A DNA stretch of 64,000 bases from Bacteroidia bacterium. GTDB lineage: Bacteria > Bacteroidota > Bacteroidia > 2-12-FULL-35-15. Shown piece after piece: positions 1 through 64,000 of the stretch. The notes under the pieces were generated by a model. The model saw nothing but the letters and a program-made list of their open reading frames with translations, made no database searches and was not told where the DNA came from. The number at the start of each line of letters is the position of its first letter. The stretch's first letter is position 1. The stretch covers positions 7,089-71,088 of the forward strand of contig JBBSPS010000001.1 in assembly GCA_038258655.1 (NCBI GenBank), written 5' to 3'. A program made the position numbers and the translations under genes.

Positions 1-998
1 CAACAACATTACTGACTTATCACATGTTCAAAAAAGCAGGATTAAATGTGGGCCTCGCTGGTAACGTAGGGGAAAGTTTTGCAATGCAGGTGGCAGAAAA
101 TGATTTTGATTATTACGTGATCGAGTTAAGCAGTTTTCAGTTGGATGGGATGGTTGATTTTAAAGCTGATATAGCGGTGTTACTAAATATCACACCGGAT
201 CATTTAGACAGGTATGATTATAAACTAGAAAATTATGCGGATTCAAAATTCAGAATAATACAAAATCAAACAGAAGCGGATGCATTCATTTATTGCATAG
301 ATGATCCGGTAACGGCAAAAGAAATTAAAAAAAAAACAATTAAAGCAAAACAATACCCTTTTTCGATCAAACAAAAAGTAGAGCAAGGCGCATACTTAAA
401 TGAAAAAAATGAACTCGTAATAAACACAAACAACTCTAATCCCTTATTTATGACACTACAAGAACTAGCGCTACAAGGTAAACACAACATCTATAATTCC
501 ATGGCGGCAGGAGTTACCGGGAAATTAGTAGAGATCAGAAAAGAAATAATTCGTGAAAGCCTTTCTGATTTTCATAACATTGACCATCGTTTAGAATTAG
601 TTGGCAATGTTCATGGTATCGAGTTTATCAACGACTCCAAAGCTACCAATATAAATTCAACCTGGTATGCCCTTGAAAGTATGAATAACCCTGTAATCCT
701 TATTTTGGGAGGTGTTGATAAAGGAAATGATTATTCCATGTTGAATGATCTTGTAAAAGAAAAAGTAAAAGCGATCATTTGTCTCGGTGCCGATAACAAA
801 AAAATCATCAAAGCATTTGGCGCAAAAGTGGAAACTATCCTGGAAGCCAAATCTGCGAAAGAAGCAGTAGCTCAAGCGTATAAATTAGGAAAGAAAGGGG
901 ATACTGTTTTATTATCACCTGCTTGCGCCAGTTTCGATTTATTCGAAAATTATGAAGATCGTGGAACGCAGTTTAAACAAGCCGTTCGAGCATTATAA
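1..998 (+). CDS. murD: UDP-N-acetylmuramoylalanine--D-glutamate ligase MurD, 5'-truncated by window edge
   Basis: Frame is open back to base 3, so the gene starts upstream of the window. Central and C-terminal Mur-ligase motifs are present (ITPDHLDRY, DHRLE, ILGGVDKGNDY, LLSPACASFD). Sits in the conserved dcw order ahead of ftsW. Confidence 0.9.
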   Translation, partial: TTLLTYHMFKKAGLNVGLAGNVGESFAMQVAENDFDYYVIELSSFQLDGMVDFKADIAVLLNITPDHLDRYDYKLENYADSKFRIIQNQTEADAFIYCIDDPVTAKEIKKKTIKAKQYPFSIKQKVEQGAYLNEKNELVINTNNSNPLFMTLQELALQGKHNIYNSMAAGVTGKLVEIRKEIIRESLSDFHNIDHRLELVGNVHGIEFINDSKATNINSTWYALESMNNPVILILGGVDKGNDYSMLNDLVKEKVKAIICLGADNKKIIKAFGAKVETILEAKSAKEAVAQAYKLGKKGDTVLLSPACASFDLFENYEDRGTQFKQAVRAL

Positions 999-1033
999 AT
1001 AAATAATGTGTTGGTGTTCTAAAAAATAAAAAA

Positions 1034-1534
1034 ATGTTAGAAAAAATAAAAAATAATGAAACACAGCAGGAGAATGCGTTGTTATCACGCCAACGAGTTC
1101 AATCATCTGGTGATGAGCATCAGTTAGAGTTCGTTGCAGAAGTGAATGGTATCACTTACATCAACGATGCAAAATCTATCCGGTTAACCGCTACAAGGAA
1201 TTCATTAGAGAAAATTGAAACCTCTGTAGTACTTATCACTGGAGGAGGGGATCGTGGAAATGATTATTCCACATTATCTCAGCAAGTGAAACAAAAAGTA
1301 GTCGCAATCATTTACTTAGGGAATTATAGTGATGAAATATTGAAACATTATTCATGGCACTCTATGCTTTTTACGAAAGCTGCATCAATTAGTGAGGCAG
1401 TTGTATTGTCTTCCTGTTATGCAAAATCAGGAGATGCAGTATTGTTTTCACCTGCATGTAATAATTCCGTTGATAATTATAAAACAAGAGGTAATGAGTT
1501 TAAATCATATGTAAATAGCTTACCAAGAAAATGA
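1034..1534 (+). CDS. Stand-alone Mur ligase C-terminal domain protein, a paralog of the MurD C-terminal domain with no ligase core
   Basis: 166 aa ORF aligns to the C-terminal 135 aa of the adjacent MurD at roughly 40-45% identity. Matching blocks: HQLEFVAEVNGITYINDAKS vs HRLELVGNVHGIEFINDSKA; VVLITGGGDRGNDYS vs VILILGGVDKGNDYS; GDAVLFSPAC...RGNEFK vs GDTVLLSPAC...RGTQFK. Its stop overlaps the ftsW ATG (ATGA). Confidence 0.6.
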   Translation: MLEKIKNNETQQENALLSRQRVQSSGDEHQLEFVAEVNGITYINDAKSIRLTATRNSLEKIETSVVLITGGGDRGNDYSTLSQQVKQKVVAIIYLGNYSDEILKHYSWHSMLFTKAASISEAVVLSSCYAKSGDAVLFSPACNNSVDNYKTRGNEFKSYVNSLPRK

Positions 1535-2682
1535 ATTTGTTTAAGCACATAAAAGGTGATAAAGTAATTTGGACAATCGTATTGCTGCTTTCTTTATTGT
1601 CTGTATTGGTAGTTTATAGTTCAGTTGTAGCATTGGCGTATCGTTATAGAGAAGGTGATACAGCATCTTATCTAATAAAACATATTTTTATTGTAGGCTC
1701 GGGAATTTTTTTAATGTATTTTATTCATAAAGTAAAATATTCTTACTTTTCACGCATATCGCAGATTGCTATTTTTTTAGCAGCCCCACTATTACTTTAT
1801 ACATTGTTAAAAGGTGTGAGTGCCGGTGAAGCAAGCCGTTGGTTGGCAATCCCAGGGACATCATTAACGTTTCAAACATCAGATTTCGCAAAGCTTGCTT
1901 TAATAACATATGTAGCCCGTATGTTATCTGTCAAACAAAGTGTGATCAAGGATTTCAGACAAGCATTTTTACCTATCGTAACTCCTATTCTAATTATTTG
2001 TGCGCTGATCTTACCCGCGAATTTTTCTACGGCAGCATTATTATTTTTAACCTGCCTGGTATTGATGTTTATTGGAAGAGTGAATGCAAAACATTTGCTT
2101 TTACTTATTGGTTCAGGAATTGTATTTGTAGCATTATTAATTGTATTGATATTTAATTTTCCAACGGTCATCAAACGTGGAGAAACCTGGAAAGCACGAA
2201 TTGAAAATTTCAGAAAAGGTGATAGCGAAAGTAATTTCCAAGCCGAACAAGCAAAGATCGCCATCGCTACAGGTGGCATTGTTGGTAAGGGTCCGGGTAA
2301 TAGTATGCAACGCAATTTTTTACCACAAGCATCATCTGATTTTATTTTTGCTATTGTAATAGAAGAATGGGGCTTGATCTCAGCCATCGTGATTGTGTTC
2401 TTGTATGTTATTTTATTATTTCGCGGAGTACGCATTGCCAATAGAAGTGAACGAACATTTGGCAGTTTACTTGCTATAGGATTGACATTTAGTTTGGTAT
2501 TTCAAGCCATGGTAAATATGGCTGTGGCTGTAAATTTATTTCCGGTAACCGGTCAGCCTCTGCCATTAATAAGTATGGGCGGAACATCTATTTGGTTCAC
2601 AAGTATTGCTATAGGAATGATATTAAGTATTAGCGGTGAAACCGAAATTGCTAAAGAAGGAGGCCAGCTTGAAACCGCTTAA
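1531..2682 (+). CDS. ftsW: Cell division protein FtsW (SEDS-family peptidoglycan glycosyltransferase)
   Basis: Ten-TM protein with the SEDS motif block AIATGGIVGKGPGNSMQRNFLPQASSDFIFAIVIEEWG. Lies between murD and murG. Confidence 0.9.
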   Translation: MNLFKHIKGDKVIWTIVLLLSLLSVLVVYSSVVALAYRYREGDTASYLIKHIFIVGSGIFLMYFIHKVKYSYFSRISQIAIFLAAPLLLYTLLKGVSAGEASRWLAIPGTSLTFQTSDFAKLALITYVARMLSVKQSVIKDFRQAFLPIVTPILIICALILPANFSTAALLFLTCLVLMFIGRVNAKHLLLLIGSGIVFVALLIVLIFNFPTVIKRGETWKARIENFRKGDSESNFQAEQAKIAIATGGIVGKGPGNSMQRNFLPQASSDFIFAIVIEEWGLISAIVIVFLYVILLFRGVRIANRSERTFGSLLAIGLTFSLVFQAMVNMAVAVNLFPVTGQPLPLISMGGTSIWFTSIAIGMILSISGETEIAKEGGQLETA

Positions 2683-3778
2683 AATTATAGTAAGTGGAGG
2701 CGGTACAGGTGGGCATATTTTTCCTGCTATCGCTATTGCTAACGCTATTAAAGGGTTACGGCCTGATACGGAATTTTTATTTGTTGGCGCTGAGGGAAAA
2801 ATGGAAATGGAAAAAGTTCCTGCGGCGGGCTACAAGATCGAAGGACTTTGGATCAGTGGTTTTCAACGTAAACTGACACTATCAAATTTAGCTTTTCCAT
2901 TTAAAGTGATCAGTAGTTTGATGAGAGCGAAAAAAATTTTAAGATCATTTAATCCAAACGCGGTGATTGGTACTGGTGGTTTCGCAAGCGGTCCCATGTT
3001 ACAGGTTGCTGCAAATAAAGGCATTGTTACATTGATCCAGGAACAAAACTCATATCCGGGGATAACAAATAAAATTCTCGCGAAAAAAGTAAATAAAATT
3101 TGTGTAGCCTATTCAGGAATGGAAAAATATTTTCCGAAGGAAAAAATTCTTTTAACAGGTAACCCTGTTAGACAGGACATATTGGGTTTAGAAGGCAAAC
3201 GTGACAGAGGATTGGAAACATTTGATTTACGTTCTGATAAAAAAATAATTTTAGTGATCGGAGGAAGCTTAGGCGCGCGTACTATTAACGAGAGCATTAT
3301 AAAATGTTTGGAAACATTTACTCAAAATAATATTCAGTTAGTATGGCAGACAGGCAAAGGGTTTTATGAAACAGCCAAACAAGCGGTTGCTAAATATGAA
3401 GGTAAAGGAATTACTGCATTTGATTTTATTCAAAAAATGGATCATGCGTATGCTGTGGCAGATATCGTGATATCACGTGCAGGAGCAAGTTCAGTGTCGG
3501 AATTATGTTTGGTAAAAAAACCGTGTATTTTAATTCCTTTGCCTAATGCAGCGGAAGACCATCAGACAAAAAATGCAATGGCATTAGTAACGTATAATGC
3601 AGCCGTTTTAATAAAAGATGCAGATGCTCGTGAGCAATTATGTAATGAAACATTCGCGTTACTAAATGATCCGGAGAAATGTTACAAGTTATCTGAAAAC
3701 ATTGCAAGGCTTGCTTTTCATGATTCCGCAAATGTGATAGCAAATGAAGTACTGAGTTTGATTAATAGTAAGAAGTGA
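2636..3778 (+). CDS. murG: UDP-N-acetylglucosamine--N-acetylmuramyl-(pentapeptide) pyrophosphoryl-undecaprenol N-acetylglucosamine transferase MurG
   Basis: G-loop IIVSGGGTGGHIFPA plus a GT28 C-terminal domain. The ORF track starts at GTG 2636, inside the ftsW 3' end. A more likely start is TTG 2669, 5 nt after AAGGAGG, giving MKPLKIIVSGGG. Confidence 0.9.
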   Translation: MKPKLLKKEASLKPLKIIVSGGGTGGHIFPAIAIANAIKGLRPDTEFLFVGAEGKMEMEKVPAAGYKIEGLWISGFQRKLTLSNLAFPFKVISSLMRAKKILRSFNPNAVIGTGGFASGPMLQVAANKGIVTLIQEQNSYPGITNKILAKKVNKICVAYSGMEKYFPKEKILLTGNPVRQDILGLEGKRDRGLETFDLRSDKKIILVIGGSLGARTINESIIKCLETFTQNNIQLVWQTGKGFYETAKQAVAKYEGKGITAFDFIQKMDHAYAVADIVISRAGASSVSELCLVKKPCILIPLPNAAEDHQTKNAMALVTYNAAVLIKDADAREQLCNETFALLNDPEKCYKLSENIARLAFHDSANVIANEVLSLINSKK

Positions 3779-3810
3779 TAAGTGATAAGTTATAAGTTGT
3801 AAGTGATAAG
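3775..3810. repeat. Degenerate heptamer tandem repeat (GTGATAA GTGATAA GTTATAA GTTGTAA GTGATAA) overlapping the murG stop, 12 nt before murC
   Basis: Five contiguous 7-mers read directly from the sequence. The same heptamer family recurs at 49474-49496 and, in reverse complement, at 52593-52623. Confidence 0.5.
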
Positions 3811-3821
3811 AACAACAACAA

Positions 3822-5225
3822 ATGGAATTGAGTAACATAAAATATGTTTATTTCCTTGGTATCGGCGGCATCGGCATGAGCGCACTAGCACGCTATTTTA
3901 AAGCTATGGGCAAAAATGTGAGCGGCTATGATAAAACTCCGACCAAACTTACGGATGAATTAATTGCTGAAGGAATCGATATTCATTTCGAAGATAATAT
4001 TCGTTTTATACCAAAAGCGATTAAAGAACTTCCTTATGATACAGAAAACATTTTAATCGTATATACGCCTGCCGTTCCAAAAGACCACAGCGAGTATGTT
4101 TTTTTTAGTTTAAATGGGTTTAACATTAAAAAACGTGCAGAAGTATTGGGGATGATAACATCCACCTCACATACAATCGCTGTGGCCGGAACGCATGGTA
4201 AAACAACAACATCATCATTGATCGCTCATATTTTAAAAACTGCAGGGCTTGATCCGTCTGCATTTTTAGGTGGTATTACACAAAATTATGGTACTAATTT
4301 ATTGTTGAGCTCAAATCTGAAAACTAACAACCAACAACTGACAACTAACGATTTAATAGTAGTAGAAGCCGATGAATACGATCGTTCATTCTTAACACTA
4401 CATCCTGAAATAGCAGTAATAACTTCCGTTGATCCGGATCATTTAGATATTTACGGTAATGAAAAATACATGCAGGAGTCCTATTCATTATTCGCGAGTC
4501 AGGTAAAATCAAAATTGATCTTAAAAAAAAGTATTGTATCTAAAATAAATGCCTCAAAAAAAGCAATTACGTATTCTGTTAGTGATCCTACAGCAGGTTA
4601 TTTTGCTCAAGAAATTGAAATTAAAGATGGAGCTTATCATTATGAGGTAGTTACTCCTACAAATGTATTTTATGATATAACCTTAGGGTTACCGGGCTTG
4701 CATAACGTAGAAAACTCAATAGCTGCTGTTGCTGTTGCCTGTGAAATGGGTATTTCAGAAGATAACATCCGCAAGGCACTAAGTTCATTCTGTGGGGTAA
4801 AAAGGCGATTTGATTACCAAATAAAAACAGACAAATTAATTTTTATTGATGATTACGCACATCATCCAGAAGAATTAAAAGCCTGCATCAGTTCTGCAAA
4901 GGAAATGTACCCGAATAAAAAAATTACCGGAATATTTCAGCCGCATTTATTTTCACGAACACGCGATTTCGCGGATGAGTTTGCCCGAAGCCTCGACCTG
5001 TTAGATGAATGTATTCTTATGGAAATTTATCCCGCACGTGAATTACCGATTGAAGGAGTGAATTCACAAATGCTACTGGATAAAATGAGATCAACGAATA
5101 AAAGTATTTGTAGTAAAGAAGAGTTGGTGGAAGAAGTAAGTAAACGAAAGTTAGATGTGTTGCTCACATTAGGAGCCGGTGATATTGATACGTTCGTAGA
5201 ACCGTTGAAGAATAAATTATTTTAA
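3822..5225 (+). CDS. murC: UDP-N-acetylmuramate--L-alanine ligase MurC
   Basis: N-terminal GIGGIGMSALA, P-loop GTHGKTTTSS, and a full-length Mur ligase architecture. Confidence 0.92.
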   Translation: MELSNIKYVYFLGIGGIGMSALARYFKAMGKNVSGYDKTPTKLTDELIAEGIDIHFEDNIRFIPKAIKELPYDTENILIVYTPAVPKDHSEYVFFSLNGFNIKKRAEVLGMITSTSHTIAVAGTHGKTTTSSLIAHILKTAGLDPSAFLGGITQNYGTNLLLSSNLKTNNQQLTTNDLIVVEADEYDRSFLTLHPEIAVITSVDPDHLDIYGNEKYMQESYSLFASQVKSKLILKKSIVSKINASKKAITYSVSDPTAGYFAQEIEIKDGAYHYEVVTPTNVFYDITLGLPGLHNVENSIAAVAVACEMGISEDNIRKALSSFCGVKRRFDYQIKTDKLIFIDDYAHHPEELKACISSAKEMYPNKKITGIFQPHLFSRTRDFADEFARSLDLLDECILMEIYPARELPIEGVNSQMLLDKMRSTNKSICSKEELVEEVSKRKLDVLLTLGAGDIDTFVEPLKNKLF

Positions 5226-5240
5226 AAAAGATAACACACA

Positions 5241-5285
5241 CTTCGACTACGCTCAGTGTGACAGTCAATCTGAGCGTAGTCGAAG
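5241..5285 (+). other. Perfect 16 bp inverted repeat (hairpin) in the murC-ftsQ spacer, with no downstream T-run
   Basis: CTTCGACTACGCTCAG, a 13 nt loop, then CTGAGCGTAGTCGAAG. Its arms are related to the hairpin at 35323-35380. It shares the 11-mer TCAATCTGAGC with 7605-7615. Confidence 0.6.
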
Positions 5286-5323
5286 ATTGTGGGAAGGGTA
5301 AATATTATTAGGTTGAATTATAA

Positions 5324-6166
5324 TTGAAAAAATTTAAAAAAATAGCATTTATTACAATATGGTCGGTTTTAATTATCGGCTTGTTGTTAAGTATGGGTTT
5401 TGTAAACAAAGAACAGGATTCATTGCCTTGCAAAAGCCTTGATATTAGAGTAAACCAAGATGATGACTTATATTTTTTAAATAAAATGGATATTCAGCAA
5501 TTGATTCGTGACAGAGGGGATTCAATTATCGGTCAACCGAAATCAACTGTAAATATTCCTGCATTAGAGCATGCATTGAACAGTCATGCGGATATCGCTA
5601 ATGCTGAAGTGTACATGACTGTGAATGGTGAAGTAAAAGTGGAGATAAAACAACGCAAACCAGTACTACGTGTTATCAATGCCAATGGTGATAGTTATTA
5701 TATAGATAGTGAAGGAAAATTAATGCCACTTTCAGATAAATACACCGCAAAAGTATTAGTGGCAAATGGAATTATTTTAGAACCGTATGCTAAACGATAC
5801 ATGTATTCTATTGAACAAATTGGAAAAGATAGTTCGATGAGAGTAAACAGTATGTTGGATGAACTATACGCAATGACAAGTTATATCAATGAAGACGAAT
5901 TCTGGAAAGCGCAAATCCAGCAAATCTATATAAATAGTGATAAAGATATGGAATTAGTGCCAATGGTAGGCGATGAAAAAATAATTTTTGGCGATACAAC
6001 TTCAATGGATGAAAAATTTAAAAAGCTGCTAACCTTTTATCAGCAAGGCTTAAATACTACAGGTTGGTGGTACAAATATTCAACAATAAATTTAAAATTT
6101 AAAAATCAGATTGTTTGTACAAAAAAACAGAATCACAATGGAACGCATAACGCAGATGATTTATGA
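5324..6166 (+). CDS. ftsQ: Cell division protein FtsQ (POTRA domain, single N-terminal TM)
   Basis: N-terminal TM helix followed by a POTRA-like region. Positioned between murC and ftsA. The TTG start at 5324 is from the ORF track; an internal ATG at 5393 is an alternative. Confidence 0.7.
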   Translation: MKKFKKIAFITIWSVLIIGLLLSMGFVNKEQDSLPCKSLDIRVNQDDDLYFLNKMDIQQLIRDRGDSIIGQPKSTVNIPALEHALNSHADIANAEVYMTVNGEVKVEIKQRKPVLRVINANGDSYYIDSEGKLMPLSDKYTAKVLVANGIILEPYAKRYMYSIEQIGKDSSMRVNSMLDELYAMTSYINEDEFWKAQIQQIYINSDKDMELVPMVGDEKIIFGDTTSMDEKFKKLLTFYQQGLNTTGWWYKYSTINLKFKNQIVCTKKQNHNGTHNADDL

Positions 6167-6296
6167 TAACACAGATATAAAAAAATTAAACAAATCATAT
6201 CTAATCATAACAATTCAGCGTCATCAGCGTTCTATTTTTGGCGGCTAAATAGTAATGAGTTATTAAATCAGAAAGAACTAATTAAATAATATAACA

Positions 6297-7565
6297 ATGG
6301 AACCATCAGAAATTGTAGTAGGCTTGGACATCGGAACAACAAAAATTGTGGCTATTGTAGGCCGCAGAAATGAATTCGGAAAAATTGAAATACTGGGAAT
6401 GGGGAAATCCGAGTCATTTGGTGTTGCACGTGGCGTAGTTCAAAATATTGACCAGACTGTGCAATCCATTCGCGCTGCCGTAGCTGAAGCCGAAACTAAA
6501 TCGGGAGTAGATATTAAAGTAGTGAATGTAGGCATTGCAGGGCAACATATAAAAAGTATGCAAAGTCGTGGCAGCAAAACACGTTCAAATATTGAAGAAG
6601 AAATTGCGCAAAAAGATATAGACTCCTTGATCGATGATATGTTTAAATTGATGATGCAGCCTGGTGAAGAAATTATTCATGTGCTTCCTCAGGAATACAT
6701 TATTGATAATGAACAAGGAATTAAAAATCCCATCGGTATGGCTGGGATCCGTCTGGAAGCCAATTTTCACATCATCACAGGGCAAATTGCTGCTGCACGA
6801 AATATTTATAAATGCGTTCACAAAGCAGGTTTAGAAGTTTCTGAATTAACATTGGAACCTCTCGCTTCCGCAGATGCTGTATTAAGTTCTGAAGAAAAAG
6901 AAGCAGGAGTTGTATTGGTTGATATTGGAGGCGGAACAACGGACATTGCTATTTTCCAGGATGGAATAATCCGTCATACTGCTGTAATTCCATTTGGTGG
7001 AAATGTAATTACGGAAGATATTAAAGAAGGCTGTACTATTATAAAAAACCAGGCAGAATTATTAAAAATAAAATTTGGTTCAGCTTTGGCAAGTGAGAAT
7101 CAGGAGAACGAAATAGTTTCCATTCCGGGATTAAGAGGTCGTGCTCACAAAGAAATTTCAGTACGAAATTTATCAGCGATCATACAAGCACGCATGGAAG
7201 AAATTGTAGAACATGTGTATTATGAAATTAAAAATTCCGGGTACGAAAAAAAACTGATCGCAGGGATTGTAGTTACGGGTGGTGGAGCCCAGTTGAAACA
7301 TGTTCCACAATTAGTGGAATACATTACCGGAATGGATACGCGGGTAGGTTATCCGAATGAGCATTTGGCAAAAGGGACACAGGATGTTGCCAGCCCGATG
7401 TTTGCAACCGCTGTAGGACTTGTTATGAAAGGATTACAAACCCTTGAAAAACAAAGTAAGAAAAATAGCATAACAAGTACAACAACAATTAAAGGGCATT
7501 CAGAAGAAAAATCAACAGGCTTTTTAGATAAATTAAAAAAGTTTTTTGATGATGATTCAGCTTAA
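6297..7565 (+). CDS. ftsA: Cell division protein FtsA
   Basis: Actin-like ATPase motifs VGLDIGTTKIVAIV and DIGGGTTDIAIF. Immediately precedes ftsZ. Confidence 0.92.
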   Translation: MEPSEIVVGLDIGTTKIVAIVGRRNEFGKIEILGMGKSESFGVARGVVQNIDQTVQSIRAAVAEAETKSGVDIKVVNVGIAGQHIKSMQSRGSKTRSNIEEEIAQKDIDSLIDDMFKLMMQPGEEIIHVLPQEYIIDNEQGIKNPIGMAGIRLEANFHIITGQIAAARNIYKCVHKAGLEVSELTLEPLASADAVLSSEEKEAGVVLVDIGGGTTDIAIFQDGIIRHTAVIPFGGNVITEDIKEGCTIIKNQAELLKIKFGSALASENQENEIVSIPGLRGRAHKEISVRNLSAIIQARMEEIVEHVYYEIKNSGYEKKLIAGIVVTGGGAQLKHVPQLVEYITGMDTRVGYPNEHLAKGTQDVASPMFATAVGLVMKGLQTLEKQSKKNSITSTTTIKGHSEEKSTGFLDKLKKFFDDDSA

Positions 7566-7584
7566 CAGTGCTTTTTGAGTTAAG

Positions 7585-7626
7585 AGTGACGGAACTGCGC
7601 ATAATCAATCTGAGCCTGTCTCAGAG
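7585..7626 (+). other. Short structured element in the ftsA-ftsZ spacer, related to the murC-ftsQ hairpin
   Basis: Shares TCAATCTGAGC and a GTGACRG segment with 5255-5275. Contains a small CTGAG/CTCAG stem. Confidence 0.4.
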
Positions 7627-7783
7627 AGTTTGATGGACGCAAAAAGGTGTCGAAATTAACACTGCAAAGTTAGTAACTAAGAGGAAGCATGTTAATTCTA
7701 CATTAAAAAAAGAGGCAAATTTATACCGGTGAAAATAATATCGGCTGAAAAGCAATAATATCAACCATTTTAAATAAAACAAT

Positions 7784-9508
7784 ATGATGAAATTCGATTT
7801 ACCTCAGGACCACTCTTCAATTATCAAAGTAATTGGAGTCGGCGGCGGCGGAAGCAACGCTGTCAACCATATGTATAAACAAGGCATTAAAGGTGTTGAT
7901 TTTATTGTTTGTAATACCGATCAGCAAGCATTGGATGTGAGCCCTGTTCCATTAAAAATAGTATTGGGTGTAAGTTTAACCAAAGGCCGTGGTGCCGGCT
8001 CGCTGCCGGAAGTTGGTAAAAACGCAGCCATCGAAAATATTGAAGAAGTAAAAGCATTGCTATCAAAAAATACCGAAATGGTATTTATCACAGCCGGTTT
8101 AGGGGGTGGTACAGGAACAGGGGCAGCACCTATCATTGCACAAGCTGCTAAAGAAATGGGGATTTTAACTGTTGGTATTGTAACCATTCCATTTGGATTT
8201 GAAGGTAAAAAACGTAAACTCCAAGCCGATGAAGGATTAAATGCCCTGAAACAAAATGTGGATACATTACTTGTGATCAGCAATGATAAATTACGTGAGA
8301 TCTATGGTAATTTAAAAGTAACCGAAGCATTCGGACATGCTGATGATATTTTAGCAACAGCTGCAAAAGGTATCGCTGATATTATTACTACTACATTACA
8401 GATAAATACGGATATCAATGATGTGAAAACAGTAATGAAAGATAGCGGTGTAGCTATTATGGGTTCAGCCCAGGCATCAGGAGAATTCAGAGCATTACGC
8501 GCTGTTGAACAAGCGATGTCCTCACCATTATTAAATGACAGCAATATTAAAGGCGCACGTTACGTATTAGTAAATGTTACCTGTGGTGAAGATGAGATTA
8601 CGATGGATGAGTTCGGTGAAATCACTGATTACATACAAGATGCTGCCGGTATGACTGCTGAGGTAATTAAAGGTTATGGTGTGGACCTGTCATTAGGTAA
8701 TAAAGTAAATGTTACCATTATCGCTACCGGATTTAATTCTAAAGCTGATGTAGGAATTCAAACAGAGAAAGCTCCTGCAAGAAAAGTATTCTCATTAATG
8801 GATGATGTAAAAACAGAAGCGCCTATAATGCCCGTCGCTAAAGTCAGTCCACCGGTAGTTGAGGCTGCTCCTAATGTGGCACAAATAACTATCGAATCTA
8901 CTCCTATTATAGCTGAAGTTGTTTTCGAGGTTACTGAAAATACTTCTGTAGAAGAACTTACATTATCGGTTGAAGAAACTTTCATTAAAGAGGAAGAATC
9001 TCCGTCAATAGTTGAAGAAATAGTTAGTGAAGTAAAAGAAAAAGAAGTTATAAAAACACCTGAACCATTTGTCTTTATAAGGGAAGAAGAACCAATTGTT
9101 GCAGAAGTTGAAGAGAAATCATTGCCTGTGGTTGAATTTGAAGTTACAATTGGTAATGATAATATAACAATAGAAGATCCATTTACAATTGCTGCTTCAA
9201 CTGAAGAAAACGTGATTGAAAATAAAGAAGAGCAAAATACCATTATAGCAAAAGTTCAAAGTGATGAACAATTGAAAAAAGCACAGGACCGTGTTGCTAA
9301 ACTAAAAGAATTAAGCTTTAAATTAAAATCGCCAAATGGCTTATCAGAACTGGAAAATGAGCCTGCTTATAAAAGAAGAAATGTAAATTTAGACTCAACA
9401 CCACATTCATCTGAATCACAAGTATCACGTTATACGTTGACAGAAAATGAAGAGAAAAAAGTGGAGATCAAACCAAACAACTCTTTTTTACACGATAACG
9501 TAGATTAA
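7784..9508 (+). CDS. ftsZ: Cell division GTPase FtsZ with a long acidic C-terminal linker
   Basis: Tubulin signature GGGTGTGAAP and a GTPase domain. An E/V/I-rich linker is followed by a conserved C-terminal peptide. This length is typical of Bacteroidota FtsZ. Confidence 0.95.
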   Translation: MMKFDLPQDHSSIIKVIGVGGGGSNAVNHMYKQGIKGVDFIVCNTDQQALDVSPVPLKIVLGVSLTKGRGAGSLPEVGKNAAIENIEEVKALLSKNTEMVFITAGLGGGTGTGAAPIIAQAAKEMGILTVGIVTIPFGFEGKKRKLQADEGLNALKQNVDTLLVISNDKLREIYGNLKVTEAFGHADDILATAAKGIADIITTTLQINTDINDVKTVMKDSGVAIMGSAQASGEFRALRAVEQAMSSPLLNDSNIKGARYVLVNVTCGEDEITMDEFGEITDYIQDAAGMTAEVIKGYGVDLSLGNKVNVTIIATGFNSKADVGIQTEKAPARKVFSLMDDVKTEAPIMPVAKVSPPVVEAAPNVAQITIESTPIIAEVVFEVTENTSVEELTLSVEETFIKEEESPSIVEEIVSEVKEKEVIKTPEPFVFIREEEPIVAEVEEKSLPVVEFEVTIGNDNITIEDPFTIAASTEENVIENKEEQNTIIAKVQSDEQLKKAQDRVAKLKELSFKLKSPNGLSELENEPAYKRRNVNLDSTPHSSESQVSRYTLTENEEKKVEIKPNNSFLHDNVD

Positions 9509-9533
9509 TTTCCGAAATAATCTTTGTAAAAAC

Positions 9534-9568
9534 AGGGTGTTGAGTTTTCAACACCCTATTTTTTTTAA
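9534..9568 (+). terminator. Rho-independent terminator closing the dcw cluster
   Basis: AGGGTGTTGA, loop gttt, TCAACACCCT, then ATTTTTTTT. Confidence 0.7.
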
Positions 9569-9713
9569 TAAAATATGTAACGCGTTTAAACTTTTAATAA
9601 CTGATAAAGGTTAAAAATACAGAGCATGTGGGAATGATCTTTAGATATTTCTTACCCCCCGAAAGAAAGCGTACGCGGAGGTCATTGAATTCATGAAAAA
9701 ATAATGGAAATTA

Positions 9714-10247
9714 TTACTCAGCTGATGGGTTTGAAAAATTAACTAATTCCTGTAATTGTTCATCAATATTTTTTTCCCATTTTACCTGCGGTTCAGGAAT
9801 TTTTGAGTGATTCGTTTCCTTATCATACGCTTTTTGATCGATCTCTAACTGTTTAAGGTTTTCTTTAAAAACTTTATCCAACTGTTTCGGATCTTTCAAT
9901 AAATCTAATTCTATTATTTGTTTTCTGATCTTACGGGCATATACCTCGGCAAGATTGAAATGATATTGTTCGTGTTTTAATAAAAAATCGCTTTCCTTTT
10001 TTTTAATACGCCATGATTTATTTTTTTCGAAATAACAAAATATACCGAATTTATCATTCTCTTTACCTGATTCTACTGAGTAAGCTGTCATAGCATCATA
10101 TCCCGCATTTTCTCTAGCAGGGCCTTTAAAATCTTTCCATTGCAATGAATAGTCTTTACTCCAAAGTATTTTATTTGAATCCTTTGAAGGGATGATATAA
10201 CCCGCAAATAATGTTGCAGCAAATAAAAGTCCTAAAAATCTCTTCAT
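9714..10247 (-). CDS. Secreted DUF922-like protein with an HEXXH motif (putative metallopeptidase-like)
   Basis: Signal peptide MKRFLGLLFAATLFAG and an HEQYH motif. The family assignment is from memory only. Confidence 0.5.
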   Translation of the reverse strand: MKRFLGLLFAATLFAGYIIPSKDSNKILWSKDYSLQWKDFKGPARENAGYDAMTAYSVESGKENDKFGIFCYFEKNKSWRIKKKESDFLLKHEQYHFNLAEVYARKIRKQIIELDLLKDPKQLDKVFKENLKQLEIDQKAYDKETNHSKIPEPQVKWEKNIDEQLQELVNFSNPSAE

Positions 10248-10472
10248 AATTTTGTAAATATAAATTCAGCCGTGTTGTAACTATTATTCTAATAAGCTAA
10301 GGCTTTGAGCAAATGTATTTTAAATGGTTCGGATATACAAATCTAAAATTTTACAGCATACCCTTGCGGAATTCAAAATTAAAAATAAACAGAACGAATA
10401 AAAAACATCGTTTAAAAATAATGATGTTTTTTTATAAATATTAATATTAAGAAACTGTTTGGTTTTTATACT

Positions 10473-12758
10473 TTATTTTCCAAAGAGCCTAAATCTTTTT
10501 TTCGTTTTTTCTTTTTCCGTTTTTTCCTCTTCTGCCGGTTTGTCTTTTTTATTGTTTGAAAACCAATTTGCAATTTTATTAAATATGTTGTCTTCCTTGA
10601 AAGAAACACATTCCGGAATAGGTATTAATTCATCTCCAAAATTAAATTTACCAGTCACCCATTTTTTGCAATTAACATCACTTTTACACTTCTGCATAAA
10701 GTATGCCCAAATTGGCAGTGCCATAGAAGCGCCTTGTCCATATAATGTTGAATTAAAATGTACCGCAGGGTTTTCGGCACCTACCCAAACGCCTGCAACT
10801 AATCCGGAAGTATATCCAATAAACCAACCATCCGCTTGCGATTGTGTTGTTCCCGTTTTCCCTGCCATTTCACCTGAAAGCGCATACGTGCTTCTGATGC
10901 GGCTGGCCGTTCCTTCATTGATAACGCCTTTCAACATCTCGGTCATATAATAAGCCGTTTGTTTTGAAATAACTCTTTTACTTTTATACGTGTTTTTCGC
11001 TTTATAAAGTATTTCCCCCTGCGCATTCTCTATGCGGGTTATATAGACAGATTCTACACTTTTTCCTCCGTTAGGAAAAGCGCAATAAGCTTTCACCATT
11101 TCCAGTAAACTAATATCTGCTACCCCAAGGGCGATTGAAGGTACCGCGGGAATTTCACTTTCAATACCCATGTTTCTTGCCGTGTGTATAACATTGCCAA
11201 TTCCTGCTCTTAACAATACTTCTACTGATACTACATTCACAGAATTTTCTAAAGCGCCTTTCATGGAATATTTCCCTCCGTATTTTCCATCAGCGTTGCC
11301 CGGCGACCAGCCACCAAACTGATCATACACACGCTGCTCATTTTTAATGTATTCACAAGGATTCATCCCTTGTTCAATAGCGGTGGCATATACAATGGGT
11401 TTAAATGTACTTCCCACTTGCCGTGTTGATGTTACATGATCATACTGAAAAAAACTATAGTCGTTCCCTCCTACCCACACTTTTATTTTTCCTGTAAAAG
11501 GGTCCATAGCAAGAAAACCGGTGTGCAATATTTTCAAGTAATACTTAATAGAATCTAAAGGTGAAAGTGTTGCTTTATGTCCTCCATTCCAATCAAAAAT
11601 TTCCATTTCCAGCGAATCTTTAAATATTTTTGCGATCTCATCATCTTTTACACCGGCTTCTACTAAGGCTTTGTAACGCTTTGAATTTTTTACCGCATTG
11701 CTAATCACACTTTTCTTTCTTTCCCATGGGCTTGAATTTTTCCAATAATTGTTAAATAAATTTTGAAGATACTTCATATGTTTTTGCATCGCAGCAACAG
11801 CATGTTCCTGCATTTGATAATCCAGCGTCGTATATATTTTTAATCCATCTGCATATAAATTATATTTTTCGCCATTTGATTTCTTTACCGTATCCAATAT
11901 AGATGTAGCAAGTTGTTCCGTATTGATCAGAAAATATGGCGCGACATCGCCATACATACCAGCGTTTTTATATTGAAGAGTCAAAGGAATTTTTTTTATA
12001 GAATCCGCCGCTTCTTTTTTGATATAACCATGCTCCGCAAGATTATTTATTACCACATTCCGTCTTACTAATGCTGTTGCAGGATGAAGCCGTGGATTAT
12101 AAAAAGTTGGTGATTTGAGCATTCCAATTAATACAGCGCCTTCTTCTATCGTTAATGAATCGGGTGGTTTGCTGAAGAAACGGATCGAAGCATTCCTTAT
12201 TCCATAAGTATCTTCGCCAACAGATACAGTATTCAAATACAATACTAAAATTTCGTCCTGGGTATAAACACTATTGAAACGTACCGCATGAATGGCTTCT
12301 TTTATTTTATTGACCGGCATGGTAAGAATACCATAACGCTGTCTTTTAAATAAATTTTTTGCAAGTTGCTGTCCGATGGTACTTCCTCCGCCTGATTTCT
12401 TTTCACGCATTAAAAGCGTTTTAAAAAATACACGCAAAAGCCCCTTAGTATCAACTCCATTGTGTTCATAAAAACGGGCATCTTCAGTCGCGATAAGCGC
12501 TTCGATAAGGAAATGCGGGATATGTTTATAATCCGTGATACTGCGATTTTCCCAATAATATTTTCCAAGCACTTCTCCTCCTTCAGCATAAACTTCTGTA
12601 GCAAGATAGTTTTGTATATTTTTCAGTTCTTCTTTTGTATGCAATTTACCGAATGCCCCAAAATACACCAGCAAAAAAAGCATAATAGGAAGTAAAAACA
12701 GCGCTCCTAAAATTCGTAAGACCCACTTTCTAATTTTTTTATTTCTTTCGGATATCAT
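10473..12758 (-). CDS. Class A penicillin-binding protein (PBP1a family, glycosyltransferase plus transpeptidase)
   Basis: GT51 motifs EDARFYEHNGVD and GGSTIGQQLAKN. Transpeptidase motifs STFKP, SVN and KTGTT. The track ORF begins at 12845, but Met30 (MISERNKK, base 12758) is the more plausible start. Confidence 0.9.
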   Translation of the reverse strand: MISERNKKIRKWVLRILGALFLLPIMLFLLVYFGAFGKLHTKEELKNIQNYLATEVYAEGGEVLGKYYWENRSITDYKHIPHFLIEALIATEDARFYEHNGVDTKGLLRVFFKTLLMREKKSGGGSTIGQQLAKNLFKRQRYGILTMPVNKIKEAIHAVRFNSVYTQDEILVLYLNTVSVGEDTYGIRNASIRFFSKPPDSLTIEEGAVLIGMLKSPTFYNPRLHPATALVRRNVVINNLAEHGYIKKEAADSIKKIPLTLQYKNAGMYGDVAPYFLINTEQLATSILDTVKKSNGEKYNLYADGLKIYTTLDYQMQEHAVAAMQKHMKYLQNLFNNYWKNSSPWERKKSVISNAVKNSKRYKALVEAGVKDDEIAKIFKDSLEMEIFDWNGGHKATLSPLDSIKYYLKILHTGFLAMDPFTGKIKVWVGGNDYSFFQYDHVTSTRQVGSTFKPIVYATAIEQGMNPCEYIKNEQRVYDQFGGWSPGNADGKYGGKYSMKGALENSVNVVSVEVLLRAGIGNVIHTARNMGIESEIPAVPSIALGVADISLLEMVKAYCAFPNGGKSVESVYITRIENAQGEILYKAKNTYKSKRVISKQTAYYMTEMLKGVINEGTASRIRSTYALSGEMAGKTGTTQSQADGWFIGYTSGLVAGVWVGAENPAVHFNSTLYGQGASMALPIWAYFMQKCKSDVNCKKWVTGKFNFGDELIPIPECVSFKEDNIFNKIANWFSNNKKDKPAEEEKTEKEKTKKRFRLFGK

Positions 12759-13035
12759 TTTAGAAATTTGACATTTTTTGCTTCCTATAATAAATAGGAT
12801 AAAAGGTAATTTATTTTTAAATATAGGTAAATAGTTTGACGCCAAAAATCCTTCATATTAATAAAAGACTATTCTTGTTTCATTACCTTCTGTAAACCCC
12901 AGGGCAACAATGCGTTTGTACTCGTAGGCGCAAACATTATTATTACGTATCACACGGAAGATATTTGGAGAAGGATTGGTTATTAAACAGGTTTTCAACC
13001 TGTTTAATGTTAGCCTGACAAGTTAAAAATTTGTC

Positions 13036-13326
13036 CTACTTATCAATCACCTTAGGCACTTTGAAATAATCGGAATCATGTTGAGGAGCATTTTTTAATG
13101 CTTCTTGTTGAGTAATATCATGTTTTACTTCATCTTCGCGTAATACATTCACCTCATCATTCATATATATCAATGGTTCTATATTGGTGGTATCTAATTC
13201 ATTTAATTTCTCAACAAATGCAAGCATATTATTCATATCCTTAATGATCTGCTCTTTGGCTTCGTTCTCAAATTCCAAACGTGCCAGGTGTGCTATTTTA
13301 TCTACTGTTTCGTTATCTATTTTCAT
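13036..13326 (-). CDS. gatC: Asp-tRNA(Asn)/Glu-tRNA(Gln) amidotransferase subunit C
   Basis: 96 aa; VDKIAHLARLEFENEA...IEPL is the GatC signature. Confidence 0.85.
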   Translation of the reverse strand: MKIDNETVDKIAHLARLEFENEAKEQIIKDMNNMLAFVEKLNELDTTNIEPLIYMNDEVNVLREDEVKHDITQQEALKNAPQHDSDYFKVPKVIDK

Positions 13327-13368
13327 ACTGTATTTTTTGACACAAATTTCACGAATTCTTCTGTTCTT

Positions 13369-14145
13369 TTATATTGCTGAAATTAATTTCGTATAAATTT
13401 TATTATTATACTCATTCAACTCATTCTGAATAATATCATACACTTTCGTCCGCAAAGATACTAAATCATTTTCCGTCATTCCAAGAGTAGAAATAGGTTC
13501 ATGGACTACGACCCTGCAAATACCGGGTCTTCCATACGCTTTAAAAAACCCGCCCATTTGCAATAGTTTCCAATTATTTAAAAATGTAATGGGTACAATA
13601 GGAACTTGTTTTTCAATCGCTAAACGAAAAGCACCATTTTTAAATCCACGCAATCTACCTTCACTTGAAGTGGTACCTTCAGGAAAAAGAAAAGCACTGT
13701 GTCCTTTTTCAATGTCGATGCCGGCACGTAAAAAAGCCCTGTGTGAAGCAACATTACTTTTACGGTCCACCAGAATATTCATTTCTTTAAAAAATATCCG
13801 AAATAATGGAGCTTTATCCAATTCCTGTTTGCCCATAAAAACGTAGTAGTTCGGAATTGCAAGGTAGCTTGAAATTATATCCAGGTAAGAAACATGATTG
13901 GAACAAAAGACAGCAGGTTGGGGCAAATCGTTTTTAGAAATTTTATAAGTTACTTTAACAAATAGTCCGGGAATAGTTAATATCCAACGTGCCCAAAATT
14001 TAAATAATAAAAAGGCTTTAGGGAACCATTTTTCTTTCAAAAGAAAAATATAAAACAGAGGAAATAATACAATAAGGCTCAAGACAAAGTTGAGCAGGAA
14101 TAACGTTTTCCAAAGTGCACGCGGTATAATTAACAGGTACTTCAT
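13369..14145 (-). CDS. 1-acyl-sn-glycerol-3-phosphate acyltransferase-like (LPLAT family)
   Basis: HX4D motif NHVSYLD, FPEGTTS motif, and N-terminal TM segments. Confidence 0.8.
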   Translation of the reverse strand: MKYLLIIPRALWKTLFLLNFVLSLIVLFPLFYIFLLKEKWFPKAFLLFKFWARWILTIPGLFVKVTYKISKNDLPQPAVFCSNHVSYLDIISSYLAIPNYYVFMGKQELDKAPLFRIFFKEMNILVDRKSNVASHRAFLRAGIDIEKGHSAFLFPEGTTSSEGRLRGFKNGAFRLAIEKQVPIVPITFLNNWKLLQMGGFFKAYGRPGICRVVVHEPISTLGMTENDLVSLRTKVYDIIQNELNEYNNKIYTKLISAI

Positions 14146-14287
14146 TAGAGCATAAAAGTACTAATTTTAGGGTTCCTATTAATTTTAAATAAACAGTATC
14201 TTTGACGAGAGTTCGAAGTTAATAGTTGGTGTTCGGAGAATTAAACTCTCAACTACTGTGAGCTACGAACTAAAAAACACGAATTAA

Positions 14288-15262
14288 ATGTCTAGAATAC
14301 TAACAGGAGTTCAAAGCACTAATATTCCACATTTAGGAAATATCCTTGGTGCAATCATGCCTGCAATTGAACTCTCAAAACAAGCCGGTAACGAATCGCT
14401 TTTTTTTATTGCGGATCTGCATGCGTTAACCACGATTAAAGATGCAACTTTTATAAAAGAAAGCACTGCCGCAGTTGCTGCTGCCTGGCTAGCTTTTGGT
14501 TTTGATACGGATAAAAATATTTTTTATCGTCAAAGCGATGTTACTGAAGTATGTGAATTGACTTGGTACTTAAATTGTTTTACTCCATTTCCCATGTTGG
14601 CAAATGCGCATTCATTCAAGGATAAATCAGAACGTTTAGCGGATGTGAACGCAGGTTTATTTACATATCCTGTATTAATGGCTGCTGATATAATTTTGTA
14701 TGACGCAAATTCTGTTCCAGTGGGCAAAGACCAGCTCCAGCATCTTGAAATGACGCGCGATATTGCGGAAAAATTCAATCACAAATATGGTGATGTATTT
14801 GTTGTACCCGAAGCAAAAATTGATGAAACAGTGATGCTCGTCCCGGGTATTGATGGAAAAAAAATGAGTAAGTCATTAAATAATTTTATCAATATTTTTC
14901 TTCCTGAAAAAGAATTGAAAAAAATTATAATGAGTATTGTTACGGATGCTACTCCTATGGAAGCGCCAAAAAATCCTGACACCTGCAATGTATTTGCATT
15001 GTATAAATTAATTGCAAACGAACAACAGGTTGCTGAGATGAGAATTAATTATTTAAAAGGTGGTTATGGTTATGGACATGCAAAAACTGCTTTGTATGAA
15101 TTGATGTTGGAAAAATTTAAAACGCAACGTGAATATTATGATCACTTCATGAATAACCGTTCAGAGCTGGATGCAAAACTTAAAATTGGCGCTAGTAAAG
15201 CGCGTGTAATTGCGCAAGCAACATTAAAACGTGTGAGGGAGAAGTTGGGGTTTAAATTTTAA
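14288..15262 (+). CDS. trpS: Tryptophan--tRNA ligase
   Basis: HLGN (HIGH-class) and KMSKS motifs, with TrpRS length and pattern. Confidence 0.92.
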   Translation: MSRILTGVQSTNIPHLGNILGAIMPAIELSKQAGNESLFFIADLHALTTIKDATFIKESTAAVAAAWLAFGFDTDKNIFYRQSDVTEVCELTWYLNCFTPFPMLANAHSFKDKSERLADVNAGLFTYPVLMAADIILYDANSVPVGKDQLQHLEMTRDIAEKFNHKYGDVFVVPEAKIDETVMLVPGIDGKKMSKSLNNFINIFLPEKELKKIIMSIVTDATPMEAPKNPDTCNVFALYKLIANEQQVAEMRINYLKGGYGYGHAKTALYELMLEKFKTQREYYDHFMNNRSELDAKLKIGASKARVIAQATLKRVREKLGFKF

Positions 15263-15298
15263 TTTAGGACGTAACGTAATTACAAACCAGATATGAGT

Positions 15299-15340
15299 GA
15301 AGCAATCTCATTAATACTCAATAGTAAGATTGCTTTAATT
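15299..15340 (+). terminator. Candidate terminator hairpin after trpS
   Basis: AAGCAATCT, an 18 nt loop, AGATTGCTT, then TAATTGTG. The T-run is weak. Confidence 0.35.
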
Positions 15341-15406
15341 GTGAAAAGCTCCTTGGTAATTTTGTTCTAATCCACAAATCAGAATGACAGAAAGTATCGA
15401 ACTTTT

Positions 15407-17116
15407 TTATTTCTTAATCACTTTAAATTCCAACCTTCTGTTTTTTGCATGTTCTTCTTCGGTGCATTTCACACCATTGGAACATTTGTTAAGTAAGCGG
15501 GTTTCACCATAACCTTTTCCTGTAATGCGTGTAGCGCTGATACCATGAGACACCATATAATCCACAGCTGCTTTAGCTCTCCTCTCCGATAACTTCAAAT
15601 TATAATCATCCGCACCCTGGGAATCTGTATGTGAACTGATCTCTATAGAAACATCAGGAACACCATTCATAATTGCTATTACCTTATCTAAGGTTTGCTT
15701 TGCATCAGGCAGAAGCTTTTCATCATTCACATTAAAATAAACATTTTCACTAATAACAAGGCCATCAACCAAAGTAACTCTTGGATCCATTATTTTTAAC
15801 CATGGATCATCCACATACATTTTACCCATCTTGTTTACTTCATTCGGAAGAAGTTCAAACTTAAAATGTTTGTCTTTATCTGATTGCACTTCTTTCACAG
15901 TATTTCCTTTTTCATCCGCCAATATCAATTTTTTAAGCAAAGAAATCTGCGGATCGGTTTCATCGAGGGAAATAATATAATTCTTATCAACCCCAATATA
16001 TTTGAACACAAACAAACCATCTTTATCTGTTTTAGAAGATTGAATGATTTCAGCTGTTTTATTCATCAGGTTCACTTTTACATTTATCAAAGGTTTTTTT
16101 GCCGGGTCATCACCTGATAACAATTTTCCTTTGATATCTATTTTCAATTCCGAATCATCCAGCGTTATTAATGATATTATATTAACATTATTCGGGAAAA
16201 TTTTAAATACAAACTTCCCTTTGATATCAGCATTCATAACCCCTACTTCTTTGTCATTTTTACCGGTAAAAATAACTATAGCATTTGGCGGAACCTGGTT
16301 GTTACTTTCATCTACTTTGATACTATAATTATTTCCGGGCAAAAAAACATTGAACACAAACGAACCCATAAAATTAGTTGTAGTGTTTTGAACAACTTCT
16401 TGTTTATCATTTACCAACATTACATTAACATTGACAATAGGTTTTGAAGGGTTTTCTCCTACAAGCAACTTTCCTGCAATCTTTATCATTTTCTTCCTTA
16501 GTTCATCTTCCTCTTTTCTTTTCTTCTCGTTCTGCTCGGCTTCCTGTTTTTCCTTTACTTGTTTTTCAGCCAACAACTTTTGATCCGCTAATGATTTTTG
16601 TTCATCAGCTTGCATTTCCGGAATGATATCATTATTAAAGTCTTTTATGTACTTATCATCAATAGCAAGGTCTTTACCATTAAATGCAATTTTCATGAAA
16701 GGATAATTGAATTTTTTACTGTTAATTTCTTTATCATGTGTATCATACATAATAAAATTAGATTGTACTCCTAACTTATTCACTAATTTTTTCGCTGGAA
16801 CATTTGCATCAATAAGCAAAAACATTTCTATGCAACCGGATGATTTAAAAACTGCTTTATAAATAGTTCCATATTCAAGATCTGTGAATTCAAACTCTCC
16901 ATCTTTACCTGTTTTTACAAATTTTATTTTTATTTCATTCTTATATAATTCCACGGTAGCATTGGCTAACGACACATCTCGTTTTTTAATTTTATCCGCC
17001 TTTTGTACTTGTCCGCGAAAAACAAAACTTCCTTTTTCCTGAGCAGAGGAGGAAAAGGGAAATAGTATTAAAAACAAAAATATCTGGCTGACGTTTGAAA
17101 AGAAATTTTTCATCAT
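15407..17116 (-). CDS. OmpA-family outer-membrane-associated protein with N-terminal CarboxypepD_reg-like repeats
   Basis: C-terminal OmpA domain (TDSQGADDYNLKLSERRAKAAVDYM...GYGE) and a signal peptide. Confidence 0.8.
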   Translation of the reverse strand: MMKNFFSNVSQIFLFLILFPFSSSAQEKGSFVFRGQVQKADKIKKRDVSLANATVELYKNEIKIKFVKTGKDGEFEFTDLEYGTIYKAVFKSSGCIEMFLLIDANVPAKKLVNKLGVQSNFIMYDTHDKEINSKKFNYPFMKIAFNGKDLAIDDKYIKDFNNDIIPEMQADEQKSLADQKLLAEKQVKEKQEAEQNEKKRKEEDELRKKMIKIAGKLLVGENPSKPIVNVNVMLVNDKQEVVQNTTTNFMGSFVFNVFLPGNNYSIKVDESNNQVPPNAIVIFTGKNDKEVGVMNADIKGKFVFKIFPNNVNIISLITLDDSELKIDIKGKLLSGDDPAKKPLINVKVNLMNKTAEIIQSSKTDKDGLFVFKYIGVDKNYIISLDETDPQISLLKKLILADEKGNTVKEVQSDKDKHFKFELLPNEVNKMGKMYVDDPWLKIMDPRVTLVDGLVISENVYFNVNDEKLLPDAKQTLDKVIAIMNGVPDVSIEISSHTDSQGADDYNLKLSERRAKAAVDYMVSHGISATRITGKGYGETRLLNKCSNGVKCTEEEHAKNRRLEFKVIKK

Positions 17117-17164
17117 TCTATATTCTATTTTAAAAGTTACACACGTTTTTAAAATTAAAATGAT

Positions 17165-18592
17165 CTAACCAAAAAGCAAACTAAACACCTCTTCAATTTT
17201 CCCAACCATTGTAATTTTAATGTGATAGTTTTTTAAGTCGAGTCCTTTTTTATTGTATTTAGAAATAAATATATGTTCGAAGCCTAATTTTTCAGCTTCT
17301 GAGATACGTTGATCTATACGGTTTACTGGACGTATTTCTCCGCTCAAACCAACTTCCCCGGCAAAGCAAATCTTTGCTGAAATAGGGATATCTTCATTAC
17401 TGGAAAGCACTGCACATACCAATGCCAGGTCAATTCCGGGATCTTCTACTTTTATTCCTCCTGCAATATTTAAAAATACATCTTTAATTCCTAAACGAAA
17501 ACCGCAGCGTTTTTCAAGCACTGCCAGTAACATGGATAATCTTCTCAAATCAAAACCTGTGGAAGAACGTTGCGGAGTTCCGTATGCAGCGCTGCTAACC
17601 AAAGCCTGTGTTTCGATTAACATAGGGCGCATACCTTCCATTGTAGCAGCGATAGCAACACCACTTACCAATTCCTCACGGGCAGTAATTAATATTTCGG
17701 ATGGGTTATTTACTTCACGCAAACCACTTCCCTGCATTTCGTAAATCCCTAATTCATTGGTGGAACCAAAACGATTTTTTGTGGTGCGCAACAATCGGTA
17801 CACATGATTTCTATCACCTTCAAATTGCAATACCGTGTCCACCATGTGCTCTAAAACCTTCGGTCCTGCAAGGCTTCCATCTTTGGTGATATGTCCAATC
17901 AAAAACACTGCTGTTCCACTTTCTTTCGCGTAACGCATCAATTCAGAAGTACATTCACGGATCTGGGAAACACTTCCGGGGGAAGATTCAATATGCGCGG
18001 AGTGTAATGTTTGAATGGAATCAACAATCAGTAAATTCGGTTCAAGGAGCTCTATTTGTTTGAAAATATTTTGTGTGGATGTTTCCGTCAGAATATAACA
18101 ATTGCCATATTTTTGAATTTCCATCTCTCCTCCTTTGGGGGAGCTGGAAGGTGCAACTATACGTTCGGCGCGCATTCGGATCTGTTGTTCGCTTTCTTCA
18201 CCTGATACATAGAGCACTTTCAGGTTTTTCATATTGAGTGCAACTTGCAACATCAATGTTGATTTCCCGATCCCCGGCTCACCGCCAAACAAAATTAAAG
18301 AGCCTGGAACCAGGCCACCACCAAGCACCCTGGAAAGTTCTGTATCATAAACAGAAATGCGGTGCTGTTCGGATAAACTAATCTCACTTATTAATTGAGG
18401 TTTTGAAGCGCGCTGGGTACTGGTACTTGCAATGCCAGGAATTTTTGTATCATCTCCTTTTGATACTACTTCTTCTACGTAAGTATTCCATTCATTGCAG
18501 GAAGGACAACGTCCAATCCATTTACCGGATTGCGTCCCACAGTTCTGACAAAAATAGGATGTTTTGGTTTTAGCCATGTTTTCAATGGGCAA
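17165..18592 (-). CDS. radA: DNA repair protein RadA/Sms
   Basis: C4 zinc finger CQNCG...CPSC, Walker A GGEPGIGKST, and a Lon-like C-terminal domain. The start is likely MAKTK at 18577. Confidence 0.92.
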   Translation of the reverse strand: MPIENMAKTKTSYFCQNCGTQSGKWIGRCPSCNEWNTYVEEVVSKGDDTKIPGIASTSTQRASKPQLISEISLSEQHRISVYDTELSRVLGGGLVPGSLILFGGEPGIGKSTLMLQVALNMKNLKVLYVSGEESEQQIRMRAERIVAPSSSPKGGEMEIQKYGNCYILTETSTQNIFKQIELLEPNLLIVDSIQTLHSAHIESSPGSVSQIRECTSELMRYAKESGTAVFLIGHITKDGSLAGPKVLEHMVDTVLQFEGDRNHVYRLLRTTKNRFGSTNELGIYEMQGSGLREVNNPSEILITAREELVSGVAIAATMEGMRPMLIETQALVSSAAYGTPQRSSTGFDLRRLSMLLAVLEKRCGFRLGIKDVFLNIAGGIKVEDPGIDLALVCAVLSSNEDIPISAKICFAGEVGLSGEIRPVNRIDQRISEAEKLGFEHIFISKYNKKGLDLKNYHIKITMVGKIEEVFSLLFG

Positions 18593-18615
18593 TTATTCAA
18601 TTGCAAATTAAGAAT

Positions 18616-19155
18616 TTAAGATGTCTTTATTTTTTTCTCAATTAGTGTTGTAGAATATCCTTCTAAAAATTCTATTGTTTTTACTTCTCCTCCATTTGCT
18701 TTAACATTATCAGAGCCTACAATGTATTTTTTATTTTTCGGATCGGTTATGTTTGCATCATAATCAGCGCCCTTTACAAGTATATATGGCCTGATAAAAT
18801 TAATCAGGTCCAATGGGGTATCCTCATCAAATAAAATTACAGCGCTTACAAAACTTAAAGATGCCAATACCATTGCACGTGATTTTTCGTCTTGTATCGG
18901 GCGTGAATTGCTTTTCCCCAAGCGTTTTACTGAAGCATCGGTATTTACACCAATAATTAATTCATCACCTAAATCAGATGCCTTTGCCAGATAATCAATA
19001 TGTCCCTGATGCAAAATGTCAAAACAGCCATTGGTAAAAACAATCTTATGTTCCTTAAAATGCCATACTAATAAAGGTTTTAACAATGTATCACACGTAA
19101 ATATCTTTGATTGGATAATTTCTATCGCCTGTAATTTTTTTGTAAAGGGGATCAT
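18616..19155 (-). CDS. D-glycero-beta-D-manno-heptose 1-phosphate adenylyltransferase-like cytidylyltransferase (RfaE domain II type)
   Basis: [15 protein letters not shown] nucleotidyltransferase motif; 179 aa. Confidence 0.6.
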
Positions 19156-19203
19156 TGGAAATACGTATTACGATTTTAGGTGGACAATTTATTAAATGTA
19201 AAA

Positions 19204-20175
19204 CTATTTTTTGGAACTGAACACTACTTTATTTACCCAGGTTTTCCCCCACTCATTTATTTCATCCGCAGTCCATAACTCTGGATAAAAAATACGTTTT
19301 TGGAAACGTGGTGGTAAATATTTTTGCCAGTTAGTCCCGCCAGTAGCCGCAATATCTTCCGGAGATTTTTGCAAATATCGTACTGCGGATTTATAATGGG
19401 ATAGCGGCCAATTGATATTTACATTCACATCCAACTGGCGCAAAACTGAAATAACCTGCTCATTTTTTTGATCAGTGGCCGGCAAGGATCTATAAAGTGA
19501 TAATAGGTTTTTTTGCTTCAGTTTTTTTGCAAGTTGTATGAACTGCCCAGAATATTTTTTTTCGAACTGAACAAGTGTTAATGTTTTTTTACCTGTCGCA
19601 AGTTCCGTTGCCCCTTCCTTCCAATACAAGTGTTCATACATTTTTTCAATTTGTCCATCATTTATTTCATCAGAAAAATTTTCACGGGCATCTTTAGCAA
19701 CAAGATTTTTGATTGTGGTAGAAGAAATTTCTATCATACGGTATTGCCCTGATTGAAAACCACTTGCAGGCAACAGGCTCATTCGGAATTTTAAAAATTG
19801 TTGGGGATCCATTCCATCCACCATAATATCAAAAGAAGTGATAAGCGCTTCAAAATACCGATTAATGCGGTTGGTACGTTCTATAAAAAATGCAACAGCT
19901 ATGTTTTCTTTTTCCGATAGTTGCTCAAATTCATGCAAACAAAGTTTAAAATACAATTCTGTTATCTGATGATACATGATAAAAATTTCTTCATCCGGAA
20001 TGCTTGTTTTGGGATGTTGCAAACTTAATAGTGTATCCAAATGGATATAATCCCAATAAGTAAGATAATCTGTATGCAATAATCCATCAAGATAGGAAAC
20101 AAGATTTTGTCCCATCGCCTGATATTTTTCATCAAGTAATTTTATGCGTTCGGTAATTTCAGGCGTTAGCTCCAT
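19204..20175 (-). CDS. kynA: Tryptophan 2,3-dioxygenase
   Basis: YWDYIHLDTLLSLQHP and IFIMYHQITELYFKL match the conserved blocks of bacterial TDO. Confidence 0.7.
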   Translation of the reverse strand: MELTPEITERIKLLDEKYQAMGQNLVSYLDGLLHTDYLTYWDYIHLDTLLSLQHPKTSIPDEEIFIMYHQITELYFKLCLHEFEQLSEKENIAVAFFIERTNRINRYFEALITSFDIMVDGMDPQQFLKFRMSLLPASGFQSGQYRMIEISSTTIKNLVAKDARENFSDEINDGQIEKMYEHLYWKEGATELATGKKTLTLVQFEKKYSGQFIQLAKKLKQKNLLSLYRSLPATDQKNEQVISVLRQLDVNVNINWPLSHYKSAVRYLQKSPEDIAATGGTNWQKYLPPRFQKRIFYPELWTADEINEWGKTWVNKVVFSSKK

Positions 20176-20775
20176 GTAGTACTTTTATTTAAACTGTTGC
20201 AAGTTAGCCAAAAGCAGGAAAAATAAAAACAAAATATAAACCCAAAATATCCATAAAGTTCGTAGTTATTATGTTCAACTACTCTTTTAGTCGCATGAAA
20301 ACAGATATAGAAATTTTAGAAGCCAAGAAAGCAAGGTTCTTCTTAATAGAAAGGATAGCCTTGGCAACATGGCTTGTTACTTCCTTTCTCTTAAGAGCCT
20401 ATTACTGCCCTTGCGCTTATCGGTTATTTTTTATTATTGAAGATGAATAGATTGGCGCGCATTATAGAGTTGCATTTCTTTAACGCCATCATTTTGGCCA
20501 TACGGGTTTGTTAAAGTATCCGTAAACTAAAACATGAACTAAAAGAAGAGGGTTTTTATCTGAAAGGATGATTAGAAGGTTGGGTTGTTATATTTCGACA
20601 GTCGCAATCGTTCCTTTCGCTTTATTTATTAGCGTTTACTTGATTTTTTTTGATGTCCTTTGTTTGAACAAATACGGCTGATTTCAATGTATGGCAGCCA
20701 ATAAACGGCTTATCCATATTTATCGCTTTGCTTATTAAAGGAGAAGCTAGTGGAAAGAATAAAGAAATTACAGAG

Positions 20776-20812
20776 TAAAAAAAGTCCCGCAATAAACTGC
20801 GGGAGTTTTTCT
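20776..20812. terminator. Bidirectional Rho-independent terminator
   Basis: AAAAAAAG, TCCCGCA, loop ataaac, TGCGGGA, then GTTTTTC. Flanked by A-run and T-run, so it can function on both strands. Terminates the minus-strand gene ending at 20812. Confidence 0.6.
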
Positions 20813-21636
20813 TATTGCTTGGCAAGGGCGCTTGCAAGGCCGCTATAACTCGTTAATTCCGCTTTTATAGAGCCAACTAATACATCTGCCTGGCCTTTTA
20901 TGAGAATATGATTTTTATCATCGGTAATCCATACATTCAAATCTTCTTCATGTTTAAATACACGCCCTTTTTGCACTATGGGGCGAAACTTTAAACATTT
21001 GAATGTTCCCAGATCAGTTGTTATTGTTTCCCGACAAATAAATTTTATTTTCAAGGGCCATACTTCTTTATCCATAAAACAATTGATTGAATACAGTTCG
21101 CCAGGTATAGCGGCAGACAGATCCAATGCCCTAGCAAAATAAAACGCTGAAAGCATATCTTGCATATTAGGTTCTATATTGAAAATTTCTCCATTACCTA
21201 CATTTACTTTTTGGCTGTAATGATTAAAAATATAATCCTGCTCTATTTTATATCCGCCTTCATTCACGTGTCTTACAAATATCCAAGGAATAATTGATTG
21301 TTCATCAATATATGTTTCATAACGGTCACGTACTTTAAAAAACCAATCAAAAGCTCCTTTGGATTCACCTAAACCAACCACATGGAACGTTTTCCTACCG
21401 CTGATTTCGCGTGCTTCATCGGTAATACCCAATGTTGCTATTCCTGCGTCAATAATACCGTAATGTAAACGAAATATGAGTTGTTCGCCACGTTTAAACG
21501 CTTCATTTTTAAGGACAGGAAGTTCCCTTACGGGGCCATTATTTTCAATTACAGGTAGTTCTTTCTCCGTTCTGAACGATAAACCGCCTATGCCTGCTAT
21601 CGTTATTATAATTCCAATTAAAATAAAATTTTTCAT
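20812..21636 (-). CDS. DUF3108 domain-containing protein
   Basis: Pattern FRLHYGIIDAG...TFHVVG...WFFKVRDRYETYIDE. Likely start is Met36 (MKNFILIG) with a signal/TM segment. Confidence 0.6.
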   Translation of the reverse strand: MKNFILIGIIITIAGIGGLSFRTEKELPVIENNGPVRELPVLKNEAFKRGEQLIFRLHYGIIDAGIATLGITDEAREISGRKTFHVVGLGESKGAFDWFFKVRDRYETYIDEQSIIPWIFVRHVNEGGYKIEQDYIFNHYSQKVNVGNGEIFNIEPNMQDMLSAFYFARALDLSAAIPGELYSINCFMDKEVWPLKIKFICRETITTDLGTFKCLKFRPIVQKGRVFKHEEDLNVWITDDKNHILIKGQADVLVGSIKAELTSYSGLASALAKQ

Positions 21637-21728
21637 GGTCTTAAGAATTGGTTGCCTTTGTATTTCAAACACTATGCCAATGTAATTTATTATACGTATT
21701 CTTAGTAAAACGATTCCTTTTTGAAATT

Positions 21729-22883
21729 TTATATTGTACATAAAATTTCAGCTGCCTTTTCCAAGGTTTCTTCCTTTTTTGCAAAACAAAACCGCAATAC
21801 TTTATTATCAATGGAAGTATTATAAAAAACCGAAATAGGAATGGAGGCAATACCAAATTCTTTTGTTAACCGTATGGCATAATCGGTATCCTTTTCTTTA
21901 CTGATCCCTTTATAATTAAGCAGTTGAAAGTAAGTTCCGGCAGCGGGAATTAGTTCAAACTTTGATCCTTTTATTTGTTTTATAAAATAATCGCGTTTTT
22001 TTTGGTAGAACTTTCCAAGGTCCAAATAATTATTTTTCTTTTTTAAAAATTCCGCCAAAGCATGTTGGATTGGCGTATTGCAGCAAAACACAATAAATTG
22101 ATGGACTTTACGAAACTCCGCCATCAAATTTTTAGGGGCTACACAATAACCTATTTTCCAACCGGTAGCATGGTAGGTCTTTCCAAAGGATGATATGATA
22201 AAACTGCGTTCAGCCAATTTAGGAAAACGTGCCACGCTTTGGTGTTCCTGACCATCAAAAATAATGTGCTCATATACTTCATCACTAATAATGGTAATGT
22301 CAGTGTTTTCAACCAGTTTCTCCAGTTTTGTCATATCGTTGGCAGTTAAAATGCTGCCGGTAGGGTTATGCGGTGTATTTATAATGATCATTTTAGTTCG
22401 ATGATTAATTATTTTTTTCACTTCATCCCAGTCAATAGTATAATTAGGCGCTTTTAACTGTAGATAAATAGTTTTACCTCCGTTTAATTCAATAGCCGGC
22501 TGATAACAATCATATGCAGGTTGAAAAATAACAACCTCATCCCCTTCTCGAACAATAGCTGAAATAGCTGTGTATATACCTTGTGTGGCGCCAGCAGTAA
22601 TAGTTATTTCAGTATCTGGATCATATTTAGCCGAATAAAGTTCTTCTGTTTTTTCAGAGAGTATTTCTCTAAGGCTCATCAAACCAGCCATTGGAGCATA
22701 TTGATTATTGCCAGCCATCATATTTTTATTAATAAGAGCGACTAATTCAGTATCACAATTAAAATCGGGAAAACCCTGAGAAAGGTTAAGAGCGCTATTA
22801 TCAGAGGCTAACTTGCTCATTACAGTAAAAATATTTGTACCAACATTAGGAAGCTTACTGTTTATTAAATTAGGATAATTCAT
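21729..22883 (-). CDS. Pyridoxal-phosphate-dependent aminotransferase (class I/II, methionine aminotransferase-like)
   Basis: LSQGFPDF, NTPHNPTG, and PLP-lysine SFGKTY...GWKIGY. Likely start is Met54 (MNYPNLINSKLPNVGTNIFT). Confidence 0.8.
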   Translation of the reverse strand: MNYPNLINSKLPNVGTNIFTVMSKLASDNSALNLSQGFPDFNCDTELVALINKNMMAGNNQYAPMAGLMSLREILSEKTEELYSAKYDPDTEITITAGATQGIYTAISAIVREGDEVVIFQPAYDCYQPAIELNGGKTIYLQLKAPNYTIDWDEVKKIINHRTKMIIINTPHNPTGSILTANDMTKLEKLVENTDITIISDEVYEHIIFDGQEHQSVARFPKLAERSFIISSFGKTYHATGWKIGYCVAPKNLMAEFRKVHQFIVFCCNTPIQHALAEFLKKKNNYLDLGKFYQKKRDYFIKQIKGSKFELIPAAGTYFQLLNYKGISKEKDTDYAIRLTKEFGIASIPISVFYNTSIDNKVLRFCFAKKEETLEKAAEILCTI

Positions 22884-23200
22884 AAAAAAATAGTTAAAGT
22901 ATGAGTAATATAAGTGTAGGGTAAAAATAGGAAGAAGGTTGAGAAAAACAAAATACCAAGACTGCATAACGTGCGACTTATCTGTCTTTAATTGTTTTGT
23001 ATCTGTTTGTGAAATACAACCGCTAAAAAACCAGAAATACAATGTACTTTATAATATGTATATTCATTGCGTGATATACGGAAAATCAATTATATGGTTT
23101 TAATATATTCAGTTTTTACGATTTAAAAAAATGAATACATTTTAGTACACCAAAAGGAAAACAGATAATTTAATTATAAACAATTTACTTTCCTAGGAAA

Positions 23201-23701
23201 ATGAAAACACTTTATCTTATACGTCATGCTAAATCTGACCATAATGGAAATCTTGACGATATTAATAGGCCATTGAATATACGTGGATACCATGATGCTT
23301 ATGGCATGAGTGATGTAATGAATAAAAAAAAATTCATACCTGATCTGATCATTTCAAGTCCGGCGATAAGGGCATTTTCCACCGCATTGATCTTTTGCAG
23401 GAAGTTTAATATAAACCCTTCAGATATCATTATTAATAGCAATCTCTACGAAACCGATGTAAATCATTACTTGGATATTGTAGCTCATTCTGATGATAAA
23501 TATGACAGTATCATGCTGTTTGCTCACAATCCCACAATCAGCAATTTTGCAAATATCCTGACCAAGCCCTTCAATGACAATATATCTACCTGCGGCATAA
23601 TTGGTATAACAAATAATTGTACGCATTGGAAAAATTTTGCCGATACTATAGGTGAGCTTAAATTGTATGACAGCCCTAAAAATTATTCTAACAAAAGTTA
23701 A
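23201..23701 (+). CDS. Histidine phosphatase family protein (SixA-like)
   Basis: RHAKS catalytic RHG motif at the N-terminus; about 160 aa. Confidence 0.7.
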   Translation: MKTLYLIRHAKSDHNGNLDDINRPLNIRGYHDAYGMSDVMNKKKFIPDLIISSPAIRAFSTALIFCRKFNINPSDIIINSNLYETDVNHYLDIVAHSDDKYDSIMLFAHNPTISNFANILTKPFNDNISTCGIIGITNNCTHWKNFADTIGELKLYDSPKNYSNKS

Positions 23702-23779
23702 ATAATTGTTAATATTCGGCGGAGTTAATGATTGCGTCATTATTTTTTCTGAACTTAACCCCGATAATATGCCACCAAC

Positions 23780-24082
23780 ATGAACAAAAAAACATTGCGC
23801 AAAGAATTAGAACTTAAATTGCTTAAAGGCATTGAAGAAACGCTGATTAAACAAAATTCAATGGTCGGTAAAAATATCCATAAAATTACCCGCCATGCAA
23901 GTAAAACAATTGCCAAAAAATTTTACAAAACAATAAAGGCATCGGATGATAAAAAAACGGCTGCTGCAGCCGGGAAAACTAAAACCTTATCTTCAAAAAT
24001 TTCCGCTAAACCTGCTATCACTCTATCTTCAAAAGCTGTGAAAAAGACCGATACAAAACTGAAATCAAAAAATAAAAAATAA
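23780..24082 (+). CDS. Small lysine-rich basic protein (histone H1-like composition), hypothetical
   Basis: 100 aa with about 28% Lys and an Ala/Lys/Thr/Ser-rich low-complexity tail. Lies 35 nt upstream of ppk1 on the same strand. Confidence 0.4.
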   Translation: MNKKTLRKELELKLLKGIEETLIKQNSMVGKNIHKITRHASKTIAKKFYKTIKASDDKKTAAAAGKTKTLSSKISAKPAITLSSKAVKKTDTKLKSKNKK

Positions 24083-24117
24083 TTTTTGTATTTTGGTCTT
24101 GCAATTATTATTTCATT

Positions 24118-26193
24118 ATGGCAAAGAAAAGTATTGTTTTAATCAATCGCGACCTTAGTTGGCTCTCTTTTAATGAACGCGTTTTACAAGAAGCTACCGA
24201 TAAAACTGTTCCTTTAATTGAACGATTAAAATTTCTTGGTATTTTTTCAAACAATCGCGATGAATTTTTTCGTGTGCGCGTAGCTACTCTTAAACGCGTT
24301 GTTAAACACCAAAAAAAAGCGGAAGAGTTAATGGGAGCCCTCCCCCAACGCTTACTTGATACTATACAAAAAACAGTTATTGAACAGCAAAATATATTTG
24401 AGCGCGTGTATCAAAATATTTTGAAAGAACTTCAAAAACGAAATATTTCCATCATTAATGAAAAACAACTAAGTGCAGAACAAGGTTTATTTGTAAAGGA
24501 ATATTTTCGCGACAAAATAATGCCCAGCCTTTTCCCCATAATGCTTGATAATAACCCCAAATTTCCCTATTTAAAGGGTCAGTCGGGCTACCTTATTATA
24601 AAATTTAGCCGTACAGATAAAAAGAAAAAGATCAAGTACGCTCTTATAGAAATACCAACGGAAACACTTTCAAGGTTTATTGTTTTGCCGAAAGAAAAAG
24701 AAAAAAATTATATTATTTTACTGGATGATGTTATTCGCTATTGTTTAGACATTATTTTTTCAAATTTTGAATACGATTATATTGAAGCTTACAATATAAA
24801 GCTGACAAGGGATGCAGAGATTGATATTGATAATGACATTGCCAAAAGTTTTGTAGAAAAGATTTCAAAAGGATTAAAAGATCGAAAAAAAGGGCAACCG
24901 GTCCGGCTGGTTTATGACAGTGAAATAGCTCCCGATATGCTTGAGTTCATTATGAAAAAAATGAAATTGGGGAAAGAAGATAATCCCATTCCCGGAGGCC
25001 GTTACCATAATTTTAAAGACTTTATTTCTTTTCCGAATATAGGTGAAAGTGAATTGAGTTATAAAAAAATTCCGGCACTTAAACATCCGGATCTAACGGG
25101 CCAGTCAAACATTTTTAAAGTTATCAAAAAGAAGGACGTACTAATAACTTACCCATACCAATCATTTGATCATATAATTGACCTTCTGCGGGAAGCATCC
25201 ATTGACCCAAAAGTACACGCCATAAAAATAACTTTGTATCGTGTCGCAACAAATTCAAACATTGTAAAGGCATTAATCAATGCTGTAAAAAATGGCAAAC
25301 AAGTCACTGCTGTAATTGAAGTGCAGGCCCGTTTTGATGAAGAGTCAAATATATTCTGGGCAAATAAATTGCAGGAAGAAGGGGCAATAGTGATTTACGG
25401 TGTTCCAAAACTTAAAGTTCATTCAAAACTATTTTTGATCTCGCGTAAGGAAGGTGGAAAAATGCATTTGTATGCTCATGTAGGTACCGGGAATTTTAAT
25501 AATGAAACGGCACGCGTTTATACCGATCATAGTTTATTGACCGCTGATAAAAAAATTACAGAGGAGGTACAAAGTGTTTTTGATTTTTATTTTGATAATT
25601 TAAAACGTGCGTCTTTCAAACATTTATTAGTTTCCCCTTTTCATATGCGTAAACGCTTTATGCAACTCATTAGCAAAGAGATCGATAATGCAAAGGCAAA
25701 TAAAAAAGCTCACATCATTTTAAAATTAAATAATTTGGTGGACACTGAAGTGATCAAAAAGTTATACGAAGCAAGCACTGAAGGAGTAAACATAAAATTG
25801 ATAGTACGGGGAATTTGTTCACTGGTAGCCGGAGTAAAAGGGTTGAGTGATAATATTGAAGCAATAAGCATTGTTGATAAATATTTAGAACATAGCCGTG
25901 TGTTCATATTTTGTAATAACGGAGATGAAAAATACTTCATATCTTCGGCAGACTTGATGGCACGCAACCTTGATTATCGTTCTGAAGTAGCTGTTCAAAT
26001 TAATGACAAAAACATACAGCAACAATTGCGGAACATTATTGATATCCTTTGGTCTGATAATACAAAAGCAAGAATATTAGGAAGTAAACAGGATAATGAA
26101 TACCGGAAAATTGCCAGAAATATGAATAAAATACGTGCACAGGAAGCCATTTATAATTTATTAAAATCTAAAAAAAGTAATACTCCAAATTGA
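24118..26193 (+). CDS. ppk: Polyphosphate kinase 1
   Basis: N-terminal LINRDLSWLSFNERVLQEA, PLD-like HSK motifs, 691 aa. Confidence 0.93.
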   Translation: MAKKSIVLINRDLSWLSFNERVLQEATDKTVPLIERLKFLGIFSNNRDEFFRVRVATLKRVVKHQKKAEELMGALPQRLLDTIQKTVIEQQNIFERVYQNILKELQKRNISIINEKQLSAEQGLFVKEYFRDKIMPSLFPIMLDNNPKFPYLKGQSGYLIIKFSRTDKKKKIKYALIEIPTETLSRFIVLPKEKEKNYIILLDDVIRYCLDIIFSNFEYDYIEAYNIKLTRDAEIDIDNDIAKSFVEKISKGLKDRKKGQPVRLVYDSEIAPDMLEFIMKKMKLGKEDNPIPGGRYHNFKDFISFPNIGESELSYKKIPALKHPDLTGQSNIFKVIKKKDVLITYPYQSFDHIIDLLREASIDPKVHAIKITLYRVATNSNIVKALINAVKNGKQVTAVIEVQARFDEESNIFWANKLQEEGAIVIYGVPKLKVHSKLFLISRKEGGKMHLYAHVGTGNFNNETARVYTDHSLLTADKKITEEVQSVFDFYFDNLKRASFKHLLVSPFHMRKRFMQLISKEIDNAKANKKAHIILKLNNLVDTEVIKKLYEASTEGVNIKLIVRGICSLVAGVKGLSDNIEAISIVDKYLEHSRVFIFCNNGDEKYFISSADLMARNLDYRSEVAVQINDKNIQQQLRNIIDILWSDNTKARILGSKQDNEYRKIARNMNKIRAQEAIYNLLKSKKSNTPN

Positions 26194-27089
26194 AATTTGC
26201 AGCAATTGATATAGGCTCCAATGCAGTACGACTATTGTTTTGTAATGTTTACGATGACAATGGCATGATCACTTCAAAAAAAGCCGAGCTAATTCGTGTT
26301 CCAATTCGTTTGGGAGGAGACTCTTTCTCCACCGGAAAAATTTCCGCAAAAAAAATTGACATATTAGTGACCGCGATGAAAGCGTTTAAAAACCTGATCG
26401 AAGTGTATGATGCCATCGATTACCGTGCTTGTGCTACTTCCGCTATGCGCGATGCACAAAACAATTCTGAAATAGTTGAACGTGTTAAAAAAGAAGCGGG
26501 CATACAAATTGAAATTATTGACGGACAAACTGAAGCTGATATTATTTATTCTAATCACATTGAAGAACATTTAGATAAAAACAATAATTATTTATATATT
26601 GATATTGGTGGAGGAAGTACAGAGATTACATTATTCTCAAAAAATAAGGTGGTGGTTTCAAAGTCATTTAATATAGGAACCATTCGAATGTTACATGATC
26701 AGATAAAAAAAGAGTATTGGTCAGATTTTAAAGATTGGGTGAAAGAAACTGCTGCCGACTATAAACCTTTAATAGCGATTGGCTCGGGCGGAAACATTAA
26801 TAAGCTGTTTAAAATGTCGGGCAAAAAATCGAATAAACCTCTATCTGCTGCCAAATTAAAAAGCCTGTGCGAATTAATAGAATCGTACTCTTATGAAGAA
26901 CGCATCCAAGTATTGGGACTAAATCCTGATAGGGCAGATGTAATTATTCCTGCTTCAAAAATTTTACTGAGCGTTTTAAAAAAAGCGGAAATAGAAAAAA
27001 TTATTGTTCCCCAGATCGGCTTGGCAGATGGTATCATACGGCAATTATATGAAAAACACAAAGAAAAAAAATTAACAGAGAAGGTGTAG
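26190..27089 (+). CDS. ppx: Exopolyphosphatase / guanosine pentaphosphate phosphohydrolase family
   Basis: Ppx/GppA fold (AAIDIGSNAVRLL, DIGGGSTE). The TTG start overlaps the ppk TGA. Confidence 0.85.
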   Translation: MKFAAIDIGSNAVRLLFCNVYDDNGMITSKKAELIRVPIRLGGDSFSTGKISAKKIDILVTAMKAFKNLIEVYDAIDYRACATSAMRDAQNNSEIVERVKKEAGIQIEIIDGQTEADIIYSNHIEEHLDKNNNYLYIDIGGGSTEITLFSKNKVVVSKSFNIGTIRMLHDQIKKEYWSDFKDWVKETAADYKPLIAIGSGGNINKLFKMSGKKSNKPLSAAKLKSLCELIESYSYEERIQVLGLNPDRADVIIPASKILLSVLKKAEIEKIIVPQIGLADGIIRQLYEKHKEKKLTEKV

Positions 27090-27096
27090 ATTTTTT

Positions 27097-28542
27097 TCAA
27101 TGCATTCCTATGCGTTGCAAAAAACCTTTTTTATTATATTCTTTTTTATCAACGCCTTTCGCTTCAATTAAATAATAGTAAGTACCATCCATCACATTTT
27201 TCCCATCCCAAGGACTGTTTACATCGCTGGATTCAAATATTTTTTTTCCCCAACGGTCAAATATTTGAATGTTATAGCTTACAAGATTTTTTGTGTTTAC
27301 TAAAAATAGGGGATGAGTTCCACCGGGAGTAAAAACATTTGGAATAAATATCGCAGATGTATCACAAGGGGGAATCATTTTTAAAGTATAGGTGAATAAT
27401 TGTTGCCCCGGAACCGGACAAGATCCATCACCCACGGTAACCTTAAATATATAAGTAGCATTCACGCTCCCGGCTGGTGCTGTCCAGCTCATGGTTGCCA
27501 CCAAAGGATTTTCACCCTTAGTAATAACTGTTGAACCAGGCAATACAGAAGCTATATCCGATAATAATGTAAGTGTATCACCCGCATCAACATCAGTATA
27601 AGTTGCATTAAAAGTAAATGTAGAACCTTCGCATGTTTCAACAGAATAGGAACTTGTTTTATCAGCACCGCTTACAATTGAAATAATACCACCCGAAGCA
27701 TCAGGAATATTATTTGAACAACTTTGAACAACGAATTGAATATCGCGCATCACACTTCCAATGAGTTTCCCATTCTTGTCGTATTCCTGGATCAACACCA
27801 CCACTACAAAACTTCCAATAGTAGTTGGAGTAAAAGTTAATTGCCCTGCATTGTGATCAATTACAATTCCCGGAATAGCCGTTGCAGCCGAATAACCGGC
27901 TGTATATGCAAGAGTTGTCGGCCCAACAGCTCTTGCATCTATAAGTGAATAATATAATGAGTCTCCATCAATTTCTGTTACTTCAAAATTATAGTTTACG
28001 AGTTGATTCACACAAACGTACGGAATAGGTTGTGCAGTAAATGAAGGAGAATTATTACAAAGTGCGGTAACACTATGAAGAGTCGCCTCAACATACGTTC
28101 CATTATTTCCGGGGGTTTGTAAGTTTAAAATAGCGGCATTTCTGCAACAGCTGCCCCAATACATTGTCCATGTATCGCAAGGTGTCGCAAGTGTAACTAC
28201 TCCCGAGTAATGAAACACCTTCATGCCCGGTAATGAGCCACCATTGCAAATACTATTATTAATTTTAGAAGGACATAATTGGGAAATTTCTGTTCCGGAG
28301 GCATTGATAACATTTACTATTGTTGTCGCTATATTACCGCAGGTGCTTGAAAAACGAACTGTTTGTTGTGAATTAAGAACCACTCCCGCAACACAATCAA
28401 CAAATACATTCAAATTGACCTGATATTGATCATTGCCCAAGCAAACATAACTTAGATCAGCTCCGGCAATATGATTAGCCTCGCTGTTGTTTGGAAGCAA
28501 CAAATAAAATATAAGTAAAGTGATGGAAATTATTTTTTTCAT
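27097..28542 (-). CDS. T9SS type B sorting (gliding-motility-associated C-terminal) domain protein
   Basis: Signal peptide. The C-terminal block FTPGG...IQIFDRWGKKIFES...WDGKN..GTYYYLIEA...KGFL matches the type B CTD pattern. Confidence 0.75.
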   Translation of the reverse strand: MKKIISITLLIFYLLLPNNSEANHIAGADLSYVCLGNDQYQVNLNVFVDCVAGVVLNSQQTVRFSSTCGNIATTIVNVINASGTEISQLCPSKINNSICNGGSLPGMKVFHYSGVVTLATPCDTWTMYWGSCCRNAAILNLQTPGNNGTYVEATLHSVTALCNNSPSFTAQPIPYVCVNQLVNYNFEVTEIDGDSLYYSLIDARAVGPTTLAYTAGYSAATAIPGIVIDHNAGQLTFTPTTIGSFVVVVLIQEYDKNGKLIGSVMRDIQFVVQSCSNNIPDASGGIISIVSGADKTSSYSVETCEGSTFTFNATYTDVDAGDTLTLLSDIASVLPGSTVITKGENPLVATMSWTAPAGSVNATYIFKVTVGDGSCPVPGQQLFTYTLKMIPPCDTSAIFIPNVFTPGGTHPLFLVNTKNLVSYNIQIFDRWGKKIFESSDVNSPWDGKNVMDGTYYYLIEAKGVDKKEYNKKGFLQRIGMH

Positions 28543-28552
28543 ACACCTTTTT

Positions 28553-28568
28553 GTTTGCGAAGATAAAA
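28553..28568 (-). promoter_or_regulatory. Conserved box TTTTATCTTCGCAAAC (gene-sense), 10-26 nt upstream of the start codon
   Basis: 15 of 16 nt identical to 42046-42061, which lies upstream of the DUF2723 gene. Confidence 0.3.
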
Positions 28569-28569
28569 C

Positions 28570-28606
28570 TATTTAAGGTAAAAAAAACAGGAAGTGTTTG
28601 TTGAAA
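28570..28606 (-). terminator. Strong Rho-independent terminator after the sigma/anti-sigma operon
   Basis: Perfect 12 bp stem CAGGAAGTGTTT / AAACACTTCCTG with a gttg loop, followed on the minus strand by TTTTTTTT. Confidence 0.65.
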
Positions 28607-28777
28607 CACTTCCTGCTAATAAGAAACACAACCCAGGCATCGGTTACAATACCCGTAATGTTGCAGTGGTGGTAGGGCTAACAACAGGATTGAATATTGT
28701 TGAGTTTCAATTCAGTGTATGACTTCCAAATCAAAACCACTACCGACACCTTTATGGGTTGCGTTAATTTCTGAATA

Positions 28778-29752
28778 TTATCTTGTTAAATTGAATGATC
28801 CTTTACGTTCAAATGATTTACCATCAAAACCTTCCGCATTAATTATATAGAAATAAGTTCCTTCTTTTGCTTCTTCTCCTATTAAATTTTTACCATTCCA
28901 TTTACCATCCCATTTGTCTTCCGATTGATACACAGCTTTGCCTTTTTTATTAAAAATAATAGCATTCATGTTCTTAACATTTTTAGCCTCACATAAATAC
29001 ATTGGCAACTGAGTTCGTGAAAAATCAGTAGGAATGGATGATACAGACGAATTACCTATTACCTCTATTTTAACACTATCCAAGGTAGTTTTTCCATCTG
29101 CACCGATAGAAGTAAGTTTTACCGTATAAACCCCAGGTTCATTATAAATATGTACAGGGCTTGTTTCGGTTTCAACTACTTTACTGTCACCGTAGGTCCA
29201 TTTATTAACTTTTCCTGTTCCATTATTCATAAGACTTACAATCAATGGTATTGTTCCAGCAACTGGTGTGGCAAAAATATTAGCTACTTGTTTTTCAGAA
29301 AACTTGTGAATCACGGATTCCATTTCCTTTTTATTTGTTTTCGCTATGATCGCTTCGTTTGTTTTATTTGATTCAGAAGAAACGACCGTTTTTTTATCAG
29401 CTAATTTTTGTTCGGCTTTTACAGCAACAGGGCCTGGCTCATTAATAGCCATTTGAGCCGGTTTCTCAATAGTAGTTGCCGGAACAACCAATTTATTATT
29501 CTCTGTTGATTGTGTTTTATCGCTGTTTGTCCAATGCATTACCATTATAGTACTGATAACAGTTGCAACCGATGAAACAATAGCGATAATAGTACTGGTG
29601 CCTATTTTATTCAAAATTACTTTAACCAAAATACCTAAACCAAAACCTTTTAAACCGATCTGAATATTTTTCCAAACATTGGAACTCACTTCCGGTTCAA
29701 AGTTTTCAAACTCCTTTTTAAACAGATCTTCTATCTCATCGTCTTTTTTCAT
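28778..29752 (-). CDS. Putative anti-sigma factor with a PKD domain and a T9SS type B-like C-terminal domain
   Basis: N-terminus DEIEDLFKKEFENFEPEVSSNVWKNIQ is typical of Bacteroidota anti-sigma partners. One TM segment. PKD-like block TYGDS...PGVYTVKLT. C-terminal IFNKKGKAVYQSEDKWDGKWNGKNL...GTYFYII...KGSFNLTR. The start overlaps the sigma stop (ATGA). Confidence 0.6.
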   Translation of the reverse strand: MKKDDEIEDLFKKEFENFEPEVSSNVWKNIQIGLKGFGLGILVKVILNKIGTSTIIAIVSSVATVISTIMVMHWTNSDKTQSTENNKLVVPATTIEKPAQMAINEPGPVAVKAEQKLADKKTVVSSESNKTNEAIIAKTNKKEMESVIHKFSEKQVANIFATPVAGTIPLIVSLMNNGTGKVNKWTYGDSKVVETETSPVHIYNEPGVYTVKLTSIGADGKTTLDSVKIEVIGNSSVSSIPTDFSRTQLPMYLCEAKNVKNMNAIIFNKKGKAVYQSEDKWDGKWNGKNLIGEEAKEGTYFYIINAEGFDGKSFERKGSFNLTR

Positions 29753-30285
29753 GTCTTTTTTCTATCTATTTGTATTATTTTTTGTAAATATGCTTTTGCC
29801 CTTGAATACTGCGATTTAGATGTCCCTTCCGAGATATCCAGCATACCCCCTATTTCCTTATGTGAATAACCTTCAATAGCATATAAGTTAAACACCGTTC
29901 TAAATCCCGATGGCAATGTTTGTATTATCTTCAATAAATCCTTTGCCGCAAAACTCTCATATATGTAACTGGCGGAAGGAAGCATAAATTCCACACTATC
30001 CAGCTCTACATTCTGCTTTAATCTCTTATTTTTTCTGATATTGGTAAGCGCTGTGTTTACCATTATCTTTCTGATCCAACCCTCTAACGAGCCTGTTCCT
30101 TTAAAAGCCGCAATATTTTCAAAAATACTGATAAACGCAATTTGAACTACATCCTCCGCCTCTTCTGTGCTATCGCAGTAGCGAAGGCACACCCCCATCA
30201 TTTTACGTGCAAATTTTTCGTATAAATGTTTTTGAGCAATGGCATTTTTTTCGATGCACCCTTTAACTATTTGCTCATCAGTCAT
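29749..30285 (-). CDS. ECF-type RNA polymerase sigma-70 factor
   Basis: Region 2 and region 4 features; 178 aa. Confidence 0.85.
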   Translation of the reverse strand: MTDEQIVKGCIEKNAIAQKHLYEKFARKMMGVCLRYCDSTEEAEDVVQIAFISIFENIAAFKGTGSLEGWIRKIMVNTALTNIRKNKRLKQNVELDSVEFMLPSASYIYESFAAKDLLKIIQTLPSGFRTVFNLYAIEGYSHKEIGGMLDISEGTSKSQYSRAKAYLQKIIQIDRKKT

Positions 30286-30373
30286 ATTTAATTTCTATTG
30301 TGTAGACGCAAAGTTGCATTATTTGGTTGCATCCTAAAAACTTTTTTTGATTTATTTAGCTACTTTTGTAGTA

Positions 30374-32785
30374 ATGAAGAAAAATTTTAAGAATAAACAG
30401 CAAGGAAAGAAAAAAAGTTTTTTGTTTGAAGAGATCATAAAGGTCTTATCTAGAACTCCTGCTAAGACATTGAACTATAAACAGATTGCAGCTGAGCTGA
30501 ATATTACCGATCATTCACAACGGCTATTGATCAATTCCATTTTGGAAGAGTTAAAGAATAATGGCACTGTTTCCGAACCGGAACGCGGCAAATTCAAGAT
30601 AAAATCCATTGAAAAGATCATTACAGGAAGGGTAGATATGACCGCAAGCGGTACCGCTTACATTGTTTCGGAAGAAACAGAGGACGACGTGGTGATCAAC
30701 CAGAAGAAAACCCTGAATGCCATGCATGGCGACACGGTAAAAGTAAGATTATTTCCAAAAAGCAAAGGCAAACAGGAAGGTGAAATCATTGAAGTGGTGC
30801 AACGAGCCAAGACCGAGTTTGTTGGTACCATTCAGATATCACCACGTTTCGCATTTTTAGTCCCTAGCAATATTAAGATCCATACAGATATATATATTCC
30901 ACTCGAAAAATTAAACGGTGCTAAAGACGGGCAAAAAGCCATTGCCAGAATTACAGAATGGCCTAAAAATGGCGTAAATCCTATCGGAGAGATCATTGAT
31001 GTATTAGGTAATGTAGGTGAAAATAATACCGAAATGCATGCCATACTTGCTGAATATGGCTTACCATACGAATTTCCGAAAGATGTAGAACGTGCAGCCG
31101 ATTTGATTCCTGTTAAAATTACAGCCGATGAGATCGCTAAAAGACGTGATTTTCGTGAAATTACCACCTTTACCATTGACCCTGTTGATGCGAAAGACTT
31201 TGATGATGCATTATCCATCCAAAAATTACAGAATGGCAACTGGGAAATAGGCGTTCATATTGCTGATGTGAGCCATTATGTAAAACCTGATTCAATGATC
31301 GATAAAGAAGCTGTTTCCCGTGCGACTTCTGTTTATTTAGTAGATAGAGTTGTACCAATGCTTCCCGAAGTATTATCAAACAATGTATGTTCGCTTCGGC
31401 CACATGAAGAAAAATTATGTTTCTCTTCTGTATTTGAAATGAATGATGATGCAGAAGTATTAACTGAATGGTTCGGAAGAACAATTATTAATTCCGACAG
31501 GCGATTTACATACGAAGAAGCTCAACGGGTTATTGAAACCGAAGAAGGTGATTTCAGCGAAGAAATTTTAACGCTTGATCGTTTAGCAAAAACATTACGT
31601 GCAAATCGTTTTAAAACAGGCAGTATCGCTTTCGAAAAGATGGAAGTAAAATTCCATTTGGATGAAGTAGGAAATCCAACAGGCGTATTTTTTAAAGTCG
31701 CAAAAGATTCCAATCAATTGATCGAAGATTTTATGTTGTTGGCGAATAGAAAAGTTGCGGAATTTGTTGGGAAGAAGAAAAAGGACGAAGGACGATCAAA
31801 AACTGAGAGTAGAACTGAATCACAGCGGCCATTCGTATATCGTATCCATGATAAACCAAACCCTGATAAACTAGCCAATTTCGCAGAGTTTGTAGGTAAG
31901 TTCGGTTACAAATTAAATGTAAAAAATATAAATACTGTTGCTGATTCAATGAATAATTTATTGAAAGAAGTGAATCAGAAAAAAGAATCGGGAATGATCG
32001 AGATGCTTGCTATCCGTACAATGGCGAAGGCTGTATACACTACAAAAAATATCGGGCATTACGGTTTAGGATTTGATTATTACACGCACTTCACTTCTCC
32101 TATCCGCCGTTACCCGGATGTAATGGTGCATAGATTATTACAACATTATTTAGATGGGGGTAAAAACCCGGATATTGATAAACTGGAAGAGCAATGCAAA
32201 CATTCTTCCGACATGGAAAAACTGGCAGCAGATGCCGAGCGTGCGTCCATCAAATACAAACAGGTACAATTCTTAACAGATAAAATTGGTGAAGAATTTG
32301 ACGGAATTATTTCCGGCGTAACCGAGTGGGGAATTTTTGTAGAGATTATTGAAAATCATTGTGAAGGAATGGTACGCTTGCGCGAATTGCGTGACGACAA
32401 TTATTATTTTGATGAAGATAATTATTGTTTGCGCGGCAGAAAATTCGGTAAAATTCTTACTCTTGGCGATAAGGTACGTATTGAAATAAAACGCGCCGAC
32501 TTAATTAAAAAACAATTGGATTTTGCTTTGGTAGAAGTGTTGGAAGAAGAGAAAAACACTTCAGCATCATCTAAAAAATTTGAACGACCTTCAAACAATA
32601 ATAAACAAGAACGCAAACCCTTCAATAAACAAAAAGACAAATTCTTCAACAAACAAAAACAGGGAAATAAACCTCCCGATAAATCTTTTGATGATTCATT
32701 TACTCCACCCCCGAAAAAAGATGTCCCTAAAAAACCACCAACAGCAGGCAAAAATTTTGATGAAGAATGGGGATTTGAGGTGTAA
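30374..32785 (+). CDS. rnr: Ribonuclease R
   Basis: RNB domain (HIADVSHYV), a C-terminal S1 domain, and a Lys-rich tail. The start is probably MKKNFKNK at 30374 rather than the track start 30347. Confidence 0.9.
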   Translation: MKKNFKNKQQGKKKSFLFEEIIKVLSRTPAKTLNYKQIAAELNITDHSQRLLINSILEELKNNGTVSEPERGKFKIKSIEKIITGRVDMTASGTAYIVSEETEDDVVINQKKTLNAMHGDTVKVRLFPKSKGKQEGEIIEVVQRAKTEFVGTIQISPRFAFLVPSNIKIHTDIYIPLEKLNGAKDGQKAIARITEWPKNGVNPIGEIIDVLGNVGENNTEMHAILAEYGLPYEFPKDVERAADLIPVKITADEIAKRRDFREITTFTIDPVDAKDFDDALSIQKLQNGNWEIGVHIADVSHYVKPDSMIDKEAVSRATSVYLVDRVVPMLPEVLSNNVCSLRPHEEKLCFSSVFEMNDDAEVLTEWFGRTIINSDRRFTYEEAQRVIETEEGDFSEEILTLDRLAKTLRANRFKTGSIAFEKMEVKFHLDEVGNPTGVFFKVAKDSNQLIEDFMLLANRKVAEFVGKKKKDEGRSKTESRTESQRPFVYRIHDKPNPDKLANFAEFVGKFGYKLNVKNINTVADSMNNLLKEVNQKKESGMIEMLAIRTMAKAVYTTKNIGHYGLGFDYYTHFTSPIRRYPDVMVHRLLQHYLDGGKNPDIDKLEEQCKHSSDMEKLAADAERASIKYKQVQFLTDKIGEEFDGIISGVTEWGIFVEIIENHCEGMVRLRELRDDNYYFDEDNYCLRGRKFGKILTLGDKVRIEIKRADLIKKQLDFALVEVLEEEKNTSASSKKFERPSNNNKQERKPFNKQKDKFFNKQKQGNKPPDKSFDDSFTPPPKKDVPKKPPTAGKNFDEEWGFEV

Positions 32786-32884
32786 GTTTAACTATTCATA
32801 TTATTTATATTAATGCTATAAGTTCTTTTATTTGATCATCGGTGATACGAGTATTTCTTTTTTTGCCATTATTTTAATTTTTAT

Positions 32885-32912
32885 GGCCGCAAAATGCGGC
32901 CTTAAGTTTTTT
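32885..32912 (+). terminator. Rho-independent terminator after rnr
   Basis: GGCCGC, loop aaaat, GCGGCC, then TTAAGTTTTTT. Confidence 0.65.
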
Positions 32913-32942
32913 ATTTGATTTACTAAAATCTTAAAAACCAGT

Positions 32943-35054
32943 TCAGGAAATTCTGCTCCAATTCGTTTTACTACTATTCATCAAAGCAAATTGGTACGCA
33001 ATATTACTGTTCTCAGGCTTTTCAAGATTAGGGTCTTCCGATAATAATTCAATTGCCATGTTACGTGCTGCATATAATATTTGTGCATCTTTCGCAAGGT
33101 CAGCAATACGCAAATCCAACACACCACTTTGCATGGTGCCTGCCATATCACCGGGTCCGCGTAATTTTAAATCTACATCAGCAATTTCAAAACCATCATT
33201 GGTTCTGCACATAGTTTCCATTCGTAATTTACCATCGCTACCCAATTTATAAGACGTCATTAAAATACAATAAGATTGTTCCGCGCCTCTACCCACTCGT
33301 CCGCGCAACTGATGCAATTGTGATAAACCAAAACGTTCGGCACTTTCAATCACCATCACACTAGAGTTGGGGACATCTACCCCAACTTCTATCACCGTAG
33401 TTGCCACCATAATATTTGTTTCACCTCTTACAAAGCGTTGCATCTCATATTCTTTTGCATCCGCTTTCATTTGTCCGTGTACAATACTTACCTGATATTT
33501 CGGAAGTGGGAATGCACGTGTAATACTTTCATAACCATCCATCAGGTCTTTGTAATCCATCTTTTCAGATTCTTTGATGAGAGGATACACCACATAAATT
33601 TGTCGGCCCAATGCAATTTGTTCTCGCATAAAACCAAACACTCTGTCTCTGTGACTGTCGAAGCGATGTACGGTTTGTATTGCTTTACGTCCCGGAGGCA
33701 TTTCATCAATCACACTCACATCAATGTCTCCATACAAGGTCATTGCCAATGTGCGTGGGATGGGCGTTGCACTCATGATCAATACATGCGGAGGTTGTGT
33801 ATTTTTTTTCCACATCTGCGCACGTTGCGCTACACCAAAACGATGTTGCTCATCGATCACCACCAAACCAATATTTTTAAATTGTACTTCATCTTCCAGC
33901 AAAGCATGCGTTCCAATCAAAATATGCATTTCACCGCTTTGCAATTGTTCATGTAATACTCTTCGTTCTTTTGCTTTTTTAGATCCGGTTAGTAAACCTA
34001 CTTTTATATTTAATGGCGCTAATAATTTTGAAATAGTTTCATAATGTTGATTGGCAAGTATTTCTGTTGGTGCCATCAAACAGGCCTGAAATCCATTATC
34101 CAAAGCAATTAACATATTCATTAACGCCACCAATGTTTTTCCGCTTCCTACATCACCTTGCAACAAACGATTCATTTGTTTGCCGCTACCCATATCCAAA
34201 CGGACTTCTTTGATGACACGTTTTTGTGCATTGGTTAATTCAAACGGTAAATAGTTAGTATAAAAGTTGTTGAAATAATCGCCGACTTTTGAAAATACAA
34301 AACCACGAAATATTTTTTCGCGCAAATTTTTTTGTTTTAATAATTTAAGCTGAATAAAAAACAGTTCTTCAAATTTTAATCTGAATTCTGCTTTTTTTAG
34401 TGTTTCAGGATCTTTCGGAAAATGAATTTGTTTTACCGCTTCTTCACGGGATATTAATTGAAACCGCTCACAAACAGGAATAGAAAGCGTTTCGGGGATA
34501 TTATTTTTGATCAAAGATACCAACGCGTTTTGCATACGAGCAATTCCTTTGGTATCCATACTTTTTGCTTTTAACTTGTCGGTGCTATTGTACACCGCTT
34601 GTAAAGCACTTGCCAAAGTGGTATTGTCTTCACTCACTAATTCAATTTCAGGATGAGCGATATTAAATTTCCCATTAAAATTGGTTGGTTTTCCAAATAC
34701 AATATATTCATTTGAGGCATGCGGTTTTATTTTTTCAGAGATCCATTTTGCACCTTGGAACCATACCAATTCCAGTTTTCCTGTTTCATCCGCAAAAGTG
34801 GCGACAAAACGTTGCGCACGTTTTACACCCACCATTTGTGTATTAATAATTTTTCCGCGCAATTGCACGTAGGGCAAGTCGGCATTAATTTCTTTTACTT
34901 TATAAAATTTGGTGCGGTCAACATAACGGAAAGGATAATAGGTAAGCAAATCGGAATACGTATAAATATGCAATTCTTTTTTAAGCACCTCCGCTCGTTG
35001 AGGGCCAACGCTTTTGAGGTATTCAATGGGAGTATTTAAAAAAGTGCTGGACAT
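32943..35054 (-). CDS. recG: ATP-dependent DNA helicase RecG
   Basis: Wedge domain, helicase motifs (GDVGSGKT, DEQHRFGV), 703 aa. Confidence 0.93.
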   Translation of the reverse strand: MSSTFLNTPIEYLKSVGPQRAEVLKKELHIYTYSDLLTYYPFRYVDRTKFYKVKEINADLPYVQLRGKIINTQMVGVKRAQRFVATFADETGKLELVWFQGAKWISEKIKPHASNEYIVFGKPTNFNGKFNIAHPEIELVSEDNTTLASALQAVYNSTDKLKAKSMDTKGIARMQNALVSLIKNNIPETLSIPVCERFQLISREEAVKQIHFPKDPETLKKAEFRLKFEELFFIQLKLLKQKNLREKIFRGFVFSKVGDYFNNFYTNYLPFELTNAQKRVIKEVRLDMGSGKQMNRLLQGDVGSGKTLVALMNMLIALDNGFQACLMAPTEILANQHYETISKLLAPLNIKVGLLTGSKKAKERRVLHEQLQSGEMHILIGTHALLEDEVQFKNIGLVVIDEQHRFGVAQRAQMWKKNTQPPHVLIMSATPIPRTLAMTLYGDIDVSVIDEMPPGRKAIQTVHRFDSHRDRVFGFMREQIALGRQIYVVYPLIKESEKMDYKDLMDGYESITRAFPLPKYQVSIVHGQMKADAKEYEMQRFVRGETNIMVATTVIEVGVDVPNSSVMVIESAERFGLSQLHQLRGRVGRGAEQSYCILMTSYKLGSDGKLRMETMCRTNDGFEIADVDLKLRGPGDMAGTMQSGVLDLRIADLAKDAQILYAARNMAIELLSEDPNLEKPENSNIAYQFALMNSSKTNWSRIS

Positions 35055-35120
35055 ATTAGTTTTACGAATTTACAAAAAATGAATGAGCTACAGTAGAAGT
35101 GCGAAGTATCAAATGAAGTT

Positions 35121-35270
35121 TTACAGGTTGCTCCTATGGAGTTATTAAAGCTCTTGTTTTTCTTATCTATAAACAGTACGCTCCTATGGAGCTAAAAAAT
35201 TAAGCCCCAGAGGGGCACTGCTTGTAGAAATAATGTATATATAATAATCAAACTCCGTAGGAGCGGCCGG
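35121..35270. repeat. Three copies of the palindromic motif GCTCCTAYGGAGC (two direct, one inverted), plus a GCCCCagaGGGGC palindrome
   Basis: Copies at 35130-35141, 35180-35191 and, inverted, 35254-35265. The two direct copies share extended flanks (ACAG..GCTCCTATGGAG.TAwwAAAG). Confidence 0.5.
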
Positions 35271-35279
35271 TAAAATATA

Positions 35280-35310
35280 ATGCCTTACTATTAGTCACAA
35301 TAGCAAGGCA
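35280..35310 (-). terminator. Candidate terminator for the convergent LTXXQ-protein gene
   Basis: TGCCTTaCTATT / AATAGCAAGGCA stem with a 6 nt loop, followed on the minus strand by TTATATTTTA. Confidence 0.4.
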
Positions 35311-35322
35311 TTATATAAATAT

Positions 35323-35380
35323 CATTCTGAGTATAGAACATCTTATCTTAAAAGCAAGATTCTTCGCTATGCTCAGAATG
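35323..35380. other. 14 bp inverted repeat whose arms match the murC-ftsQ hairpin arms
   Basis: CATTCTGAGTATAG, a 30 nt spacer, then CTATGCTCAGAATG. Its 3' side (CTTCGCTATGCTCAG) resembles CTTCGACTACGCTCAG at 5241. Confidence 0.5.
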
Positions 35381-35393
35381 GACTGGAATGAAA

Positions 35394-35789
35394 TTACTTT
35401 TGTGGGGGAGCCGAGGGTGGCGGTGGAGTTCCATTTGATCCGGATGGCCGTCTTTCATGACGTTTATCTTTTTCTTCCTCTCGTATTTGTTGCAACTTTT
35501 GAAATTGCTCAGGAGTTAAAATGGCTTTCATTTCAGCTTCTCTTTTCTCCTTGTCGGGTTTAGCGCCTTTCGATTTTTGTTCTCTTTCCTGCTCTCTGCT
35601 TAAAATCAATGCTTTCATTTTTGTTTGTTGATCAGGGTTTAATCCCAGTTCTTTGGTCATCCTTTTTGTCATATTATCAGCACGTTCTTCTGGACTTTTT
35701 TTAGGAGCATTGCTTTCTTGCTGCTCTTGTGCAAGTAAATTTACGGAAGCTATCGCGACAGCAAATAACATTAAAATTGTTTTTTTCAT
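35394..35789 (-). CDS. Secreted LTXXQ-motif (Spy/CpxP-like) periplasmic protein, hypothetical
   Basis: Signal peptide MKKTILMLFAVAIASVNLLAQ; repeated L.PDQQ.K / LTPEQFQKL helices; Pro-rich tail. The start is taken at Met26 of the track ORF. Confidence 0.55.
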   Translation of the reverse strand: MKKTILMLFAVAIASVNLLAQEQQESNAPKKSPEERADNMTKRMTKELGLNPDQQTKMKALILSREQEREQKSKGAKPDKEKREAEMKAILTPEQFQKLQQIREEEKDKRHERRPSGSNGTPPPPSAPPQK

Positions 35790-35895
35790 AATTATAAGAG
35801 TGGTTTTGATTTGATACTGTGACCATGAAATTAAAGAATAGTTTAATCGGGAAATAAGAATCATTAAAATTTATTCGAAAAATATATTATTGGCT

Positions 35896-35980
35896 TACCC
35901 ACTTTCTCGATAACCTCGAAATGCCTACACGCCATACCTGATAATCATTTCGAGTAGTTTCGCCATCGAGAAAGTGGGTA
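35896..35980. other. Compound hairpin of about 85 nt: a 16 bp perfect outer stem plus a 9 bp inner stem
   Basis: Outer stem TACCCACTTTCTCGAT / ATCGAGAAAGTGGGTA; inner stem CTCGAAATG / CATTTCGAG. Lies between the LTXXQ gene start and the csp promoter. Confidence 0.55.
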
Positions 35981-36054
35981 GTGATAATAATAATTTAAAA
36001 TAAAATTCAAACAGTTTCTAAATTTATGTTTGCCTTTCCGAAAACCAAACTCTA

Positions 36055-36084
36055 TTTGTTTTAGTATATATTTTTATATCTTTG
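36055..36084 (+). promoter_or_regulatory. Candidate Bacteroidota sigma-A promoter for csp (-33 TTTG, -7 TAtcTTTG)
   Basis: TTTG at 36055-36058. TATCTTTG at 36077-36084, 18 nt downstream. Roughly 30 nt before the ATG. Confidence 0.35.
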
Positions 36085-36114
36085 TATAATATTAATTTTA
36101 ATTTATAATTTATA

Positions 36115-36306
36115 ATGAAAACAGGCACAGTAAAATTTTTTAATGTTTCTAAAGGATTTGGATTTATCACAGTAGATGGTAGTAACCAAGAACTTTTCGT
36201 TCACGTAACGGGCTTAATTGACCAAGTTCGTGATGGCGATAAAGTAACTTTTGAAGAAGCAGAAGGTAAAAAAGGCTTAAATGCAGTAGATGTAAGAAAA
36301 GCATAA
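36115..36306 (+). CDS. Cold-shock protein (CspA family)
   Basis: GTVKFFNVSKGFGFI and the RNP motifs; 63 aa. Confidence 0.92.
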   Translation: MKTGTVKFFNVSKGFGFITVDGSNQELFVHVTGLIDQVRDGDKVTFEEAEGKKGLNAVDVRKA

Positions 36307-36325
36307 TTGTAAAACACCTTTAATG

Positions 36326-36365
36326 AAAATCCCGTCCCGCAATAATGCAGGACGGGATTTTTTAT
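36326..36365 (+). terminator. Rho-independent terminator after csp
   Basis: AAATCCCGTCC, a 12 nt loop, GGACGGGATTT, then TTTT. Confidence 0.7.
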
Positions 36366-36405
36366 GGATTTTACACAGCTTATAAAGCTCTGCATACTAT
36401 CCGAA

Positions 36406-38760
36406 TTAGAATGTCATTACTAAACTAACAGTTGGCAGTATTGGCAACTGATCAACACGTTTGTATTGAATACGGTCAAAATAAAAAACATTCTGGCGAT
36501 TATAAACATTGGTTGCGCCAACGGCAGCTTCCAGCTTGGTATTTTGAAGCAATAGAAATGTACGTTTGATATTTATATCCAAACGGTGATACCAAGGCAA
36601 TTCTTTTACCTGACTATTATCAAAGAAATAATTCAAATTTCCATTTGTATTAGTATAATTTGTACTAACGCCCGCCTGAAAATTCAAATCTTCGTAAAAA
36701 CCTCCCGTTGGTTTATAAGGAAAGCCTGACCCGATGTTCCAGCGTACATCAAATTCCCAATTTAAATTTTTACCAAATGTATAAGATGCTACAATGTTTG
36801 CATTGTGCCTACGGTCGTAGTTTGGACGGTATGAATTAACTGTAGCAGGAACTCCATTTAAAGGGATTCCATTGTCATCTAAAGGCGCGCCTTGAAAGCG
36901 CGTTACATAACCTAATGAATAAACAACCCAGATATAAACGCGCTTGTAATCGTATTTTAATACAACATCAATCCCTTGCGCGGTACCTGTTTCAATAATA
37001 TAATCAGGGTCAGTATCATATATTTTATTGGTATTCAGATTTGTTAATTGCCTGAAATCTTTTCGGTAAGCCTCTATATTTAAATCAAGGTGTTTTGCCA
37101 AGTCAAACTCAAACCCTGCCACATAATGGTTTGATTTTTGTAATTTTTGTTTTGTAGGTGTTATATTACCATTCTTATCAAGATAGTTGCTTGGTAAATT
37201 ATCCGGGCCGGAAAGAAACCCATAAAATAAATTTACTACGTCCCTGTCGGAATTAGCAGCAATCAAGTTTTGAGAGTACATTCCACCTGCTGCTTTGAAA
37301 CGTATCCTTTTTGTGATATTGTATTTTAACGCTAAACGAGGTTCAGGTGAAGTATTGGCAAGGGAAGCGTAATATTGTAAACGGAAGCTCGGTTCGATCA
37401 GTAATTTTTTATGTTTGGATATCCATTTGTATTTTACGTAGCCGCCAATTTCTGTAGTATTGTCGGCTTGTGTAATATGACGGCCTAAAGAATTGGAGAA
37501 ATCAAAATCCGTTCTAAAGCCATTTACATCAATACCATAATTTAATTCATTCATCCCCATAAAATAAGTGAAGCCTACGCCCATATTAAATCCTTTAATG
37601 GCACTGCTTTTTTGAGCTTCTCCTTCCGGCTTGAGTTTTATTTTATATTCTGAATATGCGAAATTCCCATTTACCAATATCGGTGAATTTTGTGGCACTA
37701 ATAAAAAATTACCTCCCCCGCCATAAGAAGTCCAGTTCATATCCTGCACTGATTTGTAACTTACTTTATCATTAAAATTAAAACCGAATAAATTTAATTT
37801 ACTCCCATTATTGGCATTGAATGACACTTTTCCATAATAGTCATCAAAACTAAATGGTAAACCATTTTTATCAATATATGAATAAAGCACTTTTGATGTA
37901 GTAGGCAAATAAGATGTTTTAGCGGAAAGAATAAATGAAGAAGTACCGCCTCCACCTTCTGTATATTTTTTAAGTGGGCCCTCTACCAATACGTGTGCGC
38001 CAAACGGGCTGGCAGCAAGTTTTCCGGCCACACGTTTTTTGTTACCATCGCGTGTAGTAATATCCATAATGGATGAGATACGTCCTCCATATTCTGCACC
38101 AAAACCACCACTGTATACATCGGCATTACGTATGATATCAGCGTCAAATACAGAAAACAAACCAATGGAATGGAACGGATTATAAATGATCATACCATCC
38201 AGTAATACTTTATTTTGAACCGGTGAACCACCACGTATATAAAGTTGACCTCCCTGGTCGCCAGTAAATATCACACCGGGCAATACTTGTAGATATTGCG
38301 CCAAGTCCGGTTCCCCGCCTACAGTAGGTAATTTTTTAATTACAATAGGATCAATTTTATTAACAGATACCTGTGTTTCCGTTTCTTTCGCTTCCTGTGC
38401 CGCGGATACTTCAACGCCTTTTAATTTAACCGCTGATTTTGTGAGGTATAACTTTTTAGAAACTATTTCCCCAGCTTTTATCGTAACCGGTTCCGTCAAA
38501 CTATCGTACCCGAGTGTAGAAGTAATCATGATAGTATATGTTCCAGCAGGAATTTTTGTAATGGAAAAATATCCGTTCACATCCGTTGCCTGACCAATGG
38601 TTGTACCTTTTAATACTACATTGGTAAACAATACCGGTTCCCCCGAATCTTTTAAATATACAAACCCGCGTACGGTACCTGTAGGTTGTTGTGCAATTAC
38701 ACTTGCAGAAATAAAAATGCCAAGTATAAGAAGGGTTGATTTAATAACTGATTGACTCAT
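36406..38760 (-). CDS. TonB-dependent receptor (CarboxypepD_reg N-domain, plug, beta-barrel)
   Basis: Signal peptide; GTVRGFV...TDVNGYFSI N-domain; C-terminal aromatic residue; 784 aa. Confidence 0.85.
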   Translation of the reverse strand: MSQSVIKSTLLILGIFISASVIAQQPTGTVRGFVYLKDSGEPVLFTNVVLKGTTIGQATDVNGYFSITKIPAGTYTIMITSTLGYDSLTEPVTIKAGEIVSKKLYLTKSAVKLKGVEVSAAQEAKETETQVSVNKIDPIVIKKLPTVGGEPDLAQYLQVLPGVIFTGDQGGQLYIRGGSPVQNKVLLDGMIIYNPFHSIGLFSVFDADIIRNADVYSGGFGAEYGGRISSIMDITTRDGNKKRVAGKLAASPFGAHVLVEGPLKKYTEGGGGTSSFILSAKTSYLPTTSKVLYSYIDKNGLPFSFDDYYGKVSFNANNGSKLNLFGFNFNDKVSYKSVQDMNWTSYGGGGNFLLVPQNSPILVNGNFAYSEYKIKLKPEGEAQKSSAIKGFNMGVGFTYFMGMNELNYGIDVNGFRTDFDFSNSLGRHITQADNTTEIGGYVKYKWISKHKKLLIEPSFRLQYYASLANTSPEPRLALKYNITKRIRFKAAGGMYSQNLIAANSDRDVVNLFYGFLSGPDNLPSNYLDKNGNITPTKQKLQKSNHYVAGFEFDLAKHLDLNIEAYRKDFRQLTNLNTNKIYDTDPDYIIETGTAQGIDVVLKYDYKRVYIWVVYSLGYVTRFQGAPLDDNGIPLNGVPATVNSYRPNYDRRHNANIVASYTFGKNLNWEFDVRWNIGSGFPYKPTGGFYEDLNFQAGVSTNYTNTNGNLNYFFDNSQVKELPWYHRLDINIKRTFLLLQNTKLEAAVGATNVYNRQNVFYFDRIQYKRVDQLPILPTVSLVMTF

Positions 38761-38786
38761 GATCGAATTTTTTTATAAACTTAAAA

Positions 38787-41700
38787 CTATTGATGTTGTT
38801 GCATTTTGGGCGACAGGCCATATTCCTGAAGCAATTTATTATAGCGTGTTTCAAACTCTTTTGATAATGCAGGTTGTTTAAAATTGTTCGCGAAATAAAT
38901 TAAACGTTCTAAAATATCCTGTGCTTGTTGTACATCGCTTCCATATTGAGGAATACGTTTTCTATCCAATGAATAATAATAATTGATGTTGCTTTCATAA
39001 TTAGTGAATAATTTTTTGGCGAGATCATTGGCTTTGTCATTGGCCCCTGCTTGGTAATAAGCGATTACAATGGAATATAATGTAGCATCATATGGAACAT
39101 TTTCCTGTGGTGTTACTTCCAAGACTTTATCTAAAACTTTGATCGCTTTATCTTTTTTACCTTCTTCAATTAATACGCTGGCAAGTGTTCCTACACGCTG
39201 ACGTATGTTCAACGCGCATGAACGCAAGAACACATCATCTAAATAGGTTCCTTTTATGTCCATACTTCCCCACTTGAATTTATTCATCACATTGTTATAC
39301 ATTACCTCTGTATTAACACGTGTTTCCTGTGTTTCCTGATCATTTTGTTTGATCGGTACCAGACGATACGCCAACCCTTCCAACTGTAAATACGGAGCAA
39401 GATTTAAATAAGAACTTGCAGACGCTGTAGCGGCAAAGTATATAGGGCGTTTCCAATTATTGTGTGCCAGGAGATCAATGATCATCAAATCATTTTTTTG
39501 AATATAATTACCTGTCAATGTCCAATCAATATTTTTCACGATACGTCCGGCCAATTGTTTAGGTACCGTACCGTTATTTATAACGGTAGCACTGTCAACA
39601 GGTACACGCATATTTTTAGTCGGGAAATAATTATAGAATGTTCCAGAAGCTACTTCCAGCTGATTACTCCGGTCGTCACTTTTAACGAATTCTATCAGAT
39701 CTTTTACAGGAATAAATCCTTCCACTTTACGATCATGAAAAAGTACTATGTCGCGCGTGCCTTGTCGATACTGGTCTTTGGTCATTGAAAAAGGAACAGG
39801 ATCCGAATCATACGCTTTATGTACCATCTGGTCAATATACCAATCCGTGTTCAATAATTCCAAACAAATTACACGTACATCCGTACGGATGCCTTCCACT
39901 TCCTGTGCGTACCACAATGGGAATGTATCATTATCACCATTGGTAAATAAGATGGCATTTTTCTCGCATGAATTTAAATAGTCGGCAGCAAAATCACGTG
40001 CTATATAACGATTGGAACGATCATGGTCATCCCATTCTTCTTTTGCCATAATAGTTGGAACAGCCAATAAACAAAGGGCGGATGCTACAACAGCACTTTT
40101 TGTTTGGTTCATTTTCTTTTCGAAAAAATCAAAAATTGCAAGCACCCCCAAACCTATCCAAAAAGCGAAAGCGTAAAAAGACCCTGCATACGCGTAATCA
40201 CGTTCACGAGGCTCAAAAGGTTTTTGATTCAAATAAATTACAATAGCCATACCCGTAAAGAAAAACAACATACCTACCACTGCCGCGTTTCTATTGTCTT
40301 TTTTAATGTGATAATACAAACCTATTAAGCCCAGTATTAAAGGGAATCCGTAAAGGGCATTTTTAGCTTTGTTATTGTCAGCGCCATCAGGTAAATTTTT
40401 TTGAGGGCCTAACCTGTATTCATCCAAAGGCGTGATACCGCTAATCCAGTTACCGTCAGAGCTATTTCCATGTCCCTGTATATCATTTTGGCGGCCTACA
40501 AAATTCCAAAGAAAATACCGGGAATACATCCAACCTACCTGATAATCAAAGAAGAAAAATAAATTTTGCGCGAAGGTTGGTTTTTCAATAGTTGTAGGTT
40601 CACCTGTTTGAGGATCGGTCGCATTTATTTTTTGATAATTCCGTGGATTGGTCCATTTCCTATATCCTACCTTGTGATTTTCCTGACTGCTCCACATACG
40701 TGGAAATAGAGTGCAGAAGCGATCATCATAATTAGGAACAGAATTTTTACGGTCGTCGGTAATTACATATTTTCCTGCGTTTTTATCCTGGGTGTAAGTA
40801 GTACCAACAGGCACATTGGAATTTGTCTGATCAACATTATAGGTGGGACTTTCGTCCAAAAAAGGTTTATTTTTAACAGTTTGCTTATTCACTGGCTCAA
40901 CCTTAGAGTAAACAGGGTTTCCATCTAAATAAGGTTTCTGTGGATCAAGAGGTGCGGAAAAATATTGTCCGTACATGATGGGCCATGTACCATATTGTTC
41001 GCGGTTCAAATAAGATAAAAGGTTCACCGCATTCTCCGGATTATTTTCATCCATTGGTGGGTTTGCATTGGAACGTATCACCAACACTAAAAAGGAAGAG
41101 TAGCCAATTAAAATTACGGTGAAACAAAGTATCACTGTATTAATAATTGGTTTCACTTTTTTGGTTGTATAATGTAAACCCCATACAATTCCACCAATCA
41201 GCAATACTGCATATATAATAGTACCACTATTAAATGGTAATCCTAATTTATTAACCGTAAACAATTCAATATTAGCAGCAAGTTTCACGATCATCGGAAT
41301 AATACCAGCTTGTATCCCACCTAAAATAACGATGGATAAAATACTTGTAATGATCAAACCTTTGCGGGTTATCGTATTGTATCTTTTAAAATAATAAATA
41401 AACACGATAGCCGGTATAGCCAATAAATTCAGCAAATGCACACCTATTGACAAACCTACCAAATAGGCTATTAAAATTATCCAACGATCGGCATGCGGAC
41501 CATCAGCTTCACGTTCCCATTTTAAGATCGCCCAAAATACAATGGCTGTGAAAAAACTGGACATCGCATATACTTCACCTTCAACTGCGGAAAACCAAAA
41601 TGAATCAGTAAATGTGTAAGCCAATGCGCCTACTGCTCCCGCGCCAAATACCGCGATCATTCTGCCAAGAGTAAGTTCTCCTGATTTATCAACTATTTTA

Positions 41701-42017
41701 CGTGCTAAAGCTGTAATAGACCAAAATAAAAATAATATGGTAAATGCGCTGCATAATGCGGACATGCTATTAACCATGGCGCCTACTTTACTTGTATCGC
41801 CAAAAGCGAACAAGCTAAAAAATCTGCCGATAAGCAAAAATAAAGGAGCTCCCGGAGGATGGCCCACTTCTAATTTATATGCGCAAGCAATGTATTCCCC
41901 GCAATCCCAAAAGGAAGCGGTTGATTCCATAGTACTTAAGTACACAAACGCCGCGATTAAAAATACACACCAACCGATGATATTATTCAGTCGCTGATAG
42001 TTAGAAATATAATTCAT
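38787..42017 (-). CDS. DUF2723 domain-containing large polytopic membrane protein (putative glycosyltransferase fold) with a C-terminal TPR-like region
   Basis: N-terminus YLSTMESTASFWDCGEYIACAYKLEVGHPPGAPLF is the DUF2723 signature; many TM helices; 1076 aa. Confidence 0.7.
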   Translation of the reverse strand: MNYISNYQRLNNIIGWCVFLIAAFVYLSTMESTASFWDCGEYIACAYKLEVGHPPGAPLFLLIGRFFSLFAFGDTSKVGAMVNSMSALCSAFTILFLFWSITALARKIVDKSGELTLGRMIAVFGAGAVGALAYTFTDSFWFSAVEGEVYAMSSFFTAIVFWAILKWEREADGPHADRWIILIAYLVGLSIGVHLLNLLAIPAIVFIYYFKRYNTITRKGLIITSILSIVILGGIQAGIIPMIVKLAANIELFTVNKLGLPFNSGTIIYAVLLIGGIVWGLHYTTKKVKPIINTVILCFTVILIGYSSFLVLVIRSNANPPMDENNPENAVNLLSYLNREQYGTWPIMYGQYFSAPLDPQKPYLDGNPVYSKVEPVNKQTVKNKPFLDESPTYNVDQTNSNVPVGTTYTQDKNAGKYVITDDRKNSVPNYDDRFCTLFPRMWSSQENHKVGYRKWTNPRNYQKINATDPQTGEPTTIEKPTFAQNLFFFFDYQVGWMYSRYFLWNFVGRQNDIQGHGNSSDGNWISGITPLDEYRLGPQKNLPDGADNNKAKNALYGFPLILGLIGLYYHIKKDNRNAAVVGMLFFFTGMAIVIYLNQKPFEPRERDYAYAGSFYAFAFWIGLGVLAIFDFFEKKMNQTKSAVVASALCLLAVPTIMAKEEWDDHDRSNRYIARDFAADYLNSCEKNAILFTNGDNDTFPLWYAQEVEGIRTDVRVICLELLNTDWYIDQMVHKAYDSDPVPFSMTKDQYRQGTRDIVLFHDRKVEGFIPVKDLIEFVKSDDRSNQLEVASGTFYNYFPTKNMRVPVDSATVINNGTVPKQLAGRIVKNIDWTLTGNYIQKNDLMIIDLLAHNNWKRPIYFAATASASSYLNLAPYLQLEGLAYRLVPIKQNDQETQETRVNTEVMYNNVMNKFKWGSMDIKGTYLDDVFLRSCALNIRQRVGTLASVLIEEGKKDKAIKVLDKVLEVTPQENVPYDATLYSIVIAYYQAGANDKANDLAKKLFTNYESNINYYYSLDRKRIPQYGSDVQQAQDILERLIYFANNFKQPALSKEFETRYNKLLQEYGLSPKMQQHQ

Positions 42018-42045
42018 ACATGTATATGATTAGTTTTTTTTAGAT

Positions 42046-42061
42046 GCTTGCGAAGATAAAA
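42046..42061 (-). promoter_or_regulatory. Second copy of the TTTTATCTTCGCAAGC box, 29-44 nt upstream of the DUF2723 gene
   Basis: 15 of 16 nt identical to 28553-28568. Confidence 0.3.
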
Positions 42062-42325
42062 AAATAAATTGAAGTGATGATTGTTAAAAAAGTATAAGAT
42101 GTGGAGGGGATGTTGGGGTCAAATATAGTATTTTTTTGATTTATAAATTAATCACAGAATTTATTTTAGAAATTGCTAAATCGCACTGCGTTATTTCAAT
42201 TTTATCGAGAAACAAAAGAAGCAGACATAAGAAAACATCCTCATTTGTTTCAAAAGTTTTTGAACATCTTTCGGGAAACTTAAAATATACTCATCAATGT
42301 CTTTTGGTTTTATCAATTCTATTTG

Positions 42326-42964
42326 TTAGTTGAAATGTATATCGTAAGATAGAGTGTCGCCTTTGTTTATATACTCCTTATCGGAACGTCCTGTCCAAAG
42401 AGACTTATTATTATAATATTGCATCCAAGAAACTGTTATACTCTCATTACCCTTTACTCGATAAACTCCTAGAAAAGCATCAAATGGATAATTAGGAACA
42501 TTCAGATCGACACTTTGGGCGTAATCGAATTGCAAATACGCCCAATCAGTTACAATATTAGATGTCTTATGCTGGTATATTTTCACATATGCAAAAGGAG
42601 GTAACACAAAATCTACATTTTCATTTTTAGTAGGTAATTCATTGCTTGCTATGGCTGTATAAGTCTTTCCCTTTCCGTCTTCAATCGGAGTGCAGTAAAT
42701 ACGATATAAATAATTGAACTTCATCGAAAAGGATAGATCATAGTGTCCATTTGCATCAGTGACTGTATTACCTATTATTGTAGGATATGTTTTCGAATTC
42801 ATTCCCGACTTAGTAGTCCTTTCAACATATACTCCAACATTAGGAAATGGTAATCCTGTTCCTTTTTCCCTAACAGTCCCACTGACTCCGCTTTTTCCAA
42901 TTTTTCTGCAACCAGTCATTGCAATAATAAGTAAAGCGAGTATTATTAATAAATGTCCTTTCAT
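42326..42964 (-). CDS. Lipoprotein with a carboxypeptidase-regulatory-like domain, hypothetical
   Basis: Lipobox LALLIIAMTGC when the start is taken at Met53; GTVREKGTGLPFPNVGVYV beta-sandwich pattern. Confidence 0.45.
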   Translation of the reverse strand: MKGHLLIILALLIIAMTGCRKIGKSGVSGTVREKGTGLPFPNVGVYVERTTKSGMNSKTYPTIIGNTVTDANGHYDLSFSMKFNYLYRIYCTPIEDGKGKTYTAIASNELPTKNENVDFVLPPFAYVKIYQHKTSNIVTDWAYLQFDYAQSVDLNVPNYPFDAFLGVYRVKGNESITVSWMQYYNNKSLWTGRSDKEYINKGDTLSYDIHFN

Positions 42965-43359
42965 TGTTTGTTCATATAGCAAATGTTGAAAATAAATGTT
43001 TTTGTTAAATGTAGTCAAAAATATTTCGACCCATTGTAAGGTTATTTCATGTGCAACGGCAAAATAAAAAGCCCGAAAATTCTTTGAAATAAAACTAATT
43101 TTTTTAGTAAAGTTAATCAAAACAATATGTCCCTGAAGGAAACGAATTTGAAGGTTTTAAATCTTTTTATGCATTCATAAATAAAATTATGACATTACAA
43201 ATGACTGGCTAGACAAACATGAAGCACCAGAGCTTAAATTTAGAAAGTAATGCACAGCTGCTCCGGTTAAACATAGCGTCCCGCCACTCCCAATAATATT
43301 ATGAGGCAAAAGGGATGGCCAAAAAATCCTACCTTCGTACCTCAAATTATTATTAAACA

Positions 43360-45153
43360 ATGGCACGCAAAATAAAAGATACAGACGATTTACCGAAGGC
43401 AAAAATCACGAAGACTTCTTTAAAAAAAACCGCACGTTTATTCAGTTATGTTGGCCCGCATAAATGGAAATTATATCTCGGGCTTGTGTTTTTACTTTTA
43501 ACAGGAGGTACAGCACTATTATTTCCGATGATGTTGGGAGGTTTGGTAAAAACAATTGAAGTAAAAAACTTTACAAAAATAAATGAAATAGGAATTTATT
43601 TAATACTTGTGCTGTCCGCGCAATCTGTTTTCTCTTATTTCAGAGTATACCTTTTTGTAAATTATACTGAAAATACATTGGCCAAACTTCGCCAGGCGGT
43701 ATATGCACATTTAATAACATTACCCATGACCTTTTTTGCGCAGAAACGTGTAGGTGATTTGAATAGCCGCATGTCGGCCGATGTTTCACAAATACAGGAT
43801 ACACTTACCACTACCATTGCAGAATTTTTAAGACAATTTATTTTGATTATCGGCGGGATCATTCTTTTATTCGTTATTTCTCCGAAGCTTACTTTTTTAA
43901 TGCTGTCCATTGTTCCTGTAGTTGCTGTAGCGGCAGTTATCTTTGGACGTTTCATTCGTAAAACTTCACGCGAAGTGCAGGAAAGGATCGCTGAATCAAA
44001 TACCATCATTGAAGAAACATTACAAGGGATTACCAATGTAAAAGCTTTTGCGAATGAATTTTATGAAAATATGCGTTACAGACGCAGCACGGAAGAGATC
44101 GTTAAGAATGCCATCCGTGGCGGAAAATTCCGTGGAGCATTTGCTTCCTTTATTATCTTTTGTTTGTTCGGAGCAATAGTAGCGGTGATCTGGTATGGAG
44201 TAATGTTGGCATCTAAAAATCAATTATTGATCGGCGACCTTATCTCCTTTATACTTTATTCCGCCTTTGTTGGCGCTTCATTTGGTGGCATCGCCGAATT
44301 GTATGCCCAAATTCAAAAAGCGATTGGCGCTATTGAACGTGTATTCGAAATTCTGGATGAAGAAACAGAAGCACTTGATATTATTGAGCATAAAGAAATT
44401 CTTAAACGCATCGAAGGTGATGTTACATTTGAAAATGTTGCTTTTAGGTATCCGTCCCGTAAGGAAATTCAAGTACTAAAAACAGTTTCTATAACAGCCC
44501 GAAAAGGAGAAACCATTGCTGTTGTAGGGCCAAGTGGTTCAGGAAAATCAACATTGGTCGGATTATTATTGCGCTTTTATGATCCTGAAAGTGGAAGGAT
44601 TTTAATTGATGGAAAAGATTCCAAAGATTATCCTTTAACAGAATTACGAAACAACATGGCCATTGTTCCTCAAGATGTTTTATTATTTGGTGGAACGATC
44701 AAAGAAAATATTGCTTACGGAAAACCAACTGCTACTATTGCGGAAATTGCGGAAGCTGCACGCAAAGCAAACGCTTTGGAGTTTATTGACAGCTTCCCCG
44801 AAAAATTTGAAACCATTGTTGGTGAACGCGGAATAAAACTCTCCGGCGGTCAACGCCAGCGAATTGCAATTGCACGCGCGGTTTTAAAAGACCCAAGTAT
44901 TTTAATTTTAGATGAAGCTACCAGCTCATTGGATTCGGAATCTGAACGTGTGGTGCAGGAAGCGTTGGATAAATTAATGGTGGGCCGTACTTCTTTTGTG
45001 ATCGCACATCGTTTATCCACCATCCGCAAAGCGGATAAAATTATTGTGATCGACAAGGGCGCTGTTCGCGAAAGCGGAACGCATGAAGAGCTAATGAATG
45101 TGGAGAGCGGGCTTTACAGGAGTTTGAGCAGGATGCAGACGGAATTGGTGTAA
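43360..45153 (+). CDS. ABC transporter permease/ATP-binding protein (MsbA-like exporter)
   Basis: Six-TM domain plus NBD with Walker A GPSGSGKST, signature LSGGQRQR, and Walker B ILILDEATS. Confidence 0.9.
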   Translation: MARKIKDTDDLPKAKITKTSLKKTARLFSYVGPHKWKLYLGLVFLLLTGGTALLFPMMLGGLVKTIEVKNFTKINEIGIYLILVLSAQSVFSYFRVYLFVNYTENTLAKLRQAVYAHLITLPMTFFAQKRVGDLNSRMSADVSQIQDTLTTTIAEFLRQFILIIGGIILLFVISPKLTFLMLSIVPVVAVAAVIFGRFIRKTSREVQERIAESNTIIEETLQGITNVKAFANEFYENMRYRRSTEEIVKNAIRGGKFRGAFASFIIFCLFGAIVAVIWYGVMLASKNQLLIGDLISFILYSAFVGASFGGIAELYAQIQKAIGAIERVFEILDEETEALDIIEHKEILKRIEGDVTFENVAFRYPSRKEIQVLKTVSITARKGETIAVVGPSGSGKSTLVGLLLRFYDPESGRILIDGKDSKDYPLTELRNNMAIVPQDVLLFGGTIKENIAYGKPTATIAEIAEAARKANALEFIDSFPEKFETIVGERGIKLSGGQRQRIAIARAVLKDPSILILDEATSSLDSESERVVQEALDKLMVGRTSFVIAHRLSTIRKADKIIVIDKGAVRESGTHEELMNVESGLYRSLSRMQTELV

Positions 45154-45174
45154 AACATCTCTTTTGCAAGCAAG

Positions 45175-45663
45175 ATGATTTTGATAAAAACTAAGCCAAC
45201 CATATCTCAAATAATCTTTTCCTTGACATTTTTGTTAAGTCTTTTATATTTAAAAGTAATGGGCTTTTCTGAATGGGTCTTCCTATACTTTTTCACATAC
45301 TGGATTTGGCTGACCTTTGTTGCTTATAAAACAATTCTACATCCAAAGACAGCCCATTACGAAAATCTTCTGACCAACATAAATATTTTATTATCTCTAT
45401 TCATAATACTTGCGGACTTTTTTATTACAGTTCTATCCCTTTCGTTTTTATTCAGAATAATATTTGCTCAATTCTATCAATTGATTGCTTACGGGACACT
45501 TTTTATTTTTATCACTTCAACCATTTTACATTTTATTATAATTTCGAAAAACATTAATAACATAGACAATAACAAAAGTATTTTGACAACTTGCTTAAAG
45601 CTTTTATTCTACCCTGTTGGTATTTGGACAATACAAGAAACATTAAAGCAAAAACGACAGTAA
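45175..45663 (+). CDS. Hypothetical small integral membrane protein
   Basis: 162 aa with 4-5 predicted TM helices; 21 nt downstream of the ABC exporter. Confidence 0.4.
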   Translation: MILIKTKPTISQIIFSLTFLLSLLYLKVMGFSEWVFLYFFTYWIWLTFVAYKTILHPKTAHYENLLTNINILLSLFIILADFFITVLSLSFLFRIIFAQFYQLIAYGTLFIFITSTILHFIIISKNINNIDNNKSILTTCLKLLFYPVGIWTIQETLKQKRQ

Positions 45664-45688
45664 ACGAGTGGCTGAAACTACCAACCCG

Positions 45689-46184
45689 ATGAAAAAAAAT
45701 TTCTCCTAATCATCTTATTCCTTTCCACAATTGTAAATGCACAATCAACAAAATGCATTATAAAAACTCCCCTTGGAGATATTACCATTGAACTCTATTC
45801 CAAACAATCGCCAATAACAGTAAACCATTTTTTATATTATGTGTATAATCACCTGTATGATAGCAGTAGTTTCTTTCGGGTATGTACGCCTGCAAATGAA
45901 GCAGAGCGAAAAATAAACAAACAAAGTTATTACACACAAATGGAACCTTGTCAATGGCAAGAGATGCAAATCCTAATTCAGCAACCAGTGAATTTTTTAT
46001 TTGCATCAATGATCAACCGGAATTAAATTTTGGAGGAAAAAGAAATCCGGATGGGCAAGGTTTTGCTGCTTTCGGAAAGGTGACCAAAGGAATGGATGTG
46101 GTAAAAAAAATTCAGAAGGAAAAAGATAAGGAACAGTATCTTATTGATCGTGTTGTAATTTATTCAATAAGAAGAATAAAATAA
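45689..46184 (+). pseudogene. Cyclophilin-type peptidyl-prolyl isomerase disrupted by two single-nucleotide frameshifts
   Basis: ATG at 45689 is followed by an 8-A run and a stop after 6 codons. A 9-A run would restore the signal peptide MKKKFLLIILFLSTIVNAQ and the cyclophilin N-domain (frame of the 45841 ORF). A second -1 shift near 45920 moves into the C-terminal frame (GTLSMARDANPNSATSEFFICINDQPEL...GKVTKGMDVV). Confidence 0.6.
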
Positions 46185-46283
46185 AATTTCTGCAACAAAA
46201 GATTGGGTTAAAGCCTAAATATGTGAAGGATTAAACTAATGTATTTATCCCAAATACTCTTCATATTGGCAGATGCTCCATTT

Positions 46284-48754
46284 TTAATCGATTATTATAA
46301 TTTTACCCGTACTGATGAGAGAATTGTCTTTTGATAAAATCCGGTAAATATATATTCCAGCATTAAGTTCATCCCTTATAAATTCAAAGGAATTTGAAGC
46401 AGTTTGAAATTTACGAACTTCTCTTCCATAAATATCAAAGACCATAAAATTATATCCATTTGTAGTTTTATTTTGTTCGGATATTATAAAAGTAGTAGAT
46501 TCATTAAAAGGATTGGGATATACATTAACTTTTATATTATTATTGTAAGTAATTTGAGTAATGCCAACAGTAATGGATATTGTATTGATTGCTTTTTTAG
46601 TTGAAACCGGAGCGTTAAAATCAAACCATATATCAACTTTATTTTTAATAACATCGCCGGGGTGATTAGCAGCATTTTGTTTGATCTTAAATTTTACAAA
46701 AGCATGGCTTTCAACTTCGTTTGTTGTGCTATCCGGTAACATAATTTTTGGAAATGTAAACTCCAGTATTCTTGAATCATAAACTCTGTATGTATATTTA
46801 TGACTGCTTGCGCCAGCTTCAATTGAGCTTATGTTGAGCTTACTTGTTATAGTATCTCTCACAACAATATTAATTGCTGTATCTGTTCCTGTATTTTGAA
46901 AATGAATAGTATAGGAAAGAATAGAATCAGTTAAATTTATTGTTCCTACCGAACCAATACCTTTTGGACTTACTTCTTTAAAATTAGGATCATACGCTGC
47001 TTTTATGATACGGTTGGTGGTATCAATATTATTGGCGGAAACAATATCCATTGCTAAAGGATATATAAGAGCTTTATGATGTAACGTACTACCAACTAAA
47101 CCCGGATTGGCAGGAACATTATAATCAACAGAAATATTTCTTTTCTCACCCATCAAAAGGTTACTAAAATTCCAATCCAATGTATCACCATTTTGGTTTA
47201 CTTGTAACGGCGATGCGGATACGAATGACAAAAGTGGATCATATTGTAATTTAATATTGCCACTCATGGTTTTTGTTCCGACATTTTCATATTGAATATC
47301 TATTTTGTGTTTAGACCCTACCTTAGCAATACCACAAGCAACACTTATTTTTAAATCCTGAACATTGGGCACAAATTGCATTCCAAAATTATTGGCTGAT
47401 GAATTTTGCTGTAGTGTATCAAAATGAACAGAATAGGTTGAAGGAGAATTAGGACATATCTGATTACTATAAGTAATTGGAACAAGGCTTACAGAAAAAG
47501 TTCCTGTATCAGTTGTTACAGAATAAAAACCATTTGTATCTGTTGTTGCGTAACTATTTCCGGGTGAAATATAAACCATTTTATTTGCAAGCTTTGGTTC
47601 TCCTGCGTCTTTAATACAATTTCCATTCAGGTCATTATAAACATACCCTTCTATTTTATCACTATAGGAATTACCTGCAGCATCCGTTTTAATTAAATAA
47701 AAAAAAGGTGATGTGGAAGGAACTTGTGAATTACCAAATATTATAAACCCACCGTCTTTTGTTGTTTCTATGAACTCTCCCCTAATTGACCCATTTCCAA
47801 TATTTGGCGCTCGGTATTCTTTTTCCCATTGTATATTTCCTAATACCCCCATTTTTACCACCCATACATAATTTTCGGATTTTGTTCCAACAAAAGCATA
47901 TCCACCATCTGGTGTTTTAGTAATTGAAAAAGCGCAATAAAGGGGCTTCCTATTAGTTGTAATAAAAGAGCGCGTCCATAATGTATCTCCATTAGAATTT
48001 GTTTTATTTACAGATATTATGGAATCACCACCAACGGCTATATATCCCGCATCTGAAGTTTGCTGAACAGAATAGAATGCATTAGCTCCTATGTAGGATT
48101 TGCTCCAACTAATATTTCCATTCTTATCAAATTTAGTTAATAGGGGTGAATTTACCACCCCCCCTGAAGCTACAAAACCTGAATCAGCAGTTTGTATGAC
48201 CCAACGAAAATTTGGATTCCCAATACCCAATGTCTTCCATTTTAAATTTCCGAGGCTATCTCTCTTAGCGACATAATTACTTGACGTCATTACCAATCCT
48301 TTATCAAAAGTTTCCTGAACACAAAGTATTTGATATCCTGAAATTCCAAGTGACTTTGTCCATAAAGTATCTCCAAACTTATTTAACCTAAGTAATATAT
48401 CTTTGCCAGAAATATCAAAATTATTGTGTGCACCTACAACATACCCTCCGTCTTTAATTGTTTTATACATGAAGTTTTATCAAAATATTTATATATTCTT
48501 TTCCATTGTACATTACCATTGCAATCAACTTTAACAATTAATCCATAATTCTTATAGAACGTTACAGTATCAATTGTTACAAGTCCAAGAATATAACCAA
48601 GATCCATGGTTTGATCAACAGTAGAATGATGAGGCCATGAGAGGGTTAATCTAGCGGGGATTTCTTTTTCCCAGCGCTGAGCATGAACTATAAAAACACA
48701 AGATACCAAGGTAATTAATAATATAATTTTTTTTGGGGCATAGATAGGACTCAT
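46284..48754 (-). CDS. Large secreted repeat protein with a T9SS type A C-terminal sorting domain, split by a frameshift at about 48461-48464
   Basis: The 106 aa ORF carries the signal peptide and the first D.NGN..W repeat. The 728 aa ORF carries DGGY/DSGF repeats, Ig-like domains and a Por_Secre_tail (VYPNPFNE...GIYIYRI). A 5th A in the 4-A run restores ...SCIKTIKDGGYVV. Confidence 0.65.
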
Positions 48755-48799
48755 AGAAACAATTTAAGGTTTTGACTGTACCAAAGATATAATAAAATC

Positions 48800-49423
48800 T
48801 CACATCGGCAAGTACACCACCTTCTTCGTTTCAAAAAATTCTTCAGAGAAATAATCTTTCAGATCATACAATATAACACGCTTTTTAAAATCTTTAAACT
48901 CTTCGGTAAGATCGCCACCTTTTAAATAAAGTATTCCGTTTGGTAAACTGTTGAATTGTTTTTTAGTGAATTTATTTTGTACCCAACGGTAGAATACAGG
49001 AAATTCGGTAACAGCACGTGAAATAATAAATTCAAATTTATGCGTCACTTCTTCGGCACGTATATGTTCCGCTTCCACATTTTCCAATCCAAGTGCTGAT
49101 GCAACTTCATTCACTACTTTTATTTTTTTACCGATAGAATCCACGAGGTAAAAATTACTTTCCGGAAAAAGTATCGCTAATGGAAGACTTGGAAATCCGC
49201 CTCCACAGCCTACATCCATAATAGTAGTATCTGGTTTGAAGGAAATTACTTTCGCGATACCCAATGAATGTAATACATGGCGTTCGTACAACAGATCAAT
49301 ATCCTTACGGGAGATCACATTTATTTGTGCGTTCCAATGTTCATACAAACTTTGTAATTGCTCGAATTGTTTTTGTTGGGTTTCGGAAAGGTTGGGGAAG
49401 TATTTGGAGATGATGGAAATCAA
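48800..49423 (-). CDS. rsmG: 16S rRNA (guanine527-N7)-methyltransferase
   Basis: SAM motif IMDVGCGGGFP and the GidB family pattern. Confidence 0.88.
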   Translation of the reverse strand: MISIISKYFPNLSETQQKQFEQLQSLYEHWNAQINVISRKDIDLLYERHVLHSLGIAKVISFKPDTTIMDVGCGGGFPSLPLAILFPESNFYLVDSIGKKIKVVNEVASALGLENVEAEHIRAEEVTHKFEFIISRAVTEFPVFYRWVQNKFTKKQFNSLPNGILYLKGGDLTEEFKDFKKRVILYDLKDYFSEEFFETKKVVYLPM

Positions 49424-49473
49424 AGGAAATTAAAATTTTAATTTTAAATTAATAGTAGATGAAAGTCAGATTC

Positions 49474-49496
49474 TCACTTATAACTTATAACTATAA
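49474..49496. repeat. Heptamer tandem repeat (TTATAGT TATAAGT TATAAGT in gene sense) overlapping the sigma-factor stop codon
   Basis: Same unit family as 3775-3810. Located at the sigma-to-rsmG junction. Confidence 0.45.
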
Positions 49497-50108
49497 TTTT
49501 TCGTCGGAATTTTTTAAAATATTGGCTAAGAATTCACGGGCACGAAATAGTTGTGCTTTAACTGTACCAAGCGGTAATTCTAATTTTTCGGAAATTTCTT
49601 CATACGATAATTCTTCGAAATAACGCATCTCCACCAACACGCGATAACGTGGCTTTAATTTGTCCACTATGTCATGCATGAGTTTCACCTTTTGCTTTTT
49701 TACAAAACTCTCTTCCGGGTTAGGGCCGGTAGATTTAATATCCATACTCATCTCGCCCCCTTCATCATTTTCAAAAGTACGGTCGAGGGAAAAAGTGATC
49801 ATCTTTTTTCTACGTATAAAATCAATACAATTGTTGGATGCTATTTTAAATAGCCAAGTGCTGAACGCAAAATTGGGAGTGTATTGCCCCAGACGTTTAA
49901 ATGCTTTACCAAATGCTTCAATGGTCAAATCATCCGCATCATCTTTGTTATTTATCATTTTCAGCAACATGAAATAAACCGAATCATGGTAACGTCCCAT
50001 CAATTCAGCATACGCTTTTTGATCACCTTTATCAAGCGCCAAACGGATTAAATTATAATCATATACCGCTTTTACCGATAGGTTTGAGTCAGAGTTTAAT
50101 TCATCCAT
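49491..50108 (-). CDS. RNA polymerase sigma-70 family factor (ECF / sigma-24-like)
   Basis: Region 2 (DLTIEAFGKAF) and region 4 (LSYEEISEKLELPLGTVKAQLFRAR). Confidence 0.85.
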   Translation of the reverse strand: MDELNSDSNLSVKAVYDYNLIRLALDKGDQKAYAELMGRYHDSVYFMLLKMINNKDDADDLTIEAFGKAFKRLGQYTPNFAFSTWLFKIASNNCIDFIRRKKMITFSLDRTFENDEGGEMSMDIKSTGPNPEESFVKKQKVKLMHDIVDKLKPRYRVLVEMRYFEELSYEEISEKLELPLGTVKAQLFRAREFLANILKNSDEKL

Positions 50109-50126
50109 TTATTTTAAATGAGGAGA

Positions 50127-51254
50127 TTATTTCCATTTATTTTTTTTGATAAACACATTTGACAAACTGATCATTGGGTATATTAGCAAAAGGATCAATT
50201 CGATCAGGGGTGAAATTAATAATAAATCCTTTTCAGCCAGCAATTTCATTGATTTGTTAAATATAATGATTTGTATTAACAACCGAAAAACGAAACAAGA
50301 TACAACAATAACCGGTTCAATTTGAATGATCAATAAGGTAATGAATGATGTGAAAAATAAATATTGACTGATACCTACCATCATCAATCGAAATTTACTG
50401 CCAATATTATAATGTTTAAAGGTAGTTACATGTCTGCGTTTTTGTCGGAACCAAGCTCTCAACGTTTTTTTTACGCATGAAATAGTGTGGCTGTCAATAC
50501 TAATCTCAATTTTCGAATTTTGTTTTGTTGCCGCTTCGTTCACAAACAGGTCATCATCACCGGATTCAATGTGATAATGAGAAGCAAAACCTTTCATTTT
50601 AAAGAACAACGATTTTTTGTAGGCGAGGTTTCTGCCTGTGCCCATATAGGTTTTATGTGCCAATGCAAATGATAAAAATTGCAGGCCGATCATAAATGTA
50701 TCATACCGAATGATTTTATTCAGGAATCCTTTTCGTTTTTCATACCTCCCGTAACCCAGTACAATCTCCGTTTCATTTGTAAAATGTTGCATCATATTAC
50801 GTAACCAATCTTTGCTATTGGGTTTACAATCAGCATCAGTAAGCAATAAATGTTCATGTTTAGCCCCTTTAATTCCCATCATCAACGCCACTTTTTTACC
50901 ATGCACATACACTTCATCTTCCTTGATGGTAACTACTTTAAGGTTGGAATATTTTGTTGCAAACTCTTTTAAAATATCCCCGGTATTATCAAATGAACAA
51001 TCATTTACCACCACTACTTCAAACTCTGGATAATCCTGTTCAAAAATGAGGGGTAAAAAATCAATTATATTGTGGTCTTCATTACGGGCACAAATGATAA
51101 TAGATGCCGGAGGAGTATGAGCAGGCACATCCTTTTTTTTATAAAAAGCCAATCGGCTGAAATAGCCTAGGTAATACCACAACTGCACTAACAATGCAAA
51201 AGCAAATACGATAAAAATAATTAATCCTAAAGAAAGGGGTGTAAAAGCTGACAT
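50127..51254 (-). CDS. Family 2 glycosyltransferase (membrane-associated)
   Basis: IIICARNE...VVVVNDCSFDNT GT2 motif, DxD, C-terminal TMs. Confidence 0.8.
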   Translation of the reverse strand: MSAFTPLSLGLIIFIVFAFALLVQLWYYLGYFSRLAFYKKKDVPAHTPPASIIICARNEDHNIIDFLPLIFEQDYPEFEVVVVNDCSFDNTGDILKEFATKYSNLKVVTIKEDEVYVHGKKVALMMGIKGAKHEHLLLTDADCKPNSKDWLRNMMQHFTNETEIVLGYGRYEKRKGFLNKIIRYDTFMIGLQFLSFALAHKTYMGTGRNLAYKKSLFFKMKGFASHYHIESGDDDLFVNEAATKQNSKIEISIDSHTISCVKKTLRAWFRQKRRHVTTFKHYNIGSKFRLMMVGISQYLFFTSFITLLIIQIEPVIVVSCFVFRLLIQIIIFNKSMKLLAEKDLLLISPLIELILLLIYPMISLSNVFIKKNKWK

Positions 51255-51399
51255 CTAACTAAATTTATTTTCAAATTATGAACCTCTACTTTCACAAAAA
51301 TAGCCGAACTAGTCTATGGTAATGTATTATCTTTGGCGGGATTTAAACAAAGTAATTAACAATCAATAGGTACGGATAACGAATCAGTTATCTGTTATT

Positions 51400-52530
51400 A
51401 TGAAATTTAGTATTTCCCATACCGATAAAAACAGCAAGGCCCGTGCAGGAGAGATCATTACCGATCATGGAGTTATTCAAACGCCTATTTTTATGCCTGT
51501 TGGTACCGCGGGAACTGTAAAAGCGGTTCATCAACGGGAATTAAAAGAGGATATAAAAGCGCAAATTATTTTAGGGAATACCTACCATTTATATCTGCGT
51601 CCTGGACTCGAAGTGATTGAACAAGCAGGAGGTTTACATAAATTTAATGGATGGAATAAACCGCTGTTGACCGATAGCGGCGGTTATCAGGTATATTCGT
51701 TATCCACTCAACGTAAGTTAACTGAAGAAGGCGCGAAATTCACTTCGCATATTGATGGCAGTAAACATTTTTTTTCACCAGAAAGTGTAATGGACATTCA
51801 ACGTACCATCGGTGCTGATATTATTATGGCTTTTGATGAATGTACTCCTTATCCTTGCGAATATGATTACGCAAAAAGATCATTGGATATGACACATCGC
51901 TGGTTGAAACGTTGCTGCAAACGGTTTGACGAAACAGAAGATAAGTACGACTACTCGCAAACCCTCTTCCCTATTGTACAAGGAAGTGTATATAAAGGCC
52001 TTAGAGAAAAATCCGCTGAATTTATAGCGGCACAAAATCGTGAAGGAAATGCTATTGGCGGATTATCTGTTGGCGAACCTGCTGAAGATATGTATGCAAT
52101 GACGGAGGTAGTTTGTACTATTTTACCTGCGGATAAGCCACGTTATTTAATGGGTGTAGGCACTCCAATAAATTTGTTAGAAAGTATTGCCTTGGGTATT
52201 GATATGTTCGATTGTGTATTGCCCACACGTAATGCGCGTCATGGATTGCTCTACACACAAAATGGAGTCATCAATATTAAAAATGAAAAATGGAAAAATG
52301 ATTTTTCCATTCTGGATGAAAACGGAACAGCTTATGTAGATAAAGAATATTCAAAAGCGTATCTACGGCATTTAGTACATTCACAGGAGTTATTGGGCGC
52401 CCAAATAGCTAGTATTCATAATTTGGCTTTTTATTTGTGGTTGGTAGGCGAAGCTCGCAATAAAATTATTTCCGGTACTTTCAAAGAATGGAAAAATAAA
52501 ATGGTGAAACAAATGAATTGCAGATTGTAA
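51400..52530 (+). CDS. tgt: Queuine tRNA-ribosyltransferase
   Basis: PIFMPVGTAG, DSGGYQ and the zinc subdomain; 376 aa. Confidence 0.92.
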   Translation: MKFSISHTDKNSKARAGEIITDHGVIQTPIFMPVGTAGTVKAVHQRELKEDIKAQIILGNTYHLYLRPGLEVIEQAGGLHKFNGWNKPLLTDSGGYQVYSLSTQRKLTEEGAKFTSHIDGSKHFFSPESVMDIQRTIGADIIMAFDECTPYPCEYDYAKRSLDMTHRWLKRCCKRFDETEDKYDYSQTLFPIVQGSVYKGLREKSAEFIAAQNREGNAIGGLSVGEPAEDMYAMTEVVCTILPADKPRYLMGVGTPINLLESIALGIDMFDCVLPTRNARHGLLYTQNGVINIKNEKWKNDFSILDENGTAYVDKEYSKAYLRHLVHSQELLGAQIASIHNLAFYLWLVGEARNKIISGTFKEWKNKMVKQMNCRL

Positions 52531-52538
52531 ATTTAGAA

Positions 52539-52582
52539 ACGTCATTGAGGATGCTTCGGGCGAAAAGCCCTAGCAATGACGT
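52539..52582 (+). other. Nested hairpin after tgt (9 bp outer stem ACGTCATTG/CAATGACGT with an inner GGGCgaaaaGCCC stem), no T-run
   Basis: Read directly from the sequence. Not a canonical terminator. Confidence 0.45.
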
Positions 52583-52592
52583 GCTAAAAATT

Positions 52593-52623
52593 TATAACTC
52601 ATAACTTACAACTTATAACTCAC
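52593..52623. repeat. Heptamer tandem repeat (ATAACTC ATAACTT ACAACTT ATAACTC), the reverse complement of the TTATAAG family, abutting the lptF/G TTG start
   Basis: Third locus of the same heptamer family; orientation is opposite to the other two. Confidence 0.45.
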
Positions 52624-53700
52624 TTGAAACTTTTAGACTTATATATCATTCGTAAATTTTTGGGGACGTTTTTTTTCTCATTAGCACTCATCATTCTTAT
52701 TGTGGTGGTGTTCGACATTTCTGAAAAAATTGATGACTTTATTGGCAAACAAGCACCATTCAAAGCAATCGTTTTCGATTTCTATTTCAATTTCATTCCT
52801 TATTTTATAAATCTATTTAGTCCATTATTTACTTTTATTGCAGTGATTTTTTTTACTTCCCAAATGGCTACGCGTACCGAAATAGTGGCTATTCTGAGCA
52901 GTGGTATCAGCTACCGCAGACTACTTTTCCCATATATGCTTTCGGCGACAGTTATCGCATCGTTATCACTTTATATGAATCATTTTGTGATCCCTCACGC
53001 TACAAAAAAACGGATAGCGTTTGAAGATAAATACATTAAAAATGAGTTTCATAATAACGATAGAAATATTCACAAACAACTGTCCCCCGGTAATTATATT
53101 TATTTGGAAAGTTATAGCACCGAAGAAAATACGGGATATAAATTTTCAATCGAAAAATTCAATCAAGGGAAATTATATTATAAATTAATGGCCGAAAGTA
53201 TTAAATGGGACAGCCTGAAAAGTAATTGGACAATTAATAATTATTATACCCGTACCATTAACGGGATAGATGAGTACATAAAAAAAGTTTCTCGTATTGA
53301 TACTACATTAGGCTTTACTCCAAAGGAATTTGGGCGCAAGGACAATACCGTTGAAACAATGGATTACAAGGAACTTAATGAATATATAGATTCGGAGCGG
53401 TTGAAAGGATCGGATAATATTGAGGTTTACGAAATTGAAAAATACAGGCGTACGGCCTTTCCTTTTGCCACTTTTGTTCTAACGCTGATTGGAGTTTCCA
53501 TTGCAAGCCGTAAAGTACGCGGTGGTATTGGCATGCACATTGGGCTTGGAATTTTTATCAGCTTTACATTTATTATGTTCATGCAGATCAGTACCACTTT
53601 TGCCGCAACTGGCTCTGTATCACCCATTATTGCCGTTTGGATCCCCAATTTTATATTCAGCTTTTTGGCGTGGTATTTATTGACGAAAGCACAGAAGTAG
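52624..53700 (+). CDS. LptF/LptG family LPS export permease (YjgP/YjgQ)
   Basis: N-terminal LDLYIIRKFLGTFFFSL, six TMs and a periplasmic beta-jellyroll region. Confidence 0.8.
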   Translation: MKLLDLYIIRKFLGTFFFSLALIILIVVVFDISEKIDDFIGKQAPFKAIVFDFYFNFIPYFINLFSPLFTFIAVIFFTSQMATRTEIVAILSSGISYRRLLFPYMLSATVIASLSLYMNHFVIPHATKKRIAFEDKYIKNEFHNNDRNIHKQLSPGNYIYLESYSTEENTGYKFSIEKFNQGKLYYKLMAESIKWDSLKSNWTINNYYTRTINGIDEYIKKVSRIDTTLGFTPKEFGRKDNTVETMDYKELNEYIDSERLKGSDNIEVYEIEKYRRTAFPFATFVLTLIGVSIASRKVRGGIGMHIGLGIFISFTFIMFMQISTTFAATGSVSPIIAVWIPNFIFSFLAWYLLTKAQK

Positions 53701-53704
53701 TTAA

Positions 53705-53740
53705 TAGTTGATAGATCTAACAACCAATAACTATCAACTA
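53705..53740. other. 10 bp inverted repeat TAGTTGATAG / CTATCAACTA exactly between the convergent lptF/G and ispE genes
   Basis: Perfect arms with a 16 nt loop; no flanking T-runs. Confidence 0.35.
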
Positions 53741-54562
53741 AAATTGTCCTTCATAAACAAAAGCACCTGGAAATTTCGATTTTAAATTTGTAGCCTCTTT
53801 AAATATTCCATACACTGTAGAGCCGCTTCCACTCATTGCTGCATACACAGCGCCCTCCAAATACAATTGTTTTTTAATGTTTTTTATTTCAGGGAATTGT
53901 AAAAAAACAGAGTCTTCAAAGTCATTATGAATAACATTTTCCCAATCTTCAATCGGTAAATTTAAAATATCATTTTCCAATGAACGTGTTGGTTGTTTTG
54001 GTTTTACACCACTGTATGCTTTCGCTGTATTAATATGAATGTTAGGATAAATTAATGCAATGTGATAAGCGCTCAGGTCTATTTTTATAGATTCATACAC
54101 ATCGCCTTTCCCTTCAGCGAAAGCAGGTTTATTGCTCACAAAAAAAGAACAATCGCTACCGAGTTGTCGTGCATAATTATGCATCTCTCCCCAAGAGATA
54201 CCCAACTCAAATTTTTCATTCAGCAAACGAATAAAAAATGCGGCATCAGCAGAACCACCACCCAAGCCTGCTCCAATAGGGATATGTTTATGCAAATGAA
54301 TTTTTACGTTAGGTACCGGATAATCATTAGCAATTAAATGATAGGCGAACCAACATAAATTATCCTGTACATCTCCCGGTATTGGAATTCCTGATGTATT
54401 AAAAATAATTCGCTCTGAATCCTCATCTGTATTTTCAATTACTTCCAACGCATCACGTAAACCAACAGGTACCATCACACTTTCGATGTTATGAAAATCA
54501 TCATCACGTTTTTCAATGATGTTGAGTCCAATATTAATTTTAGCGTTTGGAAATATGATCAT
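53738..54562 (-). CDS. ispE: 4-(cytidine 5'-diphospho)-2-C-methyl-D-erythritol kinase
   Basis: GHMP kinase motif PIGAGLGGGSADAA; N-terminal KINIGLNI. Confidence 0.88.
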   Translation of the reverse strand: MIIFPNAKINIGLNIIEKRDDDFHNIESVMVPVGLRDALEVIENTDEDSERIIFNTSGIPIPGDVQDNLCWFAYHLIANDYPVPNVKIHLHKHIPIGAGLGGGSADAAFFIRLLNEKFELGISWGEMHNYARQLGSDCSFFVSNKPAFAEGKGDVYESIKIDLSAYHIALIYPNIHINTAKAYSGVKPKQPTRSLENDILNLPIEDWENVIHNDFEDSVFLQFPEIKNIKKQLYLEGAVYAAMSGSGSTVYGIFKEATNLKSKFPGAFVYEGQF

Positions 54563-54759
54563 TGTGCAAAGTTGGGAATAAAAATGTAAACTAGTTCCTT
54601 TTCAATTTTTTCTTTATTCGCTTTGCGAAAAAATTTTATGCTCTTTGTGGTTATTTTTTCATCAAGAAAATTTAAAAGTTGATGAGTATTTATCAATAAA
54701 TCAATTCGTTTTTCGCTTGTATTTTTATTACTTTAGCATTCCTAAAAACAAAAAAAAGC

Positions 54760-55737
54760 ATGAATTATTTAGATTTTGAAAAACCGATTGAAGGGTTATA
54801 TGAACAATTAGAAAAGTTGAAACAAGTAGCCGAAAAGAGTGGTGTGGATGTTTCCAAAAATATGGCTGATATTGTAGAGAAAATTAAACAGGCGCGTACC
54901 GAAATATATGGCAATCTTACTCCATGGCAACGTGTGCAGGTATCTCGTCACCCTGACAGACCATATACATTAGCCTATATTGATTACATCACAGGTGGTA
55001 CGTTCATGGAATTGCATGGCGATCGTACAGTAAAAGATGATAAAGCAATGGTAGGTGGTTTTGGTAGTGTAGATGGAAAAACCGTTATGTTCATTGGGCA
55101 ACAAAAAGGTATTAATACTAAAATGCGGCAAATACGTAACTTCGGGATGCCTAACCCAGAAGGATATCGCAAAGCTTTGCGTTTAATGAAGCTTGCTGAA
55201 AAATTCAATAAGCCAATTGTAACACTTATTGATACTCCCGGTGCTTATCCCGGTATTGAAGCGGAAGAGCGCGGACAAGGCGAAGCTATTGCACGTAATT
55301 TGCTGGAAATGTCGCAATTAAAAGTCCCTGTAATTTGTATTATTATTGGTGAAGGGGCATCCGGTGGCGCATTAGGTATTGGTATTGGCGATAAAGTATT
55401 GATGCTGGAAAACACTTGGTATTCTGTTATTTCACCGGAATCTTGTTCTTCTATTTTATGGCGCAATTGGAAAAATAAAGAACGTGCTGCTGAAGCATTG
55501 AAACTTACTCCCAACGACATGATGGAAAATAAACTAATCGATGGAATTATTCCTGAACCATTGGGTGGTGCACATACCAATCATGAGGAAATATTTAAAA
55601 CGGTAAAAGAAGAAATTATCAAACACATTACTAACTTAGAAAAAATGGATGCAAAGAAACGGGTAAACGAACGCATCGAAAAATTTTGTGCAATGGGAAT
55701 GGTTAATGAAGAAGTGAGTAAAGTAGTGGTAAATTAA
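54760..55737 (+). CDS. accA: Acetyl-CoA carboxylase carboxyltransferase subunit alpha
   Basis: LDFEKPI...RHPDRPYTL...IDTPGAYPG AccA signature. Confidence 0.93.
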
Positions 55738-55742
55738 AATTA

Positions 55743-57092
55743 TTATTGAAGAGAAATTTTTCCTTGTTGTATTTCCTTCTTTTCATTTATTATTTTATAC
55801 AAATATATTCCTTTATCCTTTCGACTCAAGTCAATCACGCAGGAATTGTTTTTTGAGGTTGTTTGATAAATCATTCTTCCCATACTATCATACACTTCAA
55901 TTTGATTTTCTTTTTCTAAATTTTGGAAAATGAATTGTCCATTGCTTGGATTGGGAAAAATTAAAACAGGGTTTACAAAATGTCCTTCATTTATCCCAAC
56001 AGGAAGTGTTGTAAAGTTAAAAGGCCCTATCCAGGTAGTGTTGACAGTATCGCAGTTGGCTCTTATATAATAGGAATAATTTAAATTAGCAGTTAAGCCA
56101 GTTACTTTATAGTAATTACTATCTGAAGAATAAAAAGTACCGCTGCCTAAATTAAAACCCTGCAAGCCCAACTGAATAGTATAATAGATGGCAATACCTT
56201 TCCAATGCAATAGAGCGGAACCGGAAGTAATATCCGTAACAGTGGCATTGCTTGGAGATAAACATAATGTTGCAAATACATCCAGGTCATAATTATTGCT
56301 ACCGCATCCATTAGTAATAGATAAGGTGACTGGATAAGCATACTTACTTGTATCCAGCAGATGAGTTACCTTAGGACTATTAGAGGTATTATCAAATTGA
56401 CCATCTCCAAACCACCAATAATAATAGCTTGCACTTGTATCAAGAGCGGTAAAATCAAAAACAAACAAATTTGTATCTTTAAGAAAAGCGGTAAACGTTG
56501 CATTGGGAAAGCCTAGCGAGTCCGGCGCAACTTTAACTAGGGAAGTTAAGGTATCAGCTTTCAATCCTTTTTTGGCGATCAGTGTTATAGGATAAGTTCC
56601 TGCTTTATCAAATTTATAGGATGGAAAGTCTAATGTTGAAATAGAGCTGTCGGGCAAGATCCAAACAAATTGATCGCTGCAGGTAGAAAAATTGTAAAGC
56701 TGATTATAACAATACCTAAATAAAAAATCCGCATGAGGAACTGTATCAACATACAGGTTCCTAGTTATAGTAGTATAATGCCCGTTATACGAAGTCATGG
56801 TAACACTGTAAGGTCCGATTTTTGTAAAAAAATAAGAAATATTTTTTTCATAGGAGGAGTATATCGTATCGCCTTTATCGTTTGCAATGCCCCAATAAAT
56901 GGCATAACCGCCACTTGTTTTGTCAATGAAATGAGTTGAATCTCCCGCACAAAGCCCTTTAACAATAAAATTGCCTACCGGCGGAAGATGCCTCGTTCCG
57001 CTTACAGAAGAAGTTCCTGATTGAGCGATTAATCCCAGGCTTAAAAAACAAGCAAAAATTAAATTGAGATATGTTATTTTTTTAATCTTCAT
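55743..57092 (-). CDS. Secreted protein with PKD/FN3-like domains and a T9SS type A sorting domain
   Basis: Signal peptide. C-terminus IFPNPSNGQF...GIYLYKI. Confidence 0.7.
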   Translation of the reverse strand: MKIKKITYLNLIFACFLSLGLIAQSGTSSVSGTRHLPPVGNFIVKGLCAGDSTHFIDKTSGGYAIYWGIANDKGDTIYSSYEKNISYFFTKIGPYSVTMTSYNGHYTTITRNLYVDTVPHADFLFRYCYNQLYNFSTCSDQFVWILPDSSISTLDFPSYKFDKAGTYPITLIAKKGLKADTLTSLVKVAPDSLGFPNATFTAFLKDTNLFVFDFTALDTSASYYYWWFGDGQFDNTSNSPKVTHLLDTSKYAYPVTLSITNGCGSNNYDLDVFATLCLSPSNATVTDITSGSALLHWKGIAIYYTIQLGLQGFNLGSGTFYSSDSNYYKVTGLTANLNYSYYIRANCDTVNTTWIGPFNFTTLPVGINEGHFVNPVLIFPNPSNGQFIFQNLEKENQIEVYDSMGRMIYQTTSKNNSCVIDLSRKDKGIYLYKIINEKKEIQQGKISLQ

Positions 57093-57115
57093 GAGTAAGA
57101 AATATTTTTTTTTGA

Positions 57116-59137
57116 TTATTGTATAACTAAACGTTTATTGAAAATTTCTTTCCCATCACTAATACGCACCATATATATTCCAGCAGGGAATGTTTTCAAA
57201 TCTAAAACTTGATTTATTTTTCCATTATTATTTTGAACAATCACTTGCAGAATTTCTTCACCAAGTAAATTAAAAATGGATACATTTATTTTTGAGCTTT
57301 GTACACTTGCGCTTATTTTAAATTCTCCATTATTCGGATTAGGAGAAATGGAAAAATCAGAAAAATAATTTTCTTCTTTAATACCGACGGTAAGCAATGT
57401 TGTAAAAGTATAAGGACCTGAATAATTTGTTGTGGTTATATCGCCGCAGTTTGTTCTTACATAAAATGAGTATGCGGTATTCCCCTGCAAACCTGTTAAA
57501 GCATAATAAGGGGTGATAGTGGTATGTGGGATTCCGGTCCCTAATAAAAAACCTTTCAGCCCCCATTGAATATCAAAATGTGTACCTATACCATTCCAAC
57601 TTAATAAGGCGGAGTTAGACGTAATACTAGTAATAGTTCCCGAAGTTGATGAAGCGCATGTTCGATTGGAAAATGTAAAAGGTCCTAACCAATAACTACT
57701 GCCATTTCCGTTACAGGTATCCTGCACATAAAACTCATAAAAAAAATTTGGCGTTAAACCAATTAATGTTTTGGGGTTTACAGTTGTATTTGTGTTACTA
57801 TTACCTGTACCTAAAGTAAAACCTTGCAGCCCCCATTGAGTGTTCCATTTGCCCGAACCGCCGCCAGTCCAGCCTATTGTAAAAGAGCTGTCAGTCTCTT
57901 TGACCATATTAATAAGTGAAGGAGGGTTGCAGTTAATTCCTTGTTTGGAGCCAAGTATAAATTCTCCTTTGGGTCTAGTACTTTTTTTCAATAATAAATG
58001 ATTGACAGTATCATGCTTAGCAAAATATTCACTCCATAACAGATCACTGTTTTGATTGCGTGTAAATAATTTAAGATTCATTTTATCAGCAAGAGCAGAG
58101 GAATTAGCCGCATAATCAAAAGCAAATTTATAAGCTGTATTATCGGAAACATCTGTTAAAAAAACTCCATAATAATTAAAGTTAGATGGGTATTCATTTA
58201 AACTTAAAGAGGAATTGGGCAAGCTATTTACTTTATAGATGTGAATTCCTGAAGCACCGGAAACACTATCCACAATTAAATTGCCATAAGTAGGGTCTGT
58301 TAAGCTAATTACTTCACCACTCCAATCACTTAAGGCAGGGTAAAGTTGTATACTCTCATTGCCAATAGGGGCGCCGGATACCTTCCAGTTTGATGCTACG
58401 GTATTCTTCCAGATGCCATTATTTATTCCTTTAAGATCTCTTAGCTTGTTTCCCGAAGTGCTATCACAATTATAATATGAATATAAACCCGTTTCATTGC
58501 CTAGTAATTTTTTGCACATATCAATCCTGATATCTTGTTCCGTCCTTTCATAATTCCAAATACGCACATCATCCATTTTACCATCATAACGGATGTGCGT
58601 ACCATTATCTGTATAATCCCCAGTTCCATCCTGTCCTAATTTATAAGTGTAGGTTGTAGCTAACGAACCCGTTGCCGCGGAAATATTTATACTATCTTTT
58701 ATAACACCATTAATATAAATTTTTAAATACCCGTTACGTTTAAAAGTAGCAGACAGATGAAACCAGCCACGACCAATAGCGTTAATGGGTACAATTAAAT
58801 TTTTAACAGTTCCATTTGGCGCTTTAAAATTAACTCTTAATTTATTTCCATTATCATGAATATCCATGTTAATGCCTGTGTTACTTCCGGAGCTCCAGTC
58901 CTTGTTACTGAAGAACGCCGGATCATTCATACAATTATTTACATTCAGCCACATTTCAACGGTAAAATCACTGGTATTAATTGCTGAAAGATTTCCGAGA
59001 TCGACGTGATTATTGTTTGACATGTTAGGTGTAAAATCCAAACAATACCCCGAACCAATGGTTGGATTTACCTGTGCATTTAAAATGTCGGTAATAACAA
59101 TGCAAATAAATAATACGTATTTTAATTTATGTTTCAT
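57116..59137 (-). CDS. Secreted LamG/concanavalin-like plus FN3 domain protein with a T9SS type A sorting domain
   Basis: LamG-like block (DFTVEMWLN...GYLKIYINGV). C-terminus SPNPNNGEF...GIYMVRI. Confidence 0.7.
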   Translation of the reverse strand: MKHKLKYVLFICIVITDILNAQVNPTIGSGYCLDFTPNMSNNNHVDLGNLSAINTSDFTVEMWLNVNNCMNDPAFFSNKDWSSGSNTGINMDIHDNGNKLRVNFKAPNGTVKNLIVPINAIGRGWFHLSATFKRNGYLKIYINGVIKDSINISAATGSLATTYTYKLGQDGTGDYTDNGTHIRYDGKMDDVRIWNYERTEQDIRIDMCKKLLGNETGLYSYYNCDSTSGNKLRDLKGINNGIWKNTVASNWKVSGAPIGNESIQLYPALSDWSGEVISLTDPTYGNLIVDSVSGASGIHIYKVNSLPNSSLSLNEYPSNFNYYGVFLTDVSDNTAYKFAFDYAANSSALADKMNLKLFTRNQNSDLLWSEYFAKHDTVNHLLLKKSTRPKGEFILGSKQGINCNPPSLINMVKETDSSFTIGWTGGGSGKWNTQWGLQGFTLGTGNSNTNTTVNPKTLIGLTPNFFYEFYVQDTCNGNGSSYWLGPFTFSNRTCASSTSGTITSITSNSALLSWNGIGTHFDIQWGLKGFLLGTGIPHTTITPYYALTGLQGNTAYSFYVRTNCGDITTTNYSGPYTFTTLLTVGIKEENYFSDFSISPNPNNGEFKISASVQSSKINVSIFNLLGEEILQVIVQNNNGKINQVLDLKTFPAGIYMVRISDGKEIFNKRLVIQ

Positions 59138-59157
59138 TATAGTGTTTCATGAATTAT

Positions 59158-60387
59158 TTACTCAAGAATTATTTTCTTTGTTACTTTCTTTGATCCTATA
59201 TTAAGTTCAATAAAATAAACTCCTTTAGGATTATTACTTAAATCAATATTTAATTTATTTTTTGATGTGGTACAACTCAGCGTATTTTCACAAACTATTT
59301 TACCAATAAGATCAAGCACCTTGTAACTAGTATTTTCGTTGCATTCATTTCCAAACCATAAGGACACCACATTTGTTGTAGGATTTGGAAACACTTTAAC
59401 ATTTATGTTATTTGAGAGGGATTTAATTCCAAGCGCATTTTCATGTATAGAATCCAACCAAGATTTTCCATCAAGTCCCCACGCAGGATTTATTGTAGGG
59501 TTGCAGGAAGAACCCATGATTAAATGATCAAGGGCAGTAACTGCAATATCATATTGTCCGGGACTTTTTGCGCCAATAGATGCATTATAGTTGCCAATAG
59601 CAACACTACCAGGATCAGTTACAGCGGTAAGTTGTTTGGACAGAACAAAATTGCCGGACCCTATCCACCAAATGGATCTTTCCTGAACAGAATTGCCGCC
59701 ATGTGTTGTGCCAATTCCGCCATAGTCCGTGGTAATTAAAATGATCCAATCCTCATTAGCATAATCTGTCCTGTTATGTAAAGCAGTTACAACGCTGCCA
59801 ATTTCTCCGTCTATTGTTTCAAGAGCAGAGATGTAGGAAGAATTACCGGGACTAAATCCGCTGGCATGACCAACAATATCCGCTTCATCAAAACAAATAA
59901 ACATCGCATCCAGATTTGGATTTGCCAACTGTGTTTGCGCAGCAGATACACTTTGTGAGCCAATACCATATTGTACTTTTATTTTATTGCTCCATCCGTC
60001 ATTATACAAATTATCAGACATAGGAGCCCATTGAACAATTTGTACACTGTATAAATTAGGTAGGCAGGATTTTGCGCGCGTAGGAAAATAAGGATAGGTA
60101 GCATATTTACTTCCCGCATAAGTATTGCTTGTAACACCGTGTTTATCGTATTCAACACCACACATGGTTGTTGACCATGCCGGCGCTGATAGAGTTATTC
60201 CACGATGCCAGGATTCATACGTATAAAATCCGTTTGCAATAAGACCGTCAATTACTGGCGTGTTAGCTTGCTGTAAAGCATCAGATCTTATTCCGGCAAT
60301 GCCGATGATCAGTACTTTTCTTGGTTGTGAAGCTTGTATATTAAGAGGAAAAATAACAACCGACAAAATGAGTAAAAAAAATCTCAT
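59158..60387 (-). CDS. Alkaline-phosphatase-superfamily enzyme (type I phosphodiesterase/nucleotide pyrophosphatase, NPP-like) with a T9SS type A sorting domain
   Basis: Metal-site motifs IGIAGIRSD, SAPAWSTTMCG and DEADIVGHASG. C-terminus VFPNPTTN...GVYFIEL. Confidence 0.7.
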   Translation of the reverse strand: MRFFLLILSVVIFPLNIQASQPRKVLIIGIAGIRSDALQQANTPVIDGLIANGFYTYESWHRGITLSAPAWSTTMCGVEYDKHGVTSNTYAGSKYATYPYFPTRAKSCLPNLYSVQIVQWAPMSDNLYNDGWSNKIKVQYGIGSQSVSAAQTQLANPNLDAMFICFDEADIVGHASGFSPGNSSYISALETIDGEIGSVVTALHNRTDYANEDWIILITTDYGGIGTTHGGNSVQERSIWWIGSGNFVLSKQLTAVTDPGSVAIGNYNASIGAKSPGQYDIAVTALDHLIMGSSCNPTINPAWGLDGKSWLDSIHENALGIKSLSNNINVKVFPNPTTNVVSLWFGNECNENTSYKVLDLIGKIVCENTLSCTTSKNKLNIDLSNNPKGVYFIELNIGSKKVTKKIILE

Positions 60388-60535
60388 TGTAAAAAATTTA
60401 ATTGTTATAACAAACTTAATTATTATTTTCCTGAATAGCTATTATATTCTTTAGGTAAAATATTTTTTTGTTGAAAAGAGCTACCCTTGCATTCTTTTCC
60501 GATTCAGGCAGGCGAACTGACACGCTTTCGTATTT

Positions 60536-63466
60536 CTAAATAGATATTTTAAACCCCAACTGGGCTTTAAATCGATAGTATTCAACAGAGGAAACTCTCC
60601 AGCTTTTTCCGATGTATTTTTTTTCAGGAGAATTCAATAAATTATTTCCTTCGATATAAATTGTATATTTTTTCTTAAAATTATAAGAGAGCTGGTAATC
60701 AAGACTGTAATACTGACTCATAAAAATATCATAATCAGAATCTTTATGAATTAAACCTACACCATTTATTGCTGCTAAATTAATTTGCGTTAAATAGCCT
60801 CCATTGTAGCCTAATGCTAATTTAGAATCGAAATTATTTTTTTTATAGATGACAGCAAAATTAAAAAGAAGAGGTGTTTGTTCTGTCATGGGTTGAGACT
60901 GTGGTCTTCCGGGAATCTGCATGCGGGAAATAGAATAAGTGATATTGGAGCTTATTCCAAAACCATTCCAAAAGCCTTTTAAAAAATTAAACCTGCGAAT
61001 AAAAATTCCTTCAAAACCCAACACCCATGATTTTGGTGCATTGGTATATTCTTTAATCATGATACCGGAGGCAGGATCAATATCAGATGTAGTGGTAGCA
61101 AGTATATGATCTTTTATCTTTTTAAAATAAGAGCCGACTGACCACATGCCTCTTGCTCCGAAAAAATGCTGGAAATTTACATCAAGGTTAATTGAATAGG
61201 CGGGTTTTAAATGCGGATTACCGAAAGTGTATTCCAGATCATTGTACCTAATAACAGCATACCCTGGTTTTGTTTCTTCAAAGTTAGGACGATGCATGGT
61301 TTGTGAAGCCGCTAAAAGTAAATTGGTGTTTTCTCTCAGATAAAATGTAGCATTGAGGGAAGGCAGTAGCCCAGTATATTTTAAGTTAGTATAACGTTTT
61401 TCAGGCAGGTAGTAATACGTAGAGGAGGCTACATCATAAGCAGATTTATTGGTAAGTGTATCCGATTGCTCAAATAGTTTGGTATGTTCAATCCGAAATC
61501 CTCCAAGGAGATTTAATTTGTCAGTAGTATAATCTAATTGTGCATACCCTGCTGTCTGCTGTTCATGATACTCATAATTGGAACCCACCCAAAATCTGTA
61601 TTCGGAATTCAATTCATTCATATACACTTCTCTTAGCTTATAATTGTAATCCTTAACAAAACCATTCACGGCACCCATTGTTAAGAAAGGCAATAATAAG
61701 GATTCATAATTTCCGCCCTGCTCTTTTAAAAAAGTTCCGCTGCTTGAAAAATTTTGTGTTTCAAACTCAGTTAAAAGTATGGGAGCGGAAGAACCGCCAG
61801 CATAATTCTGAAACCAATCGTGTTTTGTGATGTGACGATACCCTTTCTTATCACGGTATTTGCCGCCTACCTGTAGTGAAAGAAGGTTACTGATCTTATA
61901 GTTAAGATCCAGTTGCCCAACAATTGGATCACTTTCATGCGTATTATTTCCTTCGGTATAAGATTGAGTATACTGAAAATCATTTGCCTGTAAAGTGTTA
62001 GAGTAATGAGGTTGCAGGTTCTTTGGATTATCTCCGTTTCCATAAGGTTCATCATTCCCCATCAGTTTCAACAATACATAATTTGCGGAATTAGGATCTA
62101 TTGCATTTCCTTTTCCATCCGTTCTGGAGCGATCAGTATAATTAATAGTAGGGCTCATAAATTCCATTACGTAAAATCCGTTTCTCTTATCACTTTTATT
62201 TTTAATGGGGAAAGGGCCATAGCTAAACCGATTGTCGTAAGAAGCTGCCCGTACTGTTAAATTTATTCTTTGCGTAGGTTTATATTCTGCATACACATCT
62301 CCGCCAATAATTTCCCTCAACAATTCGCCATACGCATTTTGTAACCTGACTCTTTGCCCTGAATCATCAAACCAATCGAAGCTTTGTTTTTTCATTTGTT
62401 TATCATCCCTCATCAAGCCTGCAAAAAAATGGGTTCCCATTTTAAAACTGGAATTGAATTTATATTCCATAGCGGTATTACCCCCGAGGGTACTTCTATA
62501 ACCATCATATCTTCTTAGCTCCAGACGATTGATTCCATGATTGAAATTGCTACCATATACTACTTTTTGTGCATCTGTTGCATAATAACGGCTATAGCCG
62601 GAAACGTTAATTATAAAACTGAATTTTTTATTTTTTGATACATTTCCTAAAAACGCATTTATACTAGCCGTTGGTTTATTGGCTAAAGCACTCATTCCAC
62701 CTGCAACATCCAGGCCTATTGATTTTTTATAATCAGGATCTTTCGTAAAAAAATTAATACTGCCTCCTATATTATCTGATTCCATGTCGGGTGTGACTGT
62801 CCTGGATTCAACCACATGATCAATTAATGAGGCGGGAAAAGCTTCAAATTCAAATGAACGTGTTGTATTTTCTTCGCATGCAACAGGTAGCCTGTCGCCA
62901 TTTACCAACACGGCCGACCAATCACTGGGAGTCCCTCTTATTGATACAATACTGTTTTCACCTTTATTTCTCTGAACGGCAACTCCCGGATTATGCGAAA
63001 CAACATCGGCGGCATTTTTATTTGGGAGCTTAGCTATTTCTTCAGAAGAAGTAATTGTTACTAACCGAGAAGAAGTTTTGGTTAAATTAATGGCTTTAGC
63101 TTCACCGTTCATTTCTTCGGTAATAGTTATTTCGCCTAAGTTAGCCACAGCTGTTTTGAGAGTAATAAATTTCAGATCCAATTGCTGCTCAACATCAAGG
63201 GTAATATCTATTACTTTTTTTTCGAAGCCCAAAGCAGTAATCGTTAATTTATAATTACCCAAGGGAACATTGAATAAAGAAAAATTCCCATTGACATCGG
63301 TAAGTGTTTTATAAGGAGTATTTTCAAGAGAAATAATAATTCCAGGCACCGGCACATTTAATGAATCAATTACAATACCTCTTATACTACCGTTGTAATA
63401 TAAATTGGTGCTATGCGAATGAGAATAGAATGCTATAAACAGACCAAATAATAAATACCTTTTCAT
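60536..63466 (-). CDS. TonB-dependent receptor (CarboxypepD_reg, plug, 22-strand barrel)
   Basis: Signal peptide; IRGIVIDSLNVPVPG N-domain; plug; C-terminal ...GFKISI. Confidence 0.85.
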   Translation of the reverse strand: MKRYLLFGLFIAFYSHSHSTNLYYNGSIRGIVIDSLNVPVPGIIISLENTPYKTLTDVNGNFSLFNVPLGNYKLTITALGFEKKVIDITLDVEQQLDLKFITLKTAVANLGEITITEEMNGEAKAINLTKTSSRLVTITSSEEIAKLPNKNAADVVSHNPGVAVQRNKGENSIVSIRGTPSDWSAVLVNGDRLPVACEENTTRSFEFEAFPASLIDHVVESRTVTPDMESDNIGGSINFFTKDPDYKKSIGLDVAGGMSALANKPTASINAFLGNVSKNKKFSFIINVSGYSRYYATDAQKVVYGSNFNHGINRLELRRYDGYRSTLGGNTAMEYKFNSSFKMGTHFFAGLMRDDKQMKKQSFDWFDDSGQRVRLQNAYGELLREIIGGDVYAEYKPTQRINLTVRAASYDNRFSYGPFPIKNKSDKRNGFYVMEFMSPTINYTDRSRTDGKGNAIDPNSANYVLLKLMGNDEPYGNGDNPKNLQPHYSNTLQANDFQYTQSYTEGNNTHESDPIVGQLDLNYKISNLLSLQVGGKYRDKKGYRHITKHDWFQNYAGGSSAPILLTEFETQNFSSSGTFLKEQGGNYESLLLPFLTMGAVNGFVKDYNYKLREVYMNELNSEYRFWVGSNYEYHEQQTAGYAQLDYTTDKLNLLGGFRIEHTKLFEQSDTLTNKSAYDVASSTYYYLPEKRYTNLKYTGLLPSLNATFYLRENTNLLLAASQTMHRPNFEETKPGYAVIRYNDLEYTFGNPHLKPAYSINLDVNFQHFFGARGMWSVGSYFKKIKDHILATTTSDIDPASGIMIKEYTNAPKSWVLGFEGIFIRRFNFLKGFWNGFGISSNITYSISRMQIPGRPQSQPMTEQTPLLFNFAVIYKKNNFDSKLALGYNGGYLTQINLAAINGVGLIHKDSDYDIFMSQYYSLDYQLSYNFKKKYTIYIEGNNLLNSPEKKYIGKSWRVSSVEYYRFKAQLGFKISI

Positions 63467-63557
63467 CTTATTTTGTCAAAGCAAGTGAAGGTATATTAAA
63501 TATCAGTTATTACAAAAAAATACATTACAATAAATTATTCACTAAATTTGCGAGTAA

Positions 63558-63872
63558 ATGCATCAGTACATAAAAAAATATTTTTCTCTTTTTCTTCTTT
63601 TTCTTTTCCTTTTTCCTATGGTGGAGAAAGATGCTCATGCGTTTAAACATCAATCTGATTTACATTGCACCGCTTCCGACAAACACTTTCATGAATTAGA
63701 ACATACCTGTTCGCTTTGTGATTTTACAATTACTGATTCAACTTATCCTACCAAAACTGATCATCAATTTATAGTTTTCACTCAACAATTTTTATTTCAT
63801 CCTTTTATTGAAAGTGTATTTACACTTAATGCATTTCAACATATTCCAGCCAGGGCTCCTCCTGTTGTTTAA
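63558..63872 (+). CDS. Hypothetical His/Cys-rich small protein (may be spurious)
   Basis: The N-terminal third is encoded by a 35 nt polypyrimidine CT tract. H/C-rich centre (HAFKHQSDLHCTASDKHFHELEHTCSLCD). Confidence 0.3.
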   Translation: MHQYIKKYFSLFLLFLFLFPMVEKDAHAFKHQSDLHCTASDKHFHELEHTCSLCDFTITDSTYPTKTDHQFIVFTQQFLFHPFIESVFTLNAFQHIPARAPPVV

Positions 63873-64000
63873 ACCTCATCCTTAATTCCTCTCGAAAGGA
63901 GAAGTGCGTGACTTATTTTAGTGCGCTTTTAAATCTTATTTAAAATTTAAACAATAAAAATTAACCGATGAAAAATTTTATTTCTTCATTATTTGTAATT

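Follow-up and report, generated by a model that had tools for sequence, protein, structure and literature searches.

The dcw clusters of uncultured Bacteroidia contain a large, hitherto undescribed family of small genes at the position between murD and ftsW, encoding free-standing copies of the C-terminal domain (domain 3) of MurD, and the member of this family analysed here probably acts as a helper or regulator, so far unrecognised, in the synthesis of cell-wall precursors. Few bacterial gene arrays are as conserved or as well studied as the dcw cluster, and the Mur ligases it encodes are antibiotic targets. The window (the whole stretch of 64,000 nucleotides that was analysed, from a contig of a Bacteroidia bacterium) opens inside murD, and the features around the small gene are as follows.

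1..998, + strand: 3' part of murD, cut by the window start, encoding the central and C-terminal domains of a 446-aa MurD
999..1033, + strand: spacer from murD to the paralogue, 35 nt, A-rich ahead of the ATG
1034..1534, + strand: stand-alone MurD domain-3 paralogue, ATG start, 166 aa, 18.5 kDa
1531..1534, + strand: ATGA stop/start overlap of the paralogue TGA with the ftsW ATG
1531..2682, + strand: ftsW (Pfam FTSW_RODA_SPOVE, E 1.3e-70)

After ftsW the genes continue in the order murG, murC, ftsQ, ftsA and ftsZ, forming an operon-like array. The adjacent MurD fragment matches Pfam Mur_ligase_M and Mur_ligase_C and positions 125-441 of the NCBIfam model TIGR01087 (E 3.5e-89), its catalytic and D-Glu residues are all intact, and the complete 446-aa protein on the identical contig L001 carries the MurD_N, M and C domains. 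A reading of the small gene as the detached end of a split murD was rejected, as the upstream MurD is complete (446 aa) with its own Mur_ligase_C and every substrate residue intact. Fusion with MurD by read-through or frameshifting was also rejected, because several stops lie in the spacer and the two genes differ in relative frame from locus to locus.

No rival ORF of at least 50 aa overlaps 1034..1534 on either strand, the Rfam search of the whole window matched no RNA element, and no terminator-like sites lie between murD, the paralogue and ftsW. Counts from a sigma-70 promoter and terminator scan, whose promoter model is unfit for Bacteroidota, were at shuffle level, and the 19 large ORFs scanned in the window included no Mur-ligase-like gene without a C-domain. 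In the window clade and its two nearest relatives, the spacer between murD and the small gene measures 29-37 nt in 17 of 19 loci and carries a semi-conserved TTGATTGgTGTTATTTAAA. The gap between the small gene and ftsW, across 18 core loci, is usually 0-12 nt, with a range of 0-100 nt where the ATGA overlap is absent. The initial annotation had taken this overlap, which is indeed seen at 1531-1534, as a sign of a translated, co-expressed gene; as an argument for translational coupling it is weak, as it occurs in only two of the 18 core loci and, being confined to the window contig and L023, is no family trait.

The small protein is confirmed by sequence comparison as a paralogue of the MurD C-terminal domain, a homology secured by the BLASTP, TIGR01087 and phmmer matches. 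BLASTP against the adjacent MurD gave 59/138 identities (43%, E 2e-33), aligning ORF residues 28-163 with MurD residues 187-324 (partial-ORF numbering) at the extreme C-terminus of the enzyme. TIGR01087 matched positions 303-440 of 441 only (E 2.9e-31, 109 bits, below the whole-protein cut-off of 211.95 bits), and phmmer against PDB sequences returned MurD chains only, always through their last ~140 residues. The Pfam check proposed with the initial annotation gave a match to Mur_ligase_C (PF02875) with E 1.3e-5, yet at 26.4 bits this just missed the gathering score of 28.4; a precomputed PF02875 match is present in most family members. Neither Mur_ligase_M nor MurD_N was matched in the paralogue by Pfam, and no Pfam or NCBIfam model specific for the stand-alone family was found. 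Judged from this domain content the protein cannot be a ligase, because the UDP-binding (N-terminal) and ATP/P-loop (central) domains are absent, and it stands outside the MurD enzyme family because it has neither the architecture nor the substrate residues of that enzyme.

Every sequence statement in the initial description of the gene is borne out by these comparisons. This holds for a 166-aa ORF placed 35 nt past the murD stop at 998 (coordinates 1034..1534), for about 40-45% identity to the MurD C-terminal domain over 135 aa (43% over 138 aa by BLASTP), and for the lack of the N-terminal and central domains and hence of ligase function (Pfam, and TIGR01087 confined to positions 303-440). 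It also holds for the motifs GG.D.GNDYS (residues 70-79) and SPAC...RG..FK (residues 139-157), and for the replacement of MurD SKATN by AKSIR (residues 46-50).

The AlphaFold2 model (66 homologues; mean pLDDT 83, pTM 0.78) gives residues 27-166 as a well-predicted alternating beta/alpha domain with the Rossmann-like alpha/beta fold of Mur ligase domain 3. In a Foldseek search of the PDB the top 33 matches were MurD entries (best 7u35, TMq 0.77, rmsd 2.1 A, 146 columns), and the next were domain 3 of MurF, Mpl, MurE and MurT. The N-terminal segment and the motifs that can be aligned with MurD are placed as follows, in the numbering of E. coli MurD as checked against 1E0D/1UAG.

1034..1111, + strand: N-terminal 26 residues, pLDDT <50-56, with a basic helix at residues 7-19
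1163..1183, + strand: N44-D45-A-K47-S-I49-R50, equivalent to MurD N316-D317-S-K319-A-T321-N322
1184..1213, + strand: rest of the remodelled helix, L-T-A-T-R-N-S-L-E-K, where MurD has I-N-S-T-W-Y-A-L-E-S
1241..1267, + strand: GGGDRGNDY, equivalent to MurD GGxDK348xxDY
1442..1501, + strand: LFSPACNN--SVDNYKTRGNEF, equivalent to MurD LLSPACASFDLFENYEDRGxQF

A conserved LLSRxRVxSS in the N-terminal segment aligns with MurD IIRESLSDF ahead of H301. The 26 residues are what is left of the final helix of the MurD central domain and its linker, and the duplicated piece began near that helix. A check of charge, pI and membrane anchors on the paralogue, a soluble protein, gave nothing distinctive and no membrane-targeting segment.

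The ADP contacts of MurD include N271, R302 and D317 (PMC9780078), and its D-Glu contacts are T321, K348, S415, L416 and F422 (PMC9780078; residue roles also in PMC3527612), with K348 contacting the alpha-carboxylate of D-Glu. Conservation at these and neighbouring positions was tabulated for real MurDs (n=35), for free copies of the window clade (core, n=105) and for other free copies (n=103).

H301: 100% of real MurDs, 99% of core copies, 98% of other copies
R302: 97% of real MurDs; Q or H in core copies, never R (0%); kept in other copies
N316 and D317: 100% of real MurDs, core copies and other copies
K319: 100% of real MurDs; K or R in 97% of core copies; kept in other copies
A320: 97% of real MurDs; S in 95% of core copies; A in 87% of other copies
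T321: 100% of real MurDs; I in 85% and T in 10% of core copies; kept in other copies
N322: 100% of real MurDs; R in 92% of core copies; D in 95% of other copies
G345: 100% of real MurDs; kept in core copies; lost in other copies
K348: 97% of real MurDs; variable in core copies (R 40%, K 14%); V, L, I or M in other copies
L409: L in 89% of real MurDs; F in 99% of core copies; F in 96% of other copies
S415: 100% of real MurDs, 58% of core copies, 94% of other copies
416 (L in E. coli): F in 100% of real MurDs; variable in core copies; F in 74% and Y in 22% of other copies
E423: E in 97% of real MurDs; K in 90% of core copies; R in 55% of other copies

Every tabulated position is thus 97-100% conserved in real MurDs, save L409 (89%), and Y422 and R425 are kept throughout the free copies. 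At T321, K348, S415/L416 and R302 the window protein carries I, R, N/S and Q, respectively. Further along the core helix, S325 has become A, W327 has become R (92%) and Y328 has become N (89%), which yields a new conserved core motif, SIRLTATRN(S/A)LE, in which SIRLTATRN stands in place of MurD ATNINSTWY. In the core family S415, L416 and D417 are eroded, and two residues are missing from the 415-417 loop of the window copy. This residue pattern speaks against normal D-Glu binding in the window clade and points to the loss of the parent's substrate site together with the acquisition of a new constraint on the same face, rather than to decay.

It is quite unlikely that the remodelled pocket serves to bind a different small ligand, as it would in a sensor or hand-over carrier. 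Such a role would make sense of the newly conserved pocket positions (I321 and R322 in the core), since R322 could replace the lost K348 in the core family, and of the different solution in the other group, which combines D322 with a hydrophobic residue at 348 and keeps S415 in 94% of its copies, next to the universally retained Y422 and R425. The D-Glu site of MurD is, however, completed by the central domain and the acyl-phosphate, which leaves an isolated domain 3 with half a pocket, and the 415-417 loop varies within the core family and is two residues shorter in the window copy.

A search of 5.8 billion proteins returned 119 matches, almost all of them free-standing proteins of 160-175 aa, ranging from 100% down to ~35% identity and derived from uncultured Bacteroidetes/Bacteroidia assemblies. 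The exact protein and the divergent matches P0068, P0108, P0113 and P0116 have contexts in the dcw cluster, with the order mraY-murD-X-ftsW-murG-murC (X being the small gene) in all except P0116 (locus L007); the context of P0119 was set aside as its ORF is broken at the contig start. A scan of one genome per GTDB species found 19 species with close relatives (L009-L027), all showing the same order. The other Bacteroidota loci of that scan, retrieved via their MurD, come from MAGs labelled Flavobacteriales, Cryomorpha, Parvicellaceae or Bacteroidia, and almost all have a MurD-C-like ORF of 150-180 aa between murD and ftsW.

The recurrence of murD-X-ftsW in related Bacteroidota loci answers the synteny comparison that the initial annotation had called for, and changes its picture in two respects. 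The gene is not an orphan, as had been stated, and belongs to a family of several hundred sequences. The statement that Bacteroidota have no gene between murD and ftsW is right for L048 (a Polaribacter MAG) and L088, in which no ORF was found at this position, and fails for the 56 retrieved Bacteroidota-labelled loci with at least one such gene. Among the loci retrieved from Nitrospirota, Chlorobiota, Ignavibacteria and other phyla, none had a stand-alone copy.

The family extends well beyond the first matches. With a profile built from the distant copies, 1194 proteins were matched at E<=1e-10; of the best 120, almost all are 160-180 aa long. A search that started from a Parvicellaceae copy added 143 further proteins of this type. 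In a 50%-identity clustered library (1.84 billion representatives), 62 of the best 150 matches were free copies, a lower bound because free copies and MurD are not told apart by the profile. Length is held at 160-175 aa in more than 200 sequences (150-180 aa across loci), and the window protein shares the traits of the family, namely domain 3 only, a position between murD and ftsW, F409 (LFSP where MurD has LLSP), a K348 that is not conserved, and invariant H301, N316 and D317.

In database entries these proteins appear as 'hypothetical', as 'glutamate ligase domain-containing protein' or, mistakenly, as MurD. Protein searches and cluster look-ups gave MAG labels only, with no cultured carrier and no informative name among them, and the families named in these labels all belong to Flavobacteriales (NCBI taxonomy). 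As far as seen, the carriers are restricted to uncultured Bacteroidia, and they include independent assemblies with contigs of several Mb; their habitats include lakes, groundwater and wastewater. The full-text literature searched contained no account of a MurD domain 3 that stands alone in the dcw cluster.

The small protein changes more quickly than its neighbours. Within the window clade, MurD, FtsW and MurG are 80-90% identical to the window proteins, and the small protein 56-75%. Over 150 aligned columns the free copies have a mean identity of 71% to one another and ~39% to their own MurD, against 94% among the MurD C-domains of the same genomes, and the protein sequence of the stand-alone copies evolves ~5 times faster than that of the MurD C-domain. 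Nei-Gojobori (NG86) dN/dS values for the paralogue, taken from pairs with unsaturated dS, were 0.044, 0.063, 0.061 and 0.085, compared with 0.01-0.04 for the MurD C-domain of the same genomes, and in all loci examined the frame is intact and the length kept. These values indicate a working gene under purifying selection, in line with the earlier view of a retained, translated gene and not a dead remnant. A pseudogene or decaying duplicate was rejected on the dN/dS of 0.04-0.09 and the lack of frame disruptions.

It is hardly credible that the gene is a functionless leftover of duplication or an artefact of assembly or annotation. A Pfam score slightly under the gathering threshold and the faster evolution relative to neighbouring genes would fit such an origin, but not the low dN/dS (0.04-0.09), the intact frame and constant length in more than 200 diverged sequences, or the recurrence in independent assemblies that include several-Mb contigs. 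The possibility that the 3' end of murD had been duplicated in assembly, raised in the initial annotation, is answered by the independent Logan contig L001, by dozens of assemblies and by the 43% identity of the two copies, which makes collapsed or duplicated reads impossible.

In neighbour-joining (NJ) trees of domain 3, the free copies form one clade beside the Bacteroidia MurD domains, on branches several times longer. Bootstrap support is 199/200 for the window clade, 194/200 for the window clade with L003, L024-L026 and L036, and 97/100 for group A, which includes the 154-161 aa 'MKE..GQKTFSI' type; all free copies together reach only 51/200 and 21/100. Only the window clade and group A are secure on these values. 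A single origin of all free copies, as drawn in both NJ point trees, may hold, or the copies outside group A may stem from separate duplications. Group A at least goes back to one duplication that preceded lineages whose MurD C-terminal domains are now 67-79% identical, because of its support of 97/100 and because copies in the window clade have ~39% identity to their own MurD versus 71% to one another. Tree and synteny are most simply read as showing that the 3' third of murD was duplicated in tandem long ago, in line with the partial tandem duplication suggested in the initial annotation.

Tandem pairs of such ORFs occur in four loci (L028, L033, L059 and L068). Between genomes the downstream copies share 42-60% identity, against only 25-37% with their upstream partners, and therefore two paralogues have been stably kept. 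It is very improbable that the free domain is an alternative specificity module that replaces the MurD C-domain in trans and places a different residue at stem-peptide position 2. The stable retention of two diverged paralogues in these four loci would accord with such a module, as would an ATP-side motif that is retained while the amino-acid pocket is changed. Against it, the neighbouring MurD retains its whole canonical C-domain in all genomes, a domain supplied in trans would be at a disadvantage in competing with a tethered one, the core family lacks R302, and these uncultured organisms are not known to have an unusual stem peptide.

A different arrangement is found in L007, L089 and L080, in which a MurD C-terminal fragment of 182-205 aa lies directly between mraY and ftsW and the otherwise complete clusters have no full-length murD. 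The fragments keep R302, T321, K348 and S415 and bear the LFSP hallmark, with F409 present in the 182- and 205-aa fragments (L007_T and L080_T). The 182-aa fragment of L007 (P0116) has a central-domain remnant, PS..S, instead of the MurD HN..N271 motif. A real murD must be present elsewhere in these three genomes, or the other domains must be encoded separately.

The reading that we favour, and hold tentatively on the pattern of kept and replaced residues, is that the protein is a non-catalytic mimic of domain 3 that docks in trans on the core of a Mur ligase and thereby modulates precursor flow. The former active-site face of the free domain would dock on the N-terminal and central core of the ligase, most simply that of MurD, the obvious candidate since its own C-terminal domain alternates between open and closed positions. 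The docked domain would then adjust the supply of UDP-MurNAc-peptide precursors to the membrane steps, whose genes follow immediately downstream. The model is suggested by the near invariance of the face towards the nucleotide and the central domain (H301, N316, D317 and K319), combined with the loss or replacement of the D-glutamate residues; the replacement set (I321, R322, R327, N328 and K423) is as conserved as the kept face. Domain 3 of MurD is known to move as a unit between open and closed states (PMC4816537), and MurD activity is lowered when a protein partner, MigC, binds to the enzyme (PMC12208494).

Several points count against docking. The kept H, ND and K residues could serve folding alone, and the loss in the core clade of R302, an ADP contact, makes contact with a bound nucleotide less likely and weakens the model. 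A weak point is that MurD has its own C-domain covalently tethered and the free domain would have to compete with it, and the ~5-fold faster evolution of the stand-alone copies (71% versus 94%) is also against it. For a pure inhibitor, co-transcription with murD at roughly equal dosage would be odd. The fuller version of the docking model, in which a dcw-encoded regulator acts in trans as a pseudo-domain 3 on open MurD or another Mur ligase and gates precursors in step with FtsW and MurG, is somewhat doubtful. If true, it would add a previously unknown layer to the control of peptidoglycan synthesis, one made out of part of the enzyme, and the lineage-specific expansions to two paralogues would confer partner specificity.

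A role as an adaptor or scaffold, in which the protein joins the soluble Mur ligase steps to MraY, FtsW and MurG through a MurD-like handle and leaves MurD catalysis untouched, is unlikely (scaffold literature in PMC6420597). The strictly conserved position immediately upstream of ftsW and murG would suit an adaptor, as would a newly conserved surface motif that includes two extra arginines and the E423K switch, and the retention of a 182-205 aa C-terminal fragment in L007, L089 and L080 though full murD is absent from the cluster. The protein has, however, no membrane-targeting segment and an unremarkable charge and pI, nothing ties the MurG contact of MurD to its C-domain, and the ATGA coupling to ftsW is not conserved.

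The stand-alone protein has the same fold as MurD domain 3 (Foldseek TMq 0.70-0.77) and clear sequence homology to it, with the core motifs H..E, ND.K, GG.D..DY, SPAC and RG..F in common. It differs from MurD in being encoded without the UDP-binding and ATPase domains, in the loss or switch of the contacts R302, T321, N322, K348, S415 and L416, in its new helix motif and in the change of L409 to F. Dead paralogues have turned into regulatory subunits or free domains in other systems, as in HisZ (HisG/HisRS) and the free-standing AlaX/YbaK editing domains. In these, as in the present family, part of an enzyme was duplicated, lost catalysis and became a separate polypeptide working with the parent pathway; they differ in fold and pathway, and the partner of the stand-alone protein is only proposed.

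The Foldseek matches also included 8ras_Q (PDB 8RAS chain Q, E 2.5e-4), which we take to be the plastid MurE-like subunit of the plastid-encoded RNA polymerase. That subunit likewise keeps a Mur-ligase-derived fold for a non-ligation role, but it is a eukaryotic multi-domain MurE homologue in a transcription complex, whereas the stand-alone protein is a single bacterial MurD-derived domain encoded inside a cell-wall cluster. MigC (COG0523) of Acinetobacter baumannii offers a precedent for the control of MurD by a dedicated protein partner, although its sequence and fold are unrelated, its binding site is domain 2 of MurD and its gene lies outside the dcw cluster (PMC12208494).

The domain itself is already known; what appears to be new is a free-standing form in the dcw cluster with clear signs of neofunctionalisation. 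At minimum, the family is an annotation trap and should carry a name separate from MurD. It represents an additional conserved dcw gene, made from a catalytically disabled piece of MurD and present in one or two copies, which has been overlooked, probably because the carriers seen are uncultured and because it is annotated as hypothetical, as a ligase-domain protein or as MurD. If the protein binds MurD or the membrane machinery, it would provide a natural protein tool for studying the domain closure and regulation of Mur ligases, and an example of a pseudo-enzyme regulator that arose by partial tandem duplication.

Four Flavobacteriales-like MAGs encode a pair of distinct MurD-C paralogues, stand-alone copies of the MurD C-terminal domain, between murD and ftsW:

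L028, 4441-5489: two stand-alone MurD-C genes in tandem
L033, 4457-5501: two stand-alone MurD-C genes in tandem
L059, 4448-5525: two stand-alone MurD-C genes in tandem
L068, 3896-4967: two stand-alone MurD-C genes in tandem

The downstream copies are orthologous between these genomes, with 42-60% identity, compared with 25-37% identity between each downstream copy and its upstream partner.

Three other comparison loci carry a MurD C-terminal fragment of 182-205 aa directly flanked by mraY and ftsW, with no full-length murD within their dcw clusters:

L007, 6001-6549: MurD C-terminal fragment
L089, 10001-10549: MurD C-terminal fragment
L080, 2136-2753: MurD C-terminal fragment

These fragments retain the D-Glu and ADP residues, yet present the LFSP hallmark of free copies, phenylalanine at MurD position 409 (E. 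coli numbering). Apart from the missing murD, the L089 cluster has its full gene set between mraZ and ftsZ, and in L080, a Chitinophagaceae MAG, murC is also missing from the murG-ftsQ interval.

Some reading frames of dcw genes in the comparison loci look irregular:

L014, 6751-8141: murC as two ORFs (145 + 306 aa)
L025, 6695-8097: murC as two ORFs (203 + 255 aa)
L060, 2492-4417: long MurD reading frame
L064, 661-2598: long MurD reading frame
L085, 2732-4417: long MurD reading frame

The split of murC in two MAGs is probably a frameshift or assembly error. The long MurD frames (561-645 aa) have an apparent N-terminal excess of 100-200 aa over the usual length, which may be a first-start-codon artefact or a real extension. 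In the window, the longest murG ORF begins with GTG at 2636 and shares 47 nt with the end of ftsW (2636-2682); on the identical contig L001, murG is called from a start 33 nt further downstream, for a product of 369 aa, and a 14-nt overlap with ftsW remains. The short spacer between murD and the paralogue (window 999-1033, with equivalents in L002 and L010-L022) contains a TTGATTGgTGTTATTTAAA-like sequence, semi-conserved throughout the clade, which might act as an internal promoter or translation signal.

The rest of the window, noted at 24118-29752 and 38787-42017, holds ordinary Bacteroidota housekeeping genes: a PPK1-PPX pair, RNase R, RecG, a TMEM260-like putative O-mannosyltransferase of 1076 aa, and two proteins that bear CHU_C sorting domains for type IX secretion. 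The whole 64,000 nt contain neither rRNA nor any other Rfam family.

In JGI and some NCBI records, family members of 160-175 aa are labelled 'UDP-N-acetylmuramoylalanine--D-glutamate ligase', and one record reads 'cyanophycin synthetase, partial'. Such labels are a systematic misannotation, given to proteins that are not ligases.

Follow-up and report, generated by a model that had tools for sequence, protein, structure and literature searches.

In the 64-kb stretch of DNA that was analysed, referred to here as the window, a gene for a Mur ligase (murC by synteny) is neighboured by genes for an FtsQ homologue, FtsA and FtsZ. The named relatives of the FtsQ protein belong to uncultured Bacteroidota metagenome-assembled genomes (MAGs). 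A long hairpin lies about 10 nt past the murC stop codon and about 35 nt ahead of the ftsQ start codon, and the identities of the flanking genes agree with its placement by a preliminary description of this DNA, inside the dcw operon between murC and ftsQ. Nucleotides 5241-5256 (CTTCGACTACGCTCAG) are perfectly complementary to nucleotides 5270-5285 (CTGAGCGTAGTCGAAG) and enclose a loop of 13 nt, as that description had claimed. Its opinion that the stem is too long and too perfect for chance was also upheld. The 16-mer arm occurs at these two sites alone in the window, even when three mismatches are allowed (mean in shuffled sequences, 0.07 matches), and the RNA fold of the region has an energy of -36.6 kcal/mol versus -16.1 +/- 2.5 in shuffles (z = -8.2, with none of 200 shuffles equal to it). 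The opposite strand, folded likewise, gave a z of -8.5. No T-run was present 3′ of the stem, which is followed by ATTGTGGGAAGGG, and a terminator scan made no call there, in agreement with the earlier statement that this is no canonical terminator. A search of the whole window against Rfam produced zero matches at gathering level, and at the hairpin locus, with E values up to 10, the matches were at chance level and at least 33 bits under threshold.

Composition of the Hairpin

The murC-ftsQ hairpin is made of a hairpin repeat of about 28 bases that is present twice, in inverted orientation, with units of about 26-30 nt. These units and the other related features of the window are listed below, where NTS-like refers to the Neisseria repeat discussed later.

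5241..5285, no strand assigned: long perfect 16-bp hairpin, arms 5241-5256 and 5270-5285
5237..5262, - strand (GTC-first, NTS-like): unit 1; on the + strand CACACT 5237-5242, TCGACTACGCTC 5243-5254, AGTGTG 5255-5260, GAC 5260-5262
5263..5263, no strand assigned: spacer A, the single base between the units; centre GAC-A-GTC (5260-5266)
5264..5289, + strand (NTS-like): unit 2; GTC 5264-5266, CAATCT 5266-5271, GAGCGTAGTCGA 5272-5283, AGATTG 5284-5289
7604..7620, + strand: possible decayed half-unit, uncertain; ATC AATCT GAGCCTGTC, then divergence; in the ftsA-ftsZ spacer
35321..35338, + strand: decayed inverted partner of the third unit; ATC ATTCT GAG TATAG AA, core truncated and GTC changed to ATC, as read from the sequence
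35359..35383, + strand: third unit, 11-nt-core subtype; ATTCT-TCGCTATGCTC-AGAAT (35359-35379), then G and GAC; between a DUF4890 gene and recG

Each unit has its own covarying stem of 5-6 bp around a conserved 12-nt core, followed by GAC. Read with GTC first, a unit consists of GTC, a variable stem of 5-6 nt, the core GAGCGNAGTCGA and the complementary stem. On the - strand (5289-5266), unit 2 reads CAATCT-TCGACTACGCTC-AGATTG. A covariance model matched unit 1 at 5234-5265 on the + strand (43.4 bits, E = 1.5e-10) and unit 2 at 5261-5292 on the - strand (36.2 bits, E = 2.2e-8). The perfect 16-bp stem is a by-product of this arrangement because the two inverted units share an identical stretch of 16 nt, made of CT, the core and AG. 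The units abut at GAC-A-GTC, which puts one unit in the recognised orientation on either strand of the DNA.

The third unit agrees with the family consensus GAGATYCTTCGCTNCGCTCAGRATGACA and forms with its decayed partner a gene-less 'left end ... right end' pair separated by a spacer of 20 nt. The covariance model of the 12-nt core did not detect this 11-nt-core unit at 35359. A recurrence of the hairpin arm near 35.3 kb had been reported in the preliminary description, and it was recovered as this related unit (35359-35379) and its decayed inverted partner (35321-35338). A second reported recurrence, that of the 11-mer TCAATCTGAGC at 7605-7615, holds as far as the presence of the 11-mer is concerned, but the 11-mer belongs at most to a decayed half-unit (ATCAATCTGAGCCTGTC, then divergence). 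Its core variant, GAGCCTGTCGA, is the variant found in the unit of an orthologous locus described below (L129), and the ftsA-ftsZ spacer lacks conservation among relatives in this part. The window has three clear units and one or two remnants, every one of them intergenic. The arm consensus suggested earlier, CTTCGnCTAYGCTCAG, proved too narrow, the unit being a stem, TCG(A/G)CTNCGCTC or TCGCTNCGCTC, the complementary stem and GAC.

Conservation and Covariation of the Repeat Family

A pattern search that fixed only the core and GAC matched more than 120 IMG/VR contigs. Of 140 matches listed, 92 had a triplet preceding CTTCG that was the exact complement of the triplet following CTCAG (chance, 1 in 64), and the paired triplets were diverse (ATT/AAT, ATC/GAT, ATG/CAT, ACC/GGT, GCG/CGC and others). 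Conservation in the same listed matches stopped sharply, with a flat base composition past about 28 nt, and their consensus was GAGATY-CTTCGCTNCGCTCAG-RATGACA. In the IMG/VR sets, GAC/GTC was part of the pattern searched for. Covariation was assessed on 125 units of the 12-nt-core subtype found in the window, which were chosen by the core alone, were equal in length and were anchored at the core. In this core-selected set, the C of GAC was at least 90% conserved and the G and A at least 70%. The six-pair stem was paired in 84.5% of the cells, and double-sided stem changes numbered 138, versus 45 +/- 5 in shuffles (0 of 500 reached the observed value) and at most 36 in controls with slid columns. 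The covariance model that scored window units 1 and 2 was built from these 125 units.

The outer pair of the stem had an excess of G:T wobbles (18 G:T versus 2 A:C). A strand-specific RNA function was considered for this excess, which was not taken as decisive, as orientation relative to the genes was random and the 3′ T is possibly just a conserved base. Readings of CUGAGCG...GAAG as a hammerhead ribozyme, and of the repeat as a dif/Xer site, an attC site or a CRISPR repeat, were dropped, the required core bases or array context being absent.

Distribution of Doublets

The preliminary description had assigned the hairpin to a dispersed family, and this assignment was borne out well beyond the window, the same unit and doublet architecture being found in several phyla. 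The pattern CGCTCAG-NNN-GAC-N(0-12)-GTC-NNN-CTGAGCG was found at at least 120 loci in species genomes of many phyla. Bacteroidota records included Draconibacterium, Chitinophaga, Dyadobacter and MAGs of Bacteroidales, Cytophagales and Flavobacteriales, and records elsewhere included Planctomycetota (Scalindua), Chloroflexota, Acidobacteriota, Ignavibacteriaceae, Gemmatimonadales and others. BLAST searches of plasmids added Cyanobacteria (Planktothrix, Calothrix, Oscillatoria), Granulicella, Hymenobacter and Novosphingobium. The unit and doublet architecture spans Bacteroidota, Planctomycetota, Chloroflexota, Acidobacteriota, Cyanobacteria and Alphaproteobacteria. A few doublet matches of high G+C content resemble chance.

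The most frequent spacer between the two units of a doublet was 1 nt (28 of 121 doublets among the matches listed), as in the window. The two stems of a doublet differed from each other among the matches listed, each unit keeping its own, which argues that selection or copying preserves the small stem-loops and not the outer part of the long hairpin. Certain composite doublets recurred at unrelated sites. Among the matches listed, AGACT+ACCCT was found 12 times, mainly in Draconibacterium and Prolixibacteraceae records, ATCCT+ACACT four times, at least three of them in Scalindua records, and ATTCT+ATCCT also four times, with at least three in Acidobacteriota records. Divergent intergenic regions were avoided by the doublets (5 divergent, 20 convergent and 46 co-directional regions among the matches listed). 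Most doublets were intergenic, with 18 of the 121 listed falling inside open reading frames as defined by a crude caller. Single units located between co-directional genes were in sense orientation in 33 cases and antisense in 37, and this absence of bias indicates that their function is not tied to the transcript strand. Many of the doublets of Draconibacterium and Prolixibacteraceae have an A-run at the 5′ side and a T-run at the 3′ side, which gives them the look of bidirectional terminators. Full-text literature searches with the repeat sequence strings returned primers and chance matches only, and the literature on small dispersed repeats and on 23S-IVS/four-helix-bundle proteins gave no relevant lead.

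Orthologous murC-ftsQ Spacers

A metagenome scan with the FtsQ sequence gave four loci. In close relatives, whose FtsQ proteins are 84-89% identical to that of the window, the site is occupied yet variable. Locus L129 has one unit, orthologous to unit 2 as judged by the common right flank, with a compensated stem (AATCT/AGATT to AGTCT/AGACT); as it keeps a single unit, it lacks the long hairpin. Locus L130 retains a truncated unit 1, and in L131 and L132 a convergent doublet is present, with an extra hairpin nested in its cores. The element was absent from the murC-ftsQ spacers, of 8-40 nt, of the more distant loci L001, L006, L007, L133 and L134, and at L002 and L008 the site is taken by an unrelated hairpin. 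Judged from these spacers, the turnover is what a mobile or decaying repeat would show, rather than a conserved operon regulator. In the comparison of orthologous spacers, which had been put forward earlier as a check, the stem of L129 is compensated and the element is not conserved across the spacers.

These results bear on the possibility that the hairpin acts at the RNA level as a cis element of the dcw operon, either as a determinant of RNase processing or stability or as a partial attenuator that tunes ftsQAZ. The structure is very stable as RNA (-36.6 kcal/mol, z = -8.2), its location between the murC stop (some 10 nt away) and the ftsQ start (some 35 nt away) would suit such a role, and L002 and L008 have a different hairpin at that place. 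REP elements stabilise upstream mRNA, and by analogy an incidental effect is plausible. We consider this explanation improbable nonetheless, because the hairpin is wholly absent from the spacers (8-40 nt) of L001, L006, L007 and L133, is reduced to one unit with no long hairpin in L129, has no relevant match in Rfam, and shows covariation that holds the stem of each unit and not the outer pairing of the long hairpin. In addition, many phyla have the units in unrelated intergenic contexts, where their orientation to transcription shows no bias. The suggestion made in the preliminary description of an RNase processing or stability element, or a small RNA or protein site modulating ftsQAZ, was not supported for the same kind of reasons. 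Orthologous spacers carry two units, one, a remnant or none, the orientation counts are 33 sense and 37 antisense, the small stem-loops and not the long hairpin are kept by covariation, and the repeat family is tied to genes for small GIY-YIG nucleases. The homologues of these nucleases characterised in the passages of PMC11893778 drawn on here act on single-stranded DNA and not on RNA. Among the options listed in that description, "REP-like element" came closest.

Association with GIY-YIG Genes

In bacterial (non-viral) sequence, repeat units were present on both sides of all the small single-domain GIY-YIG genes that were examined. A gene for a 94-amino acid GIY-YIG protein in a Planktothrix plasmid has units and tandem half-units around it, and among loci selected because they carried units, all five small GIY-YIG genes were flanked (Planktothrix, L152, L161, L175 and L224). 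As a test independent of the repeats, homologues were chosen by protein search alone and their loci were then retrieved. The GIY-YIG gene was flanked on both sides in the four Flavobacteriaceae loci chosen in this way, from Christiangramia forsetii, Flavivirga eckloniae, Allomuricauda ruestringensis and a JGI contig. In these four loci the upstream unit has the form GTC-stem-GAGCGNAGTCGA-stem and the downstream unit the form stem-TCGACTGCGCTC-stem-GAC, with a core that is exactly that of the window. The C. forsetii gene occupies 5001-5318 of locus L317, and the Allomuricauda locus is L322. A homologue from a Sphingomonas plasmid has the same core on both sides, with GAA in place of GAC, and one from Methylobacterium has expanded-core variants. 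In five homology-chosen loci (about 44 kb), 18 covariance-model matches were located within 500 nt of the gene versus four elsewhere, a density about 26-fold higher. Flanking on both sides that includes the exact core type of the window was found at L152, L175, L224, L317, L319, L320, L322 and L323. In several Bacteroidota loci, the GIY-YIG gene is located between two full convergent doublets.

The flanked proteins have 94-105 amino acids with PF01541 as a single domain, gave zero matches in NCBIfam, and have as their nearest solved structures the UPF0213 proteins 1ZG2 and 1YWL. Tyr17 and Glu64 of the 94-amino acid Planktothrix protein, as read from its sequence, match in position the residues that were mutated in the study reported in PMC11893778. 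Downstream of ruvB, the spacer of Christiangramia contains a unit-ssn-unit arrangement, that of Flavivirga a solo unit in degraded form, and that of Allomuricauda neither. In IMG/VR viral contigs, units were found near only one of 61 small GIY-YIG homologues and therefore the association with repeats is not universal for this protein family. Searches of the 64-kb window by tblastn, phmmer and HMM found no GIY-YIG or four-helix-bundle genes.

Comparison with Ssn-Related Motifs and Other Systems

The Ssn enzymes are small GIY-YIG nucleases named in 2025 (Chenal et al., Nat Commun 2025, PMC11893778). According to the passages of that article used here, the NTS of Neisseria meningitidis, CGTCATTCCCGCGMAVGCGGGAATCYRG, is an oriented subset of the dRS3 repeats, and generalised NTS, termed 'Ssn-related motifs' (SRM), flank ssnA. 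SsnA is a 94-amino acid, single-domain GIY-YIG protein (cd10448) that binds the hairpin as single-stranded DNA only, and on one strand only. It cuts a few bases upstream of the hairpin, 5′ of GTC, and leaves RNA and duplex DNA untouched. Binding restricted to one strand of single-stranded DNA and cleavage 5′ of GTC are described for four characterised cases, and the C directly after the palindrome is the most critical base for binding by the N. meningitidis enzyme. Neisseria SsnA lowers transformation by DNA that contains NTS, and the NTS-ssnA-NTS arrangement is described as similar to an insertion sequence (IS) and likened to REP/RAYT (PMC11893778).

The repeats described here resemble NTS and SRM, as given in those passages, in several respects. 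Both are oriented, GTC-first hairpin repeats of about 28 nt that are found in several phyla, the window family apparently being multi-copy and mostly intergenic like SRM, and both flank genes for single-domain GIY-YIG proteins of 94-105 amino acids on the two sides in an IS-like arrangement. As in SRM, which are oriented hairpin-forming repeats of 20-50 nt, GTC stands directly 5′ of the palindrome (GTC-AATCT-GAGCGTAGTCGA-AGATT on the + strand in unit 2, and likewise on the - strand in unit 1), and small GIY-YIG genes are flanked 5′ and 3′. The GTC-first family consensus, GTCATTCTGAGCGAAGCGAAGAATC, aligns to NTS over GTCATTC / GCG / AAGCG / GAAT / C.

There are also differences from the system as described in PMC11893778. 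The apical 11-12 nt of the window family are unpaired and are its most conserved part, whereas the Neisseria loop is reported to be dispensable; the stem is short (5-6 bp) and covarying, whereas that of Neisseria is long and conserved. The C after the palindrome is absent from units 1 and 2 of the window (...AGTGTG TG and ...AGATTG TG, respectively), and from their subtype in general; the 11-nt-core subfamily has it (...AGAAT C TC). Tight convergent doublets (GAC-N-GTC) are frequent here and do not appear in the passages of PMC11893778 compared. The published degenerate search string for SRM, given there as HGTCWYN(0-2)YYVSBRHN(0-5)WNVSBRGN(0-2)RNCYNB, matches the NTS used as control and nothing in the window. 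Units 1-3 fail it, as do the family consensus and all 292 family units collected. The repeats are therefore classed by association and resemblance and not by the operational definition published for SRM.

The system known from Enterobacteria and Pseudomonas as REP/BIME/REPIN with RAYT is alike in many of its traits. There too, short palindromic units form hairpins, inverted doublets are the dispersed unit, the repeats are found downstream of genes, the gene for the cognate enzyme is flanked by repeats, and a hairpin in single-stranded DNA is recognised, as would be the case for the window family. It can thus be asked whether the window repeats are elements of this type, moved by a RAYT (an IS200/IS605-like Y1 transposase), or MITEs of a conventional IS, with the GIY-YIG genes unrelated to them. 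The palindromic units, the inverted doublets that make a larger hairpin, the intergenic location 3′ of genes and the REPIN-like dispersal of lineage-specific composite doublets at unrelated sites are all consistent with it. REPs have a GTAG-type 5′ signature and are species-specific; the window family has GTC as 5′ signature and one core conserved across phyla. Moreover, in all bacterial loci examined the flanked genes found encode a GIY-YIG nuclease, and not an HUH/Y1 transposase. Target-site duplications are absent, and conservation ends at about 28 nt. This origin appears quite improbable.

Rho-independent terminators and inverted DUS pairs share with the family a stable G+C-rich hairpin 3′ of a gene and, in some doublets, flanking A/T runs, and differ from the window copy, which lacks a T-run, is located within an operon and has a conserved apical sequence and covarying sub-stems. 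That the hairpin is a Rho-independent or factor-dependent terminator between murC and ftsQ is extremely improbable, since, for all the strength of its G+C-rich stem and the 5′ A-runs and 3′ T-runs of many Draconibacterium and Prolixibacteraceae doublets, the window copy has no T-run on either side and was not called in the scan, sits within a conserved co-directional operon of essential genes, and is missing in close relatives.

Interpretation and Proposed Mechanism

The hairpin is best explained as a convergent doublet of Ssn-related, oriented stem-loop DNA repeats that is a passenger in the dcw operon, a reading to which we give a probability of about 0.8. It is based on the observed anatomy of the units, their covariation and phyletic spread, the turnover at the orthologous site and the physical association with GIY-YIG genes. 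We infer that the flanked GIY-YIG proteins are true Ssn enzymes, that they would cut the repeat variant found in the window, and that the source genome encodes an Ssn-like GIY-YIG nuclease.

In the mechanism that we propose for such a doublet, exposure of the region as single-stranded DNA, in transforming DNA or during replication or repair, would allow each unit to fold into its small stem-loop. A putative cognate Ssn-like nuclease encoded elsewhere in the genome would then bind the GTC-first strand. A nick 5′ of GTC, as predicted, would place the cuts near the centre of the doublet (about 5255-5271) on either strand, and the doublet would thus offer a site whichever strand is exposed. The repeats would spread and persist alongside IS-like 'repeat-ssn-repeat' cassettes, of which solo units and doublets may be remnants or non-autonomous copies left in intergenic regions, mostly downstream of genes. 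If the strong hairpin affects the murC-ftsQ transcript at all, it would do so incidentally.

We also propose, tentatively and at somewhat less than even odds, that these repeats are a distinct Ssn-associated class, far wider than what the published SRM search captures, in which the tight convergent doublet is the functional and dispersing unit. Such a class may be characterised by a conserved unpaired apical core (TCG(A)CTNCGCTC) and a short covarying stem, and may range over at least Bacteroidota, Cyanobacteria, Chloroflexota, Acidobacteriota, Planctomycetota and Alphaproteobacteria. The GAC-N-GTC doublet may provide one putative cleavable site per strand. It may also be the landing or excision site of an LE-ssn-RE cassette; in several Bacteroidota loci, the putative ssn genes are located between two full doublets, as if they had been inserted at the centre of one.

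A striking and seemingly regulatory hairpin in an essential operon is in this way explained as a passenger, which calls for caution against over-reading structures of this kind as RNA switches. Annotators could flag the many spurious short open reading frames that the repeats produce, and those who look for new Ssn/target pairs for single-stranded-DNA tools could take the conserved apical core, the covarying stem and the tight two-strand doublets as a guide. The repeat class tied to Ssn reaches well past the search motif published in PMC11893778, uncultured Bacteroidota included. If the proposed reading is true, Ssn and its related motifs would be a domesticated repeat-nuclease system comparable to REPIN/RAYT, with a near pan-bacterial range.

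Other hairpins in the window and in related spacers

Besides the doublet of SRM-like (Ssn-related motif) units in the murC-ftsQ spacer, further hairpins were observed in the window.

Other hairpins in the window
7607-7626: small hairpin, TCTGAG/CTCAGA, in the half of the ftsA-ftsZ spacer that is not conserved
9528-9563: terminator-like hairpin directly 3' of ftsZ, with A and T runs on its flanks
35275-35316: 18-bp hairpin, 94% complementary, arms ATATAATGCCTTACTATT / AATAGCAAGGCATTATAT, a short way upstream of the second SRM-like pair, in the spacer that separates recG from the DUF4890 gene

In another sub-lineage (L002, 9941-9995; L008, about 520-600), a different hairpin occupies the murC-ftsQ spacer. 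It is composed of GAGAT-type heptamer-like words (GAGTATTGAGAT ... ATCTCAATACTCACATCTC) and is not an SRM-like unit.

Variation among units and doublets

Many Draconibacterium and Prolixibacteraceae doublets (L184, L186, L188, L214, L218, L252 and others) have an A-run directly 5' and a T-run 3', so that they resemble bidirectional intrinsic terminators. In other loci the conserved core of the units is split by an extra nested hairpin, as in TCGATAC[ATCTCGCTGTTGGCGAGA]CTACTC. Such units were found in a relative's murC-ftsQ region (L131, 2546-2677), with an identical copy in L132, and at about 1440-1490 and 1800-1850 of L324. These cores agree with the published observation that loop extensions are tolerated by Ssn (PMC11893778).

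The Planktothrix plasmid NZ_LR882964.1 (L135) carries half-units, GCTCAGAATGACA or GTCATTCTGAG, in three tandem copies that are separated by spacers of roughly 8-14 nt and adjoin full units. Several units lie within an ORF that the annotation gives as MmeI, an enzyme of 1560 aa.

Unit and half-unit regions of NZ_LR882964.1
15420-15580
17060-17300
18540-18620
19170-19400

At 13000-13860 of the same plasmid, a "four helix bundle protein" gene, whose product is Avd / 23S-IVS-protein-like, has heptamer repeats (ATTTACG/CGTAAAT, CCCCAAT) in inverted arrays on its two sides and occupies the loop of a large hairpin.

GIY-YIG genes and their flanking units

Units were absent from the vicinity of all but one of the small GIY-YIG homologues on IMG/VR viral contigs (n=61, L256-L316; 32-48% identity; many contigs >100 kb). 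These homologues either recognize other motifs or belong to a different functional subgroup.

The spacer downstream of ruvB was compared in three Flavobacteriaceae. It contains unit-ssn-unit in Christiangramia forsetii (L317, 4958-5346). In Flavivirga eckloniae (L319, 3281-3306) it has a solo unit that is degraded, GTCACAGAGCGTAGTCGAAGTGA, and in Allomuricauda ruestringensis (L322, 2617-2902) it has none. At 4650-5520 of L320, a segment of ~120 nt, made up of the GIY-YIG gene's 3' end and one unit, is present as a tandem duplicate on both sides of the gene.

In Bacteroidota loci, two full convergent doublets bracket the GIY-YIG gene.

GIY-YIG genes between two doublets
L152: 358-845
L175: 3804-4325
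L224: 4714-5234
L319: 4866-5418

This layout looks as if an LE-ssn-RE cassette had been placed in the middle of a doublet. Solo doublets might represent unoccupied target sites or remnants of the solo-LTR type.

Follow-up and report, generated by a model that had tools for sequence, protein, structure and literature searches.

A predicted ECF sigma/anti-sigma pair in a Bacteroidia bacterium whose membrane partner ends in a type B T9SS C-terminal domain

We analysed a 64,000-nt stretch of DNA (the window) from a Bacteroidia bacterium (2-12-FULL-35-15; GCA_038258655.1, JBBSPS010000001.1, positions 7,089–71,088). The locus described here lies on the minus strand and consists of a sigma factor gene (29749..30285) and the gene of a 324-aa membrane protein (28778..29752), with the stop codon of the former and the start codon of the latter overlapping in the sequence ATGA at 29749–29752. 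A first-pass annotation of the same DNA had called this ECF sigma gene and its overlapping partner, and both were confirmed at the coordinates given. The sigma gene encodes a group IV (ECF) sigma-70 factor of 178 aa, as identified by the Pfam models Sigma70_r2 (PF04542, 57.4 bits) and Sigma70_r4_2 (PF08281, 48.4 bits) and by TIGR02937 (85.9 bits, cutoff 42.9). It is composed of the sigma-2 and sigma-4 domains only, and its length falls within the range of group IV factors (approximately 170–200 aa). The protein scored under the cutoff of every named NCBIfam subfamily model, including TIGR02985 (Bacteroides-type; 84.1 bits, cutoff 126.4) and NF058625 (GFO_1088/PG0214 family; 71.7 bits, cutoff 130). 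Among solved structures, those closest to it are SigE, 6in7 (named sigma-H factor), RpoE, and SigW.

Approximately 45 nt 5′ of the sigma ATG lies a predicted ECF-type autoregulatory promoter, GCAACC-N16-CGTCT (30304..30330, minus strand), with the bipartite form expected of ECF promoters, an AAC-type −35 and a CGT-type −10. The sequence TGCAACC-N14-TGC(A/G)TCT was found at a constant distance in 53/53 distinct sigma upstream regions, and both boxes are kept in loci where the spacer sequence varies. Six distant loci carry a relaxed form 5′ of the sigma gene, in which GCAACY-N16 is followed by CATCT, CATCA, AGTCT, or AGTTT. The promoter is the sole match in the 64-kb window (PWM score 29.6 of 30.1, with a pattern search in agreement). 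The sigma factor probably uses this promoter itself. No target promoter beyond this one was found in the window or before the downstream CHU_C genes of 58 close loci. The divergently transcribed gene upstream encodes RNase R (30347..32785, plus strand); nearly all close loci have such a gene in this position and orientation, whereas it is absent beside the distant sigma/membrane-protein pairs, making it a synteny partner in the close clade only.

The 324-aa protein begins with an acidic module (residues 1–36, IEDLFKxxFENFExEVSxxVWKNIQ; 29645..29752, minus strand), which we propose to be a cytoplasmic sigma-binding segment. This N-module is the best conserved part of the protein, with a mean pairwise identity of 0.67 vs 0.21 in the linker described below, and occurs in two to five tandem copies in some relatives. 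The first-pass annotation regarded it as a typical Bacteroidota anti-sigma segment. That description is apt in the sense of a recurrent module, which was found in 409 protein clusters, but not in the sense of a curated family, since residues 1–80 gave no Pfam or NCBIfam match at E-values up to 1. A PDB sequence search returned no relative of the module. In length it falls short of a class I anti-sigma domain, and neither the four-helix class I fold nor the zinc-binding motif HxxxCxxC is recognisable; residues 1–36 contain no Cys or His. The top conservation of this segment, the 23-residue hydrophobic span that follows it, and its tandem repetition in relatives together indicate that the N-terminus is a domain and not the n-region of a signal peptide.

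After a short amphipathic stretch (residues 37–51) comes a single hydrophobic span at residues 52–74 (TSTIIAIVSSVATVISTIMVMHW; 29531..29599, minus strand), with a Kyte-Doolittle peak of 2.09 and a helix over the same residues in the AF2 model, in agreement with the single transmembrane segment noted earlier. One hydrophobic peak was likewise present in 76/86 distant relatives, with a median start at residue 53. Approximately 50 conserved residues precede the span, and no small-residue cleavage site was read after it (VMHW/TNS); judged by this reading, the 324-aa protein does not have the form of a Sec-signal-peptide protein. Because the K/R counts are equal on both flanks of the span (positive-inside rule), the N-in/C-out orientation is taken from the domain types: PKD and CHU_C are extracytoplasmic domains, which would place the N-terminus in the cytoplasm.

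The span is followed by a Lys/Glu/Thr-rich linker (residues 75–156; 29285..29530, minus strand), which is mostly disordered. The AF2 model has pLDDT values below 50 for residues 36–137, followed by a short helix at residues 141–151 of higher confidence. The linker sequence is poorly conserved (identity 0.21), yet its length is confined to 74–99 residues (median 83; 66 relatives). If extended, it would measure approximately 25–30 nm, long enough to cross a periplasm. The PKD-like domain reported by the first-pass annotation (residues 157–235; 29048..29284, minus strand) was borne out by Pfam, AF2, and Foldseek. PKD_4 (PF18911) scored 33.6 bits against a cutoff of 27, and the PKD model, at 24.8 bits, was also over its cutoff. 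In the AF2 model, the PKD domain (159–234) and a C-terminal beta domain (259–322) have pLDDT values of 76–90, with 80–90 for the PKD domain. Foldseek matched the PKD domain to those of ColG and ColH with TM-scores of approximately 0.7 (0.73 and rmsd 2.9 for the ColG target); in the search against the PDB, it was the only domain of the 324-aa protein to be identified. According to PMC12618676, no structure had been solved for a C-terminal domain (CTD) of type B.

The protein ends in a CHU_C/type B T9SS CTD, which together with the stop codon occupies 28778..28987 on the minus strand (residues 256–324). Its assignment to type B, for which an HMM check had been suggested, stood for one model and not for the other: the Pfam model CHU_C (PF13585) scored 40.3 bits (cutoff 27), over profile positions 23–76 of 86 only, while TIGR04131 scored 19.7 bits, under its cutoff of 35. 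The CTD also gave weak FlgD_ig matches. The start of the domain is degenerate, with FSRTQLPMYLCE replacing FSPNGDGxxDxF. Comparison with relatives revealed that SPNGDG is lost only in P0001–P0005 and P0035 (with FSRTQLPMY in its place in P0001–P0005), the WDG, GTYFY, and GSFNLTR blocks being retained; most relatives keep the SPNGDG, WDG, GxYFY, and GxIxLxR blocks. Six sampled close relatives scored 33–44 bits with TIGR04131 over profile positions 3–85, and five of the six passed the cutoff (36–44 bits). The failure of the window protein with this model is explained by the loss of the SPNGDG motif in its small clade. The domain stands at the extreme C-terminus (...KGSFNLTR-stop), with the same end column in 16/18 aligned relatives. 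Judged by sequence, the family belongs to the type B CTD group, and the copy in the window is a degenerate member.

In SprB, mutation of any of five conserved motifs (A–E) within the last 100 residues of the CTD abolishes secretion (PMC12618676). SPNGDG, like the WDG, GTYFY, and GSFNLTR blocks, is probably one of these five motifs, which are not spelled out in the text of that paper; with SPNGDG gone, the window copy would not carry the full set. The loss of the first CTD motif in this clade may allow binding without export, or may represent a retuning of the signal. The statement of the first-pass annotation that type B CTDs normally mark fully secreted cargo agrees with the literature, in which T9SS cargo is described with Sec signal peptides (PMC12618676, PMC9143113). 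The organism itself uses the T9SS, as indicated by four type A CTD cargo genes within the window. No PorP/SprF-like gene adjoins the pair in any of the loci with Pfam calls or among the scanned ORFs of the window. A cognate PorP/SprF-like gene next to a type B CTD is common but not universal, and orphans exist.

A survey of relatives, which had been recommended earlier, showed that the full architecture of the 324-aa protein is common to approximately 66 full-length relatives. With the first 76 residues as query, a word-indexed search of proteins gave zero matches; an exhaustive profile search was used instead, and the profile of residues 1–78 alone yielded the 409 clusters. Among 91 distant full-length relatives chosen by the N-terminus alone, 77 end in CHU_C, 75 match TIGR04131 (best E-value 2.8e-16), and 41 contain PKD, while in two an outer-membrane beta-barrel domain takes the place of the CTD. 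In all loci examined (58 close and six distant), the gene immediately upstream, in the same orientation, is the sigma gene. The gap between the two genes ranges from −14 to +21 nt in the close loci (L001–L058), save for a disrupted gene in L056. The six distant loci have unrelated neighbourhoods, and the two genes still overlap or are separated by a short gap; the sigma gene is likewise directly upstream of the family member, on the same strand, in L084–L086. These comparisons support the conclusion that the fusion of the N-terminal module to a type B T9SS CTD is ancient and widespread. No cultured or named carrier was found among the cluster names or in a search from a Flavobacteriales relative, all carriers being uncultured. 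Relatives are entered in public annotation as 'gliding motility-associated C-terminal domain-containing protein' or 'PKD repeat protein', and none of the papers searched describes an anti-sigma factor with a T9SS CTD.

Downstream of the pair, the transcript is predicted to extend into a conserved structured 3′-UTR element (28620–28777) and an intrinsic terminator, which together span 28578..28777 on the minus strand. The terminator consists of a 14-bp hairpin (28617–28586) and a T8 run reaching to approximately 28578, in accordance with the strong terminator described before the next gene. The element is what remains of an Ig-like repeat from an adhesin, now broken up by stop codons, and it is homologous to an internal repeat of large CHU_C adhesins. 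Its DNA identity among relatives is 73–80%, like that of coding sequence, compared with 50–64% in the unconstrained linker. It lies 74–85 nt past the stop codon of the family gene in 7/7 metagenome loci and directly after the family gene in 15 aligned genome loci, and it stays with the family gene where the downstream gene differs or is convergent. On this ground, we rejected the idea that it serves the cargo gene described below as a 5′ leader or attenuator. Folding gave a minimum free energy of −66.3 kcal/mol (z = −5.65), with 97.4% of cells paired vs 36–46% in slid controls, and compensatory changes were observed at six pairs. The coding-like identity and the conserved pairing led us to reject an ordinary decaying pseudogene. 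In intact adhesin genes, the matching stretch shows no extra nucleotide constraint, its third-codon identity of 0.42 being like that of the remainder of the gene. Rfam returned nothing for the element at gathering thresholds, RAGATH-23 at E = 0.59 being at chance level. The 3′-UTR RNA would exemplify a coding fragment, here an adhesin relic, that has turned into a selected structured RNA.

The next gene on the same strand (27097..28542) encodes a secreted protein of 481 aa. Described earlier as a bona fide type B cargo gene, it carries a readable Sec signal peptide and a CHU_C domain (52.4 bits, profile positions 2–85 of 86), but scored 28.7 bits with TIGR04131, under the cutoff of 35. Orthologues of this neighbour (phmmer 513–635 bits) follow the pair directly or one gene later in 15 loci. 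The suggestion that the sigma factor drives this gene was not upheld: no sigma-type promoter precedes it in the window, where the terminator stands between, and none was found before the downstream CHU_C genes of 58 close loci, so that the proposal is rejected as far as sequence tells. The TTCGCAA box attributed to the gene is present as a sequence (28555–28561, minus strand); however, TTCGCAA occurs 8 times in the window vs 13.9 expected and is not enriched, and in its vicinity only the adjoining TTATCTTCG is conserved (four orthologous loci). The 481-aa gene is thus described here as context, its link to the sigma/membrane-protein module not being supported.

The gene pair, its architecture and conservation, the promoter, and the domain identities were read directly from the data, and on them we build a tentative model. 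It seems quite possible that the locus is an autoregulated ECF sigma/anti-sigma operon whose sensor is a tethered T9SS signal. The 324-aa protein would be a single-pass inner-membrane anti-sigma factor in the N-in/C-out topology, whose 36-residue cytoplasmic N-terminus holds the sigma factor, and its periplasmic part would comprise a flexible tether of approximately 80 residues, the PKD domain, and the type B T9SS signal. The tethered signal would act as the input, being recognised by outer-membrane parts of the T9SS, either a PorP/SprF-like shuttle or the translocon SprA. The stability of the anti-sigma factor would change when the signal is engaged, is pulled, or fails to engage, probably by proteolysis of the tether, and this stability would set the amount of free sigma factor, so that gene expression would track how the secretion system is working or how heavily it is loaded. 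The arrangement suggests that bacteria with this pair may report the state of the T9SS directly to gene expression. A bolder version, which we consider unlikely, combines two proposals. The anti-sigma factor would be a T9SS substrate on an inner-membrane anchor, whose signal is gripped by the running machine, which pulls the tether, breaks or extracts the anti-sigma factor, and frees the sigma factor; and, in part of the clade, the operon would chiefly yield, in addition to the two proteins, a small structured RNA from a fragment of a lost adhesin gene, acting as the regulatory output.

The CTD could also belong to a true sigma/anti-sigma pair and never meet the T9SS, serving as a periplasmic beta-sandwich sensor or oligomerisation domain for a ligand or partner unrelated to secretion. 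The low TIGR04131 score and lost first motif of the window protein, the weak FlgD_ig matches, and the absence of an adjacent PorP/SprF gene are all consistent with such a domain, and extracytoplasmic binding proteins of a generic kind commonly contain PKD domains. We regard this explanation as unlikely: most relatives match the full TIGR04131 profile over the curated cutoff and retain the four motif blocks, the domain is always found at the very C-terminus, where a T9SS signal has to be, and the N-module is tied far more tightly to CHU_C (77/91) than to PKD (41/91). Less probable again is a standing envelope bridge, in which a PorP/SprF-like protein permanently holds the CTD and the N-terminus holds the sigma factor, so that envelope damage or spacing is sensed instead of secretion. 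A linker that keeps its length as its sequence drifts would suit a bridge of this kind, as would the two distant N-module proteins with a terminal beta-barrel, which fit an outer-membrane C-terminus, and type B CTD proteins do remain bound to PorP-like proteins (PMC9143113). However, type B cargo is thought to meet the shuttle after the translocon, at the cell surface (PMC9143113, PMC12618676), and to arrive there from an inner-membrane anchor the 324-aa protein would need to thread the translocon.

A further reading takes the 324-aa protein as no anti-sigma factor at all but as an ordinary small T9SS cargo, a surface protein with a PKD domain whose conserved signal or anchor sequence is unusually long, co-transcribed as the main target of the sigma factor. 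The public names of the relatives point this way, and conserved N-terminal extensions are known from the extended signal peptides of autotransporters. Sec export of all known T9SS cargo (PMC12618676) also speaks for it. Nevertheless, approximately 50 residues stand before the hydrophobic span, the span itself, at 23 residues, exceeds the core of a signal peptide, and no small-residue cleavage site was read after it. The 36 N-terminal residues are the best conserved part and are up to five-fold duplicated in relatives, and the start codon overlaps or abuts the sigma stop codon in every locus, the usual sign of a stoichiometric partner. We therefore hold ordinary cargo to be the least probable of these explanations, and retain the sigma/anti-sigma operon with a tethered T9SS signal as our working model.

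To our knowledge, the regulation and monitoring of the T9SS in Bacteroidota beyond Porphyromonas gingivalis are largely unknown. PorA-PorXY-SigP, the sole studied pathway, has only recently shown a secretion signal doubling as a periplasmic messenger. The family described here (409 clusters) is natural and widespread and joins a type B secretion signal to a putative sigma-factor partner in the inner membrane; it would offer a direct route from secretion state to transcription. It would also serve as a ready 'stalled substrate' in work on the recognition of type B signals by the translocon and the PorP/SprF shuttles. Moreover, such proteins are now filed as gliding or secreted cargo, an annotation that calls for correction.

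Comparison with RpoE-RseA of E. coli and SigW-RsiW of B. subtilis, classical pairs released by regulated proteolysis, revealed a shared plan: a group IV sigma factor with sigma-2 and sigma-4 domains, a downstream co-transcribed gene for a single-span membrane protein, and an autoregulated AAC/CGT-type promoter. In contrast, the putative cytoplasmic segment here, of only approximately 36 residues, has no match among anti-sigma families or solved anti-sigma domains, and in the outer part the tether, PKD domain, and T9SS signal take the place of an RseB-binding or other known sensor. In the PorA-PorY/PorX-SigP system of P. gingivalis, a T9SS CTD signals within the periplasm and controls an ECF sigma factor, and PorA remains able to signal from an inner-membrane tether (PMC7712824, PMC12152298). 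The use of a T9SS CTD as a periplasmic signal to an ECF sigma factor would be common to both systems. PorA, however, is a separate Sec-exported cargo of type A that acts through a two-component system, whereas here the CTD is of type B and fused to the putative anti-sigma factor, with no adjacent PorX or PorY, and the sigma factor scores under the cutoff of every named NCBIfam subfamily model. Compared with type B cargo such as SprB, Fjoh_3952, and PG1035, the 324-aa protein shares the CTD family, its extreme C-terminal position, and an Ig-like (PKD) domain just upstream. It differs in having a conserved, predicted cytoplasmic module and membrane anchor in place of a cleavable Sec signal peptide, in its very small size (approximately 325 aa) relative to typical adhesins, in the absence of an adjacent PorP/SprF gene, and, for the window copy, in the missing first motif and the sub-cutoff TIGR04131 score. 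With FlgM, the anti-sigma-28 factor, export through the flagellar type III apparatus follows completion of the hook-basal body. The shared logic would be that an anti-sigma factor bears the export signal of the machine on which it reports, with the difference that FlgM, a soluble protein, exits the cell intact, whereas pulling or cleavage is the most that could happen to the membrane-anchored protein here. If the signal is indeed pulled, this would be secretion-coupled control in the spirit of FlgM, but across both membranes.

Sequence analysis bore out the architecture given in the first-pass annotation: two minus-strand genes in which the sigma stop and the start of the partner share an ATGA overlap, with one hydrophobic span and a PKD domain in the partner. 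The 178-aa product of the upstream ORF (29749–30285, minus strand) belongs to the group IV (ECF) sigma factors, as it matches Sigma70_r2 (57.4 bits) and Sigma70_r4_2 (48.4 bits) in Pfam and, with 85.9 bits, exceeds the TIGR02937 cutoff of 42.9. It scored under the cutoff of all named sigma subfamily models of NCBI, and its nearest solved structures are SigE, a chain named sigma-H factor (6in7), RpoE, and SigW. The downstream ORF (28778–29752, minus strand) encodes a 324-aa protein with a single strong hydrophobic span at residues 52–74, a PKD domain (PKD_4, 33.6 bits against 27) matching the PKD domains of ColG/ColH in Foldseek (TM ~0.7), and CHU_C at its C-terminus (40.3 bits, cutoff 27); in the AF2 model, a stretch with pLDDT below 50 extends to residue 137. 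The positive-inside count of Lys and Arg around the span is neutral as to orientation, so the orientation rests on PKD and CHU_C being extracytoplasmic. The 324-aa protein is regarded as a putative anti-sigma factor on the usual ECF criteria, namely translational coupling of its gene to the sigma gene upstream, one membrane span, and conservation of its N-terminal segment. The N-terminus, previously called typical of anti-sigma factors, is indeed conserved in relatives, but this acidic segment has no curated family match in Pfam or NCBIfam, and searches of these databases, together with a PDB search of the N-terminal segment (N-module), placed the protein in none of the described anti-sigma families. 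A second ECF-type sigma gene in the window (49491–50108, minus strand, 205 aa) is not directly followed by any obvious gene for a membrane partner.

The claim of a type B-like C-terminal domain held for the family and less well for the window copy, which reached 19.7 bits where TIGR04131, a type B T9SS sorting-domain model from NCBI that is stricter than CHU_C, requires 35. Alignment of 18 sequences revealed that the C-terminal domain of most relatives opens with FSPNGDGxxDxF, the block that typifies the start of type B domains. P0001–P0005, comprising the window protein and the four relatives nearest to it, have lost this block, as has P0035; the loss explains the low score of the window protein. 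Five of six sampled relatives scored 36–44 bits with nearly the whole profile covered and, judged by these profile matches at the family level, the domain genuinely belongs to the type B T9SS class.

The survey of relatives proposed earlier recovered the same architecture in 66 full-length proteins (40–67% identical, all 318–342 aa), every one with PKD and CHU_C. In the 18-sequence alignment, conservation is high in both the N-terminus (IEDLFKxSFENFEAEVSPSVWKNIQ) and the membrane span. Mean pairwise identity among all 66 is 0.67 for residues 1–36, 0.60 for the membrane region, 0.63 for PKD, 0.54 for the C-terminal domain, and 0.21 for the linker, the length of which is kept at 74–99 residues. 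As an independent test of coupling, a profile of the N-terminal 78 residues only was compared with 1.84 billion representative proteins, yielding 409 clusters at E-values up to 0.001. Among 91 distant matches scanned whole (40–65 bits, at least 200 aa), CHU_C was present in 77, a TIGR04131 match in 75 (best E-value 2.8e-16), and PKD in 41. With no C-terminal sequence in the query, these counts show that the association of N-module and type B domain extends across a broad span of evolution. The motif LFxxxFxxxExxVxPxxWxxI occurs in 2–5 tandem copies before the membrane span in some distant relatives, and in two of the 91 an outer-membrane beta-barrel domain takes the C-terminal place of the T9SS domain (those listed with either feature are P0091, P0092, P0100, P0101, P0110, P0121, and P0153). 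All carriers of the N-module family are uncultured; neither the cluster names nor a search from a Flavobacteriales relative gave a named or cultured one.

Comparison of loci revealed an orthologous sigma gene directly upstream, on the same strand, in every locus with a family member (L001–L058, L084–L086). In L001–L058, which come from genomes and assemblies, the two genes are −14 to +21 nt apart, except for the disrupted gene in L056. RNase R lies divergently upstream of the pair in almost all of these 58 close loci, and the order of sigma then N-module is repeated in six distant loci with unrelated neighbourhoods, including Flavobacteriales MAGs labelled Crocinitomix and Putridiphycobacter. 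On sequence evidence, an ECF sigma and putative anti-sigma pair whose external domain is a T9SS type B signal is conserved across enough lineages to have biological meaning.

All 53 distinct regions upstream of sigma contain TGCAACC-N14-TGC(A/G)TCT about 45 nt 5' of the ATG, and in several loci both boxes are constant while the spacer varies. The sole occurrence in the window is at 30304–30330 (minus strand), and distant loci have GCAACY-N16 followed by CATCT, CATCA, AGTCT, or AGTTT 5' of sigma. This conserved bipartite motif resembles an autoregulatory promoter of the ECF type. A second match, TGCAACC-N14-AACGCATCT, was observed at ~15296 (plus strand) in L018 and ~15304 (plus strand) in L028, with the same boxes and a different spacer in the two genomes; the gene ~540 nt downstream of it encodes a secreted protein of ~390 aa and may be a regulon member.

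The neighbouring gene for a secreted 481-aa protein (27097–28542, minus strand) had been taken as bona fide type B cargo, with a test proposed of whether the sigma factor drives it. A Sec signal peptide can be read in its product, which also has a CHU_C domain (52.4 bits) but reached 28.7 bits with TIGR04131, under the cutoff of 35. The terminator described between the genes was found as a 14-bp hairpin with a T8 run. A scan of the 58 close loci gave no sigma-type promoter before the CHU_C genes downstream and, with the motif present once in the window, the sigma factor driving the neighbouring cargo is without sequence support. The TTCGCAA box also lost its standing, being rarer than chance in the window (8 observed against 13.9 expected). 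Just past the terminator, ~10–20 nt 5' of the cargo gene start, lies TTATCTTCG (28553–28563, minus strand), which is kept in four aligned orthologous loci (the window, L084, L086, and L058) and may be a −7-type promoter box of the cargo gene; TTCGCAA overlaps it, but without enrichment in the window. Four type A T9SS cargo genes (Por_Secre_tail, 35–59 bits; 46284–48470, 55743–57092, 57116–59137, and 59158–60387, all minus strand) indicate that the organism uses the T9SS; three lie in a row, adjoining a TonB-dependent receptor gene (60536–63466). The window ORFs that were scanned included neither T9SS machinery nor a PorP/SprF gene.

The 200 nt from the 324-aa gene stop to the terminator (28578–28777, minus strand) form a structured 3'-UTR-like element that ends in the terminator and has stop codons in every frame; its DNA identity (73–80%) is on par with coding sequence, compared with 50–64% for the gene's own linker. 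The element is homologous to one Ig-like repeat within a ~1250-aa CHU_C adhesin of other genomes and is therefore read as a relic of a lost gene; the adhesin occupies its position in L002, L003, L026, and L034. It directly follows the family gene in 15 aligned genome loci, which comprise every genome intergenic copy found, lies 74–85 nt past the family-gene stop in seven of seven metagenome loci, and does not move when the downstream gene differs or is convergent. Folding against shuffled sequence gave z = −5.65 for the window and −6.5 and −6.0 for two relatives. A consensus structure of 23 pairs, taken from the same alignment, is 97.4% paired compared with 36–46% in slid controls, with compensatory changes in six pairs; Rfam gave no match. 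The corresponding stretch in intact adhesin genes is without special conservation, yet folds well too. On this comparative evidence, the element resembles a 3'-UTR RNA that selection has maintained since the adhesin gene was lost. The clade that lost SPNGDG (P0001–P0005) is among the lineages with the large neighbouring adhesin reduced to a relic (compared with L002, L003, L012, L026, and others), and the motif is still present in some relic-bearing lineages. Rfam gathering scans of three stretches of 540–640 nt without an ORF of at least 90 aa (20176–20811, 45664–46283, and 35865–36405) returned nothing.

As for a module sensing the T9SS, the sigma pairing and the coupling of the N-module to the type B domain proved widespread, but no link to the cargo gene promoter emerged. 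In the mechanism considered here, the tethered T9SS signal would serve as the sensor of the anti-sigma factor and report the T9SS state. Alternatively, the 324-aa protein could be ordinary cargo whose signal sequence is long. In another reading, the C-terminal domain would be a sensor independent of the T9SS; the degenerate start of the window domain bears on this, and against it stand the TIGR04131 matches of the family. The protein could also be a standing bridge across the envelope. In published work, a Sec signal peptide is described for T9SS cargo and PorP/SprF-like shuttles for the handling of type B domains (PMC12618676, PMC9143113); in the SprB C-terminal domain, mutation of any of five conserved motifs is reported to abolish secretion (PMC12618676). 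The literature searched contains no description of a membrane-anchored, sigma-paired carrier of a type B signal; the closest precedent is P. gingivalis PorA, and we therefore favour the tethered signal as sensor over these three readings.
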